The notes under the pieces: model-generated
Database searches by the model: none
The model's input: only the letters and a program-made list of their open reading frames with translations
Told to the model about the DNA's origin: nothing
Translations under genes and position numbers: made by a program
Shown here: positions 1 to 64,000 of the stretch, one piece after another
Position numbering within the stretch: position 1 is the first letter of the stretch
Layout: every line of letters begins with the position of its first letter
Assembly (NCBI GenBank): GCA_034086685.1
Contig: JAXDZY010000028.1
Coordinates: 2,057 to 66,056 of the forward strand
Reading direction: 5' to 3'
Length of the DNA: 64,000 bases
DNA from: Lachnospiraceae bacterium
Lineage (GTDB): Bacteria; Bacillota; Clostridia; Lachnospirales; Lachnospiraceae

Positions 1-1619
1 ACCTCATCCAGCCGCTCCTGCAGACCTTCAATTTCCTCTCTGCAGATTGCTGCACTGTACTCATCTCCTGTTTTTTCATACAGTTCCACACCTGTAGTCA
101 ACATGGCAAAGTAATCCTCGTATATGCTCAGATCATAAGGAGAAAGCTCCAGAGCTTTCCGTTTTGCTTCCAGCACACCGGCAAAATCTCCCCGTGAATA
201 TGAAGCCTTCGCTTTTGCATCCCATGCCGGTGCAATGCGGTCATTGCGCTTTAGAAGATCCTCTGCAATGTTTTCCAGTTCCTCCACATCTGATGTCATG
301 GACAACAACCTGATCTCGGCAAATGAATTATACGGATAGATCTTCAGAGCCAGCTTCTGCTTTCCTGTATAATAAACCAGATTTCCAGCTCCGATATAAA
401 CACCCGCCAGTATAAACAGCGATACGAATGGTAAAGTCGCACCCAACAGAATTTTTTTTCTCTCCGATTCCAGATTCCACGTCAGTATCATGATGAAAAA
501 CATGACCACATACTGCAGATCAAAATCAAAGAGAGAATGAAGTCCGAGAAATATCAGAACCAGTTTCTGGGTCCGGTACTGTTCTCCGGAAAAAAGTGCT
601 TTTCCCAGCGCTGCCAGAACACATAAGGCCGGAATCCAGCCCACATCCAGAAGAATCTGCAGCAGATCATTATGCACAAACATAACTGAATAGACGCCCG
701 TCTGAAATGAACTCTGGGTCAGATAGTAGCCCATATACCCAAGGCCAAAAGGATGTACTGCAATCTGTCCCAGTGCGTCCCTGAAGTACAGCAGTCTTCC
801 CCAGAATGTACTGAAAAAAGCAGTGTATGAAGTGAAGTATTCGGTCACTCCCATATAATATGCTGCCGCCGCAGCCAGTATCAGTATCAATATCAGTACC
901 GGTACAGCAATAAACAGCAGAATCCCTGTCTTTTTCCGACCCGTTTTTTCCTCTGCTTTTCCCTTAATTGGAGCAGAGATCACGCAGCCTGCTGCAAGCA
1001 CCGGCACTGCGGCTGCTGTCAGTACAAGAACCGTACGACTTCCCGATGTCAGGATCCCGTTGGCCAGAAAAACTGTCAGTACCGTTTTCTGTAAAGCTGT
1101 ATACTGCAGATCTCCCGCATACAGCACGATCAGCCCGATCAGAAGATACATGGCAAATGTATTGGGATACTGGAAAAAGCCTCCCAGCCGCCCGCTGACC
1201 TGCACATATTTCCTGAACACCGGTATCATGGAAATCATCAGCGATCCCACCGTCATGACAGCCCCCGTAAAGGGAATCTGCCAAAACAGCTGCAGACGCT
1301 CTTCTTTTTTCAGCTGAAACATCACCAGCAGAAAAAGGAAAAGCGGCAGGAACTTGAAGAATCCCCACAAAGCCAGACCCCTGTCAACCGCATAACCGAC
1401 GCTGATACCGTAAAAAAGAACCAGTACCAGTACCGCAGCGGATGCATCATTCAGCCGAAAATATAAATGTCCCGTACTGCGCTTTATATACACCAGCACC
1501 AGAAACAGAACCACTGAAGCAGCACATGACTGATACTCGAAGTACAATCCTGTAAAAAACGGAAATACAATCAGCAGCAGCATACATATACTCTGCAGTT
1601 TATTCATTCTGGGTTTCAT
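1..1619 (-). CDS. O-antigen ligase/polymerase-like (Wzy_C-type) polytopic membrane protein with TPR-like C-terminal tail; 3' end runs off the window
   Basis: Own minus-strand translation is open from ATG 1619 (alternatives 1607/1583) to position 1. It is absent from the ORF track because it has no stop in the window. Many hydrophobic segments. Motifs LTSGSRTVLVLTAAA and FVHNDLLQILLDVGWIPAL are typical of the O-antigen ligase family. The tail (DAKAKASYSRGDFAGVLEAKRKALELSPYD) looks TPR-like. The start overlaps the rmlC stop. Confidence 0.6.
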   Translation of the reverse strand, partial: MKPRMNKLQSICMLLLIVFPFFTGLYFEYQSCAASVVLFLVLVYIKRSTGHLYFRLNDASAAVLVLVLFYGISVGYAVDRGLALWGFFKFLPLFLFLLVMFQLKKEERLQLFWQIPFTGAVMTVGSLMISMIPVFRKYVQVSGRLGGFFQYPNTFAMYLLIGLIVLYAGDLQYTALQKTVLTVFLANGILTSGSRTVLVLTAAAVPVLAAGCVISAPIKGKAEEKTGRKKTGILLFIAVPVLILILILAAAAAYYMGVTEYFTSYTAFFSTFWGRLLYFRDALGQIAVHPFGLGYMGYYLTQSSFQTGVYSVMFVHNDLLQILLDVGWIPALCVLAALGKALFSGEQYRTQKLVLIFLGLHSLFDFDLQYVVMFFIMILTWNLESERKKILLGATLPFVSLFILAGVYIGAGNLVYYTGKQKLALKIYPYNSFAEIRLLSMTSDVEELENIAEDLLKRNDRIAPAWDAKAKASYSRGDFAGVLEAKRKALELSPYDLSIYEDYFAMLTTGVELYEKTGDEYSAAICREEIEGLQERLDE

Positions 1620-2205
1620 AGCTCATATTCTCCATTTTCTGATCTTTATCACTTAAAATAAGCGGGGTTCCATCCGAGAGCGTATATCCTGCTGCACTGG
1701 CTGTTCCATTATAAACGCCCTTAATCCCCGGCCATTGTATTCCAATTGACGGATCATTCCATGCCAGCCCGCCTTCATCACCGGGATGATAGAAATCCGT
1801 GACTTTATAGCAGAACTCGGCTGTTGGAGACAATACCAGAAAACCATGCGCAAAACCTTCTGATATATAAAACTGTTTTTTATTTTCTTCCGTAAGTTCC
1901 ACCCCGTACCATTGTCCATAGGTTTCACTGCCCGAGCGGAGATCAACCGCCACATCAAATACCGATCCTTTGATTACACGCACCAGCTTGCCCTGCGGAT
2001 ACTGCTTTTGAAAATGCAGACCGCGAAGTACTCCTTTCACTGACATGGACTGGTTATCCTGAACAAATACCATGTCAAGACCGGCTTCATGCATGTCATT
2101 CTGATTGTATGTTTCAACAAAATAACCTCTGCTGTCACCATGAACAGTCGGTTCAATGATATAGAGTCCTTTGATCGGACATTCTGTAACTTTTATCTGC
2201 CCCAT
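1600..2205 (-). CDS. rmlC: dTDP-4-dehydrorhamnose 3,5-epimerase
   Basis: 201 aa. GLYIIEPTVHGDSRGYFVETYN and RGLHFQ...KLVRVIKGSVFDVAVDLR form the RmlC cupin signature. Lies in the rml cluster. Confidence 0.95.
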   Translation of the reverse strand: MGQIKVTECPIKGLYIIEPTVHGDSRGYFVETYNQNDMHEAGLDMVFVQDNQSMSVKGVLRGLHFQKQYPQGKLVRVIKGSVFDVAVDLRSGSETYGQWYGVELTEENKKQFYISEGFAHGFLVLSPTAEFCYKVTDFYHPGDEGGLAWNDPSIGIQWPGIKGVYNGTASAAGYTLSDGTPLILSDKDQKMENMSYETQNE

Positions 2206-3122
2206 TCTATTTCACCTGTTTCTTTCAAATATCTTTTCAATGCATCCTGCCAGACCGGAAGCGGTTCAAATCCTGCTTCTGCCAGTTTTGACTTATCCAG
2301 TCTGGAATTAAAAGGACGAACTGCTTTTGATAAGCCATACTCTTCTGTGGTAACCGGAACAATACCGGTTGTTATCCCCGCCTGTCTGAAAATCTCAGAT
2401 GCAAAATCATACCATGAGATAAAACCGCCTTCATTTGTAGCATGATAATAGCCATACTTTTCAGTTTCATTCATATCCACAATCAACCTTGCCAGATCAC
2501 ACGTATAAGTAGGAGTTCCTATCTGATCATTCACTACACGAACCATATCATGCGTTTTTCCGGCATTGAGAATCGTTTTCACAAAATTTCTGCCATTCAG
2601 TCCAAATACCCAAGCAGTCCGTATAATAAAATACTTTTTCAATATGCCGGAAACTGCCTGTTCTCCTTCCAGCTTCGTTCTTCCGTAAACATTAAGAGGA
2701 TTGAAGTTTTTGCAATCCGGCTTCCAGGCCTCTGTTCCTTTTCCGTCAAAAACATAATCTGTTGAAATATACGTCATCCTGCAATCCAGCAGCTTACACA
2801 CATCCGCAACATTTTTCGTTCCATCCACATTTATTTTTCTGACTGTTTCGGCTTTATCCTCTTCTTCAGCCATATCAACGGCTGTCCATGCAGCACAGTG
2901 GATTACTCCGTCCGGATTTACTTCTCTGATTATCCTGTCAACTGCTTTTTTATCTGTAATATCCATCGATACGTAAGGCGTGCCTGCTACTGACGATTCA
3001 CCGGCTATACCATTATATTCAGATGTAATATCTGTTCCGATTCCTTCATGTCCTCTTACGGCAAGTTCGTTCATTACGTCATGCCCCAATTGACCATTGA
3101 CTCCTGTCACTAAAAATCTCAT
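2193..3122 (-). CDS. rmlD: dTDP-4-dehydrorhamnose reductase
   Basis: 309 aa. MRFLVTGVNGQLG Rossmann start and YGRTKLEGE (YxxxK). The length and position next to rmlC are typical. Confidence 0.9.
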   Translation of the reverse strand: MRFLVTGVNGQLGHDVMNELAVRGHEGIGTDITSEYNGIAGESSVAGTPYVSMDITDKKAVDRIIREVNPDGVIHCAAWTAVDMAEEEDKAETVRKINVDGTKNVADVCKLLDCRMTYISTDYVFDGKGTEAWKPDCKNFNPLNVYGRTKLEGEQAVSGILKKYFIIRTAWVFGLNGRNFVKTILNAGKTHDMVRVVNDQIGTPTYTCDLARLIVDMNETEKYGYYHATNEGGFISWYDFASEIFRQAGITTGIVPVTTEEYGLSKAVRPFNSRLDKSKLAEAGFEPLPVWQDALKRYLKETGEIEWGR

Positions 3123-3967
3123 ACTACTTCCTTTTCCAATAACCTGCCGGCCAGTATTTTACGTATTTTACTATCATTTCCCCAGACTGCTTTTGAATCA
3201 TAGGGTCTGTCAGGAAAAGCACCATATTCAAGTTTAATATCGTATTTGTTTTCTGCGATAAATCTTTCCACACGGTCTGCAAGTCTTTCAGGACGTCCGG
3301 AACATATGTTAATAATACCGTTGATTCTATCCTGTTCGATAGCCGCACTGACCTGCAGACAGAACTCTTCATAGCTGATAAAATCAAATTGATTTAATCC
3401 TAAAGTAAATGGAAATGTTTTTATCCCTTTTTCAGCAGCAGCTGTTATTTTGGAAAATATGGATGAACCGGATTTTGTATTTCCAACAATATAGTATCCT
3501 CTGAGCCACTGAAAATTCTTATCATTTTGTTTTGTCAGGATCTGTGCTGCTTCCCTGAGGGCATTTTTAGCTATTCCATAAAAACTTTCCGGGTGACAGG
3601 GAGTTGTTTCATCAATACTTCCCTCATAAAAACCGATTTCATGCATACTCCCCATAACAGCAATCGTCGTAATATCTGAAAGCGCCATGTTTTTAATAAA
3701 AGCAACATGTCCTGGAAGATCTTCAATATGAGCATCCGAATAATGTACAAATCCGTCCCTCCATGCCAGATGCAGTAAAACATCGGGTTTTCCAAAATAT
3801 TCATATGGATGATCCATTTCAAATAAATTGCATTCTTTTTTTTCTGCTCTGTCATCAACGTGCTGCACAGAAAAATCTGCTGCCACTACCTGATGACCAT
3901 GATCCAGTAATGTCTTAACGATACCCTGACCCAGATATCCGTTTGCTCCGGTGACTAATATTTTCAT
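3119..3967 (-). CDS. NAD-dependent epimerase/reductase (extended SDR), extra member of the rml block; possibly an alternative 4-keto-6-deoxyhexose reductase
   Basis: 282 aa. MKILVTGANGYLGQG glycine-rich loop and YGIAKNALRE (YxxxK). 4-nt overlap with rmlD. Contains an in-frame A8 tract. Confidence 0.75.
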   Translation of the reverse strand: MKILVTGANGYLGQGIVKTLLDHGHQVVAADFSVQHVDDRAEKKECNLFEMDHPYEYFGKPDVLLHLAWRDGFVHYSDAHIEDLPGHVAFIKNMALSDITTIAVMGSMHEIGFYEGSIDETTPCHPESFYGIAKNALREAAQILTKQNDKNFQWLRGYYIVGNTKSGSSIFSKITAAAEKGIKTFPFTLGLNQFDFISYEEFCLQVSAAIEQDRINGIINICSGRPERLADRVERFIAENKYDIKLEYGAFPDRPYDSKAVWGNDSKIRKILAGRLLEKEVV

Positions 3968-3970
3968 TCT

Positions 3971-4996
3971 CTATATACCCCTGTCTCCATACATTTTCTC
4001 ATAATAATTCTGATACTCACCGGATATAATCGTCTGCCACCATTCTCTATTATCCAGATACCACTGAATGGTTTTTATAATTCCATCTTCAAATTTTGTT
4101 TCCGGATACCATCCCAGCTCATCATGAATTTTTGTAGAATCAATTGCATAACGCATATCATGCCCTTTTCTATCGGTTACATATGTAATCAGACTCTCAG
4201 GCTTATTAAGATACTGACAGATCAGCCTGACAATATCAATGTTTTTCATTTCATTGTGACCGCCTACATTGTAAATTTCCCCTGCTTTTCCTTTATGAAT
4301 AATTAAATCAACAGCTTTACAATGATCTTCCACATATAACCAGTCACGAATATTCAAACCCTCACCATAAACAGGCAGATGCTTATTATTCAGGCAGTTT
4401 ACAATCATAAGAGGAATCAGTTTTTCCGGAAACTGATACGGTCCGTAATTATTGCTGCATCTTGATACAGATACCGGCAAACCGTAGGTCCTGTAATAAG
4501 CAAGTGCCAGAAGATCAGCAGAAGCTTTACTGCTGGAATAGGGGCTTGAGGTATGAATCGGGGTGTTTTCCGTAAAAAACAGATCCGGTCTGTCCAGTGG
4601 AAGATCACCATATACTTCATCCGTAGAAACCTGATGATATCTCTCAATACCATATCTGCGGCAGGCATCCATTAACACTTCTGTTCCGATAATATTGGTT
4701 TCCAGAAAAATCTCAGGATTTTCAATACTCCTGTCAACATGACTTTCCGCTGCAAAATTAACAACCATATCAGGCTTTTCATTCTCAAAAAGCTGATACA
4801 CCGCATCTCTGTCACATATGTCAGCTTTTACGAATTTAAAATTCACATGATCCATTACAGGTGCCAGAGTGCTCAGATTCCCTGCATATGTCAGTTTATC
4901 CAGACAGATAATCCTGTAATCCGGGTATTTTTTCAACATGTAAAATATAAAATTGGAACCAATAAATCCCGCTCCTCCAGTTATGACAATAACCAT
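3971..4996 (-). CDS. rmlB: dTDP-glucose 4,6-dehydratase
   Basis: 341 aa. VITGGAGFIGSNF, AAESHVDRS and YSSSKASADLL are classic RmlB motifs. Confidence 0.95.
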   Translation of the reverse strand: MVIVITGGAGFIGSNFIFYMLKKYPDYRIICLDKLTYAGNLSTLAPVMDHVNFKFVKADICDRDAVYQLFENEKPDMVVNFAAESHVDRSIENPEIFLETNIIGTEVLMDACRRYGIERYHQVSTDEVYGDLPLDRPDLFFTENTPIHTSSPYSSSKASADLLALAYYRTYGLPVSVSRCSNNYGPYQFPEKLIPLMIVNCLNNKHLPVYGEGLNIRDWLYVEDHCKAVDLIIHKGKAGEIYNVGGHNEMKNIDIVRLICQYLNKPESLITYVTDRKGHDMRYAIDSTKIHDELGWYPETKFEDGIIKTIQWYLDNREWWQTIISGEYQNYYEKMYGDRGI

Positions 4997-5013
4997 TTAT
5001 ATCATTCCTCTCA

Positions 5014-5910
5014 TTAATGCATTACATCTATGTATTTGCCATCAACAACATCTTTTAAATACTGTCCATATTGGCTTTTTTTCAGAATTTCATATATTTC
5101 AAGAACGTCCTCTTTTGTAATCCATCCGTTCAGATAAGCAATTTCTTCAAGACAAGCGATTTTCCGATGCTGATGAGTTTCTATTGTTTTTACAAAATTT
5201 GTAGCATCCACCAGGCTTTCATGTGTCCCGGTATCAAGCCAAGTAAAACCCTGCCCCAGCAATTCCACATGGAGCGTTCCGTCTTCCAGATAAATCTGAT
5301 TAATATCTGTAATTTCCAGTTCTCCTCTTGCTGACGGTTTCAGATTCTTCGCATACTCAACAACACGATTATCATAAAAATACAAACCTGTTACACAATA
5401 ATTGCTTTTAGGTTTCGCCGGCTTTTCTTCAATACTGACTGCTTTTCCGTTTTTATCAAATTCCACGATTCCAAAACGCTCCGGATCATCAACATAATAT
5501 CCAAACACAGTAGCACCTTTACCATTTTCAGCATTGAGCACGGCTGTCTTCAGCCTCTCTTTCAGACCATGCCCGGCAAAAATATTATCGCCAAGTACCA
5601 TTGCAACAGCATCATCTCCGATAAAATCTTCACCAATAATAAATGCCTGAGCAAGACCGTCCGGACTGGGCTGAACCGTATACTGCAGATTTATCCCAAA
5701 CTGGTGTCCATCTCCCAGAAGTGTCTGAAAACGGGGCGTATCCGCAGGAGTAGAAATGATCAGAATATCCCTGATTTCTGCATTCATCAATACCGAAAGC
5801 GGATAATAAATCATTGGCTTATCATAGATCGGCAACAGCTGCTTGCTCGTTACCATGGTTAATGGATACAGCCTTGTTCCGGATCCCCCGGCTAAAATAA
5901 TACCTTTCAT
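5014..5910 (-). CDS. rmlA: glucose-1-phosphate thymidylyltransferase
   Basis: 298 aa. [35 protein letters not shown] is the RmlA signature. Confidence 0.95.
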
Positions 5911-5919
5911 TTAACTTCC

Positions 5920-6960
5920 TCACTTTCCTGTCTGATACACAGGAAGTTTCTTCCCAAATAATACAAGTGACAATATCCTGCTTTTCTTTAAAATCCATAT
6001 GACTGCAAAAGAAATCAGGATAACAATAACAAAATACACAATTGCAAAACCAAATCCGTCAACAATTGTTACACTATATCCGGAAGTATCAAGTAATCTT
6101 ACAACAAAATAATGAACAACGTACAATTCCAGTGATTGAGTACCTACCCACTGAAAAAAAGCTGCTGCAATGTTATCTTTCAGATCTATTCGGTCAATAA
6201 TCTCCAGAGCGATCCAGCATGCCGAAATCGAAATCATTGCTCTTATTACAATGTTCAAAGGACTGTCAGGCATCCTGATTATATTAAAATGTGCGATCAA
6301 TACCGCATACAGAATAATATTCAGTGCAAATACAATTTCTCTGATCCTTGCGGAATTATCCCACAGTCCGGAATTTCTGTATTTTCCGGCAAAAATACCA
6401 AACCAGAAAAATATGGAATAATAAAGAGTATATTTGATTGCCATGAATGTTATCCCCTGCCATAAACCGATAAAAAGCAGAACCAGACAGCCGACTCCAT
6501 AAAAAATCAGATTAACCAGTATGTTTCTTTTAACTTTGTAAAATATTTTCCCGGATAAAAACCTGCTGACACTGTAAATCATTTCTATTGACCACAGGGA
6601 AAACAGAAACCAGAAAGCCACCTCCATCTTATAAGCAGCATATCTTATATAACTGAAAACAGGATCACGGCATAATAATAGATACGCAATTACTGACCAG
6701 CTAAGCCATGGAAGCAAAAGAGTCAGCATCCTTTTTCTGATATATTCTGCAAGTTCATTAATTGTTGATAAAGACCCTGAAAACACATGGACATATCCTG
6801 AAATCATCATGAACAAAGGCATCTGAACACTGAATATAATATTGAATATAATATTGTTTTCTGCACCGTCAAACTGCTGCAATGTATGACCGGCCACCAC
6901 AATTACTGCTGCAAAACCGCGCAGAATATCTATTTTAGGATCTCTTTTTTTCATCTGCAA
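5920..6960 (-). CDS. acyltransferase family 3 membrane protein (probable glycan O-acetyltransferase)
   Basis: 346 aa with about 10 hydrophobic helices. The N-terminal DILRGFAAVIVVAGH motif is typical of Acyl_transf_3. Confidence 0.8.
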   Translation of the reverse strand: MQMKKRDPKIDILRGFAAVIVVAGHTLQQFDGAENNIIFNIIFSVQMPLFMMISGYVHVFSGSLSTINELAEYIRKRMLTLLLPWLSWSVIAYLLLCRDPVFSYIRYAAYKMEVAFWFLFSLWSIEMIYSVSRFLSGKIFYKVKRNILVNLIFYGVGCLVLLFIGLWQGITFMAIKYTLYYSIFFWFGIFAGKYRNSGLWDNSARIREIVFALNIILYAVLIAHFNIIRMPDSPLNIVIRAMISISACWIALEIIDRIDLKDNIAAAFFQWVGTQSLELYVVHYFVVRLLDTSGYSVTIVDGFGFAIVYFVIVILISFAVIWILKKSRILSLVLFGKKLPVYQTGK

Positions 6961-6975
6961 ATCCTCATTTTCCCG

Positions 6976-8463
6976 TTATTTTTTTATTTTCTTTAGCACA
7001 TAAACGATTTTTTCTTTATAGAAAAGACAATTTATACCAATCACAACAGCTCCGGACACAACAGTTGTTTTTATTGCCATAACAATCCATTCCGCATACG
7101 AAATACCATTCATATGGATCCAGCGTGTACATATAACCACAGCTATCACAGTAATAGCATCTGCTGAAAGCTGCCGGAAAAAAGTCCCCATTGAACTTTT
7201 CATAATACATCTGAAATCATATACTGCCATCCATATGGTCTGATATGACATTGCGGCCAGTGTACCAATTGCCACGCCTGTCAGTCCCCAAATATTTACA
7301 GCTATAATAGAAATAACAATATTTAATACAGCTGAAATAATATAATTATTCTGTGTCTGCTTATAATGACCGGCGGCTAAAATCATAATATTATACGGCA
7401 GCCGCAAGCTATGTGCAGCCTGAGCCATGGTAATCAGTACAGCAAACAGGGGCTGATAATAGTCTGCATCCGCAACACCGTTTGTATAAACCTGAACGAA
7501 TGGTAATATCAGTATTCCTGTACATCCGAATACAAAAACCGTTCCTGTATGGATCGCCCATTCTGTGAGAGAAAATATCTTTTTCAGTTCATCAAGCTCC
7601 TGTTTCGCCCACAATTCTCCCAGCAGTGACTGTACTCCCCGGGTCATGGATGTAAACAGCTGCTTGATTCCATATATTACCAAATGATATACCGAGTAAA
7701 TTGACACATCCGAAAGTGTTGAAAAAACCGTCAGAATAATCGAATCCGTTCCATCCAGCACTACTGCCGATACATGCTGGGCCACTCCATTCCATTTCTG
7801 TTTGATGGGTTCACCGGTATATTGTATTTTTCTATCTATCCTGTAGTTTTTATTAACATATATCCTGATTGCCGCAGGACGGGCCAGATAAATTACCGAT
7901 GTGGTTAATTTAACCAAATGGATAGACGCTCCGAGACATATCAAAACAGCACATGTTATTGTATTCAAAATCAGTGTAATCGTCTGTGCATTATACTGAA
8001 TATATCCTTTCTGGTCAGCTGTTAAAAGCAGTCTGTCAACAACACCGAAATAATATTGAGCAAATGAACTGATTGACATTGCTGCAATGAGTCCTGCCGT
8101 ATAAGACCACCCGAAATTCTGATTGGCCAGATACGGATATACAATAACAAGTACAACAATATAAACAGCCAGTATCCGGGCAAGACGGTTAAAAAACTTA
8201 TCTGCAGAAGCGATAATTTCACTTATGGAAGTATTGTCTTTTTCGGCCAGCGGTTTATAAAGTGACGATTGGACAACCGCTCCGACACCCAGTTCCAGAA
8301 AAGCAATGATCTGGAGGAACTGCGTAATTGAGTTAACAAGTCCATTAACCTCCGAACCAAAATAGTTTAAAATAAGCTTCGGCAATATAAACCCGCATAT
8401 AATTGTAGTAACCTGAAAAACCAAAGATGAAATTGTATTCCGGGCCAGTCTTTTACCTCTCAT
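6976..8463 (-). CDS. wzx: Wzx-type polysaccharide flippase (MOP superfamily)
   Basis: 495 aa with 12-14 predicted TM segments. N-terminus ARNTISSLVFQVTTIICGFILPKLIL is typical of polysaccharide biosynthesis (PST) flippases. Polysaccharide-locus context. Confidence 0.8.
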   Translation of the reverse strand: MRGKRLARNTISSLVFQVTTIICGFILPKLILNYFGSEVNGLVNSITQFLQIIAFLELGVGAVVQSSLYKPLAEKDNTSISEIIASADKFFNRLARILAVYIVVLVIVYPYLANQNFGWSYTAGLIAAMSISSFAQYYFGVVDRLLLTADQKGYIQYNAQTITLILNTITCAVLICLGASIHLVKLTTSVIYLARPAAIRIYVNKNYRIDRKIQYTGEPIKQKWNGVAQHVSAVVLDGTDSIILTVFSTLSDVSIYSVYHLVIYGIKQLFTSMTRGVQSLLGELWAKQELDELKKIFSLTEWAIHTGTVFVFGCTGILILPFVQVYTNGVADADYYQPLFAVLITMAQAAHSLRLPYNIMILAAGHYKQTQNNYIISAVLNIVISIIAVNIWGLTGVAIGTLAAMSYQTIWMAVYDFRCIMKSSMGTFFRQLSADAITVIAVVICTRWIHMNGISYAEWIVMAIKTTVVSGAVVIGINCLFYKEKIVYVLKKIKK

Positions 8464-8472
8464 ATCCTCCCT

Positions 8473-9354
8473 CTATCTGTCAACCATTAAACTGTCAATA
8501 GACAACATGTTTCCTGTTTTTGTATTCCATTCCTCCGGATAAAAACTTCCGAATCCATCCGCCGGATAAAAAGTAAATTCTCCAAAATACAGCTTCCCCT
8601 GAACCTCGTAGAAATCCATTCGTAAAAACGGAATGTTCTTTGAAAAAAATGCCGCCAGCTTTTTCATTTTCTGAAAATTAGCCGGTTTCTGAATAACCGA
8701 GCTGCTGTGCGGTTTATGAGGAAAACCCAAACCTGTAAACTCCTGATGAACCCAGTTCATATCAAAAAAATCAATAGTTTCATTGGAGCTTCTATCCACA
8801 ATAACCTGACAGAACTCCGGTTTGCCATTAAAACAGAATATTTTATAATCCTTTAAGTCTCTGTTATTCAGATCTTCCAGATAAGCCTCTGCAATGATCC
8901 GGGGTTTTACATTTTTATATGGCCATTCTCTTCCAATCCAATAGAAATTGCGGGATAAGCTTTTATTGATTTTCTTTTTTCCAGCTTCCATATCAAAGCT
9001 TTCTTTATTTCTGCAAATTACCACTCCGCCGCTATCATGTGTGCACTTAAGAACAAATCGATCCGGCAAACTGTCAAAATCTATTTCATCAAAATGATCC
9101 CATACACCAAGTGTGGGGATAACATATTCCGAACCGGCCTTTTCAGCAACAAATTTCTTGGCTTCATATTTATCAACCATTTGTGTATAAAGAGGCTTTC
9201 TGTCATACAGCTTGAGCCATTGAATTTTTTCATTAAATGTAACCGGATTCTGCAGATCAGGTTTTCTGCCGAATCTGCTTCTGTATCTCATTATGAGATA
9301 GAGCTTATCCGGAACTATTTTAAGTATTTTATTTTTAATTTCTGCAAAAGTCAT
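8473..9354 (-). CDS. TupA-like ATP-grasp protein
   Basis: 293 aa. KYEAKKFVAEKAGSEYVIPTLGVWDHFDEIDFDSLPDRFVLKCTHDSGGVVIC resembles the TupA-like ATP-grasp family seen in glycan loci. Recognised by eye, not searched. Confidence 0.6.
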   Translation of the reverse strand: MTFAEIKNKILKIVPDKLYLIMRYRSRFGRKPDLQNPVTFNEKIQWLKLYDRKPLYTQMVDKYEAKKFVAEKAGSEYVIPTLGVWDHFDEIDFDSLPDRFVLKCTHDSGGVVICRNKESFDMEAGKKKINKSLSRNFYWIGREWPYKNVKPRIIAEAYLEDLNNRDLKDYKIFCFNGKPEFCQVIVDRSSNETIDFFDMNWVHQEFTGLGFPHKPHSSSVIQKPANFQKMKKLAAFFSKNIPFLRMDFYEVQGKLYFGEFTFYPADGFGSFYPEEWNTKTGNMLSIDSLMVDR

Positions 9355-9368
9355 ACTTATCTCCCATA

Positions 9369-10459
9369 TCAGAACGTTGTCAGAGAATACGTATATCCCC
9401 GTCCTGTAGCATAGGCAGCTGCAAACAAAAGAATATATATAATGGCTGAGGCAGTGCGATAACTGCCTTTCCGGCCAAACAGTTTTTTAACAACCATAGG
9501 AAACAGGATTATAAAAAAATATGCATAGCCTGCCCCAGCTCTTGCAAACATCTCGTTTCCTGTTGTCATAATCGCAAACATGGCACCCACAGAACAGATC
9601 ATCAAATTAAAATAATAATTATCATCCAATTGTGCTTTCTGAAGATAAATGATTCCAAGTCCAATTAACACAATCAGCAAATAAATATATGCCATCAAAC
9701 CTGATGAATCTGCAGCAGCCATGTGATAACTGTCAATATATCTGCTGTAATTCATAAGCATAAGAATTTTATTTAATACTCCCGGAATACTGATAACTAT
9801 ACCTAACAAAAGGAGTACTGATTCAAAAACCAGAAGCTTTTGTTTTTTATTTTGTCAATAAATATAATCGGAATCATGACTATAGATGCCCTGTGAATCA
9901 ATAGAGATGCAGCACATAACCCTGAAGCCTGGAAACGCTTCTTTTTTCTGAACATGGTAAGTGCTGACAATACCAGTCCGATTGCCAGATACTGTCTCAT
10001 AATGTTAAAAGTACTTGTGAAACAAAGTGCTGTAAAAAACATTACGCTCATTATCACATCTTCACTGTTTTCCTTCAGATACTTCAAAAAACAGCCATAT
10101 ATTATAATGGAGTGAACCATAAAAAAAATTACAGTATTATCCGTAAACATACTTATAATTTTAATGAACACCAGATATCCGATTTCAATTGTTGAAGCGA
10201 TTGATTTTACCGATTCGAATGATTCTCCGTCAGCAAATTTATTAAATAATACCGCATAGGAATAAGTATCTGCACCAACTTCACTGGAGCGAAAGCTTGC
10301 AACTAATACAAAAAGCACAAAAGCAAACACCAGAAAAGCATTCCATCCCTGCACGCGCTTTTTTCTTCTAAAATCATTTTCCCGTTCAAATACCAGCCGA
10401 ACCCGACATAAATACAAACCCGCCAGAAGAACGATCACATATAGAAACAGATAGAACAT
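9369..10459 (-). pseudogene. EpsG-family (Wzy-type) polysaccharide polymerase, split into 218-aa and 146-aa ORFs by a 1-nt frame change at a poly-A tract
   Basis: The N-terminal ORF 9803..10459 carries RSSEVGADTYSY, the EpsG hallmark. The C-terminal ORF frame is open upstream to 9854. Adding one A to the A6 run (plus-strand T6 at 9843..9848) reads ...IDKIKKQKLLVFESVLLLLGIVIS... and restores a protein of about 365 aa, the normal EpsG length. Confidence 0.7.
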
Positions 10460-10478
10460 ACATTTTTCTCCTGTAAAT

Positions 10479-11423
10479 TTATCTATGTCCGGTCACTCTT
10501 AAAGCCGGATTATCCTGAACGTTATTCCCCAGTTTATTAACCTGATCTATCTTAATCCCATTTTTCCACAATAAACAGGGTAACGACAACTGATCTCTTT
10601 TCACAGTATGATTTAAGAAATCATCCCACCATTGCTCCATAATTCGGCAGGTTCGTTCATTGCAATGATCTCTCACGATCACATTACATTCCACCATGCC
10701 ATAGTGTTTCGGAAAGCCCTGTTTCTGCAGATACTTACCATAATCATTCAGTGATTGCGATGATGCTTTCCTGATAATCTTACATGCTTCTATCTCATCA
10801 TAAACACAGGTTCGGGCTTTATGGTTATGAAACTGCATTCCACAACGCAGATCCTTATTGATAAATTCCGTTAAATCTGACACTACTTTTATATTCCCAT
10901 CAATATAAACTGATTTCCTGACATCGGGAAAAATCACATGAGGCATCATTTTGCAGAAACGATTTTTCTCCGCATTGGTTAATCCGTCGTAACCGGGAAT
11001 CTGCTCCTTTACATCTATCTTTCTCCATAAAGAACCATCAGGCACATCCTGATCTGTAATGATGTAAAACTCACAATTATCCGGTTTGAACAATGGTTCC
11101 TGAGGAATATCATAATTCCCGAAAATGCAGGTATATACAATAAATTTTTCATCCGAAAAATAATTGCACTCTGTATTATATGAATCCGGATGTCTGATGG
11201 GATATTTTCTGCAGAGTAACTTCCAGCGAAATTTTCCATCTGTATTTTTTATGAATTTTTTCAAGGATTCCAAAGATTTAAATGCATTTATAAAGTCCCT
11301 TAAATAGACTCCCATTTTTAATTCTTTTGAACCTGACAATTGTTTGTACTGCTGATTTTCATTTTTTAATCTCTCCATGAATAAAATAAACTCAGCTTTA
11401 TCTATTGTATTGGAATTAAACAT
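10479..11423 (-). CDS. putative glycosyltransferase (DUF616/TOD1-like, tentative)
   Basis: 314 aa. The FCKMMPHVIFPDVRKSVYIDGNIKV region resembles DUF616 proteins found in glycan loci. The family call comes from memory only. Confidence 0.5.
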   Translation of the reverse strand: MFNSNTIDKAEFILFMERLKNENQQYKQLSGSKELKMGVYLRDFINAFKSLESLKKFIKNTDGKFRWKLLCRKYPIRHPDSYNTECNYFSDEKFIVYTCIFGNYDIPQEPLFKPDNCEFYIITDQDVPDGSLWRKIDVKEQIPGYDGLTNAEKNRFCKMMPHVIFPDVRKSVYIDGNIKVVSDLTEFINKDLRCGMQFHNHKARTCVYDEIEACKIIRKASSQSLNDYGKYLQKQGFPKHYGMVECNVIVRDHCNERTCRIMEQWWDDFLNHTVKRDQLSLPCLLWKNGIKIDQVNKLGNNVQDNPALRVTGHR

Positions 11424-11427
11424 GATA

Positions 11428-12255
11428 TCACCTTTGTTTTTTCATTCGGTATGTTTCGTAATAATAAATATTCGCTCTGGCAAGCTCTTTATTTACTGAA
11501 ATCCCACCCAGCTTCATGCTTCCGTCCTCCTTGTGATTTACCCGTATACACGGCATGTACGTTGTAATCAGACCTTCTCTTTTTGCTTTTATCCCAAGCA
11601 CTGATTCCTCTGCAAACAGAAATATGTTTTCATCATATGGAGCCGTACCCAGCTTCCGGATTGCCCTGCTGGAAAAAATAACAAAACTTCCATGTGCCGC
11701 AAAAATTTTAATTTTGCTGTCCTCTGTGGGTTTCCTGATTCTAAGAAAGATTTCTCTGAGGATTTTATTCATACCGATTCCGGCTAAAATCAGAAGATTG
11801 TTCTGTTTTTTAAAACCTTTGTAGATCAACCATTCGGAAACTCTGTTTTCTCTGATATGCATGGGGTTCTGATGCTTCCCGGAAGCAGCAATTATTTCCG
11901 GTGCTATAATATCGCCTTTCAATTCCCGACAATTCTGAGGAAACTTTCCAATGATAATATCCGGATTGGAAACAACCAGATACCGGAATCTATAATGATC
12001 AGCTGCATATTTAATTCCATGATTATTGCCATAGCTGTAGCCTCGGTTTTCAACATTAATAAAATCACAGTGATATTTATCAGCAACAAATCGTACTTTT
12101 TTTTCTGAATCTTCATCATAGTAGGAATTAACTACGAGAATCCTGTAATTAACGATTGTCTTACTGATACTGACTATCAGTTCATCCAGATCCTGATAAT
12201 TTCTGTACACAAGAACTACAAAAACATAGTCAAATATTTCTTTTTCCATATTCAT
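11428..12255 (-). CDS. glycosyltransferase family 2
   Basis: 275 aa. FVVLVYRNYQDLDELIVSI and YSYGNNHGIKYA are consistent with a GT-A fold GT2. Confidence 0.7.
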   Translation of the reverse strand: MNMEKEIFDYVFVVLVYRNYQDLDELIVSISKTIVNYRILVVNSYYDEDSEKKVRFVADKYHCDFINVENRGYSYGNNHGIKYAADHYRFRYLVVSNPDIIIGKFPQNCRELKGDIIAPEIIAASGKHQNPMHIRENRVSEWLIYKGFKKQNNLLILAGIGMNKILREIFLRIRKPTEDSKIKIFAAHGSFVIFSSRAIRKLGTAPYDENIFLFAEESVLGIKAKREGLITTYMPCIRVNHKEDGSMKLGGISVNKELARANIYYYETYRMKKQR

Positions 12256-12263
12256 GCTTCCTC

Positions 12264-13115
12264 TTATTTATCTCTGACTGTGGAAACAAATTTCATTCCC
12301 ATTTTCTCCAGTATTTTTTTCAATGGATTTCTCATCGATCTGGGCAGCATATACTTTCCCCGCGATATCAGACGGAGCTTATAATACTGCATCCGGCTCA
12401 TAACTTCCCGTTTCACATTCAGATTAATTCCCAGGCGCTGAAAATATTTTATTGTTCCCGGCAGATATTTCCCCTGAATGACTCCATGATGAAGATTTAA
12501 AATATTACGTTCATCAAATACGCATCCGGGATTTGGAATATCCGGTTTCCCTGCTGCTTCTCTCACACGATTAAATTCAAAAGTCCATGCATTGTAATTA
12601 TCCGTACCAAGCAGTTCACTGAGATATTCTTTACTCCAGACAGCCGCCTGCAGACTTACCCCATACTCATCTGACTGTTGGATTACATGCAGAAATCTGT
12701 ATTCTCCATAATGCGGATCCCGATTCTTCACAGCCCGGTTCATATTAACCAGTTTAAAATATCGTATGTTATGCTTCTCAATAAACTCCAGACTGTTTTT
12801 AACTTTTCGTGTATTAATGGTATCCCCCACCAGAAAATCTTCCAGAAGAAGGCAAATATAGGGGGTATGTACTCTTTCTATGGCAATCTGCACTTTTTTG
12901 CTCCACTCAGCATCTGCTCCTGCGTGAATTACATCAATTCCTTCAAAAGCCGCTTCCTTTTCATTATTGACAAATAGAGTCCGATACGGACAGTCAGGCC
13001 AGAATCTGCGGTATAAATCCATACAATCATCCCACAAATCACTGTAACCATCAAAACCTATAAACACAACTGTCATTTTATTATCGTACAGACTGGTCAT
13101 TTCCTTATTCCTCAT
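12264..13115 (-). CDS. uncharacterised polysaccharide-locus protein (possible transferase)
   Basis: 283-aa ORF tightly packed in the operon. An LLEDF acidic motif follows a beta-strand-like segment. No family recognised with confidence. Confidence 0.6.
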   Translation of the reverse strand: MRNKEMTSLYDNKMTVVFIGFDGYSDLWDDCMDLYRRFWPDCPYRTLFVNNEKEAAFEGIDVIHAGADAEWSKKVQIAIERVHTPYICLLLEDFLVGDTINTRKVKNSLEFIEKHNIRYFKLVNMNRAVKNRDPHYGEYRFLHVIQQSDEYGVSLQAAVWSKEYLSELLGTDNYNAWTFEFNRVREAAGKPDIPNPGCVFDERNILNLHHGVIQGKYLPGTIKYFQRLGINLNVKREVMSRMQYYKLRLISRGKYMLPRSMRNPLKKILEKMGMKFVSTVRDK

Positions 13116-13152
13116 TCTTTTTCATATTTTCCAGCAAATTCATCATTTTGAA

Positions 13153-13920
13153 TCAGCTTTTCCTTCTGTCCAAACCTATGCCAGTTCCCTTAACAAAAGC
13201 CCAGCATCCGATCTCAAACACACTCCTCATAGTATTATGTTTTTCGATCTCATGATAAAGCTGCCAATGATATTTGATCTGAGCCAGCTTATTACTGCTG
13301 ACGCTTCCGCTTCTCCCCAGACGATATGTTCCCAGCACTTCTTCCATGCCGTAACAGTACTCTGTTTTTTTCAGTATCTGAAGCCATAAAGCAAAATCAT
13401 TTCTTTTTTTTATTTCAGGTACCTCAAATTTCCCCAGTATCTCCTGATCATAAATCACCGTCAGATTTCCCAACGGATTGGAAAGCCTGATACATTTACG
13501 ATAATCCGTTTTAGCCGGTGGAACACAGATCATATGAAGGTCATTACCATTTTCATCCATCAAAGCATAGGCAGCTGCCGAAAAACCTGCTCCTGATTCC
13601 TTCATAAATGCAATCTGTTTTTCCAGCTTCTGAGGAGCCCACAAATCATCACTGTCCAGAAAGGCTATATATTTTCCAGAGGCTCTTTTTATGCACTCGG
13701 TTCTGGCCACAGCCGGCCCGCTGTTTTTCTGCAGACGATGATAGTGAATGTTGGTATACATTTCCAGATATGGTTTCAACACCTCTTTTGTATCATCTGT
13801 ACTGCAGTCATCTACAATCTGAATTTCCCAATCCGTAACCGTCTGGGCAATTACGGATTGAATGGACTGCTCAATGTATTTACCGCAGTTATAGGTTGGC
13901 ATAATTACACTTACTAACAT
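13153..13920 (-). CDS. glycosyltransferase family 2
   Basis: 255 aa. MLVSVIMPTYNCGKYIEQSIQSVIAQTVTDWEIQIVDDCSTDDT and FLDSDD are canonical GT2 motifs. Contains an in-frame A8 tract. Confidence 0.9.
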   Translation of the reverse strand: MLVSVIMPTYNCGKYIEQSIQSVIAQTVTDWEIQIVDDCSTDDTKEVLKPYLEMYTNIHYHRLQKNSGPAVARTECIKRASGKYIAFLDSDDLWAPQKLEKQIAFMKESGAGFSAAAYALMDENGNDLHMICVPPAKTDYRKCIRLSNPLGNLTVIYDQEILGKFEVPEIKKRNDFALWLQILKKTEYCYGMEEVLGTYRLGRSGSVSSNKLAQIKYHWQLYHEIEKHNTMRSVFEIGCWAFVKGTGIGLDRRKS

Positions 13921-13935
13921 GGCTCCAAAGCTCCC

Positions 13936-15342
13936 TCAGCCCGATTTCTGTTGATTTCCAACAGCTGCCGCTGCCGCTTCCTGACCGGCAATCTCCATTG
14001 CCGTAATCATTCCTTCCGAAATACCTTCTGTACTTTCCGGCTCAAACAGAATTTTTATTGTTGCAAAACAGATTCTCAGATCTTCCAGAAAGTTAGGATG
14101 AGCAATATACATCAAATCCATCTGTAATTTATCATAAGGTGTTGTGTTATACTTTCCATAAACCTGAGCATAGCCGGTCAGACCTGCTTTTGCCTGAAGC
14201 CTTAAAGCAAATTCCGGCATTTCCTTTTCGTATTGTTCTGCAATTTCAGGTCTTTCCGGTCTTGGTCCCACAATACTCATATCCCCTTTCAGAATATTAA
14301 ACAGCTGCGGCAATTCATCAATTCTGATTTTCCGGATTACTTTTCCGACCGGTGTAATTCTGCTGTCATTTTCTCCCGTACTCAACCTGGCTATACCGTC
14401 TTTTTCTGCATCCACATACATACTGCGAAATTTCATAACATAAAATTTTTTACCATTTTTAGTCAGGCGGCATTGTTTATAGAACACCGGCCCATGATCC
14501 ACTGCCTTTATCGCCGCTGCCGTTATCAGCATGACAGGAGATACCAGAATCAAAGCACACAGGGAAACAATAATATCAAAAACTCTTTTGACAAAGATAT
14601 ACTCAATATTGGGACTGTATCGATCCACCCGAAGTATGGGTAAATGAAACATATGCATTTTTTTTGCACCGCTCATAATGACATCACCTACCCGTGGAAT
14701 CACATAAACACTGATAGCATGATACATGCAGTGTTTAAGAATAATATTCCTGTCATGGCTGTGCACACCACTGATAAACACAACTTCACAGTCGTTCAGA
14801 GAATCAAGATCTTCTATACACTCTTTTACATACTGTGTCTTAACTACATTAAATTTCACATCCATTCCATATTCATCTACCAGCTTTTCCAGCCCTTCCC
14901 GAACATCATAAACAACTGCTGTTCTTCTGGGCATAAAGGTACTGAAATACCAACGATGTGACAAGAAAGACCAGCATATTGAGATTAGTAACTGACAGAT
15001 AAATGTCATCATAAGTGGTAATATATTCGGAGCGTCTAATGTAAGCAGACAGATAATAACATACATTATGGCATCTGAAATGACTGCTGCAAGAGACTGA
15101 CTATAAATCATTTCGGAAATTCTGAAATGAGAGATCTGAAATGCTTCATATACTCTGCCAAGTAAAAAATACAAAATCGTAAATATCAGAATGATTAAAT
15201 AATTTCCTTTATTATAATACTGAACAAAAGCCCTGTCTGAATAATACATATACCAGGACCCGGCAAATATTACTGTCATCAATAACAAATTCAACAATTT
15301 AACAACACGCAATGGCAGATCGTGTTTTCTTATCCTACTCAT
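13936..15342 (-). CDS. polyprenyl-phosphate sugar phosphotransferase (priming enzyme, WbaP/EpsL-like, Bac_transf domain)
   Basis: 468 aa. KRVFDIIVSLCALILVSPVMLI...FYKQCRLTKNGKKFYVMKFRSM...IDELPQLFNILKGDMSIVGPRPERPE. First gene of the operon, with RBS AAGAGGA. Confidence 0.9.
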   Translation of the reverse strand: MSRIRKHDLPLRVVKLLNLLLMTVIFAGSWYMYYSDRAFVQYYNKGNYLIILIFTILYFLLGRVYEAFQISHFRISEMIYSQSLAAVISDAIMYVIICLLTLDAPNILPLMMTFICQLLISICWSFLSHRWYFSTFMPRRTAVVYDVREGLEKLVDEYGMDVKFNVVKTQYVKECIEDLDSLNDCEVVFISGVHSHDRNIILKHCMYHAISVYVIPRVGDVIMSGAKKMHMFHLPILRVDRYSPNIEYIFVKRVFDIIVSLCALILVSPVMLITAAAIKAVDHGPVFYKQCRLTKNGKKFYVMKFRSMYVDAEKDGIARLSTGENDSRITPVGKVIRKIRIDELPQLFNILKGDMSIVGPRPERPEIAEQYEKEMPEFALRLQAKAGLTGYAQVYGKYNTTPYDKLQMDLMYIAHPNFLEDLRICFATIKILFEPESTEGISEGMITAMEIAGQEAAAAAVGNQQKSG

Positions 15343-15457
15343 CTGTATCCTCTTTCTTTTTGCATTTCTTCTCTATTTATTGATCATCTTAAGCTCTTCC
15401 GCTATGAATTTATAATAATAATCAATGCTTATTATTCTATACTATTAATTTAAAATA

Positions 15458-15487
15458 ATTATATAGATTATTCTGTTTTGTGTCAAT
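15458..15487 (-). promoter_or_regulatory. sigma-A type promoter of the polysaccharide operon
   Basis: Minus strand reads TTGACA (15487..15482), an 18-nt spacer, then TATAAT (15463..15458). It lies about 115 nt upstream of ATG 15342. Confidence 0.6.
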
Positions 15488-15525
15488 TACTATCAGTAAT
15501 ATTTTATAATTACTGATAGTAATTT
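15486..15525. promoter_or_regulatory. perfect 16-bp inverted repeat (AATTACTATCAGTAAT-N8-ATTACTGATAGTAATT) abutting the -35 box; candidate regulator binding site
   Basis: Read directly. Arms are 15486..15501 and 15510..15525. The last two bases overlap TTGACA. Confidence 0.55.
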
Positions 15526-15573
15526 GTATTCACCCTTTTTGGGCAACTGTTTTATTTCTCAACATGAGCAACT

Positions 15574-15619
15574 AAAAAAACTGCAGAAAACGAAAAGAAT
15601 TTATTTCGCTTTCTGCAGT
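15574..15619 (-). terminator. rho-independent terminator of the ABC importer operon
   Basis: 13-bp stem 15581..15593 / 15607..15619 with one mismatch, followed on the minus strand by T7 (plus-strand A7 at 15574..15580). It lies 50 nt after the stop at 15669. Confidence 0.7.
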
Positions 15620-15668
15620 CTTAATATTTTTATTAAAACAGTCAATATGAATCCATTTTTACTTTCGG

Positions 15669-16442
15669 TTAATTCCCGCACTCAATGCTGATCTCATTGA
15701 ACATGGTCAGGATCTCTTCCGTGTCCATGGATGCTTTTTCCTTACCTTTTTTATCCAGCACCACATTGCCCTGATGCATCATCAGAAGGCGGTTTCCATA
15801 TTCCACCGCATAGCGCAGGTTGTGGGTGACCATGATGGTGGTGACCTGTTTTTCCTTTACCACTTTATCTGTCAGTTCCATGACAATCTCTGCTGTTTTC
15901 GGGTCAAGCGCTGCTGTATGTTCATCCAGAATCAGCAGTTCGATGGGCGTCATGGTGGCCATGAGAAGTGCCAGTGTCTGGCGCTGGCCGCCGGAAAGAG
16001 CGCCGACTTTTGTATAAAGCTTATCTTCAAGACCCAGATTCAGCCCGTGAAGCAGTTCCTTATAGTAATCAATTTTATGCTTTTTCAGCCCTCGCTTCAG
16101 ATTGTAGGGTTTGCCTTTATTATCGGCGATGGAAAGATTTTCCAGTATCGTCATGGAGGGACAGGTTCCTTTGGCGGGATCCTGATATACACGGCCGATT
16201 TTTCGTGTACGGATAAAATCCTTCTGTTTTGTCAGATCATCTCCGTTGAAAAGTATTTTTCCGCTGTCCAGATCAATACTTCCGCAGATCAGATTCAGCA
16301 TGGATGTTTTTCCGGAACCGTTGCTTCCCACCACAGACACAAATTCCCGGTCGGAAACAGTCAGATTGAAATCCTTAAACAGGCAGAGTTCATTCACTGT
16401 ACCCGGATTATAGTATTTATTAATATGCTGTAACTCAAGCAT
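15669..16442 (-). CDS. ABC transporter ATP-binding protein (COG1101-like)
   Basis: 257 aa. Walker A GSNGSGKTS, signature LSGGQRQ, Walker B LLILDEHT. Confidence 0.9.
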   Translation of the reverse strand: MLELQHINKYYNPGTVNELCLFKDFNLTVSDREFVSVVGSNGSGKTSMLNLICGSIDLDSGKILFNGDDLTKQKDFIRTRKIGRVYQDPAKGTCPSMTILENLSIADNKGKPYNLKRGLKKHKIDYYKELLHGLNLGLEDKLYTKVGALSGGQRQTLALLMATMTPIELLILDEHTAALDPKTAEIVMELTDKVVKEKQVTTIMVTHNLRYAVEYGNRLLMMHQGNVVLDKKGKEKASMDTEEILTMFNEISIECGN

Positions 16443-17313
16443 TTGATTTCACCTTCCTTTTCCGTTCCCGTCCCAGGACCAGAATAATCAGGAATAATAC
16501 AGCTGTAACCAGCTTCAGATCCTGAGAATCCATATAGCGGATTGCAACGGCGACACATGCCTTGTAAATAAGAGAACCGATAATAACCGATGATGTGGCC
16601 CGCAAAAATGAAGCATTTTTAAACAGGCTGGTACCGATAATTACGCTGGCAAGACCGATAACAACAGTACCGGTACCCATTGATATGTCAAAATATCTCT
16701 GCTGCTGGGCAAAGATGCATCCTGACATGCACACCATACCGTTGGCAAGTGCCAGTCCCAGTATCTTGACACGTCCCTGATCAATACCCATGGCTGTTAC
16801 AATTGTCTCATTATCTCCTACAGCCCGCAGTAAAAATCCGGATCGTGTGCGCAGATACCAGTCCAGAATATATTTCACAAGCAGAGTAAACACCAGAATG
16901 ATCACCAGATTATGATAAGGACTCAGTACTTCCGGAAGCGCTGCCGTCAATTTGTTTTCAAAAATCGTCACCTTATTATAAATAGGAAGATTTGCTCTTC
17001 CGGCAATCCTCAGATTCACACTGTACAGGCCTGTAAACATGATGATACCGGCCAGCAGGTCACGGACTCCCATTTTCACATGAATAACACCTGTACAGAT
17101 TCCCACCAGAACACCTGCCGCAAAACAGATGGGGAGGGTAATCAGCGGATTGATATCCTTACTGATCATGACCGCCGCAATGGCTGCTCCCATGGGGAAA
17201 CTGCCGTCCACAGTCATGTCGGGAAAGTCCAGAATTTTATAAGTGATATATACCCCCATTGCCATAATGGAATATATCAGTCCCTGTTCCAAAACACTTA
17301 ATACTAAAGTCAC
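16435..17313 (-). CDS. ABC transporter permease (COG4120-like)
   Basis: 292 aa polytopic protein with an 8-nt overlap with the ATPase gene. Confidence 0.85.
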   Translation of the reverse strand: MTLVLSVLEQGLIYSIMAMGVYITYKILDFPDMTVDGSFPMGAAIAAVMISKDINPLITLPICFAAGVLVGICTGVIHVKMGVRDLLAGIIMFTGLYSVNLRIAGRANLPIYNKVTIFENKLTAALPEVLSPYHNLVIILVFTLLVKYILDWYLRTRSGFLLRAVGDNETIVTAMGIDQGRVKILGLALANGMVCMSGCIFAQQQRYFDISMGTGTVVIGLASVIIGTSLFKNASFLRATSSVIIGSLIYKACVAVAIRYMDSQDLKLVTAVLFLIILVLGRERKRKVKSNA

Positions 17314-17369
17314 AATGACACCTCTTATGAGTGATTTTATTCTACAGTAAAGTTTATTTTTCTGTGAGT

Positions 17370-18452
17370 TTATTCTACAACAATTTCGTCAAAGGTTTCT
17401 ACTGCATCACTGATATATGCTTCATCCAGCTTCATGCCGATCTTATCTGCTGCTGCTGTGTTAACATACAGCTGTGCTGCTTCGGCTGCGGCAAATTTCA
17501 TGTCAGATGCTTTTGTCTCGCCTTTCAGAATACCTGCTGCCATCTGGCCTGTAACCTTGCCAAGTTCCACATAATCAATACCCATGGAAGCTACGCAGCC
17601 GCTCTTAACCTGCTCGATCTCACTGCCGAATACGGGAATTCCTGCTGTATTTGCCTGTGCAAGTACAACCTGCAGTGCCTGAACTACAGTATTGTCAGTC
17701 AGATTGCAGATGCAGTCAACCTTGGTAACCAGATCGGTGGCTGCCAGTTCAACTTCGCTTACTGTATTGATACCTGATTCAACAATCTCAAATCCGTATT
17801 CTCCGGCCAGTTCCTTGTATGTTTCAATTGTGCTGACAGAGTTTGCCTCACTGGTGGTGTACAGGATACCGATTTTCTTTGCATCGGGCATCATGGTACG
17901 GATCATCTTCAGCTGTTCGGATACAGGAAGTACATCGGATGTACCTGTCACATTGCCTGTGGAAGTTCCGTCTTCATTGGCCAGGCCTGCCGCAACCGGA
18001 TCAGAGATTGCAGTGTACACAACCGGTATGTCCGTATCCATACATGCATTATATGCTGCTGCTGCTGCAGGTGTTGCAATGGCACATACCATATCCACTT
18101 TCTGAGATACAAAACTGTCTGCGATGGTGGCTGCCGTACCGGTATCAGCCTGTGCGTTCTTATATTCCACTGTCAGATTCTCACCTTCCACGATTCCGTT
18201 GTCGGCCAGACCTGCCAGAAAACCTTCACGGCAGTTATCCAGAGAACCGTGCTCCGCAAACTGCGAAATGCCGATCGTGTAGGAGTCACCTGCTGCGGAT
18301 GCATCACTGCTTCCCTGTGTCTGGCCGGCTTCTGTTGTTCCTGCTGCGGCTGTGGTGCCGCCGGAAGAACTGTCAGAGCTGCTTCCACATCCTGTCATTA
18401 AAGACACTGCCATCATTGCGCTTAACATTAATGCTGCCATTTTTCTTTTCAT
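17370..18452 (-). CDS. ABC transporter substrate-binding lipoprotein (COG2984-like); candidate tryptophan-related importer (TrpX-like)
   Basis: Lipobox LMTGCGSS. The start at 18452 is preferred over 18467 because GGAGGA lies 8 nt upstream. The Trp T-box leader upstream gives the substrate inference. Confidence 0.8.
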   Translation of the reverse strand: MKRKMAALMLSAMMAVSLMTGCGSSSDSSSGGTTAAAGTTEAGQTQGSSDASAAGDSYTIGISQFAEHGSLDNCREGFLAGLADNGIVEGENLTVEYKNAQADTGTAATIADSFVSQKVDMVCAIATPAAAAAYNACMDTDIPVVYTAISDPVAAGLANEDGTSTGNVTGTSDVLPVSEQLKMIRTMMPDAKKIGILYTTSEANSVSTIETYKELAGEYGFEIVESGINTVSEVELAATDLVTKVDCICNLTDNTVVQALQVVLAQANTAGIPVFGSEIEQVKSGCVASMGIDYVELGKVTGQMAAGILKGETKASDMKFAAAEAAQLYVNTAAADKIGMKLDEAYISDAVETFDEIVVE

Positions 18453-18531
18453 AACTGTTTCCTCCATTCAATTCCTGTGTTCTAAACTGTGAAGCTGTAT
18501 GAGAATTCTGAATCTCTCCTGCTTCAACAAC

Positions 18532-18786
18532 AAAAAACCGCCTCAGGCTGTCTGCCTGAGACGGTAAATATCAAATCATAAACCGCGGGACCACTCACTT
18601 TGACGTAATTGTCCACTCATTCCATGCACCATCATGCATGCCGGCTGGATAACGGGTCCGGTTCCCGGCTTAACGCCCTCGAAAGTCCATTCAGACCTAT
18701 CCATCCGTACCGCAATCTCAGCACCTGCGGCTCTCTGTGATTTCTGTGATAAGCTTACTTGCTCTTTCTCATCGGTTTATCAATCT
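18532..18786 (-). promoter_or_regulatory. T-box riboswitch leader, specifier UGG (Trp)
   Basis: Minus-strand elements, in order:
- GA/K-turn GATGAGA.
- AGTA S-turn.
- AGAGAG bulge.
- Distal loop GGTGCTGAGA.
- Specifier context GAA-TGG-A (codon at 18687..18689).
- T-box sequence AGTGAGTGGTCCCGCGG (18583..18599).
- Terminator stem 18538..18564 plus U6. Confidence 0.85.
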
Positions 18787-18792
18787 GACAAT

Positions 18793-18821
18793 AAAATAAT
18801 ACAGAAAAAGTGATTTGTCAA
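18793..18821 (-). promoter_or_regulatory. promoter of the T-box/ABC operon
   Basis: TTGACA (18821..18816), 17-nt spacer, TATTTT (18798..18793). Confidence 0.55.
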
Positions 18822-18834
18822 GCACTTTTTGCTG

Positions 18835-20028
18835 TCATTTTACGCAATAGCTGCAGGGCGTATACCCTTTTTTCTCCAGTGCGGATTTTGACAGTGTTGT
18901 TGTTTCACAGTTGTCTGCTCCTTCTTCCGGTGCATAGCGGCAGTCCGCTTTATGGAATTTACCGGTGTTTGTGTTGATGTAATATGTGATTTTCTTTGAA
19001 GATTTTTTGCTGCCGGATGAGGATTCCGATACATTCCGGTCATCCGGGTCAGTGGCCTGAGATGCACTTCCCGGTTCGCCTGCTTTCCAGGACTCACTGG
19101 GCGACATGTTCCATGTGATGTTCTTTCCGTCACTTTTCAACACAATGGTACCCTGTTCATCTGTTCTGAAAACCTTTACCCCCATGGAGCGCAGACGGTT
19201 GAGCACTTCAGCATGGGGATGCCCGTAGCTGTTGCCTTCACCTGCACTGATCACCACATATTCCGGAGAAACTTCTTCCATAAATTCTTCCGTGCTGGCT
19301 GTCTTGCTGCCGTGATGAGCTGCTTTATAAACATCTGCCTTCAGCGAAATGCCATTTTCCAGCATGTCTGCTTCGGAATCCTCTTCTGCGTCCCCGGTTA
19401 ATAAAAATTTCTTATCTCCATGAGTCAGTATCAGACCGATGGAATAGTCATTGGCCTGACCTGCGTATGTATCATTGGGAGCCACAATGGTAAATTCCGC
19501 TCCTCCCAGCTTCCAGGTGGAACCCACTTTCGGCTGCTGCCGTTTCAGATTTTTATTTTTAATTACCTGAACCACATCATCATATGTTTTCGTATCTTTG
19601 GAATAATCGGGCATAAACACATGCTTTGCACCGAATTTGTACAGAATGACATCCAGTCCTCCTATGTGGTCCGAATCGGGATGCGTACCGATTACATAAT
19701 CAAATCCCGTAATCCCCTTGCTTTCCAGATAGGACTGAATCTCTGTTCCCTGATCATTTTTTCCCGCATCAATCAGCATGGAGTGCCCGTCACAGGTAAT
19801 CAGAGTGCAGTCTCCCTGCCCCACATCCAGAAAATGCATCTCCAGCGTACTGTTTTCTGCGCTGCCTTCCCCTCCGGAAACCGCATTTGTACTGTCCGGT
19901 CCGCTGCGGATCACGATTTCAACGTCTCCGCAGCCGCTGCAGAAGATCATCATCACAAATACAAGCAGAACGCAAAGCAGCCGCTTTATTCCCTTTATCC
20001 GACAATTTTTTTTCAACATAATTTTCAC
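18835..20028 (-). CDS. secreted ComEC/Rec2-related MBL-fold hydrolase lipoprotein with C-terminal Cys-rich tail
   Basis: 397 aa. Lipobox FCSGCG. MHFLDVGQGDCTLITCDGHSMLIDAG and GTHPDSDHIGG are MBL motifs. The tail is KFHKADCRY...GYTPCSYCVK. Confidence 0.8.
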   Translation of the reverse strand: MKIMLKKNCRIKGIKRLLCVLLVFVMMIFCSGCGDVEIVIRSGPDSTNAVSGGEGSAENSTLEMHFLDVGQGDCTLITCDGHSMLIDAGKNDQGTEIQSYLESKGITGFDYVIGTHPDSDHIGGLDVILYKFGAKHVFMPDYSKDTKTYDDVVQVIKNKNLKRQQPKVGSTWKLGGAEFTIVAPNDTYAGQANDYSIGLILTHGDKKFLLTGDAEEDSEADMLENGISLKADVYKAAHHGSKTASTEEFMEEVSPEYVVISAGEGNSYGHPHAEVLNRLRSMGVKVFRTDEQGTIVLKSDGKNITWNMSPSESWKAGEPGSASQATDPDDRNVSESSSGSKKSSKKITYYINTNTGKFHKADCRYAPEEGADNCETTTLSKSALEKKGYTPCSYCVK

Positions 20029-20219
20029 CAGCCTTTTTCAGAGTATTTCTATTATATTGAATAAAACTGATTATGACAAGCCTGTAAATCTGTTTCTTCA
20101 GCTTCCATCCTTTCTGTCTATAAATAGCCTTTCTTTTCTGTGTTTTTCAATTTGATTTCCTGCTGTCATTCTGTTATGCTTAAATGTATGAAATCTTCAA
20201 TAGATAAAGGAGTCTTTTT

Positions 20220-21263
20220 ATGGAAACTGAAGTAAAACTGACAAAACTGGCTCAGTGTGCCGGCTGCGGTGCCAAAGTTGGAGCCGGAACTCTGGCAAAA
20301 CTGCTGGCTGATTTTCCCACAAGATTCGATGAGCGGCTGATCGTGGGATTTGATAAAAGTGACGATGCTTCCGTTTATGTAATCACGGAAGATACAGCTC
20401 TGGTGCAGACCATTGATTTTTTCCCGCCGATCGTGGATGATCCTTATATGTTCGGACAGATTGCAGCCACCAATGCCCTGAGTGATGTGTACGCCATGGG
20501 CGGACAGCCGAAGCTGGCACTCAATGTCATGTGTGTAACGGCTGATATGGATAAGGCAGCTACTCAGGAGATCCTGCGCGGCGGCTATGAGAAAGCCTAT
20601 GAGGCGGACACCATCATTACCGGCGGTCATACCATCGAAAACACGCAGCCTCTGTACGGACTTTCCGTATCCGGTTTTGTGCATCCCAAAAAGGTTCTGA
20701 CCAATTCCGGTGCTCACCCCGGTGATGTACTGATTCTGACCAAGCCTCTGGGTGTAGGAATTCTGACCACAGCTGCCAAGGCTGATATGATTGACAATCC
20801 TGCACTGATGAACCGGATTTATGCACAGATGGCCACTCTGAATAAAGCAGCCCGTGACCTGATGGTAAAATATGAGGTACACAGCTGTACCGATGTGACC
20901 GGATTCGGTCTCATGGGACACAGTTTCGAGATGGCCCAGGGCAGCGATGCCACCATCCACTATAATGTATCTTCCATCCCCTATCACAAAGAAGCCTTTG
21001 AGATGGCAGAAATGGGAATGATTCCCGCCGGTGCGTACCGCAACCGTCATTTTGCAGAAGCCGGAGTAACTGCTGATCCATCCATTCCTCTGGCCATGCA
21101 GGATATTTTATATGATCCTCAGACCTCCGGCGGCCTGCTCATCGCAGTAAAGGAAGAAGATGGACAGAAACTGATCCGGGAACTGAAGGACAGCATCCCC
21201 TGTGCCGAAATCATCGGCTATGTAACAGAAAAGCAGGACAATTCCATCCTGCTTCATCCGTAG
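20220..21263 (+). CDS. selD: selenide, water dikinase (selenophosphate synthetase), Cys-type
   Basis: 347 aa. N-terminal LAQCAGCGAKVG glycine-rich loop with Cys rather than Sec. An AIR-synthase-like fold pattern follows. RBS AAAGGAG. Confidence 0.9.
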   Translation: METEVKLTKLAQCAGCGAKVGAGTLAKLLADFPTRFDERLIVGFDKSDDASVYVITEDTALVQTIDFFPPIVDDPYMFGQIAATNALSDVYAMGGQPKLALNVMCVTADMDKAATQEILRGGYEKAYEADTIITGGHTIENTQPLYGLSVSGFVHPKKVLTNSGAHPGDVLILTKPLGVGILTTAAKADMIDNPALMNRIYAQMATLNKAARDLMVKYEVHSCTDVTGFGLMGHSFEMAQGSDATIHYNVSSIPYHKEAFEMAEMGMIPAGAYRNRHFAEAGVTADPSIPLAMQDILYDPQTSGGLLIAVKEEDGQKLIRELKDSIPCAEIIGYVTEKQDNSILLHP

Positions 21264-21307
21264 ATTCCCATTGACGGTTACACCGGTATTTTTGCGGCAG
21301 CAGTATT

Positions 21308-22486
21308 TTACTGCAGCAGCAATTCCTGCAAGGCCCTGGCTGCTTCTTCCACATCTTCCATGGTGTTGGTATGTCCAAATGAAAAACGAATGGTTCCTGT
21401 GGGATAAGTTTCCAGGGTTTTGTGCGCACTGGGCGCACAATGGAGGCCCACACGGGTCATGATTGCATACCTGGAATCCAGTTCAAAAGCCACCCTGGCC
21501 GGATCCTGCTTTAAGGGCAGAATAGATACCACTGCCGTCCTGTTTTCCGTATTCCGTTTTCCCACAATTCTGAACGGTCTGATTCCATCCCGCTGATGCG
21601 CATTTTCCATTTCCTGCAGCTGCTGCAGAAATGCCTCCGTCAGCCTCAGCTCTTTTTCATATATGGATCGTATTCCGGTTTTTTCCAGATAATCCAGCGC
21701 CGCATGAAGGCCGGCAATTCCCGGAAGATTGGGAGTCCCTGCCTCAAATCGATCCGGCATAAAAGACGGGATCTCCTCTGTATGTGAAATACTGCCGGTT
21801 CCCCCTGAAAGAAGCGGTGTCATGGAGGATACCATTTCCTCCGTACACAAAAATCCGCCTGTTCCCTGCGGTCCAAGAAGCCCCTTATGTCCTGTAAATG
21901 CCAGAGCATCCACTCCCAGCTTCTCCATATCCACAGGCAGTACTCCTGCTGTCTGCGCTGTATCCAGAATGAATTTAAGACCATGCTCTCTGCAGAAGCT
22001 CCCCACCTGTTCTGCCGGCATTACCGTACCGCAGACATTGGATGCATGCAGCATGATCACTGCCCTGGTCTGAGGCTTCAGCAGCTTTTCCATCTCCCCT
22101 GCAAGCAGTTCCCCCTCTATCGAGCAGGGAATCCGGTCAAAGCAGACTCCCTGCTGCTTTAGCTGACGCAAAGGCCTCATAACAGCATTGTGTTCCATGG
22201 AAGAAACCAGAACATGATCACCGGGATTTAAAAAGCCTTTCAGAATCATATTCAGACTGGTGGTAATATTCGGCGTAAAAATCACATTTTCACACCGGTC
22301 AAAATGAAACAGGCGGCACAGCTGTTCTCTGGTCTCCAGTACCATGTCCTCTGCCGTATAGGCATCCTCATAACCACCCCGATTAATATTGGTACCATTT
22401 TCCGTCATATACCGGTACACGGCCTCCGGTACCTGCGTTGGTTTCGGAAATGTCGTACTTGCCTGATCAAGATAAATTTTTCTCAT
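21308..22486 (-). CDS. class V aminotransferase-fold cysteine desulfurase / selenocysteine lyase-like
   Basis: Start at [16 protein letters not shown] (ATG 22486, RBS AGGAA). [12 protein letters not shown] carries the PLP lysine and [11 protein letters not shown] the active-site Cys loop. Confidence 0.85.
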
Positions 22487-22743
22487 GTAAAATTCCTCAT
22501 TTCTCTTAAGAGTCCATCTGAAAATCATCTTATCACAACCGGCTTCATCATGCAAATCGTACAGGATTATTTTGTTTTTTCTCAGTTTATTTATCAGTTT
22601 TATCTATATATCCGCCTTTTTTCAGCAGGAAATCAATTGGAAGATTTTGCTTATCCATGTTATCATTCTTTTAACTGCAGGGGATTTTCTCAGTTTTTTA
22701 CAGTCTCCCGTCCCCTGTAAAAAAAGAAAGGATCTACAAACAT

Positions 22744-23823
22744 ATGAAAAATGAAAAAACTTTCATCACTGTGGCCGGCGTAATTATCGGCCTGATTGCA
22801 GCTGCGCTGGTTTATTTCGGAAACCCTGCCAACATGGGCTTCTGCATCGCATGCTTCCTGCGTGATACCTCCGGTGCGCTGGGGCTCCACTCTGCTGCAG
22901 CTGTTCAGTATATCCGCCCCGAAATCATCGGCCTGGTACTGGGTTCCTGCATCATCGCTCTTGCAACAAAAGAATTTGCTCCCCGCGGAGGCTCCGCCCC
23001 TGTCACCCGTTTTATTCTGGGATTTTTTGTCATGGTCGGCTGCCTGATGTTCCTTGGCTGCCCGTTCCGGATGATTTTGCGTCTGGCAGGCGGCGACCTG
23101 AACGCATTATTCGGTATTATCGGCTTTGCTGCAGGTATCGCTGCAGGTGTATTTTTCCTGAACAGAGGCTATACACTGAAGAGAAGCTACAAAATGCAGA
23201 AACTGGAGGGATTCGTATTCCCCACGATCCAGATCGCATTTCTGATTCTGCTGGTGGCTGCACCTGCTTTTATTCATTTTACTGAAGCTGACGGAGGTCC
23301 CGGTGCCAAACATGCAGCAATTGCCATTTCCCTGGCTGCAGGTATCATTGTCGGCATTCTGGCTCAGCGTACCCGTCTCTGTATGGTAGGCGGCATCCGT
23401 GATGCCATTCTCTTCCATGAGACAAAACTTCTGTTCGGTTTCATTGCAATTCTGGTCAGCGCATGCATCGGCAATATCATTCTCGGCGCTGTAACAGGCA
23501 ATACTTATTTTACACTGGGTATGGCCGGCCAGCCTATTGCCCATACCGATGCTCTCTGGAATGCTCTCGGCATGCTGCTGGCAGGATTCGGCTGCGTACT
23601 TCTGGGCGGATGTCCTTTAAGACAGCTGATTCTGGCAGGTGAAGGCAATACCGACTCCGTTATGGCTGTGATCGGTCTGATGGTGGGCGCTGCTTTCTGC
23701 CATAACTTCGGACTGGCATCTTCAGGAGAAGGTCCCACTGCCAACGGTAAAATCGCTGTTATTATCGGTATCGTTGTTGTTACTGTCATTGCAGTCATCA
23801 ACTCCAGCCGAAAAGAAGCCTGA
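22744..23823 (+). CDS. yedE: YedE/FdhT-family selenium metabolism membrane protein
   Basis: 359 aa polytopic protein. NMGFCIACFLRD and GGCPLRQL motifs are typical of YedE. Adjacent to yedF and selD. Confidence 0.8.
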   Translation: MKNEKTFITVAGVIIGLIAAALVYFGNPANMGFCIACFLRDTSGALGLHSAAAVQYIRPEIIGLVLGSCIIALATKEFAPRGGSAPVTRFILGFFVMVGCLMFLGCPFRMILRLAGGDLNALFGIIGFAAGIAAGVFFLNRGYTLKRSYKMQKLEGFVFPTIQIAFLILLVAAPAFIHFTEADGGPGAKHAAIAISLAAGIIVGILAQRTRLCMVGGIRDAILFHETKLLFGFIAILVSACIGNIILGAVTGNTYFTLGMAGQPIAHTDALWNALGMLLAGFGCVLLGGCPLRQLILAGEGNTDSVMAVIGLMVGAAFCHNFGLASSGEGPTANGKIAVIIGIVVVTVIAVINSSRKEA

Positions 23824-23844
23824 TAAAATCTAGGAGGATTAAAA

Positions 23845-24051
23845 ATGAAGACAGTAGACGCAAGAGGATTATCCTGTCCCGAACCGGTTATCATGACAAA
23901 AAAGGCTCTGGCATCAAAAGACAGCAGCTATGAAGTTCTGGTGGACAACGTAACCGCCAGAGAAAACGTAACCCGTTTTGCAGCACATCAGGGTTATCAG
24001 GTATCAGTCACTGAACAGGGTGATGATTATCTTCTTACTCTGACAAAATAA
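23845..24051 (+). CDS. yedF: TusA/SirA-like sulfur/selenium carrier (YedF-like)
   Basis: 68 aa. DARGLSCPEPVIMTKKAL is the CPxP motif of the TusA family. RBS AGGAGG. Confidence 0.85.
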   Translation: MKTVDARGLSCPEPVIMTKKALASKDSSYEVLVDNVTARENVTRFAAHQGYQVSVTEQGDDYLLTLTK

Positions 24052-24053
24052 TC

Positions 24054-24305
24054 ATGAACGAATATATTGCTACCTTTTTTTCACATTTCGGTGCTGCGCG
24101 TTTCAAAAAAAACTGCACCCGGCAGGGATATCCTGCCCAGGTCATGCCCGTTCCCAGAAGTCTCAGTTCTTCCTGCGGAACCTGCGTAAAATACCGCACA
24201 CCGGACGACCCTGTACCCGGTGAACACTTACAGGAAATCGAACAGATTGTGCGAATCACCGGTGATGATCAGTATGAGACAGTCTATAAGGCAGAAAATA
24301 TCTGA
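24054..24305 (+). CDS. DUF3343-like small protein (putative Se/S carrier partner)
   Basis: 83 aa. Pattern ...VMPVPRSLSSSCGTCVKY... resembles DUF3343 proteins that travel with yedE/yedF. Weak RBS. Confidence 0.6.
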   Translation: MNEYIATFFSHFGAARFKKNCTRQGYPAQVMPVPRSLSSSCGTCVKYRTPDDPVPGEHLQEIEQIVRITGDDQYETVYKAENI

Positions 24306-24321
24306 TCCGCTTCAATACTGA

Positions 24322-24385
24322 AAAAGCCCCGCGGCTGCTTTTTTGTGTATCTCAAAACACACAGGAAAACAGTCACGGGGCTTTT
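24322..24385. terminator. long imperfect hairpin, probable bidirectional terminator between convergent genes
   Basis: Outer stem AAAAGCCCC (24322..24330) / GGGGCTTTT (24377..24385) plus an inner imperfect stem. T-rich on both exits. Confidence 0.5.
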
Positions 24386-24397
24386 GAATTTTTATAA

Positions 24398-25882
24398 TTA
24401 CAGATGGAACAGCCGATTATTCTGATACTTGGGTTCACAGGTCATATTGATGTGAAGTCTTCGGAAAATATCCTGATCCACCGGTGAAAGAATGACGGAA
24501 CAATGAGCGTCACAATCCTTCAGCATGGGAAGACAGGACAAAGCCTTTCTTGCATTCTCATCATCTGCTGCGCTGACCGAAAGAGCCACAAGAACCTCAT
24601 CTGTATGAAGACGCGGATTCTGATTGCCCAGATACTGCACCTTCAGATTCTGTACCGGCTTGATTACCGCAGACGCCAGCAGGTGGATCTCATCCGGAAT
24701 TCCCGCCAGCTCTTTTAATGCATTCAGAAGCATGGCGGAAGCAGCTCCCAGCAGTTCCTGGTTTTTGCCTGAGATGATTTTTCCGTCCGGCAGTTCAATG
24801 GCTGCCACCGGCTCACCGGTGACCATCTCTTTTTCTCTGGCCGTTCTGGCCACAATACGATCATCAACAGTCAGTCCCTCGTGATTCATCAAAAGCTTCA
24901 GCTTACTGATTTCCCCGGTTTTCTCGGCTCCTTTCTTCTGATCACACAGAGCGGTGTAGTAACGCCGCAGGATCTCCTGTCGTGAGGCTTCTTTCACCGC
25001 CTCATCATCAAAAATACAGTTTCCGGCCATATTCACCCCCATATCAGTAGGTGATTTGTAAGGGGAGGAACCGTATATTTTATGGAAAATTGCCTGCAGA
25101 ACAGGGAAAATCTCCACATCACGGTTGTAATTTACAGCAATCTCTCCATATGCCTCCAGATGGAAAGGATCGATCATATTCACATCATTCAGATCCGCCG
25201 TGGCAGCCTCATAAGCCAGATTCACCGGATGCTTCAGAGGAATATTCCAGATGGGAAAAGTTTCAAACTTGGCATATCCGGCCTTGATCCCCCTCTGATG
25301 CTCATGATACAGCTGAGACAGACAGACCGCCATCTTCCCGCTTCCGGGGCCGGGAGCAGTCACCACCACCAGTGAACGGCTGGTCTTTACATAATCATTT
25401 TTTCCGTATCCATCTTCACTGACAATCAGGGGAACATTGGAAGGATATCCCTCGATCAGATAATGCCGGTAAGCCCGGATTCCCAGATTCTCCAGCCTGC
25501 GGATAAAAGCATCCGCCGTCTGCTGCCCGTCATACTGGGTGATGACCACACTGCTTACATACAGACCCACGCTTTCGAACAGATCGATCAGACGCAGAAC
25601 TTCCATGTCATAGGTGATGCCGATATCTCCGCGGCGCTTATTGCTGTCAATGGCTCCTGCGCTGACAGCAATCACGATCTCCGCCTGTTCTTTCAGTTTC
25701 AGAAGCATCTTCAGCTTGCTGTCCGGCATAAAGCCGGGAAGAACACGTGAAGCATGATAATCATCAAACAATTTACCGCCGAATTCCATGTACAGTTTGC
25801 CGCCGAACTGGGCAATTCTGCTGCGAATATGCTCTGACTGCATGTCCAGGTATTTTCCATTATCAAAACCTGTTTTTTTCAT
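24398..25882 (-). CDS. UPF0371/DUF1846 family protein
   Basis: 494 aa. N-terminus GFDNGKYLDMQSEHIRSRI...LYMEFGGKLFDDYHASRVLPGF is characteristic of this conserved family of unknown function. Confidence 0.8.
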   Translation of the reverse strand: MKKTGFDNGKYLDMQSEHIRSRIAQFGGKLYMEFGGKLFDDYHASRVLPGFMPDSKLKMLLKLKEQAEIVIAVSAGAIDSNKRRGDIGITYDMEVLRLIDLFESVGLYVSSVVITQYDGQQTADAFIRRLENLGIRAYRHYLIEGYPSNVPLIVSEDGYGKNDYVKTSRSLVVVTAPGPGSGKMAVCLSQLYHEHQRGIKAGYAKFETFPIWNIPLKHPVNLAYEAATADLNDVNMIDPFHLEAYGEIAVNYNRDVEIFPVLQAIFHKIYGSSPYKSPTDMGVNMAGNCIFDDEAVKEASRQEILRRYYTALCDQKKGAEKTGEISKLKLLMNHEGLTVDDRIVARTAREKEMVTGEPVAAIELPDGKIISGKNQELLGAASAMLLNALKELAGIPDEIHLLASAVIKPVQNLKVQYLGNQNPRLHTDEVLVALSVSAADDENARKALSCLPMLKDCDAHCSVILSPVDQDIFRRLHINMTCEPKYQNNRLFHL

Positions 25883-25968
25883 TTACTTTCTCCTCCATTA
25901 TACCTGTATCATATAATGTGATATTGTACCATGCAGACCATATCCAATGCAATCACAAAAATTCCAGC

Positions 25969-28251
25969 TTACTTTTTAGTCTTTACGCTCTTAACATCAC
26001 TCCATGCACCATAGTATTTTACATCACCTACAGTCTTGAATGCTCTGATCTTAACATAATATGTCTTGTTGCCGGAAAGTTTCTTGATCGTTGCAGAAAC
26101 CGTACTTTGCTTTTTAATTGTAACAGTTTTTTTATTTTTGCTGAAGTCTTTCGTCCTGGAGTAACAAATCTGATATCCGCTTCCGGATGTATTCTTTTTC
26201 CATTTTACAGTCATGGTTTTTGATTTCTTGGATACAACCGAGGATAAAGTTGTTTTTTTCGGTTTGACTGTTACAGTGATCTTCTTTGTTGTTTTCTTAT
26301 AATTTTTAGTTGCGGCAGAAGTAATCGTAATCGTTGCCTTACCGATATATTTTGCCTTTACGGTTACTGTTCCTTTATTATTTACAGTAATCTTGGAATT
26401 ATTGGATTTATACGTCAGCTTTGCATTTCCTTTTACCTCTGTTTCAATTGAAAAACTTCGGGTATCCTTTGAATATGTCTTGCTGTAATTTGATGCTTTA
26501 ATCGTATTACTGATTTTATTAATCGTAAATTCTTTTTCGATTGTACCGGAATACAAACCTGTGCCTTCAATTGTAACCTTTGCAGTTCCGGCATTTTTAT
26601 TGTTTGAATAGGTTACTGTGTAATCCGTTCCTTTTGTCAGTATAACAGCCCCGTTTTTAACGGTAACCGCCGGTTTTCTTGCTTTACCATTATAATTATA
26701 ACTGGTTTTAGACAGAGTCACATCGCATTTTGTAATGTCTCTCCTGATTCCATTATAATTACCGTCTACTGATTGAAGCCATGCCAGGTTGACCGGTGCA
26801 GAATGTGCCTGAAAAACCTGAGAGGTATTACAAAATAGAGTAACCATATCATCCGGATATTCTTTTCCGAATTCAATAGCCAGTCTTGCCAGAGCATTGG
26901 CAAATGTATCGACATCCGAATCAGAAAAGCTTTCCACACCTGATTTATTCAATGCATCACAGGCATATTCTTTAAAAAGACCTGCTAATTTACTTTCATT
27001 TTCCAAAACAATGTTCATACCCACAGAGCGGACATTGTTCTGAACATTCTGAACAAAAATATCCATACACTCTGACCAGTTGTCATCCGTCGTTCCGAAA
27101 ATGATTTCCAGCAGATTACAGAGATCATCCTGAAGCAGATTAACGTAATCTGTCCTTGTGGGTGCACAGGAAGCAACTAAAGATGTAATAAAATTTCTCA
27201 CAAATTCTTCCTGATCCCAATCTTTCGATGTATCATCCTCTACATATCCATCTCCGAAAAGTGAGATTTTCTTCATCTGAAAAGTATCAATAATATAGGC
27301 ATCGGTACCCTCCAGCATCGCCAGTTTATTCAGCATCGCATCTCTTTTTTGAACATACTGTGAATCGCCATGCTCTGTCGGAAACTCTTTGATTACTCCG
27401 AATGAACCGAAACCGTAATCCGCAGGCGCCATTTTGGAAAATATATCATACGGATTATTCACACAGAAAATATTCTTATAAACATCGCTGCTTAAACCAC
27501 AGGATTCCAGAGCCGTCTTCGGGCACTCAAAACAATATGCATACATATTTTCCTTTTTCAGGGTAACATCATTGCCCAAAGAAACACCATCATCCAGATC
27601 TCCAGCCACCAGATTTAACTTTCCTGCACCGAGACCATATCCTGCAATCCAAAGTTTGATATCTCCTTTGATTTCCTGATCGGCTATATACTTTCTGAGA
27701 AAACCTAATACAACATCTGCCCCTTTTCTGCTGTTTTCGAACGGACCGGACGTACCTATTTTAAAACTGCCTCCCCACTCTGCTTCATAGCCTCCGCCGC
27801 AGGCCGTCAGAGCAATCAAAGTATACGTTCCGTTATTCACATTAACCTTCTTGCTGGCGCAGGCAACACCGGTCGATTCTCTGGTCGGCTGCGATCTATA
27901 ATCACTATTTGCAGCAAAATCAGTAAAACCACATTCACTTAACAGTGCCTGAAGATTCTGAATCTTCTCGGAATAGTTTTTTGTCCTGTTGCTTCGGAAA
28001 GAAGCCATGGAAAGACACATCGACATTGTGGCCAGACTGTCCTGATAGTTATAGGAAGATTCCGCAAAATAACTATCTGTATAGTAATAAGCCGCCTTAT
28101 AATCCTGTGTCGAACAGCTCCCGGATGCATAATAAAAATCTCCTTCACTGTTTGTAACTACGTTTGACTCTGCCCTCACATCCGACATCGGGCAGAACAA
28201 TGAAAACATCATAGTCACAACAAGCAGCATCGCCAGAACTCTTCTCTTCAT
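25969..28251 (-). CDS. secreted lipase-like (alpha/beta-hydrolase-like) protein with C-terminal Ig-like and FN3-like repeats
   Basis: Start at MKRRVLAMLLVV (ATG 28251, RBS AGGTGA) with signal peptide ...SDVRAES. The central region ends in the LWIAGYGLGAGKLNLVAGDL elbow-like motif. The C-terminus has TYNYNGKARKPAVTVKNG...YTVTYSNNKNAGTAKV repeats and a lysine-rich FN3-like end. Confidence 0.65.
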   Translation of the reverse strand: MKRRVLAMLLVVTMMFSLFCPMSDVRAESNVVTNSEGDFYYASGSCSTQDYKAAYYYTDSYFAESSYNYQDSLATMSMCLSMASFRSNRTKNYSEKIQNLQALLSECGFTDFAANSDYRSQPTRESTGVACASKKVNVNNGTYTLIALTACGGGYEAEWGGSFKIGTSGPFENSRKGADVVLGFLRKYIADQEIKGDIKLWIAGYGLGAGKLNLVAGDLDDGVSLGNDVTLKKENMYAYCFECPKTALESCGLSSDVYKNIFCVNNPYDIFSKMAPADYGFGSFGVIKEFPTEHGDSQYVQKRDAMLNKLAMLEGTDAYIIDTFQMKKISLFGDGYVEDDTSKDWDQEEFVRNFITSLVASCAPTRTDYVNLLQDDLCNLLEIIFGTTDDNWSECMDIFVQNVQNNVRSVGMNIVLENESKLAGLFKEYACDALNKSGVESFSDSDVDTFANALARLAIEFGKEYPDDMVTLFCNTSQVFQAHSAPVNLAWLQSVDGNYNGIRRDITKCDVTLSKTSYNYNGKARKPAVTVKNGAVILTKGTDYTVTYSNNKNAGTAKVTIEGTGLYSGTIEKEFTINKISNTIKASNYSKTYSKDTRSFSIETEVKGNAKLTYKSNNSKITVNNKGTVTVKAKYIGKATITITSAATKNYKKTTKKITVTVKPKKTTLSSVVSKKSKTMTVKWKKNTSGSGYQICYSRTKDFSKNKKTVTIKKQSTVSATIKKLSGNKTYYVKIRAFKTVGDVKYYGAWSDVKSVKTKK

Positions 28252-28496
28252 AAAATCACCTGTTCCTTTCTTTTTCCTTTCTAAAGATTTAATGAACTGC
28301 TGAACATGACACTTCAATCCTCACTTATCATGCCAGGCAGAGCAAAAAATCTATTGGGAAGTTTTTTTATAATCATAGTACATTGTCCTATAAAAATCAA
28401 CAGGTTTTTATAAGTATATGAGGAGGGATTTCATGAGGCTGTTCTCAGCAGGCGATGCTCTGTTAATACTATCTCTCGATTCTTAAGCAGGACCTG

Positions 28497-29516
28497 CTAC
28501 AACTCCTCAGAAGAATCCCCTCCGCAGCTGATCCGGTCGATCAGCCGGAGCTCATCGGCAGAAAATGACGTATTGCTCAGTGCTCCGATATTATCCAGAA
28601 TCTGAGAAGGCCTGGAAGCACCTGCCAGAACGCTGGTCACAGCTCCATCCCGTAAAACCCAGCTCAATGCCATTTCAGCCAGACTCTGTCCTCTCTCTTC
28701 TGCCAGCTGATTCAATTCTCTGATCTGTTTCAGACGTGTCTGTGTGATGGCATTCTCATTCAGAAAACGACCGTCTGTCTTCACACGGCTGTCTTCCGGG
28801 ATACCGTTCAGATATCTGTCGCTTAGCAGCCCCTGAGCCAGCGGGCTGAATGCAATGATCCCTTTTTTCAGTTTTGCAGCAGTTTCCTTAAGGCCATTTT
28901 TCTCGATGGTCCTGTCAAAAATAGAATACCGGTTCTGGTTAATTATAAAGGGACAATGAAGTTCCTCCAGAATTGCCGACGCTTTTTCCAGGGTTTCCCC
29001 GTCATAGTTGGAAATGCCCGCATAAAGGGCCTTGCCGCTTGATACTGCCTGTGCCAGAGCACCCATGCTTTCCTCCAGCGGTGTGTCCGGATCCATACAG
29101 TGATGATAAAAAATATCCACATATTCCAGTCCCATACGTTTCAGACTCTGGTCAAGGCTGGCAAGGAGATACTTCCTGCTGCCCCCTCTTCCGTAAGGTC
29201 CCTCCCACATATCATAGCCGGCCTTTGTGCTGATGATCACTTCATCCCGATAAGGATGCAGTTCTTCTTTCATTATACGGCCAAAATGGATCTCTGCACT
29301 TCCCGGCTCCGGACCGTAATTATTGGCCAGATCAAAATGAGTAATTCCATGGTCAAATGCCGTAAAAATCAGCTTTTTCATGTTATCGTAGGAAGCCGTA
29401 TCCCCAAAATTGTGCCATAATCCCAGAGAAACAGCCGGAAGTTTCAGTCCGCTGCCCCCGCAGGGATAATATTTCATTGAATCATAACGATCTGATGATG
29501 CATGATACATAATCAC
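28497..29516 (-). CDS. aldo/keto reductase (YghZ / L-glyceraldehyde-3-phosphate reductase-like)
   Basis: 339 aa. LPAVSLGLWHNFGD, FDLANNYG and GISNY are AKR motifs. Confidence 0.85.
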   Translation of the reverse strand: MIMYHASSDRYDSMKYYPCGGSGLKLPAVSLGLWHNFGDTASYDNMKKLIFTAFDHGITHFDLANNYGPEPGSAEIHFGRIMKEELHPYRDEVIISTKAGYDMWEGPYGRGGSRKYLLASLDQSLKRMGLEYVDIFYHHCMDPDTPLEESMGALAQAVSSGKALYAGISNYDGETLEKASAILEELHCPFIINQNRYSIFDRTIEKNGLKETAAKLKKGIIAFSPLAQGLLSDRYLNGIPEDSRVKTDGRFLNENAITQTRLKQIRELNQLAEERGQSLAEMALSWVLRDGAVTSVLAGASRPSQILDNIGALSNTSFSADELRLIDRISCGGDSSEEL

Positions 29517-29527
29517 AATATTCCTCC

Positions 29528-30925
29528 TTATACTTTTTTATACTCATCCTGCGCCAGATCAAATCTGATCCGATCTGCAAGACATACCGGAACCGTATAA
29601 ATTTTTCCCTCTATACCGCCGCAGGAATCTCCTTTTAAGAGATACAGGTAATGAATTTTTCCTTCCCGCAGCATCTGACCTGCTGTTTTTGACGCTGCGC
29701 GGCCGGCTTTCACCTCAACTCCATAATTTTTATAATCCAGTCTGCTGCTGACGAAAAAATCCAGTTCTCCATTTTTATATAATGCATACCACGGTGTTGT
29801 CCCTGCAATCTCCATCAGTTCTATCCGTCTATTTAAAGACATATATACATAATTTTCATTTACAATACCTGCAGCTGTATCCGGCGAAGCACCGGAAATT
29901 TCAAGAAAATATCTGCATACCCCGGGATCCTTAAAATAGAACCTGCAATTCGGTGTAATATCCAGCGGATTCCCTTCATTTACCTGTCCGCAATAACCGA
30001 TGATATTAGAACGATAAAACCATGCTATTGCCTGATTAACACTTTTTTTTGTAACCCTGTTGCTGTCTTCTCTGAAAACAATTCCTGACAGTTCTTTTAT
30101 CAGATCAGGTGAACCTTTTTTCTCTTTTATCATCGTATGAGCAATTGCCGGAAGCATCTGCTCCAGTAAATTCATTTCCAGAATATTATCAAAATATCTG
30201 TCTGATTCCTGTATGAATATCCTGATAATTTTTGCGAGTTCTTTTTGACAGGCCCTTACATCCCGGGTCTCCAGATATTTTTTTACTACTGCAGGATATC
30301 CGCCGATCTGACAATATATTTCATACCATTTTCTCAATTCATCGTACTCTTCGTAAGAATTTCCTCCAAACAAATCGATCGTACAGTAGAGTTCATATCT
30401 GTCTGCAGCCATCAGAAATTCTTCATAAGACATCGTATCCAACACCATGATATCAATATCTCCTGCCGGAAGAAAATATTCTTTACTGAAAGTTTTCCCA
30501 AGATAACTTCCCGTAACTATAAAACAAGCCTCAAATCCTCTGGAAAACTCTCTGATCAAAGAATACACTTTCGGTGATTCCTGAATCTCATCAATAACCA
30601 CAACCGTATCCTTACAATCCGCAAAATTGCCGTCATACAACTGAAGCGCTCTGTGAAGCGGCTTTTCCTCCCGCTTTTCTCCCGGTCTCCATTCACTTTC
30701 CACCATCTCAAGACATTTTAAAAAAGCATTTCCTGATGACTGAACCATATTGATATAAATATAGTTTTTATAATTTTCTCTTGCGAATTTATCCAGAATA
30801 TACGTCTTTCCAACCTGCCTGGCACCATTCACTTCCAGGACATGTCCGGAATCTTCCGATTTCCACCTCAGCAAATCATCATAGATCTTTCTTTTCAAAT
30901 CCAGTTTTCCTGATTCCACAACCAT
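29528..30925 (-). CDS. AAA-family ATPase (COG1373-like, AAA_14 + DUF4143 architecture)
   Basis: 465 aa. Walker A GARQVGKTY and Walker B VVVIDEIQ. The C-terminal half is typical of DUF4143 proteins. Confidence 0.75.
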   Translation of the reverse strand: MVVESGKLDLKRKIYDDLLRWKSEDSGHVLEVNGARQVGKTYILDKFARENYKNYIYINMVQSSGNAFLKCLEMVESEWRPGEKREEKPLHRALQLYDGNFADCKDTVVVIDEIQESPKVYSLIREFSRGFEACFIVTGSYLGKTFSKEYFLPAGDIDIMVLDTMSYEEFLMAADRYELYCTIDLFGGNSYEEYDELRKWYEIYCQIGGYPAVVKKYLETRDVRACQKELAKIIRIFIQESDRYFDNILEMNLLEQMLPAIAHTMIKEKKGSPDLIKELSGIVFREDSNRVTKKSVNQAIAWFYRSNIIGYCGQVNEGNPLDITPNCRFYFKDPGVCRYFLEISGASPDTAAGIVNENYVYMSLNRRIELMEIAGTTPWYALYKNGELDFFVSSRLDYKNYGVEVKAGRAASKTAGQMLREGKIHYLYLLKGDSCGGIEGKIYTVPVCLADRIRFDLAQDEYKKV

Positions 30926-31067
30926 ACGGCAGCAATCCCCTCCTTTCTTCAGTCTGAACCTCCCTGTGTGTATCTAGTATATCACATGTTTTTGCAAATG
31001 TACACATCCGATAATTGTCTTTATTGAGTATATATTATTTATTTTTTGAAAAATAATAAATAAGTGG

Positions 31068-31096
31068 TTGACAGTTTCCTGAAAGTGTAGTATGAT
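31068..31096 (+). promoter_or_regulatory. promoter of tRNA-Gly copy 1
   Basis: TTGACA (31068..31073), 17-nt spacer, TATGAT (31091..31096), 38 nt before the tRNA. Confidence 0.6.
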
Positions 31097-31134
31097 ATGA
31101 ACTGTTCAAGGGAACAGACAAATTAATAAGAGAT

Positions 31135-31206
31135 GCGCGAGTGGCTCAGTGGTGGAGTATCGCCTTGCCAAGGCGAGGGTCGCGGGTTCGAATCCCGTCT
31201 CGCGCT
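31135..31206 (+). tRNA. tRNA-Gly (anticodon GCC), no encoded CCA
   Basis: Folded by eye. Acceptor GCGCGAG/CTCGCGC. Anticodon stem TCGCC/GGCGA with loop TTGCCAA. T-loop TTCGAAT. Discriminator U. Confidence 0.9.
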
Positions 31207-31210
31207 TAAC

Positions 31211-31248
31211 AAAAAAACAGATGGTACAAAGTGACCATCTGTTTTTTT
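31211..31248 (+). terminator. rho-independent terminator (A7-stem-T7, bidirectional shape) after tRNA-Gly
   Basis: AAAAAAACAGATGGT (31211..31225), an 8-nt loop, then ACCATCTGTTTTTTT (31234..31248). Complementarity extends to 24 bp (31202..31225 / 31234..31257). Confidence 0.8.
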
Positions 31249-31294
31249 GTTAAGCGCGGTATGTCGAACAAGGAATTTCAGCTTATAAATATAT

Positions 31295-31328
31295 GCCCCC
31301 GGGCTGTTGTTCCAGACAGCCCGGGGGC
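31295..31328 (-). terminator. GC-rich hairpin, probable terminator of the GH43-led operon
   Basis: 12-bp perfect stem GCCCCCGGGCTG / CAGCCCGGGGGC with a 10-nt loop, 75 nt after the stop at 31403. The minus-strand exit ATATATTTAT is only moderately U-rich. Confidence 0.5.
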
Positions 31329-31402
31329 CATTTTAAATTACATTTTTACAGATAATCTGAAAAGGATTCATCTGCCGCATAAGCGCCGGGAATTGCCGTG
31401 CC

Positions 31403-32917
31403 TTATTCTGCCAGACCGGCATCTTCCATAGCCTGACGATTGTATTCGTTTGCTTTTTCTTCCAGTTCTGTTACCCAGTCGCTGGCATTCTTTTCACCGT
31501 TGAATACAGAATCTTCAACACCTGCATAAGGGCCATCTGCTCCTACAAAGCCTGCAAATCCGGGAATCTGGCAATCGCCGAAAGGAATAACACCCTGTTT
31601 AACCTGATCAAAGTAATCATCGAAGTATTTACCGTATTTCTTATCCTTTTCTGTCTGATCAGCTTCTGCTTTCTTCAGAGTGGGGAAGAATGCGGTCTGC
31701 ATTTCTGTCCATACTTCTTCATCCATTGTCAGAGGCATGGGCATGGACTGTTTGTAAATTTCAATGCCGGCTTCTTCGTCAACCAGAGTCTTGTAAGCTT
31801 CAACTTTTTCTTTCCAGCCGTCAGCGCCCCAGCCCATCCATTTCAGCAGTTCGTATGCTTCTCTGGGATGTTCTGTACCGGATGAAATGCCGCCGAAGTC
31901 AAGTACGCCGAATTTGTATTTGGAGTCGGTGCCTTCTACACTGGGAGTTGCATAAGGTACCATTTCAATACCTTTTGCACGGTATTCTTCTGTATCAAAC
32001 AGATTCAGGTATGTCCAGAATGCGTCTACCTGGTAACCGATCTTGCCTGATGCGCCTGCCCATTCATTGGAGCCCAGCCATGCAACGATTTCGTCTTCTG
32101 TCATGGGTGCACGGTATTTGCCTTTCATCAGCTCAGCCAGTGTGTTAACGCCCACTGCCCAGTTTTCCATATGGAAGCTTTCGCCATCCCATCCGAATTC
32201 ACCGATGCAGTTGGGATCAGCAGCTACGGGATAGTAGGTTACGATGGAGTGGAACTGGTTGAAACCGTAGATACCCTCATCGGGAGAAGTCACATCCTTG
32301 AAGGACTGAATCATTTCTTCCCATGTCCAGTCAGTATCAGGCATGGTTACATTCAGCTTTTCAAATACAGCCATATCTGCATAAATTGCATCGGGGAAGA
32401 ATTTCATGGGTGTTCCCAGCTTCTTGTCTGTTCCATAGTAACCCAGTTTTGCTCCATTGATGGAAGGAAGGATATTTTCGTTTTCAGGGTCATTTTCCCA
32501 GTATTCGGTCATATCGCCCAGCAGATCATTGGAAAGTGCGAAATCGCAGTTGCCAAGGATCATAAAGCAGTCAGGTGTTTTTCCGGTGTTCACCAGATTT
32601 AACAGTGTGTCATTGTAAGTACCGCCTGCGGGCTCGTAAATAATATTTACTTTGATGTTGGGATACTTTTCTTCGAATTTGTCTGCCAGATATTCGGTCA
32701 GAACCTTGTTATCGAAGTTCATGTAGGTCAGTTCGATTTCCTCATCGGTCATGGGCGGAAGACCTTCAGCCTCCTCACTGCCGGAACCTCCGTCGTCGCT
32801 CTGAGCTGCCTTGGTATCTGCGTCTGCGGGTTCCTTGTCATTTCCGCCGCCGCATCCTGTCAGCATTCCTGTAGCCATGGTCGCTGCAAGAAGTAAGCAT
32901 AACATTTTCTTTTTCAT
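31403..32917 (-). CDS. extracellular solute-binding lipoprotein (family 1 sugar SBP)
   Basis: 504 aa. Lipobox LTGCGGGN followed by a low-complexity linker. Adjacent to the permease pair. Confidence 0.85.
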   Translation of the reverse strand: MKKKMLCLLLAATMATGMLTGCGGGNDKEPADADTKAAQSDDGGSGSEEAEGLPPMTDEEIELTYMNFDNKVLTEYLADKFEEKYPNIKVNIIYEPAGGTYNDTLLNLVNTGKTPDCFMILGNCDFALSNDLLGDMTEYWENDPENENILPSINGAKLGYYGTDKKLGTPMKFFPDAIYADMAVFEKLNVTMPDTDWTWEEMIQSFKDVTSPDEGIYGFNQFHSIVTYYPVAADPNCIGEFGWDGESFHMENWAVGVNTLAELMKGKYRAPMTEDEIVAWLGSNEWAGASGKIGYQVDAFWTYLNLFDTEEYRAKGIEMVPYATPSVEGTDSKYKFGVLDFGGISSGTEHPREAYELLKWMGWGADGWKEKVEAYKTLVDEEAGIEIYKQSMPMPLTMDEEVWTEMQTAFFPTLKKAEADQTEKDKKYGKYFDDYFDQVKQGVIPFGDCQIPGFAGFVGADGPYAGVEDSVFNGEKNASDWVTELEEKANEYNRQAMEDAGLAE

Positions 32918-33031
32918 TTGGTTTCCTCCTTTTTAATAAATAGGTTATTTTTTACCGACCCGACAGGTTCTGGACCTGCAGTTCCATGGCAGGCCGGAAA
33001 ATTTCATATCATGGTAATCACATACCGTCGA

Positions 33032-34042
33032 TTATTCACCGGTGATACCGGTCTTATCAACACTTTCAACAAACTGTCTCTGCAGTACAAAATACAGAAG
33101 CAGAACCGGCAGAATGCTCAGCATGGTTGCAGCCATTTTGATACCTTCGTTCAGACTTCCCATGGTATCACCGGTTACAGAAGCACCGGTTGCCGTGTAG
33201 CTGTCATTGAAACCTTTCAGAGCAACAACCAGGGTGTTCCAGAATCCATCGCCGAATACGCCGCATACGTACAGCTGTGTCAGATAGGATTCATTCCAGT
33301 ACCATACCAGTGAGAACAGGAAAACAACCAGAATGGCCGGTGCTGCCGAAGGAATGGCAATTTTTACAAAGGACTTGAAATGTCCGCAGCCATCAATCTT
33401 CGCCGCTTCGATCAGTACTTTGGGTATCTGCCTGAAGAACTGATAGTAGATCAGTATGTACAGCTGGGATTTCAGTCCCTGCCCCAATAATGCCGGCAGC
33501 AGATAAGCTGTCAGTGAATCCAGAATACCCAGATCGTTGTAAAGCAGATAAGTGGGCATCATGGTAATCTGAGGCGGTATGATAAAGGACACGATCAGAA
33601 TTCCCATGAGCATCTTTTTCAGGGGGAATTCGTAACGGGCAAAACCGTATCCCACAATGGCACATACGACCATGTTCAGCAGTGTAGGAAGCCCTGCCAC
33701 TACGATGGATTTCCAGAAAGTATCCACAAAGTTCATGCTGGTAAACGCATCAATGTAGTTTTTCACATAAAGTGTACTGGGAATCCAGCTGATGGAGCTG
33801 TCCAGCAGATCCGCACGGGCCATCAGGCTCTTGCTGATCATGTAAAGTACCGGGTACAGGTAAACAAACCCGATGCAGATCAGCAGAAGATAGATTACAG
33901 CAACTTTCCCGGCACCCTGCTGATCCTTGGAGCCAAAAAGCCATTTCCGGAATCTGTTTACATCAAACTTACCGGGGCGCTTTGCAGCACTAGCGGCCCG
34001 CTTTTGCTGCTTTGGCTCTCTCTCTTTCCTTAAGCTTTTCAT
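33032..34042 (-). CDS. carbohydrate ABC transporter permease (MalG-like) with basic N-terminal extension
   Basis: 336 aa. EAAKIDGCGHFKSFVKIAIP is the EAA loop. ATG 34042 has RBS GGGGGAGAAG. Confidence 0.85.
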   Translation of the reverse strand: MKSLRKEREPKQQKRAASAAKRPGKFDVNRFRKWLFGSKDQQGAGKVAVIYLLLICIGFVYLYPVLYMISKSLMARADLLDSSISWIPSTLYVKNYIDAFTSMNFVDTFWKSIVVAGLPTLLNMVVCAIVGYGFARYEFPLKKMLMGILIVSFIIPPQITMMPTYLLYNDLGILDSLTAYLLPALLGQGLKSQLYILIYYQFFRQIPKVLIEAAKIDGCGHFKSFVKIAIPSAAPAILVVFLFSLVWYWNESYLTQLYVCGVFGDGFWNTLVVALKGFNDSYTATGASVTGDTMGSLNEGIKMAATMLSILPVLLLYFVLQRQFVESVDKTGITGE

Positions 34043-35015
34043 ACTTCTCCCCCTTTCTTCTGACTTTCCTGAGCGCCCGTTCTTCTTTCTTAATCTGCTT
34101 CTGAGCCAGCTTTACCTGCTTTGCATATGCATCCTTCTTCAGGGTCAGGAATGCAGCCACAACTGCCACCAGAATGATCACGATCAGGGAGTACAGCCAG
34201 GCCATGGCAGATGCATAGCCGTATCCTTTACTGCCTGTTGTACCGAACATGGCATCTTTAATGGTATTGATAATATTATTCTGTTCGTTATTGGACAGGA
34301 ATACTACCGTATATACCGCATTCAGCAGAATCATGGGTTTGATCGTAGGAAGCGTGATCTTCCAGAAACATACCCAGGTAGAACCGCCATCCATCTTTGC
34401 CGCTTCGTACAGAGAATTGTCAATTTTCTGTACACCGGCCAGGAAGATCAGAATCTGCACCCCGGAATACCATAGATACAGGACGATATTCTGGAAAACA
34501 TCCACTATGGCCTCCACCAGTATGGCCGGCAAAAACGACAGGGCACTGGCAATCATTGAAGTATTAAGAGAAGGAATGGAACCTGCACCCTGATCAACCA
34601 GCTGAGTCATAACAGGGCCGCTGGCGATAATAACCGGCAGGAAGAATATCAGCCGGAAAAACCCTTTTCCTTTGATTTTACTGTTCAGCAGCAATGCAAT
34701 GATCAGCGCGAATACAACGATAACGGGTACTGCAATAATCGTTTTAATCAGATACTCCCACAATTCTGTCGGGAATGTCTCATCTTCCTGAAGAATCTGT
34801 GTAAAATTCTGCATTCCGATGAAGGTACTCACACGTCCTTTGGGAGTCATCTTTACTTTACTTAAAGCAAACATAAACGACTGTCCCAGCGGGCGCAGCA
34901 CAAATACAATTACACCAATCAGCCAGGGAAGGATAAACAGATAGCCCATCATGGCTTCTCTGCTCTTAAGAGTGCCACCCATGCGCTTTTTGAGCTCTTT
35001 TTTATTTTTTGCCAT
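33990..35015 (-). CDS. sugar ABC transporter permease (MalF-like) with ~45-aa charged C-terminal tail
   Basis: 341 aa. EAAKMDGGSTWVCFWKITLP is the EAA loop. The tail is KQVKLAQKQIKKEERALRKVRRKGEKYEKLKERERAKAAKAGR. Confidence 0.85.
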   Translation of the reverse strand: MAKNKKELKKRMGGTLKSREAMMGYLFILPWLIGVIVFVLRPLGQSFMFALSKVKMTPKGRVSTFIGMQNFTQILQEDETFPTELWEYLIKTIIAVPVIVVFALIIALLLNSKIKGKGFFRLIFFLPVIIASGPVMTQLVDQGAGSIPSLNTSMIASALSFLPAILVEAIVDVFQNIVLYLWYSGVQILIFLAGVQKIDNSLYEAAKMDGGSTWVCFWKITLPTIKPMILLNAVYTVVFLSNNEQNNIINTIKDAMFGTTGSKGYGYASAMAWLYSLIVIILVAVVAAFLTLKKDAYAKQVKLAQKQIKKEERALRKVRRKGEKYEKLKERERAKAAKAGR

Positions 35016-35025
35016 GATTTCTCAC

Positions 35026-37371
35026 CTACCTTACCTCATAGGACATGCCTTCAATGGACACGCCGTCCACAGTAACCGCTTTCTGACTGTAATTTACATA
35101 AATCTTTACGCCGTTGCTGTAAGTGACTTCCGCTACATTGCTGTCATGACGCACACGATCAATAATGTATGCGCCTTTCACCTGATCATTGATGGCCTTC
35201 AGCTCCTGATAATAGCGGATGATTTCCGGACGGTATACTTCATACCTGGAAGTATACAGATCAGAAGAATTTGTATACAGAAGGTCAACCGGATCTTCCT
35301 TTGTCAGATAGAAGGAAGGATAGATACCTGTTTCCACCAGTTCCAGGAAGAATCTGGAACTGTCTGCTTCAAAGTTTGTGTAAGCTCCGTACATGGGAAT
35401 AACGCCCTTAAGTGCCATGGAAAGGAAAGGAACTTCTTCGTCGGTAAAAATATAGTTGGAGGAATTTACCGGCATATCCAGAATACTTTCCGTATTTGCC
35501 CAGTAGCAGGACAGAGGGCTTTCCAGAGCCAGATTCATCTTCTCATCAATAGTGCTGATACTTTCTTTGAATGCATTCAGAGTATCCACGCGGCTGTACT
35601 GCTTTCCGCTGTAGTTATAACTGAACAGGTGATCACTGATACCCGTCAGAGCGAGGTTTGTCACATCGGATTTTTCATAACTTTTTACGGCACTGTTCAG
35701 CCTCTCAATGGCCTTTGAAGGTGTCTGGAAATTGAAATATTCATAAATTTCTTTATAAGTATTTTCTTTATAGACACTTTCATCCAGCTTCTTGATGACA
35801 TTGAATACCGTATTGACCGTATCGGGATTGGCACGCAGCGCATCCTGATACAGATAGAACCGGATTCCTTTTTCGGTGCTTTCTTCCACCAGTCCGGTCA
35901 GATCATGGGTTCCTCCAATGCTTCGGTCCGCTTTACAGGAGGTGATGGGAACGCTCCAGATACCGCCCTTCTGCCATCCTTTGTAGACGGAGAGGATATC
36001 GGTTACCTGTTCCGACTCCAGATCTTCATACATTTCTCTGATATCATCCGTGGTTGTCATGGTTACTGTTTTCTTGCCGATCATACCGTTTTCCCGGTCA
36101 TTTCCCAGAAAATCAAGACGCACACGGAAATCTGTATCTTCTGACTGCATGCCGTCCTGTTCCAGAAGATATTCCCGGTACTGATTTGCCATGCCCGCAT
36201 AGTCTGCTTCCTCACCGGAGTTAAACAGGTAGCGGATACGGATATCATAATCCGAACGGTTCTTTTCCTGTAGCTGAACAGAACTGTCACCTTTCTGGCT
36301 GGTCAGCTGTTTGTAGATCCGGCGCATGGTAAAACGGGGAGTAACCCAGTTATAATTTGTTACCGCACCATTGGGATAAGCAATAATACTGGCATCAACA
36401 GCGCCTTCTTCGATAATTGCAAGCATGGACATCTGTGTATCCGTATGAACCATGCCGTATACGGGAGCCATAACCAGCTCGGAATCATTGACGGTCTGAT
36501 ATTCATCCCAGAACAGTGACAGTACATAGCTTTCATCCACACCGGCATTATCACCCCATACCTTCAGAGTCAGAGGAGACGAAAATCTTCCGTCTTTATC
36601 ATCCAGGTAGATCAGAGCACCGTTTCCATCCGGCACCAGCATATAGCCGTCACGCTCAGATGCATAGGTGTAGCCCAGGAACGGATATACATACATGCTT
36701 CCGATTGTCACATCCTTCTGCTCCTCTTTAATGGATTCAGAGGGAATCTCAACCGTAAATCCTTCCCCTTCCAGCGCTACTGTCATCCGGAAAGAGATTT
36801 CATATTTTTTCAGGGTCACGTCTGCCGTAAATCCATCCGCGTTGACAGATACTTTGATATCCGCATCTGCGGAAAGCAGATCTGACCGTTCTTCATTCAG
36901 GCCGTTTAATATCAGAAAGCCCACACCTGACTGAATAAAGCTTCTCCACGTTGTATTCAGAGAGTCGTCCGGGTCACTGACCGTAGACTCCATGATGGCA
37001 CCATTTGCTTTATTGCGGATGATCAGGGACAGATTTTCTTCTTTCAGGTACATTTCCACAAGGTCATTTTCAGCAATTTTTTTATGTCCCTTGATACTGT
37101 CCGGGGACTTTTCGAAAACGGCCTCTTTCTGAGCCTCTTTTTTCTCGGAAGCAGAGACTTCTACATTTTCCACTGCCTGGCCGCCTTCTTCCACACCTGA
37201 CCCGGCTGCAGCTGCTTCAGCCTGAGCTGTATCCTGACCAGCTTCCCCTTCTGTTTCTTCTACCTCTGTGGCGAAAGCGGTACTCTGAGAAATAGGTGAA
37301 AATGCAAGACCAGCAGCCAGCAGAATGGCCAGAAAACGTTTGCTTTTCTTTTCAAAATTTTTATTTGCCAA
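35026..37371 (-). CDS. large secreted protein of unknown function (possibly DUF5696-like; glycoside-hydrolase-like suspicion only)
   Basis: The ORF-track start 37413 is a TTG. I prefer TTG 37371, which has GGAGAGGTGG 9 nt upstream and gives M-ANKNFEKKSKRFLAILLAAGLAFSPISQSTAFA, a signal peptide. About 780 aa with no recognised catalytic motif. Confidence 0.6.
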   Translation of the reverse strand: MANKNFEKKSKRFLAILLAAGLAFSPISQSTAFATEVEETEGEAGQDTAQAEAAAAGSGVEEGGQAVENVEVSASEKKEAQKEAVFEKSPDSIKGHKKIAENDLVEMYLKEENLSLIIRNKANGAIMESTVSDPDDSLNTTWRSFIQSGVGFLILNGLNEERSDLLSADADIKVSVNADGFTADVTLKKYEISFRMTVALEGEGFTVEIPSESIKEEQKDVTIGSMYVYPFLGYTYASERDGYMLVPDGNGALIYLDDKDGRFSSPLTLKVWGDNAGVDESYVLSLFWDEYQTVNDSELVMAPVYGMVHTDTQMSMLAIIEEGAVDASIIAYPNGAVTNYNWVTPRFTMRRIYKQLTSQKGDSSVQLQEKNRSDYDIRIRYLFNSGEEADYAGMANQYREYLLEQDGMQSEDTDFRVRLDFLGNDRENGMIGKKTVTMTTTDDIREMYEDLESEQVTDILSVYKGWQKGGIWSVPITSCKADRSIGGTHDLTGLVEESTEKGIRFYLYQDALRANPDTVNTVFNVIKKLDESVYKENTYKEIYEYFNFQTPSKAIERLNSAVKSYEKSDVTNLALTGISDHLFSYNYSGKQYSRVDTLNAFKESISTIDEKMNLALESPLSCYWANTESILDMPVNSSNYIFTDEEVPFLSMALKGVIPMYGAYTNFEADSSRFFLELVETGIYPSFYLTKEDPVDLLYTNSSDLYTSRYEVYRPEIIRYYQELKAINDQVKGAYIIDRVRHDSNVAEVTYSNGVKIYVNYSQKAVTVDGVSIEGMSYEVR

Positions 37372-39400
37372 TCCGATACACCACCTCTCCGAATATGGAA
37401 GCAATAAATTCAATAACCTGTCTGCAAAGCATGAACAGAATAAATGCCAGCAGTGCCAGAATCAGAACTGTAAACAGGGTAAAGAAAATAATCTTGAAGG
37501 TTTCTTTTACAGTATAGTTATTTGTCTCTTTAATCGTCATGAATACCAGGATTGCAACCCATGCAAAAATGAAGATTTCAGCAAACTGGATCAGGAATAC
37601 TTCGTTATAGGTAATAACATTACTGAGCAGAATGCAGAAAGGCTGCAGGATCACATAGGGAGCCAGACAGAATGCCAGACCGCAGTACAGACGCTTAAAG
37701 GTACTTTCACCATCATTGATGGTACACATCAGATAATTACAGATAACCAGCACCAGGAAAACACCGATCAGTGTCAGGATATCCGTTGCGATGGTATATC
37801 TGCCTTCACGGACTGTCCTCAGCAGGAAACCGCAGCAGTACTTGTTCAGCAGATAAATCAGTGTTGTCAGTCCGAGCATGATGTTTGCATTGAGAAATGC
37901 GCTCTTTCCTTCATACCTGAGTCCGTAAGCACCATCCACCGGATGTTTCATGTAATAGAACATGTACATGAATCTTGTCCATACACCGCTGCCCCGGATT
38001 CCTTCCGTTGCTTTGATTACGGGATTAAAGATTCCTTTTTTCTTCTGGAAACGTTTCAAAAGGCTGATCACCAGAATAATCAGTACGATTACACCCACTG
38101 CAGGGATCATGTTGTTTCTCAGCCAGGTATTGCGCACTTCCCAGAAAGCATCGGAATATACGCTGAAGGCTTTTGATACTCTTGCATATTTCAGTGCGTT
38201 TTCATAATCTTCTTCCTGAAGATAGGAACGGCTCATTGCCTCATTTGCATAGTCGAATAAACTGTTCATTTCCAGGACTTTTTCCAGAGGCTCCTTGCTT
38301 TCCGAATACCGTCCGTTTTCATACAGATTCAGAGCTTCATGCAGCAGGTTGGTAAACTCGGTTGCACGGAATACCTGTACCTGACAGCTGTCGGAGTCCA
38401 GAATATAAAGATTATCACCGGCATCCACATCAATTGCTTCAACCTTTTTACTTAAACCGATTCGAAAACGTCCGTCATCACGTCCGCCGAATACGAACAG
38501 CATATCGCCTTCCGAGTTGTATTCATAAATATAACCGTCAGAAGATGCCACATAGATATTGTCATGATTACCTACCGCAACCGCTGTTTCCTTACCGTCA
38601 TATGCATCGGGCTCGATCAGGTTGGAACCGGCAATATTCAGCTTTTTCAGGCTGCTTTCTTTTTCACCGGGTGTTACGGTGTAGATCAGCCCCTGTTCGT
38701 CAATTGCCACATTTACAGGTGTTGCAGGCAGATTGCTTACCATCTTCGCCAGCTGTGCATCGGTAAAGACAGCTTCCTGCACCATTCTCAGCAGGCTGAC
38801 AGAAGCGTAGTTGGTACCGAAGTACCCCAGGAAAGTACCGCCCTCTGTGGGAGTCAGCTGTACCAGACCATTTCCGTTACCTTCGCAGACAATATACATA
38901 TCTCCGCCTGCGTTTACAACGATCTTAATGGGTTTAAAATCGCCGCTTCCGTATAAAGGATGATTGGGCTTTGCATATTCTGCAGTCACTTTGCCGTCTT
39001 TATCAAATACATAAACTTTACCGGAGTGATCTGCCACATATACGGCCTTATCATCTGTTACAAACACGCCATAGGGCTCTTTCAGAATTCCTTCTCCATA
39101 AACAGAAACCAGATTGCCTTCCAGGTCTGTCTCATAGACAACCCCGGCTCCGGCATCCGCAATATACATATATCCGTCTTCCGTTACCTTGAGATCCTTG
39201 GGGTTAACCATAGAATAATCTCCCAGCTTCACAATGGAAGTTTCGGGCATATATGCAGTCTGTGTCTCTGTCACATAGCCGTATCCGTCAATGGTATAGG
39301 TCTTATAGGGCACCGCCGCACCTGCAGACATGGGAAATACCATTGTGAGGACCAGAAGGAGCAGAAGAACGCCAGCGCACTGTTTTGTCCACTTTTTCAT
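37361..39400 (-). CDS. fusion protein: signal peptide + NHL-repeat beta-propeller + TPR-like segment + C-terminal Yip1-type polytopic membrane domain
   Basis: 679 aa.
- Repeated motifs of the type VYVADHSGKVYVFDKDGKV, MYIADAGAGVVYETDLEGN and IYVASSDGYIYEYNSEGDM (NHL-like blades).
- A TPR-like segment: EALNLYENGRYSESKEPLEKVLEMN...YENALKYARV.
- Then about 6 TM helices with MKHPVDGAYGLRYEGK, as in Yip1-family proteins. Confidence 0.7.
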   Translation of the reverse strand: MKKWTKQCAGVLLLLLVLTMVFPMSAGAAVPYKTYTIDGYGYVTETQTAYMPETSIVKLGDYSMVNPKDLKVTEDGYMYIADAGAGVVYETDLEGNLVSVYGEGILKEPYGVFVTDDKAVYVADHSGKVYVFDKDGKVTAEYAKPNHPLYGSGDFKPIKIVVNAGGDMYIVCEGNGNGLVQLTPTEGGTFLGYFGTNYASVSLLRMVQEAVFTDAQLAKMVSNLPATPVNVAIDEQGLIYTVTPGEKESSLKKLNIAGSNLIEPDAYDGKETAVAVGNHDNIYVASSDGYIYEYNSEGDMLFVFGGRDDGRFRIGLSKKVEAIDVDAGDNLYILDSDSCQVQVFRATEFTNLLHEALNLYENGRYSESKEPLEKVLEMNSLFDYANEAMSRSYLQEEDYENALKYARVSKAFSVYSDAFWEVRNTWLRNNMIPAVGVIVLIILVISLLKRFQKKKGIFNPVIKATEGIRGSGVWTRFMYMFYYMKHPVDGAYGLRYEGKSAFLNANIMLGLTTLIYLLNKYCCGFLLRTVREGRYTIATDILTLIGVFLVLVICNYLMCTINDGESTFKRLYCGLAFCLAPYVILQPFCILLSNVITYNEVFLIQFAEIFIFAWVAILVFMTIKETNNYTVKETFKIIFFTLFTVLILALLAFILFMLCRQVIEFIASIFGEVVYRIGK

Positions 39401-39412
39401 CTTCTCCCCTCC

Positions 39413-40285
39413 TTATTTGATACCGGAATGGGCCATTGTATTCATGACACTCTTCTGGCATAAGATAAACATCAGCAGGTTCGGTACGAACATGATCAGC
39501 GTTGCTGCGGCAGCAACACCCTGGCCGGCAACCGTGTTGTTGGCATTGGTCAGTGTATTCATATAGAACGCCAGCGTACGCAGACCATCTTCATTCATAT
39601 ACAGATTGGAGGTTTCCACATTGATCCATACCTGCTGGAATGCCAGGATGGCTGATGTGGCAACTGCAGGACGCACCAGCGGGAAAATGATTTTCCAGTA
39701 AACGATAAAATCATTTGCACCGTCCATATAGGCAGCGTCGATAAGCGCATCCGGGATCTGGTCGATGAACTGTTTTACCAGGAACAGACTTACCGGCATC
39801 GCTACCAGAGGCAGGATGTGCGCCAGATAATTATTGGTCATACCCAGCTGTTTGATAATCAGATAACGGGGAATCATAACCGCCACCGGCACAAACATCA
39901 GGGCCATATTATTGATTTCCATCAGGGCTTCTTTCCCTTTGAATTTCAGTTTGGAAAGAGCAAAGCCCGCAGAGGTGGAAAGCACGATGGACAGCAGAAC
40001 GTCTGCCACAGTAACAATCAAACTGTTAAATACATAACGGCTCAGCGGAATTCCCGAGGTCTGAGATGCTTTCATCAGATCACGGAAGTTGTCCAGCGTG
40101 GGTCTCGTTACAAAAAACCTGGGAGGAAACGCAAACAGCTCTTCCACCGGTTTGAATGCATGACAGATGATATAAATGATCGGCAGAATCATGAAGATTG
40201 CCAGCGGCAGTACTGCAATGATCAGTTTGATCTGACCGCGTTCAAATCGTTTCGGATTAATATTACTTCCTCTGTATCCAGCCAT
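39413..40285 (-). CDS. carbohydrate ABC transporter permease (MalG-like)
   Basis: Start at MAGYRGSNINPK (ATG 40285, RBS AAGGAGGA). EAA loop DAAYMDGANDFIVYWKIIFP. Confidence 0.85.
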   Translation of the reverse strand: MAGYRGSNINPKRFERGQIKLIIAVLPLAIFMILPIIYIICHAFKPVEELFAFPPRFFVTRPTLDNFRDLMKASQTSGIPLSRYVFNSLIVTVADVLLSIVLSTSAGFALSKLKFKGKEALMEINNMALMFVPVAVMIPRYLIIKQLGMTNNYLAHILPLVAMPVSLFLVKQFIDQIPDALIDAAYMDGANDFIVYWKIIFPLVRPAVATSAILAFQQVWINVETSNLYMNEDGLRTLAFYMNTLTNANNTVAGQGVAAAATLIMFVPNLLMFILCQKSVMNTMAHSGIK

Positions 40286-40301
40286 ATTCCGTCCTCCTTT
40301 C

Positions 40302-41225
40302 TCAATCTTTTTCCGCAAACAGTTTCTTCGCAACAGTGGAGAACAGCCATACGATACCAAGCAGTACTACTGAGATGGCAGCGGCATAACCCATTTCATA
40401 ACGAATGAAACCGTAGTCTTCAATATGGTTAACAATTAACTGTGCAGCATATCCGGGTGTCGGATTTACACCGGTCAGCATAACGCCGATGGTACCGTTG
40501 CCGAATGTATTTACAATGGCCATAACCGCACCGAACAGCATCTGGGGTTTCATGGTGGGGATCGTAATATAGATCATCTCCTGAAAACGGTTCTTGATAC
40601 CGTCCAGAGCACCTGCTTCGTACAATTCCTCATCCGCATTCAGAATACCTGCCAGCATGGCCAGGAAACCTACACCCATACTGCTCCATAATGCAACAAT
40701 GATAACGATAGGAAGCAGATAGCGGGTATCTACCAGCCACACGATGGGCTCTGTGATAATACCCAGATTCATCAGGATACTGTTCAGATAACCGGTCTGA
40801 TCACCGGTGAAAATAATCTTCCATACAACTGCCATGGCAACACCTGAAGTCATACTGGGTGAATAGAAAATCAGAGCCAGAATCGTTCTGGGAACATTGG
40901 ACAGCTGAGCCAGCATCCATGCCAGAAGGAAAGATAACAGATAACCTCCCACTCCGACAATAATTACGTAAATAACCGTGTTGGGCAGAACATACTGCAT
41001 AAAGATTTCATCCTGAGTGATCAGGTTGATGTAATTCATAAACCCTACAAAATCAGGAAATGAGATCGTATCAAAGTTGGTAAAGGACAACAGAATTGCC
41101 ATGAGCATGGGAGCTATGATGAATGTCACAAACAGTACAAGGTAGGGAAGCAAAAATAAATATGCTCTCTTATTGCCCGATTCCCGTTTGGCAATGTTGT
41201 TCTTTTTTCCCGCAGGACGTTTCAT
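40302..41225 (-). CDS. sugar ABC transporter permease (MalF-like)
   Basis: Start at [10 protein letters not shown] (ATG 41225, RBS AAAGGAGGAA). EAA loop [21 protein letters not shown]. Confidence 0.85.
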
Positions 41226-44200
41226 TCTGCTGTTCCTCCTTTCCCCAAAGCGCATTCATTCAGGATTTCTTCAACACGATCCAGTGTGGGAACCACATAA
41301 GGTGTGATTACATTTCCGTTGGCATCGTTGTATCCGAATTCCTCCAGCTTACGTTCTGTTTCACGATTGATCCGCTTCGTGGCGTTATCCAGAGTACGCC
41401 TCAGATTCTTGCCGTCCACGACAATCGAGTTATATGCATTACTGATTTCACGTTCAACCATGTAGCTGCCGGGAAGTCTGGGAGATTCGTAGATCCATTC
41501 AGCCTGTTCCAGAATCGTATTCTTGTCGATGGTCTTCCAGGGAAGGAGACCAAACGCTTCTTTATTGGCTGTATTCCACATGTAGGTGGAACCGTAGGTA
41601 ATCTGCAGAGTCTGTCCGAACTCGGCCTGTACCTCTGTGGAGGACCACCATTTCATGAATTCCCATGCCTGAGCTTCCCGCTCATCACCGGACTCAAACA
41701 TAACGGTACTTTCCGCACCACCTGAGATATAACGCGAAACATTTCCATTCTCATCTTCCACACCGGGAACAGGAGAAATGGTCCAGCTGTTGGCAATTTC
41801 CGGAGCAGCGTTCAGCAGCATGTTGTATACGGCATAATCCGCAATACCGATGGGCAGTGAACCGTTTCGGAAATGCTGATAAAAGTTGGGGATATCCTTG
41901 GGCAGGTTATAAATGGTAAACAGCTCTGTCAGTTCCTTGAAACCTTTTACGGATTCCTCGCTGGTCAGGTTTGAATCTCCGGCTGTTTCCTTATAAAGGC
42001 TGCCGCCGTTCTGCAGGATCAGAGGCGTTGTTCCATGAAAGTTTCTCATGGAAAGCATACCTGCAGTAGGGTAGTAAAAATTCATGCCGCGCATCTGAAG
42101 ACTGGGCAGCAGATTCTTCACATCCTGAATCGTGTCGGGAATCTCAAGACCCAGCTGATCAAAAATATCCGTACGTACATAAAGTACCCAGAAATTCATG
42201 GTCTCCGGCAGAGAATAGATTCCGTCATCGATGGTGGAAGGAATCAGAAGACCCTCCTCAAACCGTTCTGCCACATCCGCAAAGTCATCAAATTCCGTAA
42301 GATCCTTCAACGCTCCGCGGATACCCAGTTCAAAAGGAACCGCATAATTAATACCGGTGGCAATATCCGGTGCATCTCCGGATGCATTGGCCAGAATCAG
42401 TTTGTTCTGATCGGGCATCAGTGCCAGATCCACTTCAATTCCTGTTTTGGGGGTGAAATCTTCATCGATCATTTTCTGCATGATTTCCAGATACTGTCTG
42501 GAACGGTTTACCCATACCTGCAGATGTTCTTCGTTGGTATTGCCGGTTGAATAAGCCTGAGAAGCAAACGACGTTACAAAACGTTTCACACTTGATGCCA
42601 CAGACTTGACAATTCCTGCATTTCCGGGAAGCTTTGCATCTTTCTGATAGATGTAGATCCGGTCAATGGCCAGCTCGTTTTTATTCAGATTATCAATCAG
42701 ATTCGCCAGAAACTGATTGACGGAGTTGGTACTTGTGGTCAGCTCTGAAACTCTGTATGCCAGCTGATCCGGTTCCGATGCCAGACTGCGAAGCTGCTCG
42801 GATGCAATCTGAGCAGATGAAAAAGCACCGATTTCTTTTACTCCTGGAGTATAAACCAGCATACTTTCACACAGACTGTCCAGCTTGTCCGCATATTCAT
42901 TCAGACGGGTCACTGCATCGGGAATATAGCTTTCAATATCCAGATCACGATATTTATCCTTATTTGTACCTGCAACTTTTGTGATCTGCAGATTCAGGCT
43001 GTTGACACCGCTCATGATCTCATCAATGCCTTCCAGTACTTTGCAGAGCGGATCTGCCGCAATGGTAAAGGAAACTGTATGTACACCCTTTTCCAGATAA
43101 ATTCCCATGGAATTATCATCCTGATCCTTAAAGGCAGCTGCCTGATACTTCTTTCCGTATTTCAGTGCATAATTGAAGAATTCATCATTGGGAATCCTGC
43201 CATCCACTTCCACGTTGACAAATACCGGAAAATCTGCTTTTTCACTCTGCAGATAATTCATGGCAAGATAATAAACACCTTCTTCTTCCACTTCAAACTG
43301 ATAGGTTACCTGACTTCCTGCATCAGAAAAAGATTCTGAATCAATGGTATTCAGTGCCTTGGTCTTCACTTCATAGGGATCCAGATTAATATTATATTCA
43401 CATGCTGCACGGATTGAGGACGCGTTCCGTCTGTACATGTTTTCTCCCTGAAGTGTAATCACCTTATCGCCGGCCATGGCTTCCTGAGCACCTTCATAAG
43501 CTGGAATATCGGCCTCCGATACCGGCTCCAGATAAAGATTTCCCAGCAGTACAGTGCCTTCCAGCATTGTAATGTCCAGTTCGTTCTCTCCCTTTTTCAG
43601 CTCAACCGCCAGGGGGCTTGTGTGACGATAGGTACTGTCCATGATATACTTATTTTCCCATTCCCTGATCTTTTCAGGTACCGGAACAATCTGATTGCCG
43701 TAACGGTCATAGGAGATTTCTTCCGGATCTTCCCACTGTGCTTCAAATGTCAGATCACGCAGCTCATAGAACTGATAATCACCATTTACCATCATGGAAA
43801 ATTCGATGGGAAGTACGGTATCCCCCGCGTCCAGATAATCCAGACTGATCAGATATCTCGCCGTTTCCGGCGCTTCGATCACAAGCTTTCCGCTGTCGCC
43901 AACAGTCAGCTGGGGAACCGGTGAAGAATAACCAAAATTATCACTGGCTGTAACAGCTCCGATTCCGGGCCGGAAAACATCCTGAATCTGATATTCCAGC
44001 TTTCTCCCCTGGTAATAAGGGGTCTGGGAAGCTCCGTCCACTACAGTATAATTCTTCTCAATCATTTCATTGGAAAAATCTTCATCTGTAATGTAATTAC
44101 CTTCAGATGCAGCAGGCACATCTTCCGTTTTGTCGGATGATGTCTCATCCAAGCTTCCGGTCGCGGAAACCGTCATGCCCGATGTCAGCAGAATCAATGC

Positions 44201-44242
44201 CAGCATCAGAGCTGCAAGCCGGGTTTTCTTTCCTCTTCGCAT
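41222..44242 (-). CDS. 1006-aa extracellular protein: signal peptide + two beta-sandwich (CBM-like) modules + helical linker + family-1 solute-binding domain
   Basis: - Signal [29 protein letters not shown].
- The N-terminal half has two segments with the GxYxL...V.V.V[DN]G pattern: [11 protein letters not shown]...FSMMVNGD and [11 protein letters not shown]...VNVEVDGR.
- The C-terminal ~450 aa is SBP-like: [33 protein letters not shown].... Confidence 0.7.
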
Positions 44243-44290
44243 ATCATTCCTCCTTTTTCTTATTTTTCCTTATTTTATTACTTTCCAGAG

Positions 44291-45856
44291 TTACGGTTCC
44301 GCCTCATAACCGCTTCCCCAAATCGCATACCCTTTATCGGATAGTGCAGTAAAAGTAATCACATTTTTGAAACCGTACTGATCCCACTGCTTCCTGAAAA
44401 AGCCCCGGTATTCCACACCGCCCAGAACCAGCACTGCCTGACCACCCTCCTTCATCTCCCAGGTTCCTTCGAAGGCTCCTGTGATACTGTGATCTTCATT
44501 GAGGATAATGTCATCCGATTTCTGTATATTCGCAGTAATATTATGTAAATGATTAATGATCTTATAAGGACCGGGAATCATATCTTCCGAAGCAGATTCC
44601 GCCGGTTCTCCCGTATAGCGGTACGGGGATACCACAAACCATCCGTCTTCATTCAGATACATCTGATGAACTCGAACCTGATGCTGTTCATCCTTTCCTT
44701 CAAATCGGGTATGAAATACCAGGAAATATTCTCCTGTCTCATCATCCCGGATCGCACTGTTGTGTCCTGGTGACACATAGCCGGCACGATACTGCCCGAA
44801 TTCTCCTTCTGTATATTCAAAGCTGAAATTCCCCATCAGCTTAACACCATATTTTGCAGCAGCAGAATCATCAAAAGCGCTTCCCTGAGGACCTTTACAC
44901 CCTTCCATGTTCTGTCCTTCCGAATCATAATACGGTCCGTCCGGTGTCCTGGAACGGCACACACGGATGTTGTAACCTCCGTCGGAGGCCAGACCTCCGA
45001 AAGAAAGAAAGAGATAATAGTAATCCGTCTCAGGGCTATAGATAATATAAGGTGCTTCAATCCTCAGATGGCTGCCTCCCAGAAGCTTTTTGCCATACCC
45101 TGTTTCCAGAGGAAATCCTGTCTCAGGATCCATTTCCAGAATATAGATTCCTCCTGAATAGGAACCGTATACCATCCACAATTTCCGGTCTTTGTCAAAA
45201 AACACACAGGGATCCACCACATTGGGCTCCACTGTGGAATCATAAATATCCCCGTTCTCATCCGGTTCTTCCGGACTCTGGCCGGATTTCAGGATCACGC
45301 CGAGATCCTTATAGGGCCCCTCCGGCTGGTCAGCCACCGCAATACCCAGTGCAGATAAAGGACTTGTTCCCTGACAGTTGCAGTAATACATATAATACCG
45401 CCCATCCGCCAGCTGAATCACATCCGGTGCCCAGAAGGTGTCAGTCTGTGCCCAGGTAAACGCCTCACTCATCTCCGACGCGGCATCAGGGATAATCACA
45501 TTATCAGGACATACTCCCGAATCGATCAGTTCCCAGTGAACCAGATCCGTGGAACTGGCCGCAGCCAGATGAGAACCGAAGATGTAATACCGGTCTCCCG
45601 CCTTCATAATAGAAGGATCATGAACTGATACATCTGCAAAATCATAATCCAGAGCCTCCCCGCAGGTCAGAGTAACCCCTTCCAGATAATCCTTTCCTGT
45701 CTGACCATCTTCTGTCCGCGTCTTTTCAGCCTCTGTCTGAACCGTACGTTCCGTCGTATCGATGCTCTGTCCGCAGCCGCTTATGCAGGAAGCGGCAAGT
45801 CCGAAACACAGACCCATGACGATCATCTGTTTTTTTCTTTGTTGTTTCATCTCCAT
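44291..45856 (-). CDS. glycoside hydrolase family 43 lipoprotein (endo-arabinanase/arabinofuranosidase-like) with extra C-terminal domain
   Basis: 521 aa. Lipobox ISGCGQS. VHDPSIMKAGDRYYIFGSH, FWAPDVIQLADGRYYMYY and RIEAPYIIY are GH43 blades carrying the catalytic acids. Confidence 0.85.
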   Translation of the reverse strand: MEMKQQRKKQMIVMGLCFGLAASCISGCGQSIDTTERTVQTEAEKTRTEDGQTGKDYLEGVTLTCGEALDYDFADVSVHDPSIMKAGDRYYIFGSHLAAASSTDLVHWELIDSGVCPDNVIIPDAASEMSEAFTWAQTDTFWAPDVIQLADGRYYMYYCNCQGTSPLSALGIAVADQPEGPYKDLGVILKSGQSPEEPDENGDIYDSTVEPNVVDPCVFFDKDRKLWMVYGSYSGGIYILEMDPETGFPLETGYGKKLLGGSHLRIEAPYIIYSPETDYYYLFLSFGGLASDGGYNIRVCRSRTPDGPYYDSEGQNMEGCKGPQGSAFDDSAAAKYGVKLMGNFSFEYTEGEFGQYRAGYVSPGHNSAIRDDETGEYFLVFHTRFEGKDEQHQVRVHQMYLNEDGWFVVSPYRYTGEPAESASEDMIPGPYKIINHLHNITANIQKSDDIILNEDHSITGAFEGTWEMKEGGQAVLVLGGVEYRGFFRKQWDQYGFKNVITFTALSDKGYAIWGSGYEAEP

Positions 45857-45912
45857 CTCCTTCTTTGTTGTTTTTAACCTGTTTTTGTTCTATTCACGTA
45901 CTTTCTTTGGTT

Positions 45913-45967
45913 ATTATAACTCTGTTATTATATTTTTTCAATAATTATTTTAGTTTTTTTTAAAATA
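45913..45967 (-). promoter_or_regulatory. promoter A of the GH43-led operon with upstream inverted repeat TATTTTA-N8-TAAAATA
   Basis: Minus strand reads TATTTTA-AAAAAAAC-TAAAATA-ATTA-TTGAAA-N17-TATAAT. The inverted repeat is at 45946..45967, the -35 at 45936..45941 and the -10 at 45913..45918. Confidence 0.6.
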
Positions 45968-46135
45968 ATTCTCATTTCACTGTGCGTTTTATCTATTTTA
46001 TGTGTTTTGAAGACAAATAAATATGCAAAATTACATATCAGTTTTATGATTCTTAAAACTTTTTCTTATTTAATTTAGTTTTTCGCAAAGTAGCCACAAA
46101 TAATTCTGAAACGTGCGCCGCTAGGCGCACCATTT

Positions 46136-46171
46136 AAAAAGCACTTCTGAACAACCAGAAGTGCTTTTTTT
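46136..46171. terminator. bidirectional-shaped rho-independent terminator after GH51 copy 1
   Basis: A5, GCACTTCTG, a 6-nt loop, CAGAAGTGC, then T7. A second short hairpin, GTGCGCC/GGCGCAC, lies at 46113..46130. Confidence 0.7.
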
Positions 46172-46206
46172 ACTGTTTTTATATACTTTTTTTCAAATTT
46201 CTGTTT

Positions 46207-47715
46207 CTATCTGAAGGACACCTCAAGCTGAAGAACACTGCATGCAGGTATTGTAAATTTCATACCCTGATCAGTAATTTCCACCTGATCAAAAGCCCTG
46301 ATCTGAACATTCTCAGGTTCTTCAAACGTGTTCATGGCATGCATCTCTTCCGCTACGATCTGTCCTTTCACGCCGGCAATCTTTCCTGATGTAACAATTA
46401 CATCCATATCACAGGCCTGCTCCAGAGACTGATTGGTCAGAGTGATGTGCATGGTTCCATCTTCTGCCATGGATACGGACTCAGTCAGATTGGGCACCTG
46501 ATACTCATCTTCCATACCGATCATCTCTGTGTCCATATGGGATTCCAGAAGCTTTGCATCCTGATGTTCCTTATACATGTCGAAAATATGATAAGTAGGT
46601 GTTTTCACCATCTTATCTCCCTCTGTCAGAATCACAGCCTGCAGTACATTAACCATCTGAGCCAGATTGGCCATCTTCACGCGGTCGGAATGCTTATTGA
46701 AAATATTCAGCGTGATGCCGGCAACCAGCGCATCGCGCATGGTATTCTGCTGATACAGGAATCCCGGATTTGTTCCGGGTTCTACGGTAAACCAGGTTCC
46801 CCACTCATCCACGATCATGCCGATCTCTTTATCCGGATCGTACTGGTCCATAATGGTTCCATGTCTGCGGATCAGCTCATCCATATAGTAGGCCTTGCTT
46901 AAAGTCTTATACCATACCTTATCGTCAAAATCCGTTGCACTGCCCTTGATTTCCCATCCTTCAGGATGTACATAATAATGAAGGGAAAGACCATCCATAA
47001 AGCCATGAGATTCTTCGGGACAGTGATTAAAGCAGGTTTTTAATACCTCTTCTGTCCATTCGTAATCATCCACATTGGCACCGCAGCAGATTTTCTTAAT
47101 CGAATGCTCCTTTTTGTAATTTCTTACATAGGTCTGATATCTGCGGTATTCATTGGCATAAAAATCGGGATTCATATTGCCTCCGCATCCCCAGTTTTCA
47201 TTACCTACACCAAAAAAATCCACTTTCCATGCCTTTTCATGGCCATTCTGTTTTCTCAGCTCAGCCATCGGAGAAACTCCTTCAAAGGTCATATACTCAA
47301 CCCATTCGGACATCTCCTGTACCGTACCGCTTCCCAGATTGCCGTTGATATAAGTCTCGCATCCCAGCTGGCGGCATAACTCAAAATACTCATGGGTACC
47401 AAAGCTGTTATCTTCCACAACGCCGCCCCAGTGCGTATTAATAATCTTTTTGCGATTTTCGCGGGGGCCGATCCCCTCCATCCAGTGATACTCATCTGCA
47501 AAGCAGCCGCCAGGCCAGCGCAGCACCGGAACTTTTATTTCCTTTAATGCCTCAACTACATCTGTACGCATTCCATTAACATTGGGAATGGGAGAATCCT
47601 CACCAACAAAAATCCCCTCATAAATACATCTTCCCAGGTGTTCAGAAAAATGTCCGTAAATCTCCTTATTAATCTTACTTACCTCATGTTCTGGATTAAT
47701 TACTAATTTTGCCAT
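46207..47715 (-). CDS. abfA: alpha-L-arabinofuranosidase, GH51 (copy 1)
   Basis: Start at [11 protein letters not shown] (ATG 47715, RBS GGAGGAAG). [30 protein letters not shown] and [11 protein letters not shown] are GH51 signatures. Confidence 0.9.
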
Positions 47716-47813
47716 TGGTTTACTGCTTCCTCCATTAAAATATAGTAACTGTTCAGAGCACCCCCCCTGATCAGTCGCAGAATATAATTTTTTCAGGAAC
47801 ACACGGGTATCCG

Positions 47814-48734
47814 CTACATGGGAGAGTATTTGATTCGAACCTGAATATCCTGATTATAGTTACCGAATCCTGTGCCGAACAACGTAAGCCCGCCCACATT
47901 TCTGGCATCATCACGAACCATCAGTTTCAGACGGATCGTACTTCGGTAATTCAGATTAAGCTGACCGATATTTACATCAGATATCCGAAGACCATCAATA
48001 AAGGTTCCATCCTTGTTGATTACGATCATCTTCAGAAGGCCATACTGGTTCCAGTTGGGGAACCACCAGTCCGGTGTGAAAAGTCCGCGGACGTCGCCGA
48101 AATCCCCCGGACTTGTCCATGTGCCGATCTCCACATCGTTCAGAAGGAATGAAATATCGGAAGGCCAGTCGTTATTCACCCCGGGAGCTTCACTGCTGAT
48201 CTCCATGGAAATCGTAATCTGATCCACTTTCTGTGAAACAGGCAGAAGGTTCGGAATCAGATATTCCACATACCCTTTCGTAAACCAGAGTATCTTCGCA
48301 TTCACATGAGCCGGATGAGCAAAATATCTGGAGTCATCTACCACGCCTATCACCGCATGTATATCCGACAAACCACAGGTAGGGTATATATCAAAATCCG
48401 AGTATTGTCCCACAGGGACCTCTGCCTCGTAAATATTATGTTCCTCAACCTGTTCTTCCGCTTCCATCTCCACCAGAATCTTATCTACATCCACACGACA
48501 GATCTTCTGATTCCCATGTCCGCTGTACTCCTGCGTCACATTCACGATTCCGCTTTCTTCCAGTTTTTTAATATGACTTGTCAGTGCGCCATTTGTAATC
48601 CCCAGACTGCTGGCAAGCTCGTTCATGTTCATCGCATGATTTTTTAAAAGCAGTTTTACAATCTGTATTCGAATTTCCGATCCCAAAGCCTTGAATACCT
48701 TCAGGCCTTCATCAATATTTTTAATATGCAGCAT
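47814..48734 (-). CDS. ArsR-type winged-helix regulator with ~210-aa C-terminal beta-rich domain
   Basis: 306 aa. The N-terminal [49 protein letters not shown] is an ArsR/SmtB-like HTH. The remainder matches no family I can name. Confidence 0.7.
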
Positions 48735-48979
48735 TCTGTATCCCCTTATTATAATATTCAGCCCGCCTGTTCAGAACCGAACTAAAAAACACAACGTCGC
48801 AACGAGTTTTCCGGCACGGCACATCCGCTGAACAGTCAAATAATAAGATATATTATGCCACAACTTTTCCTAAAAAAGCAATACCTTCTTTAGATATTTC
48901 TGAAATAATTCTAATCCTTTCGCTCATCCCGGCAGACATCCTAAAGTATTAAAGGAATACCCTGCACTTCCTTGGTGAT

Positions 48980-49034
48980 ATAATACCATCCTTCCGGGAA
49001 AATTTCAATATGTATTTTATATTTTTTTAAAATA
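48980..49034 (-). promoter_or_regulatory. promoter C (upstream of the ArsR-like regulator/GH51) with the same inverted repeat
   Basis: Minus strand reads TATTTTA-AAAAAATA-TAAAATA-CATA-TTGAAA-N17-TATTAT. The inverted repeat is at 49013..49034, the -35 at 49003..49008 and the -10 at 48980..48985. This leaves a leader of about 240 nt. Confidence 0.5.
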
Positions 49035-49140
49035 TTTTTTTATTATCTAAATATTTGAACCGATTGAATTTTCTCATTCTATTCTGCAGTTTTTTTCAGA
49101 AAAAAACATTACAACAGCTCCCTCCCCGCCAGTACCTGCC

Positions 49141-49177
49141 AAAAAAACGCACAATTACTTTTTTCATAATTGTGCGT
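49141..49177 (-). terminator. rho-independent terminator of the ara/tkt operon
   Basis: 10-bp stem ACGCACAATT (49147..49156) / AATTGTGCGT (49168..49177), followed on the minus strand by a T-tract (plus-strand A7 at 49141..49147). Confidence 0.75.
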
Positions 49178-49263
49178 TCCATTTTAATTTATATCAGGAA
49201 GTCCATTCAGCCTGAAGAGGCATTTTTCCATCAGATTTCCCAAAATTACATGATAAAATCATC

Positions 49264-50211
49264 TCAGCCGATTTCCAGCTCTTTTTTAATTTTTTCAAAA
49301 ATGCCATCTGCATCCAGACCGTATTTCTTAATCAGTTCCACAGCGGGACCGGATTCGCCGAATACATCTTCCATGCCGATCTTCAGTACCGGTACGGGAT
49401 TTTTCCGTACTACACAGTCGCATACTGCACTTCCCAGTCCGCCGATCACGGAATGTTCTTCCACAGTCACGATTCTTCCGGTTTCCCGGGCAGCTTTCAG
49501 GATCAGCTCTTCATCCAGAGGCTTGATGGTATGGATATTAATGACTCCGGCACTGATCCCTGCCTTTTCCAGCATCTCTGCAGCTGCCAGACTCTCCGAT
49601 ACGCACAGTCCGGTAGCAACAATGGTCAGATCCTTTCCTTCCCTCAGTGTAACTCCTTTGCCGATCTCAAATTTATAATCCGGGCGGTCGTTGATCACCG
49701 GTACTGCCAGTCTGCCGAAGCGCAGGTATACAGGTCCTTCCATCTCGTAAGCCGCTTCCACTGCTGCTCTTGCTTCCACGTCATCACTGGGGTTGATTAC
49801 GGTCATTCCGGGGATGGTGCGCATGAGGGCAATATCTTCATTACACTGATGCGTTGCTCCGTCTTCCCCTACGGAGATTCCCGCATGGGTGGCACCGATC
49901 TTTACATTCAGGTGGGGATATCCGATGGAGTTTCTCACCTGCTCAAAGGCACGTCCCGCCGCGAACATGGCAAAGCTGCTGGCAAAGGGCACCATTCCTG
50001 TGGTGGCAAGTCCCGCTGCTATTCCCATCATGTTGGATTCCGCGATACCGCAGTCGATATGTCTTTCCGGAAATTCCTTCTTGAAGATACCGGTTTTGGT
50101 AGCTGCTGCCAGATCCGCATCCAGTACTACAAGATCATCATGCTTCCTGCCCAGCTCTGCCAGGGCTTTTCCGTAGCTCTCTCTGGTAGCGATCTTTTTT
50201 ACTTCTGACAT
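49264..50211 (-). CDS. transketolase, C-terminal (pyrimidine-binding) subunit
   Basis: 315 aa. ATRESYGKALAELG...DCGIAESNMMGIAAGLA is typical of the split-transketolase B subunit. Confidence 0.9.
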   Translation of the reverse strand: MSEVKKIATRESYGKALAELGRKHDDLVVLDADLAAATKTGIFKKEFPERHIDCGIAESNMMGIAAGLATTGMVPFASSFAMFAAGRAFEQVRNSIGYPHLNVKIGATHAGISVGEDGATHQCNEDIALMRTIPGMTVINPSDDVEARAAVEAAYEMEGPVYLRFGRLAVPVINDRPDYKFEIGKGVTLREGKDLTIVATGLCVSESLAAAEMLEKAGISAGVINIHTIKPLDEELILKAARETGRIVTVEEHSVIGGLGSAVCDCVVRKNPVPVLKIGMEDVFGESGPAVELIKKYGLDADGIFEKIKKELEIG

Positions 50212-51038
50212 AATTTTCTGCCCTCCTCTTCCAGCTCCTCCATAGCCTGCTTAAACTGTTCATCATTGGGTGCAGTGCCGTGCCATGATGCCTGATCCTC
50301 CATAAAGGATACTCCTTTGCCTTTTACCGTCTTCATGATGATGGCCGTGGGCACACCCTTTGTTTCCCGTGCTTCCTTAAATGCCGCAGCCAGCTGTTCA
50401 AAATCATTGCCGTCTGCCACATTGATCACATGGAAGCCGAATGCTGCAAATTTCTCATCGATGGGGTAGGGGGAGCATACATCTTCCACCCTGCCGTCGA
50501 TCTGCAGACCGTTGTTGTCCACGATAAATACCAGGTTATCCAGTTTCTTTGCCGCAGCAAACATGGCTGCTTCCCATACCTGTCCTTCCTGGATCTCTCC
50601 GTCACCGAAAAGACAGTAGGTGCGGTAGGATTTTCCACGCAGCTTTGCGGAAAGTGCCATGCCCGCTGCTGCGGAACCGCCCTGGCCCAGGGAGCCGCTG
50701 GACATATCCACGCCGGGGATATGTTTTCTGTCAGGATGTCCCTGCAGGTAGGAACCGGTGTGGCGCAGGGTTTCCATATCCTCCATGGGGAAGAAACCTC
50801 TTTCTGCCAGTACTGCATAATAACCGGGAGCGGTGTGGCCCTTGGACAGCACAAAACGGTCTCTGTCGGGATCCCTGGGATTTTTGGGATCCACATTCAT
50901 CTCTTCCATGTATAAATAAGTAAATAATTCCGCTGCAGACAGGGATCCGCCCGGATGGCCGGATTTTGCTGCATGGACACCGCGGATAATACCTTTCCGC
51001 ACTTCATTTGCATGATATTTCAGTTCTAATAAATTCAT
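50199..51038 (-). CDS. transketolase, N-terminal (TPP-binding) subunit
   Basis: 279 aa. SGHPGGSLSAAE, LSKGHTAPGYY and GDGEIQEGQVWEA. Overlaps the C-terminal subunit gene by 13 nt. Confidence 0.9.
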   Translation of the reverse strand: MNLLELKYHANEVRKGIIRGVHAAKSGHPGGSLSAAELFTYLYMEEMNVDPKNPRDPDRDRFVLSKGHTAPGYYAVLAERGFFPMEDMETLRHTGSYLQGHPDRKHIPGVDMSSGSLGQGGSAAAGMALSAKLRGKSYRTYCLFGDGEIQEGQVWEAAMFAAAKKLDNLVFIVDNNGLQIDGRVEDVCSPYPIDEKFAAFGFHVINVADGNDFEQLAAAFKEARETKGVPTAIIMKTVKGKGVSFMEDQASWHGTAPNDEQFKQAMEELEEEGRKLCQK

Positions 51039-51064
51039 TGCTGCTCCTTCCAGTATTATTATTA

Positions 51065-51718
51065 TTATTCTCCGAAAACAGCTCTGTAATCCTGCTGGAA
51101 TTTTTCGATTCCGGCATCAGTCAGAGGATGTTTTGTCATCTGTTCAATTACTTTATAAGGAACTGTTGCAATATGGGCGCCGGCCAGTGCACAGTCCGTT
51201 ACATGGATGGGATTGCGTACACTTGCAGCAATGATCTGCGTCTCCAGACCTGCCACATCAAAAATCTGAGCGATTTCTGAGATCAGATCCACGCCGCGTA
51301 CATTGATATCGTCCAGACGTCCCAGGAAAGGAGATACGTAAGTGGCTCCTGCTCTTGCAGCCAGCAGTGCCTGATTAGCTGTAAAGATCAGGGTCACATT
51401 GGTCTTGATTCCTTCGGAAGAAAGCACCCTGCATGCCTTCAGGCCTTCCACGGTCATGGGGATCTTAACCACCATGTTCGGATGAATTGCAGCGATCTCT
51501 CTGCCTTCTCTGATCATGCCTTCTGCATCCACAGTCGTTGCTTTTACTTCGCCGCTGATGGGACCATCCACAATGTCTGTAATTTCTTTGATTACTTCTT
51601 TAAAATCTCTTCCTTCTTTTGCGATCAGGGAAGGATTGGTGGTAACACCGCAGATCACACCCATGTCATTGGCTTTTCTGATATCCTCCACATTCGCTGT
51701 ATCAATAAAAAATTTCAT
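51065..51718 (-). CDS. transaldolase / fructose-6-phosphate aldolase (short type 3B)
   Basis: Start at [13 protein letters not shown] (ATG 51718, RBS GGAGGAAAA). GVTTNPSL and VVKIPMT carry the Schiff-base Lys. Confidence 0.9.
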
Positions 51719-51760
51719 CTGATTTTCCTCCAAATTTCAGATCTGAAACCTGATTCCAGA

Positions 51761-53362
51761 TTATTTCAGGCTTTCGGTTGCCGCTTTCTCAATAGCAAGA
51801 CCTGCTTTATATCGTTCGATAAATACGTTGAATCCTTCCACATCTTCCTTATCCGGGACAACCTGTACGCTTTCCGCTCCGCAGAATACTCTGTTTTCCA
51901 GATAATCGCTGAGTGATTCACCTTCTTCTTTCTGAAGCATATAGGAAGCAAGAACAGCGATTCCCCACGCGCCGCCTTCTCCTGCTGTCTTCATTACAGA
52001 CACGGGAGTATTCAGAGCAGCTGCCAGAATCTTCTGACCAACGCCTTCGGTCTTGAACAGGCCGCCATGACCCCAGATTACATCCACCTGAACACCTTCT
52101 TCACCCAGCAGCAGGTCATTACCCACTTTGATTGCAGACAAAGAGGTATACAGATGAGTTCTCATGAAGTTTGCCAGATTGAAATTACAGTTCTGTTCAC
52201 GTACAAACAGCGGTCTCCCCTCTGAGAAATGAGTAATATGTTCTCCTGAGAAATAATTGTATGCCAGCAGGCCGCCGCAATCTTTATCACCTTCCAGTGC
52301 TTTCCGGTAAAGGCCGCCATACAGGTCATTCATGTCAATATCCACATGGAACAGATCACAGAATTCTTTAAACACGGATACCCATGCATTCAGATCGGAT
52401 GTACAGTTGTTGCAGTGTACCATGGCAACGGAATTTCCTTCCGGCGTGGTCACAATATCGATTTCCGGATACAGTTTCGAAAGCTTCTTCTCCAGAACGA
52501 TCATGGAAAATACGGAAGTACCTGCGGAAACGTTACCCGTACGAACCTTTACACTGTTGGTTGCCACCATACCGGTACCTGCATCACCTGCAGGAGGGCA
52601 CATGGGAATGCCGGGCTTCAGTGTACCGGTGGGATCCAGAAGCTTTGCACCCTTCTCTGTCAGACGTCCTGCTTCTTCACCTGCCTGAAGCACTCTGGGA
52701 AGAATCTGCTCAATCTTCCAGGGATAATTGCGGTCAGCAACCTTCTGATCGAACTTCTCCAGCATATCTGTATAATAATATTTTGTTTCGGGATCAATGG
52801 GGAACATACCGGACGCATCATCAATGCCCAGTACCTTTTCTCCGGTCAGTGCCCAGTGTACATAACCTGCCAGTGTGGTAAAGAATGTAATATCCTTTAC
52901 ATGAGGCTCATTATTTAAAATAGCCTGGTACAGATGAGCAATGCTCCAACGCTGAGGAATCTGATGATTGAACAGTTCCATCAGCTCCACCGTAGCCGGC
53001 TCCGTCATGGTGTTTCTCCATGTACGGAAAGGCACCAGAAGCTGATCATCCTTATCAAAAGGCAGATAACCATGCATCATGGCGCTGACACCAATGCCCC
53101 CGATGGTTTCAATCTCCACGCCATACTTTGCGCGAACATCCTCTTTCAGATTTTTATAGCAATCCTGAAGTCCGTTCCAGATATCATCCAGATGATAAGT
53201 CCAGATACCGTCTTCCAGGCGATTTTCCCAGGAATGATCTCCTGTTGCCAGTAATTCATTTTTATCGCTTAATAACACACCTTTGATTCTGGTCGAACCA
53301 AATTCAATACCGAGAACTGTTTTTCCCTCTTTAATCAGGGTCTGTACGGTACAATTACCCAC
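51761..53362 (-). CDS. FGGY-family carbohydrate kinase, probable L-ribulokinase
   Basis: GTG start at 53362, 6 nt after [24 protein letters not shown] is the FGGY N-terminal motif. Lies between araD and the pentose-phosphate genes. Confidence 0.75.
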
Positions 53363-53525
53363 GTTATTAACCTCCTTAGAAAAATATCTCCTGTAAAATA
53401 ACAGAAAACTCTTCTTCCTGTTATTTAAAACAGACCTGTTTGGCAACAGGCCTGTCATTTCGCAATCCTGTTAGTGCCTCATCGCAGCCACGCCTGCATT
53501 ATCCGCCTGAGGGCGGAAGCCGTTT

Positions 53526-54227
53526 TTATTTCTTTGTCTGGCCGTAATAGGCATTTGCACCATGTTTTCTGTAATAATGCTTATCCTGCAGTTCCTGAGG
53601 GGCGGGTTTTACATCGGGATTGATCATCTCGCACCATGCAGCCATCTTTGCACACTCTTCAGCAACCACTGCATTGTGAACTGCATCATGAGCATTTTTA
53701 CCCCAGGTAAATACGCCGTGATTTTTGCAGAGATCAGCGGGAGTAGCTACGGGATCACGATGATTTGCATCAAAATCATCTGCAATCAGGATACCGGTAT
53801 TCAATTCATATGCTTCATCAATTTCTTCCTTTGTCAGATTTCTTACGCAGGGAATCTCTCCGTAAATATAATCCGCATGTGTGGTTCCATAGCAGGGAAC
53901 TGCTCTTCCCGCCTGTGCCCAGCTGGTAGCCCAGGGAGAATGTGTATGTACAACACCGCTGATTCCGGGGAAACGATTGTACAGAACCATATGGGTCGCC
54001 GTATCGGAAGAAGGATTGTAATCACCTTCCACCTTATTGCCTTTCAGATCCACAACAACCATATCTTCCGGGCGAAGCTCATCATATTCCACACCACTGG
54101 GTTTGATAACAAATAATCCGCTTTCTCTGTCAATTCCGCTGACATTGCCCCATGTGAATGTAATCAGGTTATATTTAGGAAGAAGCATATTTGCTTCGTA
54201 TACTTCGATTTTTAACTGTTCTAACAT
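53526..54227 (-). CDS. araD: L-ribulose-5-phosphate 4-epimerase
   Basis: 233 aa. FTWGNVSGIDRE, VIKPSGV and GVVHTHSPWATSWAQAG are class II aldolase/AraD motifs. Confidence 0.9.
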   Translation of the reverse strand: MLEQLKIEVYEANMLLPKYNLITFTWGNVSGIDRESGLFVIKPSGVEYDELRPEDMVVVDLKGNKVEGDYNPSSDTATHMVLYNRFPGISGVVHTHSPWATSWAQAGRAVPCYGTTHADYIYGEIPCVRNLTKEEIDEAYELNTGILIADDFDANHRDPVATPADLCKNHGVFTWGKNAHDAVHNAVVAEECAKMAAWCEMINPDVKPAPQELQDKHYYRKHGANAYYGQTKK

Positions 54228-54286
54228 GTTCGCTCTTCTTTCTTAAAATATTGGAAAATATCTGATTTCAGTAACCCTGCGCGGCT

Positions 54287-55783
54287 TTATTTATAGAAGA
54301 TATTGCCCAGCATCAGATCTTTCTTGAAATCCCTGATGTTTGTATCCTTGTCGATATAAACAGCTTCAATACCCATGGCATTTGCCCAGTCACCCATCTG
54401 TTCTGCAGTCAGGTCATAGGTGAATGCGGTATGATGTGCGCCGCCTGCCAGGATCCATGCTTCAGCGCCGGTATACAGATTCGGTTCGGGTTCCCAGAAA
54501 TTGGTAGCTACAGGAAGCTTGGGCATGGGTTTTTCATTCTTCTTGCAGTTAACATCGTTGATGATCAGACGGAAACGGTTGCCCAGATCGATCAGAGATG
54601 TTGCAATACCTTTGCCCTCCTTGGATGTAAACACAAGTCTGGCAGGATCTTCTCTGTCACCCATGGACAGAGGCTGGCACTTGATGCTGATGGGACCGTC
54701 TGCGATAGAAGGACAGATTTCCAGCATGTGAGCCTGTAAAATACCTTCTTTGCCTTTTACAAAATTGTATGTGTAATCTTCCAGCATGGAGGTACCTTTT
54801 GCATCCTTCATGCCTTCTGTCATGATCTTCATCAGTCTTACCATGGCAGCAACTTTCCAGTCACCTTCTGCACCGAAGCCGTAGCCCTTCTGCATCAGTC
54901 TCTGAATAGCCAGACCGGGCAGCTGTTTTAAGGAGCCCAGATCACCGAAATGTGTTACGATTGCATGATAATTCTTTTCATCCAGGAAACGTTCGAAGCC
55001 AAGTTCGATCTGCGCCTGTACAGCCACGTGGCGTTTGAATTCTTCGGGATCTCTTCCTTCCAGCAGGATTTCGTATCTGTCATAATATTCATCAACCAGT
55101 GCGTTGGTATCAGACTGAGATACACTGTCAACACATTCTGCAATCTCATTAACCGGATAAGTATCGATCTCCCATCCGAATTTCAGCTGTGCTTCAACTT
55201 TGTCGCCTTCTGTAACAGCTACGTTTCTCATATTATCAGCAACACGCATTACACGGATATGGCTGCTTTCGATGATACCTACAGCAGTTCTCATCCATGA
55301 GCCGATACGTTTCTGAACAGTTTCATCTGACCAGTGGCCAACAACAACCTTTCTTTCAATGCCCATTCTGGAAACAATGTGACCGTACTCTCTGTCACCA
55401 TGAGCGGACTGATTTTCGTTCATGAAATCCATGTCAATGCTGTCATAAGGAATTTCTTCGTTAAACTGTGTATGTAAATGCAGTAAAGGTTTTCTGTATT
55501 CCTGTAAACCGATGATCCATGATTTTGCAGGAGAGAAAGTATGCATCCATGTGATAACGCCGGCACATTCATCATCAGTATTGGCTTCATTGAAGGTTCT
55601 GCGGATCAGCTCATTGGTGATCAGAGTGGGTTTCCATACCACTTCATAAGGAAGAAGACCTGATTCGTTTAATTTGCCCACAATGATTTTGGAATGCTCT
55701 GCCACATGTGCCAGACATTCATCACCGTATAAATCCTGTGAACCTGTGCAAAACCAGAATTTGTAGTTTTTCTTGTTTAACAT
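54287..55783 (-). CDS. araA: L-arabinose isomerase
   Basis: 498 aa. FWFCTGSQDLYGDE, GVITWMHTFSPAK and MLEDYTY are AraA signatures. Confidence 0.9.
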   Translation of the reverse strand: MLNKKNYKFWFCTGSQDLYGDECLAHVAEHSKIIVGKLNESGLLPYEVVWKPTLITNELIRRTFNEANTDDECAGVITWMHTFSPAKSWIIGLQEYRKPLLHLHTQFNEEIPYDSIDMDFMNENQSAHGDREYGHIVSRMGIERKVVVGHWSDETVQKRIGSWMRTAVGIIESSHIRVMRVADNMRNVAVTEGDKVEAQLKFGWEIDTYPVNEIAECVDSVSQSDTNALVDEYYDRYEILLEGRDPEEFKRHVAVQAQIELGFERFLDEKNYHAIVTHFGDLGSLKQLPGLAIQRLMQKGYGFGAEGDWKVAAMVRLMKIMTEGMKDAKGTSMLEDYTYNFVKGKEGILQAHMLEICPSIADGPISIKCQPLSMGDREDPARLVFTSKEGKGIATSLIDLGNRFRLIINDVNCKKNEKPMPKLPVATNFWEPEPNLYTGAEAWILAGGAHHTAFTYDLTAEQMGDWANAMGIEAVYIDKDTNIRDFKKDLMLGNIFYK

Positions 55784-55834
55784 GTTTTGTTCCTCACTTT
55801 CTTTTATTTGAAGATAAAATGTTTTTAGAAGTTA

Positions 55835-55850
55835 CAATAAATATTTATTG
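55835..55850. promoter_or_regulatory. perfect 16-bp palindrome CAATAAATATTTATTG in the araA promoter region; candidate operator
   Basis: Read directly. On the minus strand it overlaps a putative TTGAAA-N17-TATTTA promoter for araA. It lies in the divergent region shared with the AraC-type regulator. Confidence 0.45.
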
Positions 55851-56068
55851 ACAATTGTTTTTTCAACCGCCATATTCAGTGTTTTCTTTTATGATTCCAT
55901 TTTATACAATTCCTGATTTTCCAGCAATTTCATAAGCTTACTATTCCCATAAAAAAGTTACCTATTCCGACCAGTTCATTATTGTCTTAACGAAAAAATG
56001 TGTTATAATATCTGTAATCGTTCATGTTTTCTGAACAGATTTTTATTTTTATTCCGGAGGATCTGATT

Positions 56069-57124
56069 TTGAAATTAACAGAACTGTGCAGACAGATTAC
56101 CGGTTCCGACTGCCGGCAGCTGGATCAGAACCATCATCTGAGCAGCCGCCTGGTATGTCCGGAATATTCCAAATCCGTAAAGGAAGTGAAGGTCTATCCC
56201 CTGCTGTCTTCCGAACGGATCTTTTTCCTGTGCTGGGTTTTTCACAAATCCGCTCTTCTGCGGGCCTCCATGTACCCTTCCCCGGAGAAATTCTGCTATC
56301 CTTTCCATTTTAAGGACGGGGACAAAACCCAGCGTCATACCCATGATTACATCGAGCTGGGATATGTGGTTCAGGGTACCTTTAAACAGCGTATCTGCGA
56401 AAAAGACATTGTTTTTCAGGAAGGTGACTTCTATATGATCGATAAAAACTGTATCCACCAGGACTATCTGATGGATCAGCCTTCCACTGTGATTTTCTTT
56501 GGAATTGACAATGAAATGTTCCAGGAAATCGTAGACGAGAACATTACAACGGAGAAAATCATCTTCTTTCTGCAGACGGCTCTCATGAAGCAGAAAGACC
56601 TTCAGCAGTATATCCATTTCCGACCCACAGCCGGAGCCAGAGAAAAAATGGAAACCTGCATCTTGCAGCTTCTGCAGGAGCTTTATGAACCGCAGACCGG
56701 CTCCAGCTATCTCTGCAAGGGACTTCTTTTGCGCATTTTCCGGCTGTTAAGTACCGATTATGATTTTTCTCTGTCCAGAGAGCAGCAGAAAACCATGAAC
56801 TGGATCGTATTCGAAGAGGTATGCAACTATATTCAGGACCACTATCAGACGGTCACAATACAGGACCTGATCAATGTTTTCCATTTTCAGGAGGATTATT
56901 TCAACAGACTGATCAAAAAGAAAACCGGCATCACCTATTCCGCTTACGTTCAGAATATCCGACTGAAAAAAGCCGAACAGCTCCTGCTTCAGACAGATAA
57001 CAGCGTATCTGACATTGCAGAACTGGTCGGCTACCATAACAAGGGATATTTTTATAAAATTTTCTCAGAAAAATACAATATGACACCGGCAAAATACAGA
57101 GAAAGCAGCAAACGTACTCACTGA
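56069..57124 (+). CDS. AraC-family transcriptional regulator (cupin sensor + HTH)
   Basis: The C-terminal DIAELVGYHNKGYFYKIFSEKYNMTPAKYR is an AraC HTH, and HTHDYIELGYVVQG is cupin-like. The TTG start at 56069 is preferred (GGAGGA 7 nt upstream). The ORF-track ATG 56024 sits only about 14 nt after a TGnTATAAT box (55999..56010). Confidence 0.8.
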   Translation: MKLTELCRQITGSDCRQLDQNHHLSSRLVCPEYSKSVKEVKVYPLLSSERIFFLCWVFHKSALLRASMYPSPEKFCYPFHFKDGDKTQRHTHDYIELGYVVQGTFKQRICEKDIVFQEGDFYMIDKNCIHQDYLMDQPSTVIFFGIDNEMFQEIVDENITTEKIIFFLQTALMKQKDLQQYIHFRPTAGAREKMETCILQLLQELYEPQTGSSYLCKGLLLRIFRLLSTDYDFSLSREQQKTMNWIVFEEVCNYIQDHYQTVTIQDLINVFHFQEDYFNRLIKKKTGITYSAYVQNIRLKKAEQLLLQTDNSVSDIAELVGYHNKGYFYKIFSEKYNMTPAKYRESSKRTH

Positions 57125-57125
57125 A

Positions 57126-57335
57126 TCAATGTTTTGTTTTCAGTAATTCTGCCAGTCTCGCCAATCCTTCTGCCAGAAAAACAATACTGAGCAGAATTAC
57201 AGGAAACCAGGCTGTGTGAACTGTCATCGGATATGGTAACACCAGACTTAAAATTAAAACGGCTGCTGCCGCAATAATCGTAATCACACACTGTAAAATA
57301 CTGTCTTCATGCAGCTGAATCATTCTGTTATCCAT
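57126..57335 (-). CDS. small two-helix membrane protein (hypothetical)
   Basis: 69 aa with two hydrophobic segments. RBS GGGAGG 8 nt upstream. The stop is 1 nt from the convergent AraC stop. Confidence 0.4.
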   Translation of the reverse strand: MDNRMIQLHEDSILQCVITIIAAAAVLILSLVLPYPMTVHTAWFPVILLSIVFLAEGLARLAELLKTKH

Positions 57336-57481
57336 AACACCAACCTCCCGTAAACTGATGTGCCTTCAGCTTCAAAACAGCTGTCGGCGTTTTTATACCT
57401 TATACCCCTAATGGGTATGTCTGCACTGTTATTGTATATGCAGAATGAAAAAAGGTCAAGACATTTTTTTGTAAAAAGTGC

Positions 57482-57510
57482 TTGACAGATCAGAAAATGT
57501 ATAGTATGAT
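57482..57510 (+). promoter_or_regulatory. promoter of tRNA-Gly copy 2
   Basis: TTGACA (57482..57487), 17-nt spacer, TATGAT (57505..57510). Same hexamers and spacing as copy 1. Confidence 0.6.
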
Positions 57511-57546
57511 ATGTTTCGTTCGAGAGAACAGAAGTTAGCATGAGAT

Positions 57547-57618
57547 GCGCGAGTGGCTCAGTGGTGGAGTATCGCCTTGCCAAGGCGAGGGTCGCGGGTT
57601 CGAATCCCGTCTCGCGCT
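57547..57618 (+). tRNA. tRNA-Gly (anticodon GCC), identical to the copy at 31135..31206
   Basis: The 72-nt sequence is identical to copy 1 on reading. Confidence 0.9.
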
Positions 57619-57621
57619 TTA

Positions 57622-57661
57622 CAAAAAAACAGATGGTTACATTGTAACCATCTGTTTTTTG
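57622..57661. terminator. bidirectional rho-independent terminator (tRNA-Gly copy 2 / YesL operon)
   Basis: A7-CAGATGGTTAC...GTAACCATCTG-T6. Closely related to the copy-1 terminator. Confidence 0.75.
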
Positions 57662-57672
57662 TTGAGTCCGTA

Positions 57673-58317
57673 TCATTTTTCCTCCAGTTCTTTTTGAAGG
57701 TCTTCCGGTCTCATATATTTTCTGAATATTCTTTCCAGTATCAGATTCTGAAAAAGTCCGAATCCTCCCGGGAATATGATGAGCAGGGACTGTATGTTAT
57801 TGCAGATAAACACACACGCCACAAAAACCACAACAAGGAGTGCTGACCATCCGATATTGACAATCATAAAAACAAAGGATTTCTGCAGTGCCTCTCTGAT
57901 ACCCCCTTCAAATCTTGCCATATAGGGGAAAACATAGAATACCCATGCCAGAGCCGCTGCTGACAGTACCAGAAAGAAATAATACAGCATGCCCAGCGGG
58001 GACTCCTGCTGCAATACCTGTTTCATGAGATTTACATCCAGGAACAGAAAAACTGCGAGAACAAGAAAAATCAGCCATGTTAATGTGGATTTTTTTAAAG
58101 CATTTTTAAATGCCGGAAAATATTCTTTCCATACATAGCTTCTTCCTTTGCGTATGCATTTGTTTACAGTATAATATAACGCAGCCGAAGATGCCCCTAT
58201 GGTAATGATGGGAATGCTGGTAACGATCCACAGCACACTTGCCAGGAGGCAATCCGCAAAAATGTTCATAACCTGAATGAATTTATTAGTTTCGTAATTT
58301 AAATTTAATCCTGTCAT
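57673..58317 (-). CDS. YesL-family (DUF624) membrane protein
   Basis: Start at MTGLNLNYETNKF (ATG 58317, RBS AGGGGGA). ADCLLASVLWIVTSIPIITIGASSAALYYTVNKCIR is the DUF624 hallmark. Confidence 0.8.
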   Translation of the reverse strand: MTGLNLNYETNKFIQVMNIFADCLLASVLWIVTSIPIITIGASSAALYYTVNKCIRKGRSYVWKEYFPAFKNALKKSTLTWLIFLVLAVFLFLDVNLMKQVLQQESPLGMLYYFFLVLSAAALAWVFYVFPYMARFEGGIREALQKSFVFMIVNIGWSALLVVVFVACVFICNNIQSLLIIFPGGFGLFQNLILERIFRKYMRPEDLQKELEEK

Positions 58318-58476
58318 TTGATTCCCCCTGATAAATAATCTGCGGCTGTTCAGAGCCGGGCGGATTTTCATAAAACCGACAGAGATACCCCGAAATACCG
58401 ACAGGCATTTCAGGGTATCTTCACTTCAGGATATACCTGTTTCATTTTTACAATAACTCAGCTCTGCTGAATTATT

Positions 58477-59997
58477 TTATTTTTTCAAGCGAATACAGAT
58501 AATACTGCATGCCGGCAGTCTGAAAGAAACACCACTTTCTGTCTTCCTGTAGTCAGTAAAAATCTCTTCTGTAACCACATCCGGATTTTCAAATGTGTTA
58601 TGAGCATCCATTTTACCGGTTACAATCCGTGCTTCACAAACCTGATATAAGGCGCCGTCTTTTGCAAGCTTCACTTCCACATCTTCAGAAGCTTCCAGAG
58701 AATTATTGGTCACTGTAATTGTAATAATTCCATCCTGGTCCTCAGATACGGATTCGATCAGCTTCGGCAGCTCATTTACTCCGGAACCTACCGTACTGTT
58801 GCCTGCCAGATCGCTCTTCAAAAGGCTGGCCCCCTGATGATGCCGGTACATATGGAAGATATAATAGGTGGGAGTCCTGATCATCTTTTCACCGTCCGTC
58901 AGTATAACAGACTGCAGTACATTGATCAGCTGCGCAATGCAGGCCATTTTTACACGATCTGCATGCTTATTGAAAATGTTCAGTGTCATACCGGCCACCA
59001 GAGCATCACGCATGGTATTCTGCTGATACAGGAAACCGGGATTGGTTCCAGGTTCCACATCAGTCCAGATTCCCCACTCATCAACAATCAGTCCGATCTT
59101 TTTATCCGGATCATATTCATCCATGATCGCACCGTGTCTGTTAATCAGTTCATCCATGAAATATCCTCTTCTCAGAGTCTGATAGAAGATATCCTCAGTA
59201 AATACAGTGGCACTTCCCTTCTTTTCCCAGTCATCTTCCACTTCCGGAAGTGTATAATAATGAAGAGAAAGCCCATCCATATACCCGTGATATCTGGATT
59301 TTGTGTGATCAAAACAGGTATCCAGAACAATCTTCGTCCACTCGTAATCGTCTATGTTTGCTCCGCAGCAGATTTTTGCAATCGGCCGGCTGCCCTTATA
59401 ATCTCTCACATAGGTCTGATATCTGCGATATTCATCAGCATAATGCTGCGGACGCATATTGCCGCCGCATCCCCAGTTTTCATTACCGATACCGGCATAA
59501 TCCACAACCCAGGGTTCCTCATGACCGTTCTGTTTACGAAGCTCTGCCATGGGGGAGACTCCGTTGAACGTCATATATTCAATCCATTCGCTCATCTCGC
59601 GGACAGTTCCGCTGCCCAGATTCAGATTAATATAGGTTTTGCATCCCAGCTGACGGCACAATTCAAAAAACTCATGAGTTCCGAAGCTGTTATCCTCCAC
59701 AACACCGCCCCAGTGTGTGTTGATCATCTTCTTTCTGGATTCCTTCGGTCCGATTCCGTCCATCCAATGATACTCATCTGCAAAACATCCGCCCGGCCAG
59801 CGAAGCACCGGAAGCTTCATCTCTTTCAGAGCTTCCACCACATCGGTACGCATACCGTTTACATTGGGGATATCAGAATTTTCTCCTACATACAAGCCCT
59901 CATAGATACATCTTCCCAGATGTTCGGAAAAATGTCCGTAAATTTCAGGAGCAATCGTAACATCCTTCTGTTCGTTGTTGATAATAAGTTTTGCCAT
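58477..59997 (-). CDS. abfA: alpha-L-arabinofuranosidase, GH51 (copy 2)
   Basis: Start at [10 protein letters not shown] (ATG 59997, RBS GGAGGAA). Same GH51 motifs as copy 1, with roughly three quarters of residues identical by eye. Confidence 0.9.
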
Positions 59998-60011
59998 AGT
60001 TCCTCCAAAAA

Positions 60012-60899
60012 TCAACCCTTAACAGCACCTGCTGTCATACCATCAATGATGTACTTCTGGAAAACCAGGAAAATGATAAAGATCGGAAGGATACCGAACA
60101 TGGAACCTGCAATCAGTACATCATAGTTGTTGCCGTAGGGGGTAAGTAATGTATTCAGACCGATGGGAAGGGTAAATTTCTCAGCACCCTTCAATACCAG
60201 CAAAGGCCACAGAATTGCATTCCACGTTCCCATTGCACTCAGAATACCCATGGAAGCAAATGCCGGTTTTGTCAGCGGAAGAATAATTTTTACCGCAATA
60301 CCGTATTCTGTAGCACCATCGATACGGCCTGCACTCAGAAGGTCTTTCGGAAGACCGCCCAGATACTGCCGGAAGAAGAAGATCGTGGATGCGTTGCATA
60401 TACCTGTGATAATTACACCTGTATATGTATCGATCAGTCCCAGGGCAATAATTTCCTTGTACAGAGGCAGCATCAGAATTTCAAAAGGAACCATCATGGT
60501 AGCAATTACAAGGAAAAACAGAAGATTTTTCAGCTTGAAATTGTACATGGTCAGACCATAGGCTATAAAATAACATATCAAAAGAGTCAGAACCACAGTA
60601 ACAATGGTGATGATAAGAGAGTTCTTATACCACATGAAATATTTCTGGCTGTCTGCATTGCCGGAGAACAGATAAGTGTAGTTAGCAAGACTCATGGTGG
60701 AGATATCAAGGTTAATTGCAAGACCGCGGCGGATCAGTTCCGTACCGGGACGGAAAGATGCCAGCAATCCGGCAAATACCGGGAAAATAATAATTGCACA
60801 AAGAAGTACAAAAAATCCGGTTCCCAGAATCACCCCGATTTTATGCATGGGTTTATCATTAATGGAGCGAACTTTATTTTTATCTGCCATAATCATCAA
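60012..60899 (-). CDS. carbohydrate ABC transporter permease (AraQ/MalG-like)
   Basis: 295 aa. EAA loop [20 protein letters not shown]. Confidence 0.85.
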
Positions 60900-61801
60900 T
60901 CCTCCCCATCCTTAAATGTTCCGTTCATGATCAGCTGTGCAACATTGATAACCAGTGCAATTACCAGAAGAACCACACCGACCGCACACGCATAACCCAT
61001 ATCATTTTTCTCGATACCGCGCTTATACAGATAACCTACAATGGTCAGACCGATATTGTTCGGTGAATTGTTTCCCGCCCATAACATGTAGGATTCCAGG
61101 AACATGGACAGGCCTGCATAAATGGAAATCGTTAAAACGTAAATTGTGGTAGGCTTCAGCAGCGGGAGTGTTATGTAGCGGAATTTCTGGAAGCTGGAAG
61201 CACCGTCAATATCCGCCGCTTCGTACAGTGACGAATCGATGGATTTCAGCCCCGACAGGAAATACAGCATATTGACACCCAGCCATCTCCAGCATGCCAC
61301 AACCAGCAGTGCAGCCATACCGGACCATCCCATCTTCAGCCATTTGAATGTTCCCAGACCAAGCATCTGGGTCAGCTGATTCATCTGACCTGTGGGGTAC
61401 TCTGTGAACATCAGACGGAACAGAGTACCGGAGATAACTACTGATGTCAGAGCAGGCATATAAAGAATGGCTTTCCAGACACCTTTCGCTTTAACCAGAT
61501 TACTGTCCAGCAGCACAGCGAAAATCATGGGGAAAGGAATCAGCAGAACCAGTGTCCCCAGCATATATGTTGCGCTGTTCTTAATGGCAATAAGAAATAC
61601 CTTATCTTTCAAAAGCTTTGTATAGTTTGCCAGACCCACAAATTCCTTGGAAATTGCCCCAATATCAAAAAAACTCATGGATACCGCAGAGAACAGCGGA
61701 TAGATCCAGAAGAAAATAAAGCTGAGAATAAAAGGTACTACAAAAACATAGGGAGCTACCTTTTGTGAATATAAAATGTTTTTCTTAGTCTTCAAAAACA
61801 A
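60896..61801 (-). CDS. sugar ABC transporter permease (AraP/MalF-like)
   Basis: 301 aa. EAA loop EAADIDGASSFQKFRYITLP. Confidence 0.85.
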   Translation of the reverse strand: MFLKTKKNILYSQKVAPYVFVVPFILSFIFFWIYPLFSAVSMSFFDIGAISKEFVGLANYTKLLKDKVFLIAIKNSATYMLGTLVLLIPFPMIFAVLLDSNLVKAKGVWKAILYMPALTSVVISGTLFRLMFTEYPTGQMNQLTQMLGLGTFKWLKMGWSGMAALLVVACWRWLGVNMLYFLSGLKSIDSSLYEAADIDGASSFQKFRYITLPLLKPTTIYVLTISIYAGLSMFLESYMLWAGNNSPNNIGLTIVGYLYKRGIEKNDMGYACAVGVVLLVIALVINVAQLIMNGTFKDGED

Positions 61802-61952
61802 AAACCTTCTTTCCCTTTTTTATAAGGCTTCCCGTAGTAAACCTTACAAAGTAAAGGGGATGACGGAGTACGAATCCCACGTCATCCCCTCTGATTCACA
61901 TATTAACTGCAATTGTTTCCGTTATTACAATTAACTGTCGTCCGGACCGGAA

Positions 61953-63374
61953 TTACTGCTCCATATCTACTGCATCCTGCAATTCCTGAAGAGCATCATC
62001 CACACTGTAGGCAGGATCTTCCAGAACCTGATTCAGAGTCGTATTGCATACATACTCGTTGATTGTCGGGCTGATCGATACTACAGAAATCTTACCGATA
62101 TTATCCATTCCGATATCATTCAGCACATCGTAAGGATAGTTGATAAAGAACTTATTGTACTGGTTATTGTCATCATGTGCAAATGCATCGTTATCCCACA
62201 TAGCTGTGTTGCAAACATCGAATCCAAGTGTATCCCAGATATTCTGTTCACCTTCTTCAGACATCTTAGCCCAGCAGAGGAACTCAGCTGACAGTTCAGC
62301 TGCCTGAGACTGCTGTGTTACAACAGTACCTGTACCGCCGATACCAACGGAACACTTCTGTCCAGCTTCAAATACAGGGCATTTTGCAATATACCAGTTT
62401 CCGCTTTCTTCAGGCATGTAGTTTGTGAAACGGCTCATATACCACATAGCCTTCGGGAAAGAAACGATATTGTGATCCAGGATATTCTGGAAGCCTGCTT
62501 CCAGGTCAACATGTCCGTCCGGAGAAACCTGTGCCAGACCGCTTGTCAGCCAGGACTGCTGCATCTCCAGCATCTTCTTTACAGATTCAAGCTGTACATT
62601 TGCAGGATTTTCAAATCCGCCGGTCCAGTCATCACCGTACTCAGCCATAGCCAGCCACAGCCAGTCGGTTCCGGCTGTATCAACAGATGTCCAGTATTTG
62701 CTGTCTTCGGAAACAGCTGCCAGATATTCTTCACCCAGCTTCTGATAATCATCCCATGTAACTACGGAATCAATCTTCGCAATGGTATCTTCCTGAGAAA
62801 TACCCATTGCATCTGCCATTGCAGCTACATTGTAGTACATAACGGTTGCACCTACGTGATAAGGAGCACCATAGTATTTTCCATCTTCTCCCATGTATGT
62901 TTCCATACGGGCAGTAACCATGGTATCCAGATAGTCAGCTGCATAATCATTCAAAGGAACAAGCCATGTATCCAGACCTTCTACAACGTTGGGGAACTGT
63001 CCAACTTCAACGTCGCAGATATCCGGAGCACCTGTTCCTGCTTCCAGAGCAGTAAGAAGTTTTGTATGCATATCAGCATAAGGATATGTAGTACAGGTAA
63101 TTTCAATGGTCTGATCCGGATGCTGTTCATTCCAGACCTCTGCCATGGTACCGTAATGCTGAGCGTGAAGTTCAACGAATGTCCACATCTCAAGATGAGT
63201 ACCATTGGGATCACCATAGGTGTTGGTCACTACTTCTGATTCCGCGGATCCTTCTGCGGCAGTTTCACCGGCAGTAGAATCAGCAGCGGAACCGCTGCCG
63301 GAATTACCGCAGCCGGTCACCAGAGCACCGACCATTGCTGTGCATAACAACGCACTCAATAATCTTTTCTTCAT
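61953..63374 (-). CDS. extracellular solute-binding lipoprotein (AraN-like sugar SBP)
   Basis: 473 aa. Lipobox VTGCGNSG. First gene of the SBP-permease-permease-GH51-YesL operon. Confidence 0.85.
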   Translation of the reverse strand: MKKRLLSALLCTAMVGALVTGCGNSGSGSAADSTAGETAAEGSAESEVVTNTYGDPNGTHLEMWTFVELHAQHYGTMAEVWNEQHPDQTIEITCTTYPYADMHTKLLTALEAGTGAPDICDVEVGQFPNVVEGLDTWLVPLNDYAADYLDTMVTARMETYMGEDGKYYGAPYHVGATVMYYNVAAMADAMGISQEDTIAKIDSVVTWDDYQKLGEEYLAAVSEDSKYWTSVDTAGTDWLWLAMAEYGDDWTGGFENPANVQLESVKKMLEMQQSWLTSGLAQVSPDGHVDLEAGFQNILDHNIVSFPKAMWYMSRFTNYMPEESGNWYIAKCPVFEAGQKCSVGIGGTGTVVTQQSQAAELSAEFLCWAKMSEEGEQNIWDTLGFDVCNTAMWDNDAFAHDDNNQYNKFFINYPYDVLNDIGMDNIGKISVVSISPTINEYVCNTTLNQVLEDPAYSVDDALQELQDAVDMEQ

Positions 63375-63504
63375 AAAATGCCTCCTTGTGATAAAAATAC
63401 TCTTATTCCGTTATCGTAATCCACTACATTATTGTTAAAAACGCCGGGGGCTTACAGGCCTTTTGTACAATTTTATACCGAATACGAACAACGTTTGTGT
63501 AAAT

Positions 63505-63559
63505 AATATACAATATTCCAATTTGCTTGTCAATAGTTATTTTAGTTTTTTATAAAATA
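63505..63559 (-). promoter_or_regulatory. promoter B of the AraNPQ-like operon with the same inverted repeat
   Basis: Minus strand reads TATTTTA-TAAAAAAC-TAAAATA-ACTA-TTGACA-N17-TATATT. The inverted repeat is at 63538..63559, the -35 at 63528..63533 and the -10 at 63505..63510. Confidence 0.6.
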
Positions 63560-63728
63560 TTTGAATTTTAAATATTATTTATGCACGAAAACGTTATTTA
63601 TATCGCATATATCCCTATTAAACTATCAATTATGTGCAAAAATACCTGTATTTTGTTTTTTATTTTACTTTTTGTTAAAACAATATCATAATAAATAATT
63701 TTTATTACAGTAGCCGGTCGAACGTGCC

Positions 63729-63775
63729 AAAAAACGGAGCTGCCGCATGAAATTATTGCGACAACCCCGTTTTTG
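63729..63775 (-). terminator. rho-independent terminator of the partial gene at the right edge
   Basis: Minus strand reads AAAAACGGGGTTGTCGCA, a loop, then TGCGGCAGCTCCGTTTTTT. Confidence 0.6.
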
Positions 63776-63836
63776 CCGTGATATGCTGTCATATACAGAC
63801 TGATCAATTACCGGATTTCTTCTGCCCCGCTTTCAC

Positions 63837-64000
63837 CTACCATTTTCTGTGGGAACAGTGAGCTGCTTTTGCTGCCGCCCGAAGTTCCACATAACATCCG
63901 CAGGCAAGGCAGGTTCCTTCATTCAGCTTTTCACACTCTTTACAGATGGCCAGTCTTCTTTCGTATTCTTCATCTGAAACCTGATCGCTCTTTTTGATTG
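63837..64000 (-). CDS. C-terminal part of a small Cys-rich protein (CxxC...CxxC; DUF6171-like guess); 5' end outside the window
   Basis: Own translation gives ...IKKSDQVSDEEYERRLAICKECEKLNEGTCLACGCYVELRAAAKAAHCSHRKW* with the stop at 63837..63839. Confidence 0.45.
   Translation of the reverse strand, partial: IKKSDQVSDEEYERRLAICKECEKLNEGTCLACGCYVELRAAAKAAHCSHRKW

Follow-up and report, generated by a model that had tools for sequence, protein, structure and literature searches.

A syntenic Firmicute gene cassette with two predicted sugar importers, an NHL/Yip1 membrane protein and an enzyme-like DUF5696 protein in a candidate arabinan locus of a Lachnospiraceae bacterium

In Geobacillus, a GH27 beta-L-arabinopyranosidase is encoded within the arabinan clusters. 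Among Yip1-family proteins, YknW modulates how an ABC transporter complex, YknWXYZ, is assembled (PMC4887032). A literature search on DUF5696 and the other components of the locus described here found no paper. In a window of 64,000 nucleotides from a Lachnospiraceae contig, we examined nine minus-strand genes, eight of which, judged by sequence, form a conserved and uncharacterised Firmicute cassette in which two importers are arranged around an NHL/Yip1 protein and an enzyme-like surface protein.

All nine open reading frames are present where the initial annotation had placed them (Table 1), and its picture of tightly packed genes that start behind a promoter-like site (45.9 kb) and end at a strong hairpin (31.3 kb) was confirmed, as were almost all of its domain calls by Pfam (GH43, giant SBP, two permease pairs, NHL/Yip1, DUF5696 and SBP lipoprotein). 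Independent gene calls on the identical contig bear out that neighbouring genes overlap or lie at most 114 nt apart: in gene order, the spacing is a gap of 48 nt, an overlap of 4, gaps of 16 and 12, an overlap of 11, a gap of 10, an overlap of 53 and a gap of 114 nt. The promoter-like site is the top minus-strand match of the region, by consensus match only, and promoter-like sites in total are as numerous as in shuffled sequence. Only two strong terminator-like hairpins were found in the region, one after the upstream GH51 gene and one closing the operon, the latter followed by a weak T tract (ATATATTTAT); hairpin matches inside the operon are stems of 5 to 7 pairs. The total of 17 hairpins is near the 13.8 +/- 4.8 of shuffled sequence. 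Within the 114 nt that separate the SBP2 gene, the last of the operon, from its neighbour, there is a 10/12 promoter-like match, and a search for RNA structure there gave nothing significant. We infer that the nine genes are co-transcribed. Elsewhere in the window, at 1.6-15.3 kb, lies a cluster for glycan biosynthesis.

Table 1. Features of the locus and its immediate context, with positions in the 64,000-nucleotide window
Feature	Position	Strand	Supporting matches and remarks
Terminator-like hairpin	31295..31328	-	13-14 pairs, 11 G-C; 75 nt past SBP2 stop codon
SBP2, 504-aa lipoprotein	31403..32917	-	lipobox LTGC; SBP_bac_1 2.8e-13
Permease B2 (permB2), MalG-like, 336 aa	33032..34042	-	BPD_transp_1 8.3e-17; EAA loop EAAKIDG
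Permease B1 (permB1), MalF-like, 341 aa	33990..35015	-	BPD_transp_1; EAA loop EAAKMDG
DUF5696 protein, 781 aa (independent gene call, start 37371)	35026..37371 (ORF to 37413)	-	Pfam DUF5696 578 bits
NHL/TPR/Yip1 membrane fusion, 679 aa	37361..39400	-	Pfam Yip1 37.2 bits (cutoff 28.6), NHL 20.8 (cutoff 20)
Permease A2 (permA2), MalG-like, 290 aa (gene call)	39413..40285 (ORF to 40360)	-	BPD_transp_1 1.1e-15; EAA loop DAAYMDG
Permease A1 (permA1), MalF-like, 307 aa (gene call)	40302..41225 (ORF to 41255)	-	BPD_transp_1; EAA loop EAGALDG
Giant SBP (gSBP), 1006 aa	41222..44242	-	Pfam SBP_bac_1/8, residues 587-879 only
GH43 endo-arabinanase-like lipoprotein	44291..45856	-	Glyco_hydro_43 1.4e-38, GH43_C 1.3e-23 (Pfam)
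Promoter-like site	45913..45941	-	TTGAAA, 17 nt spacer, TATAAT; 11/12; in 350-nt gap upstream of GH43 gene
Context: GH51 alpha-L-arabinofuranosidase	46207..47802	-	Alpha-L-AF_C 1.1e-53; own hairpin 46136-46169
Context: winged-helix (ArsR/MarR-like) regulator candidate, 306 aa	47814..48734	-	HTH_24, HTH_5, MarR matches

The core order gSBP, permA1, permA2, NHL/Yip1, DUF5696, permB1, permB2 is kept in 166/166 cassette-carrying loci. The core is complete in 69 of 80 genome loci, the other 11 being cut by a contig end yet consistent; among 80 metagenome loci chosen for distant DUF5696 proteins (25-45% identity), the corresponding numbers are 47 and 33, with no exception in either set. Six further loci, from Paenibacillus, Acholeplasma, a Ruminococcaceae-like contig and others, have the same order, which spans Lachnospiraceae, Oscillospiraceae, Paenibacillus and Acholeplasma and persists down to 25-30% protein identity. 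The giant SBP, the Yip1 protein and the DUF5696 protein, singled out early on as a module, co-occur in every one of these cassettes. Because loci were sampled via DUF5696, the synteny ties this protein, rather than every giant SBP, to the cassette; the one sampled DUF5696 gene outside it encodes a very distant stand-alone lipoprotein, in a catabolic locus where it adjoins a heparinase II/III-like gene.

The initial annotation had described a GH43-led operon. Nine genes stand, but conservation covers the eight genes of the cassette, and GH43 is a variable partner outside the conserved core: in related loci its gene can lie upstream or downstream, can be inverted or can be missing, and its median identity is 36% versus 48-73% for the cassette proteins. 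The GH43 protein combines an AbnB-like catalytic domain with a GH43_C lipocalin-like domain, carries the lipobox ISGC and the motifs HDPS, WAPD and IEAP, and scores 676 bits against the NCBIfam model of AbnB-type endo-arabinanases, under the 750-bit equivalog cutoff. Given the RBS spacing, translation probably begins at the second ATG (45850).

Near the operon, the window holds further arabinan-linked genes (GH51, araA, araD, an araB-like kinase, tkt and tal), and GH43, GH51, araA and the winged-helix regulator are enriched beside close relatives of the cassette. An AbnB-like GH43 is found in 54 of 80 such loci, a 317-aa GH43 in 43, GH51 in 28 and araA in 10, and relatives of the regulator adjoin 42/80 cassettes of the arabinan clade, in most cases on the other strand. 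The proposed link to arabinan is thus upheld by the context in the window and in close relatives, but it does not extend to the cassette as such, which is not arabinan-specific. For this locus, arabinan uptake is well supported, and the GH51 enzyme is probably a cytoplasmic one that breaks down arabino-oligosaccharides after their import.

Four MalF/MalG-like permeases make up the two importers, B1 being 26% identical to A1 and B2 25% identical to A2; B1 ends in a Lys/Glu-rich C-terminal tail. All four (4/4) have EAA loops, which we count as support for coupling to an ATPase. As had been claimed, the operon contains no ATPase gene, and no MsmK-type sugar ABC ATPase was found among the Pfam-scanned ORFs of the window, where the sole ABC_tran ORF (15669-16442) is part of another kind of transporter. 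The SBP2 gene lies downstream of permB2 in close relatives and upstream of gSBP in distant ones, and beside several distant cassettes no SBP gene was called.

The gSBP starts with a signal peptide that lacks a lipobox; two CBM-like beta-sandwiches (residues ~75-240 and ~260-395) and a long helical bundle (397-520) follow, and a MalE-like SBP domain (574-1000) closes the protein. Its AF2 model (pLDDT 79, pTM 0.79) retrieved oligosaccharide SBPs in Foldseek with TM up to 0.81, and weak matches to CBM_35 and GH115_C were seen in 11 and 7 of 32 homologues, respectively. Unlike SBP2, whose homologues carry a lipobox in 55/71 and 18/25 cases, the gSBP has one only rarely (3/110, 1/67 and 0/39 in homologue sets), and in wall-less Acholeplasma an N-terminal TM anchor is found instead. 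The 'signal peptide' might be an uncleaved anchor; if so, the argument that the gSBP needs to be retained at the membrane weakens.

For the 679-aa protein, hydropathy and a conservation profile delineate a signal peptide, an extracytoplasmic NHL beta-propeller (~30-345), a TPR-like helical region (~346-425), a TM helix (430-448), a poorly conserved cytoplasmic linker and a Yip1 multi-TM domain (~500-679). The NHL and Yip1 parts of the original call held, the former also with PDB propeller matches of 1e-8 to 1e-6, while TPR has only weak matches, faint ones being seen in homologues. In three of the six further loci (L163, L165 and L168) the propeller-TPR-TM and Yip1 parts are separate neighbouring genes, and they therefore represent two cooperating modules. 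The fusion may anchor or gate the complex; gene adjacency and one distant precedent suggest that Yip1 may touch the permeases.

Searches of Pfam, NCBIfam and the PDB (sequence and profile) leave both this protein and the DUF5696 protein outside characterised families, as the initial annotation had supposed. The latter, annotated as a secreted unknown of ~780 aa, indeed has no characterised sequence family, and neither sequence nor profile searches matched it to the PDB, but AF2 (pLDDT 80.6, pTM 0.83) and Foldseek give it a three-domain glycoside-hydrolase-like fold. A signal peptide and a disordered linker precede a beta-supersandwich, a (beta/alpha)8-like barrel and a C-terminal beta-sandwich, and the best structural matches are GH129 (5opq, 1e-28), NagBb (1e-21), GH101 (1e-15) and GH36 (1e-12), at 7-13% identity. 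The family comprises >5,000 clusters at 50% identity. The conserved polar residues D420, W466, D510, R594, N666 and E692 lie at the C-terminal ends of predicted barrel strands, and a PDGxGAL loop with D248 is conserved as well. No family-wide acid pair was found where the barrel would canonically carry one: Asn replaces D510 in 20% of representatives, and E536 and E668 are conserved only inside the arabinan clade. In a weak profile alignment (16% probability), the GH31 nucleophile falls opposite LALTG, where there is no acid. DUF5696 is a putative enzyme, and its occurrence beside both alpha- and beta-glycan enzymes is hard to square with a single catalytic specificity.

How might these parts work together? 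DUF5696 could be the key surface enzyme, founding a new glycoside hydrolase family whose specificity shifts by clade and acting here as an arabinan-active debranching or exo-enzyme, with the rest of the cassette simply importing its products. A fold shared with GH129, GH101, GH36, GH31 and GH97, polar residues at the barrel-strand ends, the invariance of E128, D510, E536 and E668 within the clade, reminiscent of specificity determinants, the stand-alone lipoprotein in a catabolic locus and a single weak Pfam GH101 match (E 0.04) all speak for this. Some galactosidase-fold enzymes use L-arabinose substrates, and by analogy the activity could conceivably be that of a beta-L-arabinopyranosidase, for which the Geobacillus clusters count in favour, or of an alpha-L-arabinofuranosidase. 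We nonetheless lean against this reading while taking it seriously: no catalytic acid pair is kept throughout the family, the low-confidence GH31 alignment puts no acid at the nucleophile, no sequence-level tie to any GH family exists, and a less specialised role is suggested by the constant pairing with the Yip1 protein and by the association with loci for both alpha- and beta-glycans. In another scheme, transporter A (the SBP domain of gSBP, permA1 and permA2) and NHL/Yip1 are a substrate-independent core, serving as a common scaffold or ATP-driven conformational motor for surface proteins, and the CBM-like domains of gSBP, DUF5696, SBP2 and permB1/B2 provide substrate-specific recognition and import. 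Between clades beside quite different CAZymes, permA1 (59%), permA2 (52%) and the gSBP SBP domain (43%) indeed stay conserved, while SBP2 (25%), DUF5696 (29%) and the N-terminal half of gSBP (26.5%) diverge; the permease figures are median identities to distant cassettes, against a baseline of 25-26% for unrelated CUT1 permeases of the same operon. The mobile position of SBP2 and the distant cassettes with no SBP gene called beside them fit too, as does the one characterised bacterial Yip1 protein, which partners a mechanotransmitting MacB-type ABC system (PMC4887032). However, the conservation may just reflect structural constraint from multiple partners or a common chemical feature of the ligands, a motor role is not known for Type I CUT1 importers, and the gSBP domain has a normal MalE-like fold nearest to oligosaccharide binders; we consider this scheme unlikely.

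Far less probable is a chance arrangement in which two sugar ABC importers, ordinary and independent of each other, have two unrelated genes of unknown function next to them and no functional unit is formed. Each half does resemble a normal CUT1 set, and sugar operons without an ATPase are common in Firmicutes, but this reading is already contradicted by the identical order in all 166 loci across families, and the cassette proteins are much better conserved than the flanking GH43. We give just as little credence to a cassette for glycan export or for cell-envelope biogenesis or remodelling in place of nutrient uptake. The biosynthesis cluster in the window would suit it, and DUF5696 could in principle act on polymers of its own cell; that cluster, however, is 16 kb off and not conserved beside the cassette, the flanking genes are everywhere catabolic (GHs, LacI/GntR regulators, sugar isomerases and kinases), MalFG-type SBP-dependent permeases are importers, and the cassette is present in Acholeplasma, which has no wall.

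The reading we favour, and hold to be reasonably probable, is that a cassette for glycan acquisition, widespread in Firmicutes, is present here in a copy dedicated to arabinan. The GH43 lipoprotein, as an AbnB-like endo-arabinanase, would cut extracellular arabinan into oligosaccharides; the CBM-like sandwiches of gSBP would catch chains or long oligosaccharides, and its MalE-like domain would hand the ligand to permease pair A. DUF5696, exported to the cell surface, would bind or trim glycan beside permease pair B, its gene occupying the usual slot of a binding-protein gene directly upstream of permB1-permB2, and the SBP2 lipoprotein would feed that pair. A shared MsmK/MsmX-type ATPase encoded elsewhere would energise both importers. 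The NHL-propeller/TPR/Yip1 protein would act as an assembly subunit, its Yip1 membrane domain docking to the permeases and its outward propeller and helical region keeping the anchor-less gSBP and/or DUF5696 at the membrane. Cytoplasmic GH51, joined by GH43 in relatives, would then cleave the imported arabino-oligosaccharides, and arabinose would pass through AraA, AraB and AraD to transketolase, transaldolase and the pentose phosphate pathway. In this proposal, the components would form a physical complex at the surface, and transporters A and B would take on different tasks. Distant cassettes adjoin GH31, GH3, GH16, GH94, GH30, GH35, GH38, GH18, GH20 or NamZ, and given these varied neighbours, the cassette is a general platform.

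A genome scan with a DUF5696 alignment returned 284 species-level matches, and in the best 80 of these 284 loci (43-89% identical; for the most part from Lachnospiraceae, some from Oscillospiraceae and other Clostridia) the surrounding genes followed one order: the giant solute-binding protein gSBP, permeases A1 and A2 of transporter A (permA1/A2), the 679-aa NHL/Yip1 membrane fusion, the DUF5696 protein, and permeases B1 and B2 of transporter B (permB1/B2). This order was complete in 69 loci; the remaining 11 end at a contig edge and are consistent with it, leaving no exceptions. The 504-aa lipoprotein SBP2 follows permB2 in nearly all 80. Cassette proteins share a median identity of 48-73% with those of the window, versus 36% for the neighboring GH43, whose gene lies upstream, downstream or inverted, or is absent. 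Since the GH43 is thus both divergent and variably placed, we take the conserved unit to be an eight-gene cassette rather than the GH43-led operon of the initial annotation.

A metagenome scan seeded with distant DUF5696 representatives (~25% identical to one another) gave 80 loci, among which the seven-gene core was complete in 47 and cut yet consistent in 33, once more without exception. Here, an SBP gene mostly lies 5′ of gSBP, not 3′ of permB2. The same order recurs in more distant members, namely a Paenibacillus sp., an Acholeplasma sp., a Ruminococcaceae-type contig and three others. The proposal that the Yip1 protein, the giant SBP and the large unknown protein form a conserved triad was thereby borne out, with no exceptions among loci carrying the cassette. 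Chance adjacency of the genes is effectively excluded by synteny, as is a role in export by synteny combined with the catabolic neighborhoods. The DUF5696 family itself is large and old, and its profile matches 5,087 clusters at 50% identity (E up to 1e-3), 3,071 of them at E up to 1e-30. In a Clostridiaceae MAG (L036), a second tandem cassette with giant SBP and permease A1 begins 2.6 kb past the SBP2 of the first, suggesting from gene content that paralogous cassettes can occupy one genome.

Within the window, nine consecutive minus-strand ORFs run from 31403 to 45856, and the same nine genes are called on an identical 16-kb contig of a public Lachnospiraceae MAG, in agreement with the originally proposed gene set. 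Neighboring called genes overlap by up to 53 nt or lie up to 114 nt apart, as had been described (overlaps or gaps of at most 114 nt). The claimed lack of an internal terminator likewise held, as strong terminator-like hairpins occur only past the last stop codon and behind the upstream GH51 gene; hairpin matches inside the operon are short stems, with a total number near shuffled-sequence level. The 114-nt gap before SBP2 contains a promoter-like match (10/12), and its RNA folding was no better than that of shuffles (z = -0.38). Inverted repeats sought in the promoter region gave A/T-rich matches only, of doubtful meaning. Judged from sequence, co-transcription of all nine genes is plausible. 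Two features of the coding ends may be added. The GH43 ORF opens with ATG-GAG-ATG (45850-45856, minus strand), and because an SD-like AAGGAG touches the first ATG, the second, at 45850, is the more likely start codon. PermB1 carries a Lys/Glu/Arg-rich C-terminal tail of ~45 residues; the final 53 nt of its gene also belong to the start of permB2, whose N-terminus is equally charged.

Coordinates of features in the window and in related loci (L-numbers)
Feature	Coordinates	Strand	Remark
GH43 plus GH43_C, lipobox	44291-45856	-	Pfam; nearest AbnB-type endo-arabinanase
gSBP	41222-44242	-	1006 aa
NHL/Yip1	37361-39400	-	679 aa
DUF5696 protein	35026-37371	-	781 aa
permB1 charged tail	33990-34150	-	
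SBP2	31403-32917	-	504 aa
Sigma-70-like match TTGAAA-17-TATAAT	45941-45913	-	best minus-strand match; in 350-nt gap 5′ of first gene
Strong terminator-like hairpin	31295-31328	-	75 nt past last stop codon
Strong terminator-like hairpin	46136-46169	-	closes upstream GH51 gene
Textbook SBP/two-permease/GH51/DUF624 locus	57673-63374	-	conventional arabino-oligosaccharide locus
DUF624 of that locus	57673-58371		
Winged-helix protein, 306 aa	47814-48734	-	
Glycan-biosynthesis cluster	1600-15342	-	
782-aa ORF	25969-28317	-	
Split NHL-TPR-TM and Yip1 genes	L163 7826-9987		adjacent
Split NHL-TPR-TM and Yip1 genes	L165 7548-9989		adjacent
Split NHL-TPR-TM and Yip1 genes	L168 8042-9996		adjacent
Surface protein 3′ of SBP2	L058 16091-17869		
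Second tandem cassette	L036 18264-21293		giant SBP and permease A1
Stand-alone DUF5696 lipoprotein P0510	L167 2110-4332		

The domain calls made initially (GH43, SBP, permeases, NHL, Yip1 and DUF5696) agree with Pfam and NCBIfam searches. SBP_bac_1/8-type matches exceeded the Pfam cutoffs in both binding proteins, where they cover residues 74-361 of SBP2 and are confined to residues 587-879 of the 1006-aa gSBP. BPD_transp_1 was above cutoff in all four permeases, the A and B pairs being 25-26% identical. All four have EAA loops (EAGALDG, DAAYMDG, EAAKMDG and EAAKIDG), and both pairs should therefore dock an ABC ATPase. The operon had been noted to be without an ATPase gene, and we indeed found no cognate MalK/MsmK/MsmX-type ATPase, either in it or in the ORFs of the 64-kb window that were scanned with Pfam; nor was such an ATPase conserved among the genes neighboring close and distant related cassettes. 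A shared ATPase encoded elsewhere may drive both importers.

The structural model of gSBP (pLDDT 79, pTM 0.79) places two beta-sandwiches (about 75-240 and 260-395) and a long helical bundle (397-520) ahead of a MalE-like domain. Some gSBP homologues show weak CBM_35 or GH115_C matches in the beta-sandwich region. In Foldseek, the MalE-like domain was nearest to oligosaccharide-binding proteins and superposed on oligosaccharide SBPs; the N-terminal sandwiches and helical bundle received no fold assignment in the search with the whole model because SBP and MBP-fusion structures filled the match list. The signal peptide of gSBP is hydrophobic, with a lipobox in just 3/110, 1/67 and 0/39 homologues, the corresponding counts for SBP2 being 55/71 and 18/25. 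The gSBPs of the wall-less Acholeplasma and of L165 have an N-terminal transmembrane (TM) anchor. Lacking a lipid anchor, a binding protein of a walled Firmicute must be kept near its permeases in some other way. In the mechanism that we propose, the CBM-like domains of gSBP would capture chains and gSBP would feed permease pair A, with DUF5696 and SBP2 serving pair B. Directly 3′ of SBP2, 17 loci of the arabinan clade, that is, the close relatives (L058 and 16 others of L002-L081), encode a ~530-590-aa surface protein that has no counterpart in the window. It is a lipoprotein, or in L058 has a C-terminal TM anchor; the two Laminin_G_3 (concanavalin-like) domains of the L058 protein suggest an extra glycan-binding component.

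Behind its signal peptide, the NHL/Yip1 protein has an NHL propeller and then a TPR-like helical stretch; one TM helix follows, and a poorly conserved cytoplasmic linker leads to the multi-TM Yip1 domain. Yip1 (PF04893) matches residues 535-652 with 37.2 bits against a 28.6-bit cutoff, and the region of ~505-655 holds four strong hydrophobic segments and one weaker. The NHL match in Pfam is borderline (20.8 bits versus 20); by sequence search, NHL propellers of the PDB match residues 57-345 at 1e-8 to 1e-6. In three distant cassettes, one of them that of Acholeplasma, the Yip1 domain forms a separate gene of 209-214 aa, and this gene fission indicates that the protein in the window is a fusion of two cooperating modules. 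It may keep the assembly together at the membrane. In Bacillus, assembly of the YknXYZ ABC complex is reportedly modulated by YknW, a Yip1-family protein (PMC4887032). Literature searches that paired Yip1 with arabinan or SBP, or with NHL plus sugar ABC transporters, found nothing relevant.

The DUF5696 protein matches PF18952 with 578 bits (cutoff, 25.6), covering 608/612 profile positions. In an AF2 model built from a 42-sequence alignment (pLDDT 80.6, pTM 0.83), the signal peptide and a disordered linker precede an all-beta domain of ~300 residues, which is followed by a (beta/alpha)8-like barrel and then a C-terminal beta-sandwich; the model thus includes the three-domain fold of the GH129/GH101 type. 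Foldseek against the PDB returned GH129 5opq at 1e-28 (TM 0.68, target-normalised), GH129 NagBb 5wzn at 1e-21, GH101 at 1e-15, GH36 alpha-galactosidases at 1e-12 and, more weakly, GH31 and GH97; these fold matches span E 1e-28 to 1e-10 at 7-13% identity. PDB sequence searches with the single protein or the 42-sequence profile gave no meaningful match, and the window protein had no Pfam match to Glyco_hydro_129 or Glyco_hydro_101. A relaxed Pfam scan of 30 distant members produced one GH101 match, too weak at E 0.04, and hhalign of a 138-sequence DUF5696 alignment against GH31 sequences from flanking genes found nothing globally and 16% probability locally; the local alignment served just as a strand-register hint.

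We judge it about equally probable that DUF5696 is an enzyme or that it is not. Beyond the glycosidase-like fold, a catalytic role is favored by conserved polar residues (D420, W466, D510, R594, N666 and E692) located where the predicted barrel strands have their C-terminal ends, and by a conserved PDGxGAL loop that includes D248. N666 is present in 100% of DUF5696 representatives, and D248 (D/E in 100%), D420 (D/E in 87%) and D510 are candidate catalytic residues. D510, however, is D in 66% and N in 20%, and no acid pair is conserved family-wide at canonical positions among the representatives. Some residues are invariant solely within the arabinan clade and stand-alone DUF5696 lipoproteins exist, both of which would fit an enzyme; the weak GH31 alignment, in contrast, puts no acid at the nucleophile position, and DUF5696 accompanies loci of both alpha- and beta-linked glycans. 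The gene always lies immediately 5′ of permB1-permB2, the usual slot of an SBP gene. We rejected a role in cell-wall remodeling, since the wall-less Acholeplasma has the cassette as well. The sole sampled DUF5696 outside a cassette is a very distant stand-alone lipoprotein (L167 protein P0510), with Amidase_3, 2-hydroxyacid dehydrogenase, AP_endonuc_2 (sugar-phosphate-isomerase-like) and heparinase II/III-like neighbors and a GH20 farther along.

As to substrate, the GH43 protein scored 676 bits against NCBIfam AbnB, under the 750-bit cutoff, and contains HDPS, WAPD and IEAP, which we take to be the GH43 catalytic residue motifs. Genes for GH51, a winged-helix regulator, transketolase, transaldolase, an FGGY kinase, araD and araA surround the operon, and the second, textbook locus placed earlier at 57.7-63.4 kb was confirmed with its SBP, two permeases, GH51 and DUF624. 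Among the 80 close cassettes, an AbnB-like GH43 adjoins 54, a 317-aa GH43 without signal peptide 43, a winged-helix regulator like that of the window 42, GH51 28, a LamG-type lipoprotein 17 and araA 10. Because of these counts together with the ara genes of the window, arabinan or arabino-oligosaccharides are, on gene content, a well-supported substrate of the arabinan clade. The GH43 lipoprotein would cut arabinan, and cytoplasmic GH51 and the Ara enzymes would complete the pathway. The earlier arabinan hypothesis thus stands for the close clade but does not extend to the distant cassettes, which lie beside other glycan enzymes: a GH31 lipoprotein, PF10091 'glycoamylase', GH35, GH16, GH3, GH94 and GH30, with LacI regulators. 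The Paenibacillus cassette adjoins GH38, that of Acholeplasma NamZ, GH3, GH18 and MurNAc/GlcNAc catabolic genes, and L165 GH20, NAGPA and NagB. Such varied neighbors indicate a general platform for chemically very different glycans. The best explanation of the locus is that a conserved Firmicute glycan-acquisition cassette is here dedicated to arabinan; there is good support for the uptake of arabinan-derived sugars, and we infer the complex, the division of labor between transporters A and B, and the DUF5696 chemistry.

Other parts of the window deserve mention. The 306-aa winged-helix protein combines an N-terminal ArsR/MarR-like domain with a ~220-aa unassigned C-terminal domain; its relatives are mostly transcribed divergently from the arabinan-type cassettes that they adjoin (42/80), which makes the protein, different in type from AraR, a candidate regulator for arabinan/arabinose. 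The glycan-biosynthesis cluster (dTDP-rhamnose genes, glycosyltransferases, EpsG-like polymerase, acyltransferase, TupA-like ATP-grasp, priming sugar transferase) has a G+C content of 36-40% versus 43-48% in the rest of the window and is possibly a horizontally exchanged capsule/EPS island. The 782-aa ORF lies in a stretch of low G+C (39%) and gave only weak matches, C-terminal ones to Ig-like and fibronectin-III domains; its product probably resides at the surface and seems to have no relation to the operon.

Median identity between the window and the distant cassettes served as our measure of divergence. It is 59% for permA1 and 52% for permA2, then 43% for the SBP domain of gSBP, 42.5% for permB2, 41% for permB1, 34% and 31% for the propeller and Yip1 halves of NHL/Yip1, 29% for DUF5696, 26.5% for the N-terminal half of gSBP and 25% for SBP2. 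By this measure, transporter A behaves like a conserved core, and SBP2, DUF5696 and the CBM-like domains like a specificity module. It is possible, although we would put it at clearly less than an even chance, that the eight-gene cassette is an unrecognized Firmicute-wide multi-protein glycan machine with a substrate-independent core and an exchangeable substrate-specific module. In the core, a type I ABC importer of unusually high conservation (gSBP, permA1/A2) would be joined to the propeller/Yip1 subunit; the module would comprise the second importer (SBP2, permB1/B2) and DUF5696, which would either constitute a new glycoside hydrolase family or hold glycans with a GH fold that is catalytically dead.

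The building blocks (CUT1 importer, GH43, GH-like fold, Yip1, NHL) are all of known kinds. Their combination, two importers locked around Yip1/propeller and GH-fold proteins, is absent from the closest known systems and is conserved from Lachnospiraceae to Paenibacillus and Acholeplasma. As in B. subtilis (AraNPQ, AbfA, AbnA/Abn2, MsmX) and G. stearothermophilus (AbnEFJ, AbnA, AbnB, AbfA/B), an SBP-dependent CUT1 importer lies beside GH43 endo-arabinanase, GH51 arabinofuranosidase and araABD genes. In those systems the ATPase is supplied in trans (for the role of MsmX, PMC5730181). Each of the two makes do with a single SBP and a single permease pair, whereas the cassette has two importers; they are also without a giant CBM-bearing SBP, a Yip1/propeller membrane protein or DUF5696, and, unlike in them, the AbnB-like enzyme here is a lipoprotein and hence extracellular. 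The gpPULs of Roseburia and Eubacterium rectale, a group for which an arabinan gpPUL has been predicted (PMC5320581), similarly co-localize CAZymes, an ABC transporter and a regulator in Lachnospiraceae. Their co-localization is loose and of variable order, in contrast to the rigid eight-gene unit, and the two conserved accessory proteins of the two-importer cassette are absent from the gpPUL description (PMC5320581).

By analogy only, the cassette resembles the Sus PULs of Bacteroidetes, in which surface glycan binding, an enzyme-like protein and an importer are encoded together and specific parts of one platform are swapped for many glycans. Unlike these, it has no SusC/SusD homologues and no outer membrane, and would use ABC importers for transport. 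Scanned ORFs of the window contained no SusC/SusD domains, so the PUL-like character claimed earlier survives as functional resemblance without that gene pair. YknWXYZ of Bacillus also encodes a Yip1-family membrane protein with an ABC transporter (PMC4887032), but the transporter there, YknYZ, is an exporter of the MacB type that comes with a membrane-fusion protein, YknW lacks a propeller/TPR ectodomain, and its likeness to NHL/Yip1 is that of a shared Pfam family. Modeled DUF5696 resembles GH129/GH101 and GH36/GH31/GH97 in its N-terminal beta-supersandwich, (beta/alpha)8 barrel and C-terminal beta-sandwich; it differs from GH129/GH101 in its N-terminal signal peptide or membrane anchor and its fixed place in a transporter cassette. 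Finally, DUF624 (YesL-like) is a small membrane protein that travels with CUT1 importers, as the Yip1 protein does, and is encoded in the second locus of the window and, in L163 and L165, immediately 3′ of permB2; it is, however, an unrelated family with no ectodomain and lies outside the conserved core here.

Lachnospiraceae and their relatives are major gut fiber degraders whose glycan capture and import are far less understood than the Sus systems of Bacteroidetes. We found no paper on DUF5696 or this gene combination and nothing relevant on the Thermoclostridium stercorarium locus tags around Cst_c11200; a cluster look-up of Lachnoclostridium phytofermentans proteins gave generic names and no locus tags linkable to published transcriptomes. 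Large, rigidly conserved and entirely uncharacterized, the cassette recurs next to enzymes that act on arabinan, on alpha- and beta-glucans, on mannosides and on amino-sugar glycans, and provides a clean genomic marker for predicting Firmicute glycan-uptake loci. Experiments are feasible in several culturable carriers, among them L. phytofermentans KNHs2131, Anaerosporobacter mobilis, Anaeromicropila populeti, T. stercorarium and Paenibacillus. If the proposed complex exists, it would explain why the two importers always stay together, what bacterial Yip1 proteins and DUF5696 do, and how an anchor-less binding protein is retained on a Gram-positive cell. Should the cassette prove to be a machine of core and exchangeable module, it would constitute a Gram-positive counterpart of the Sus paradigm and the first role of a Yip1 protein in nutrient uptake.
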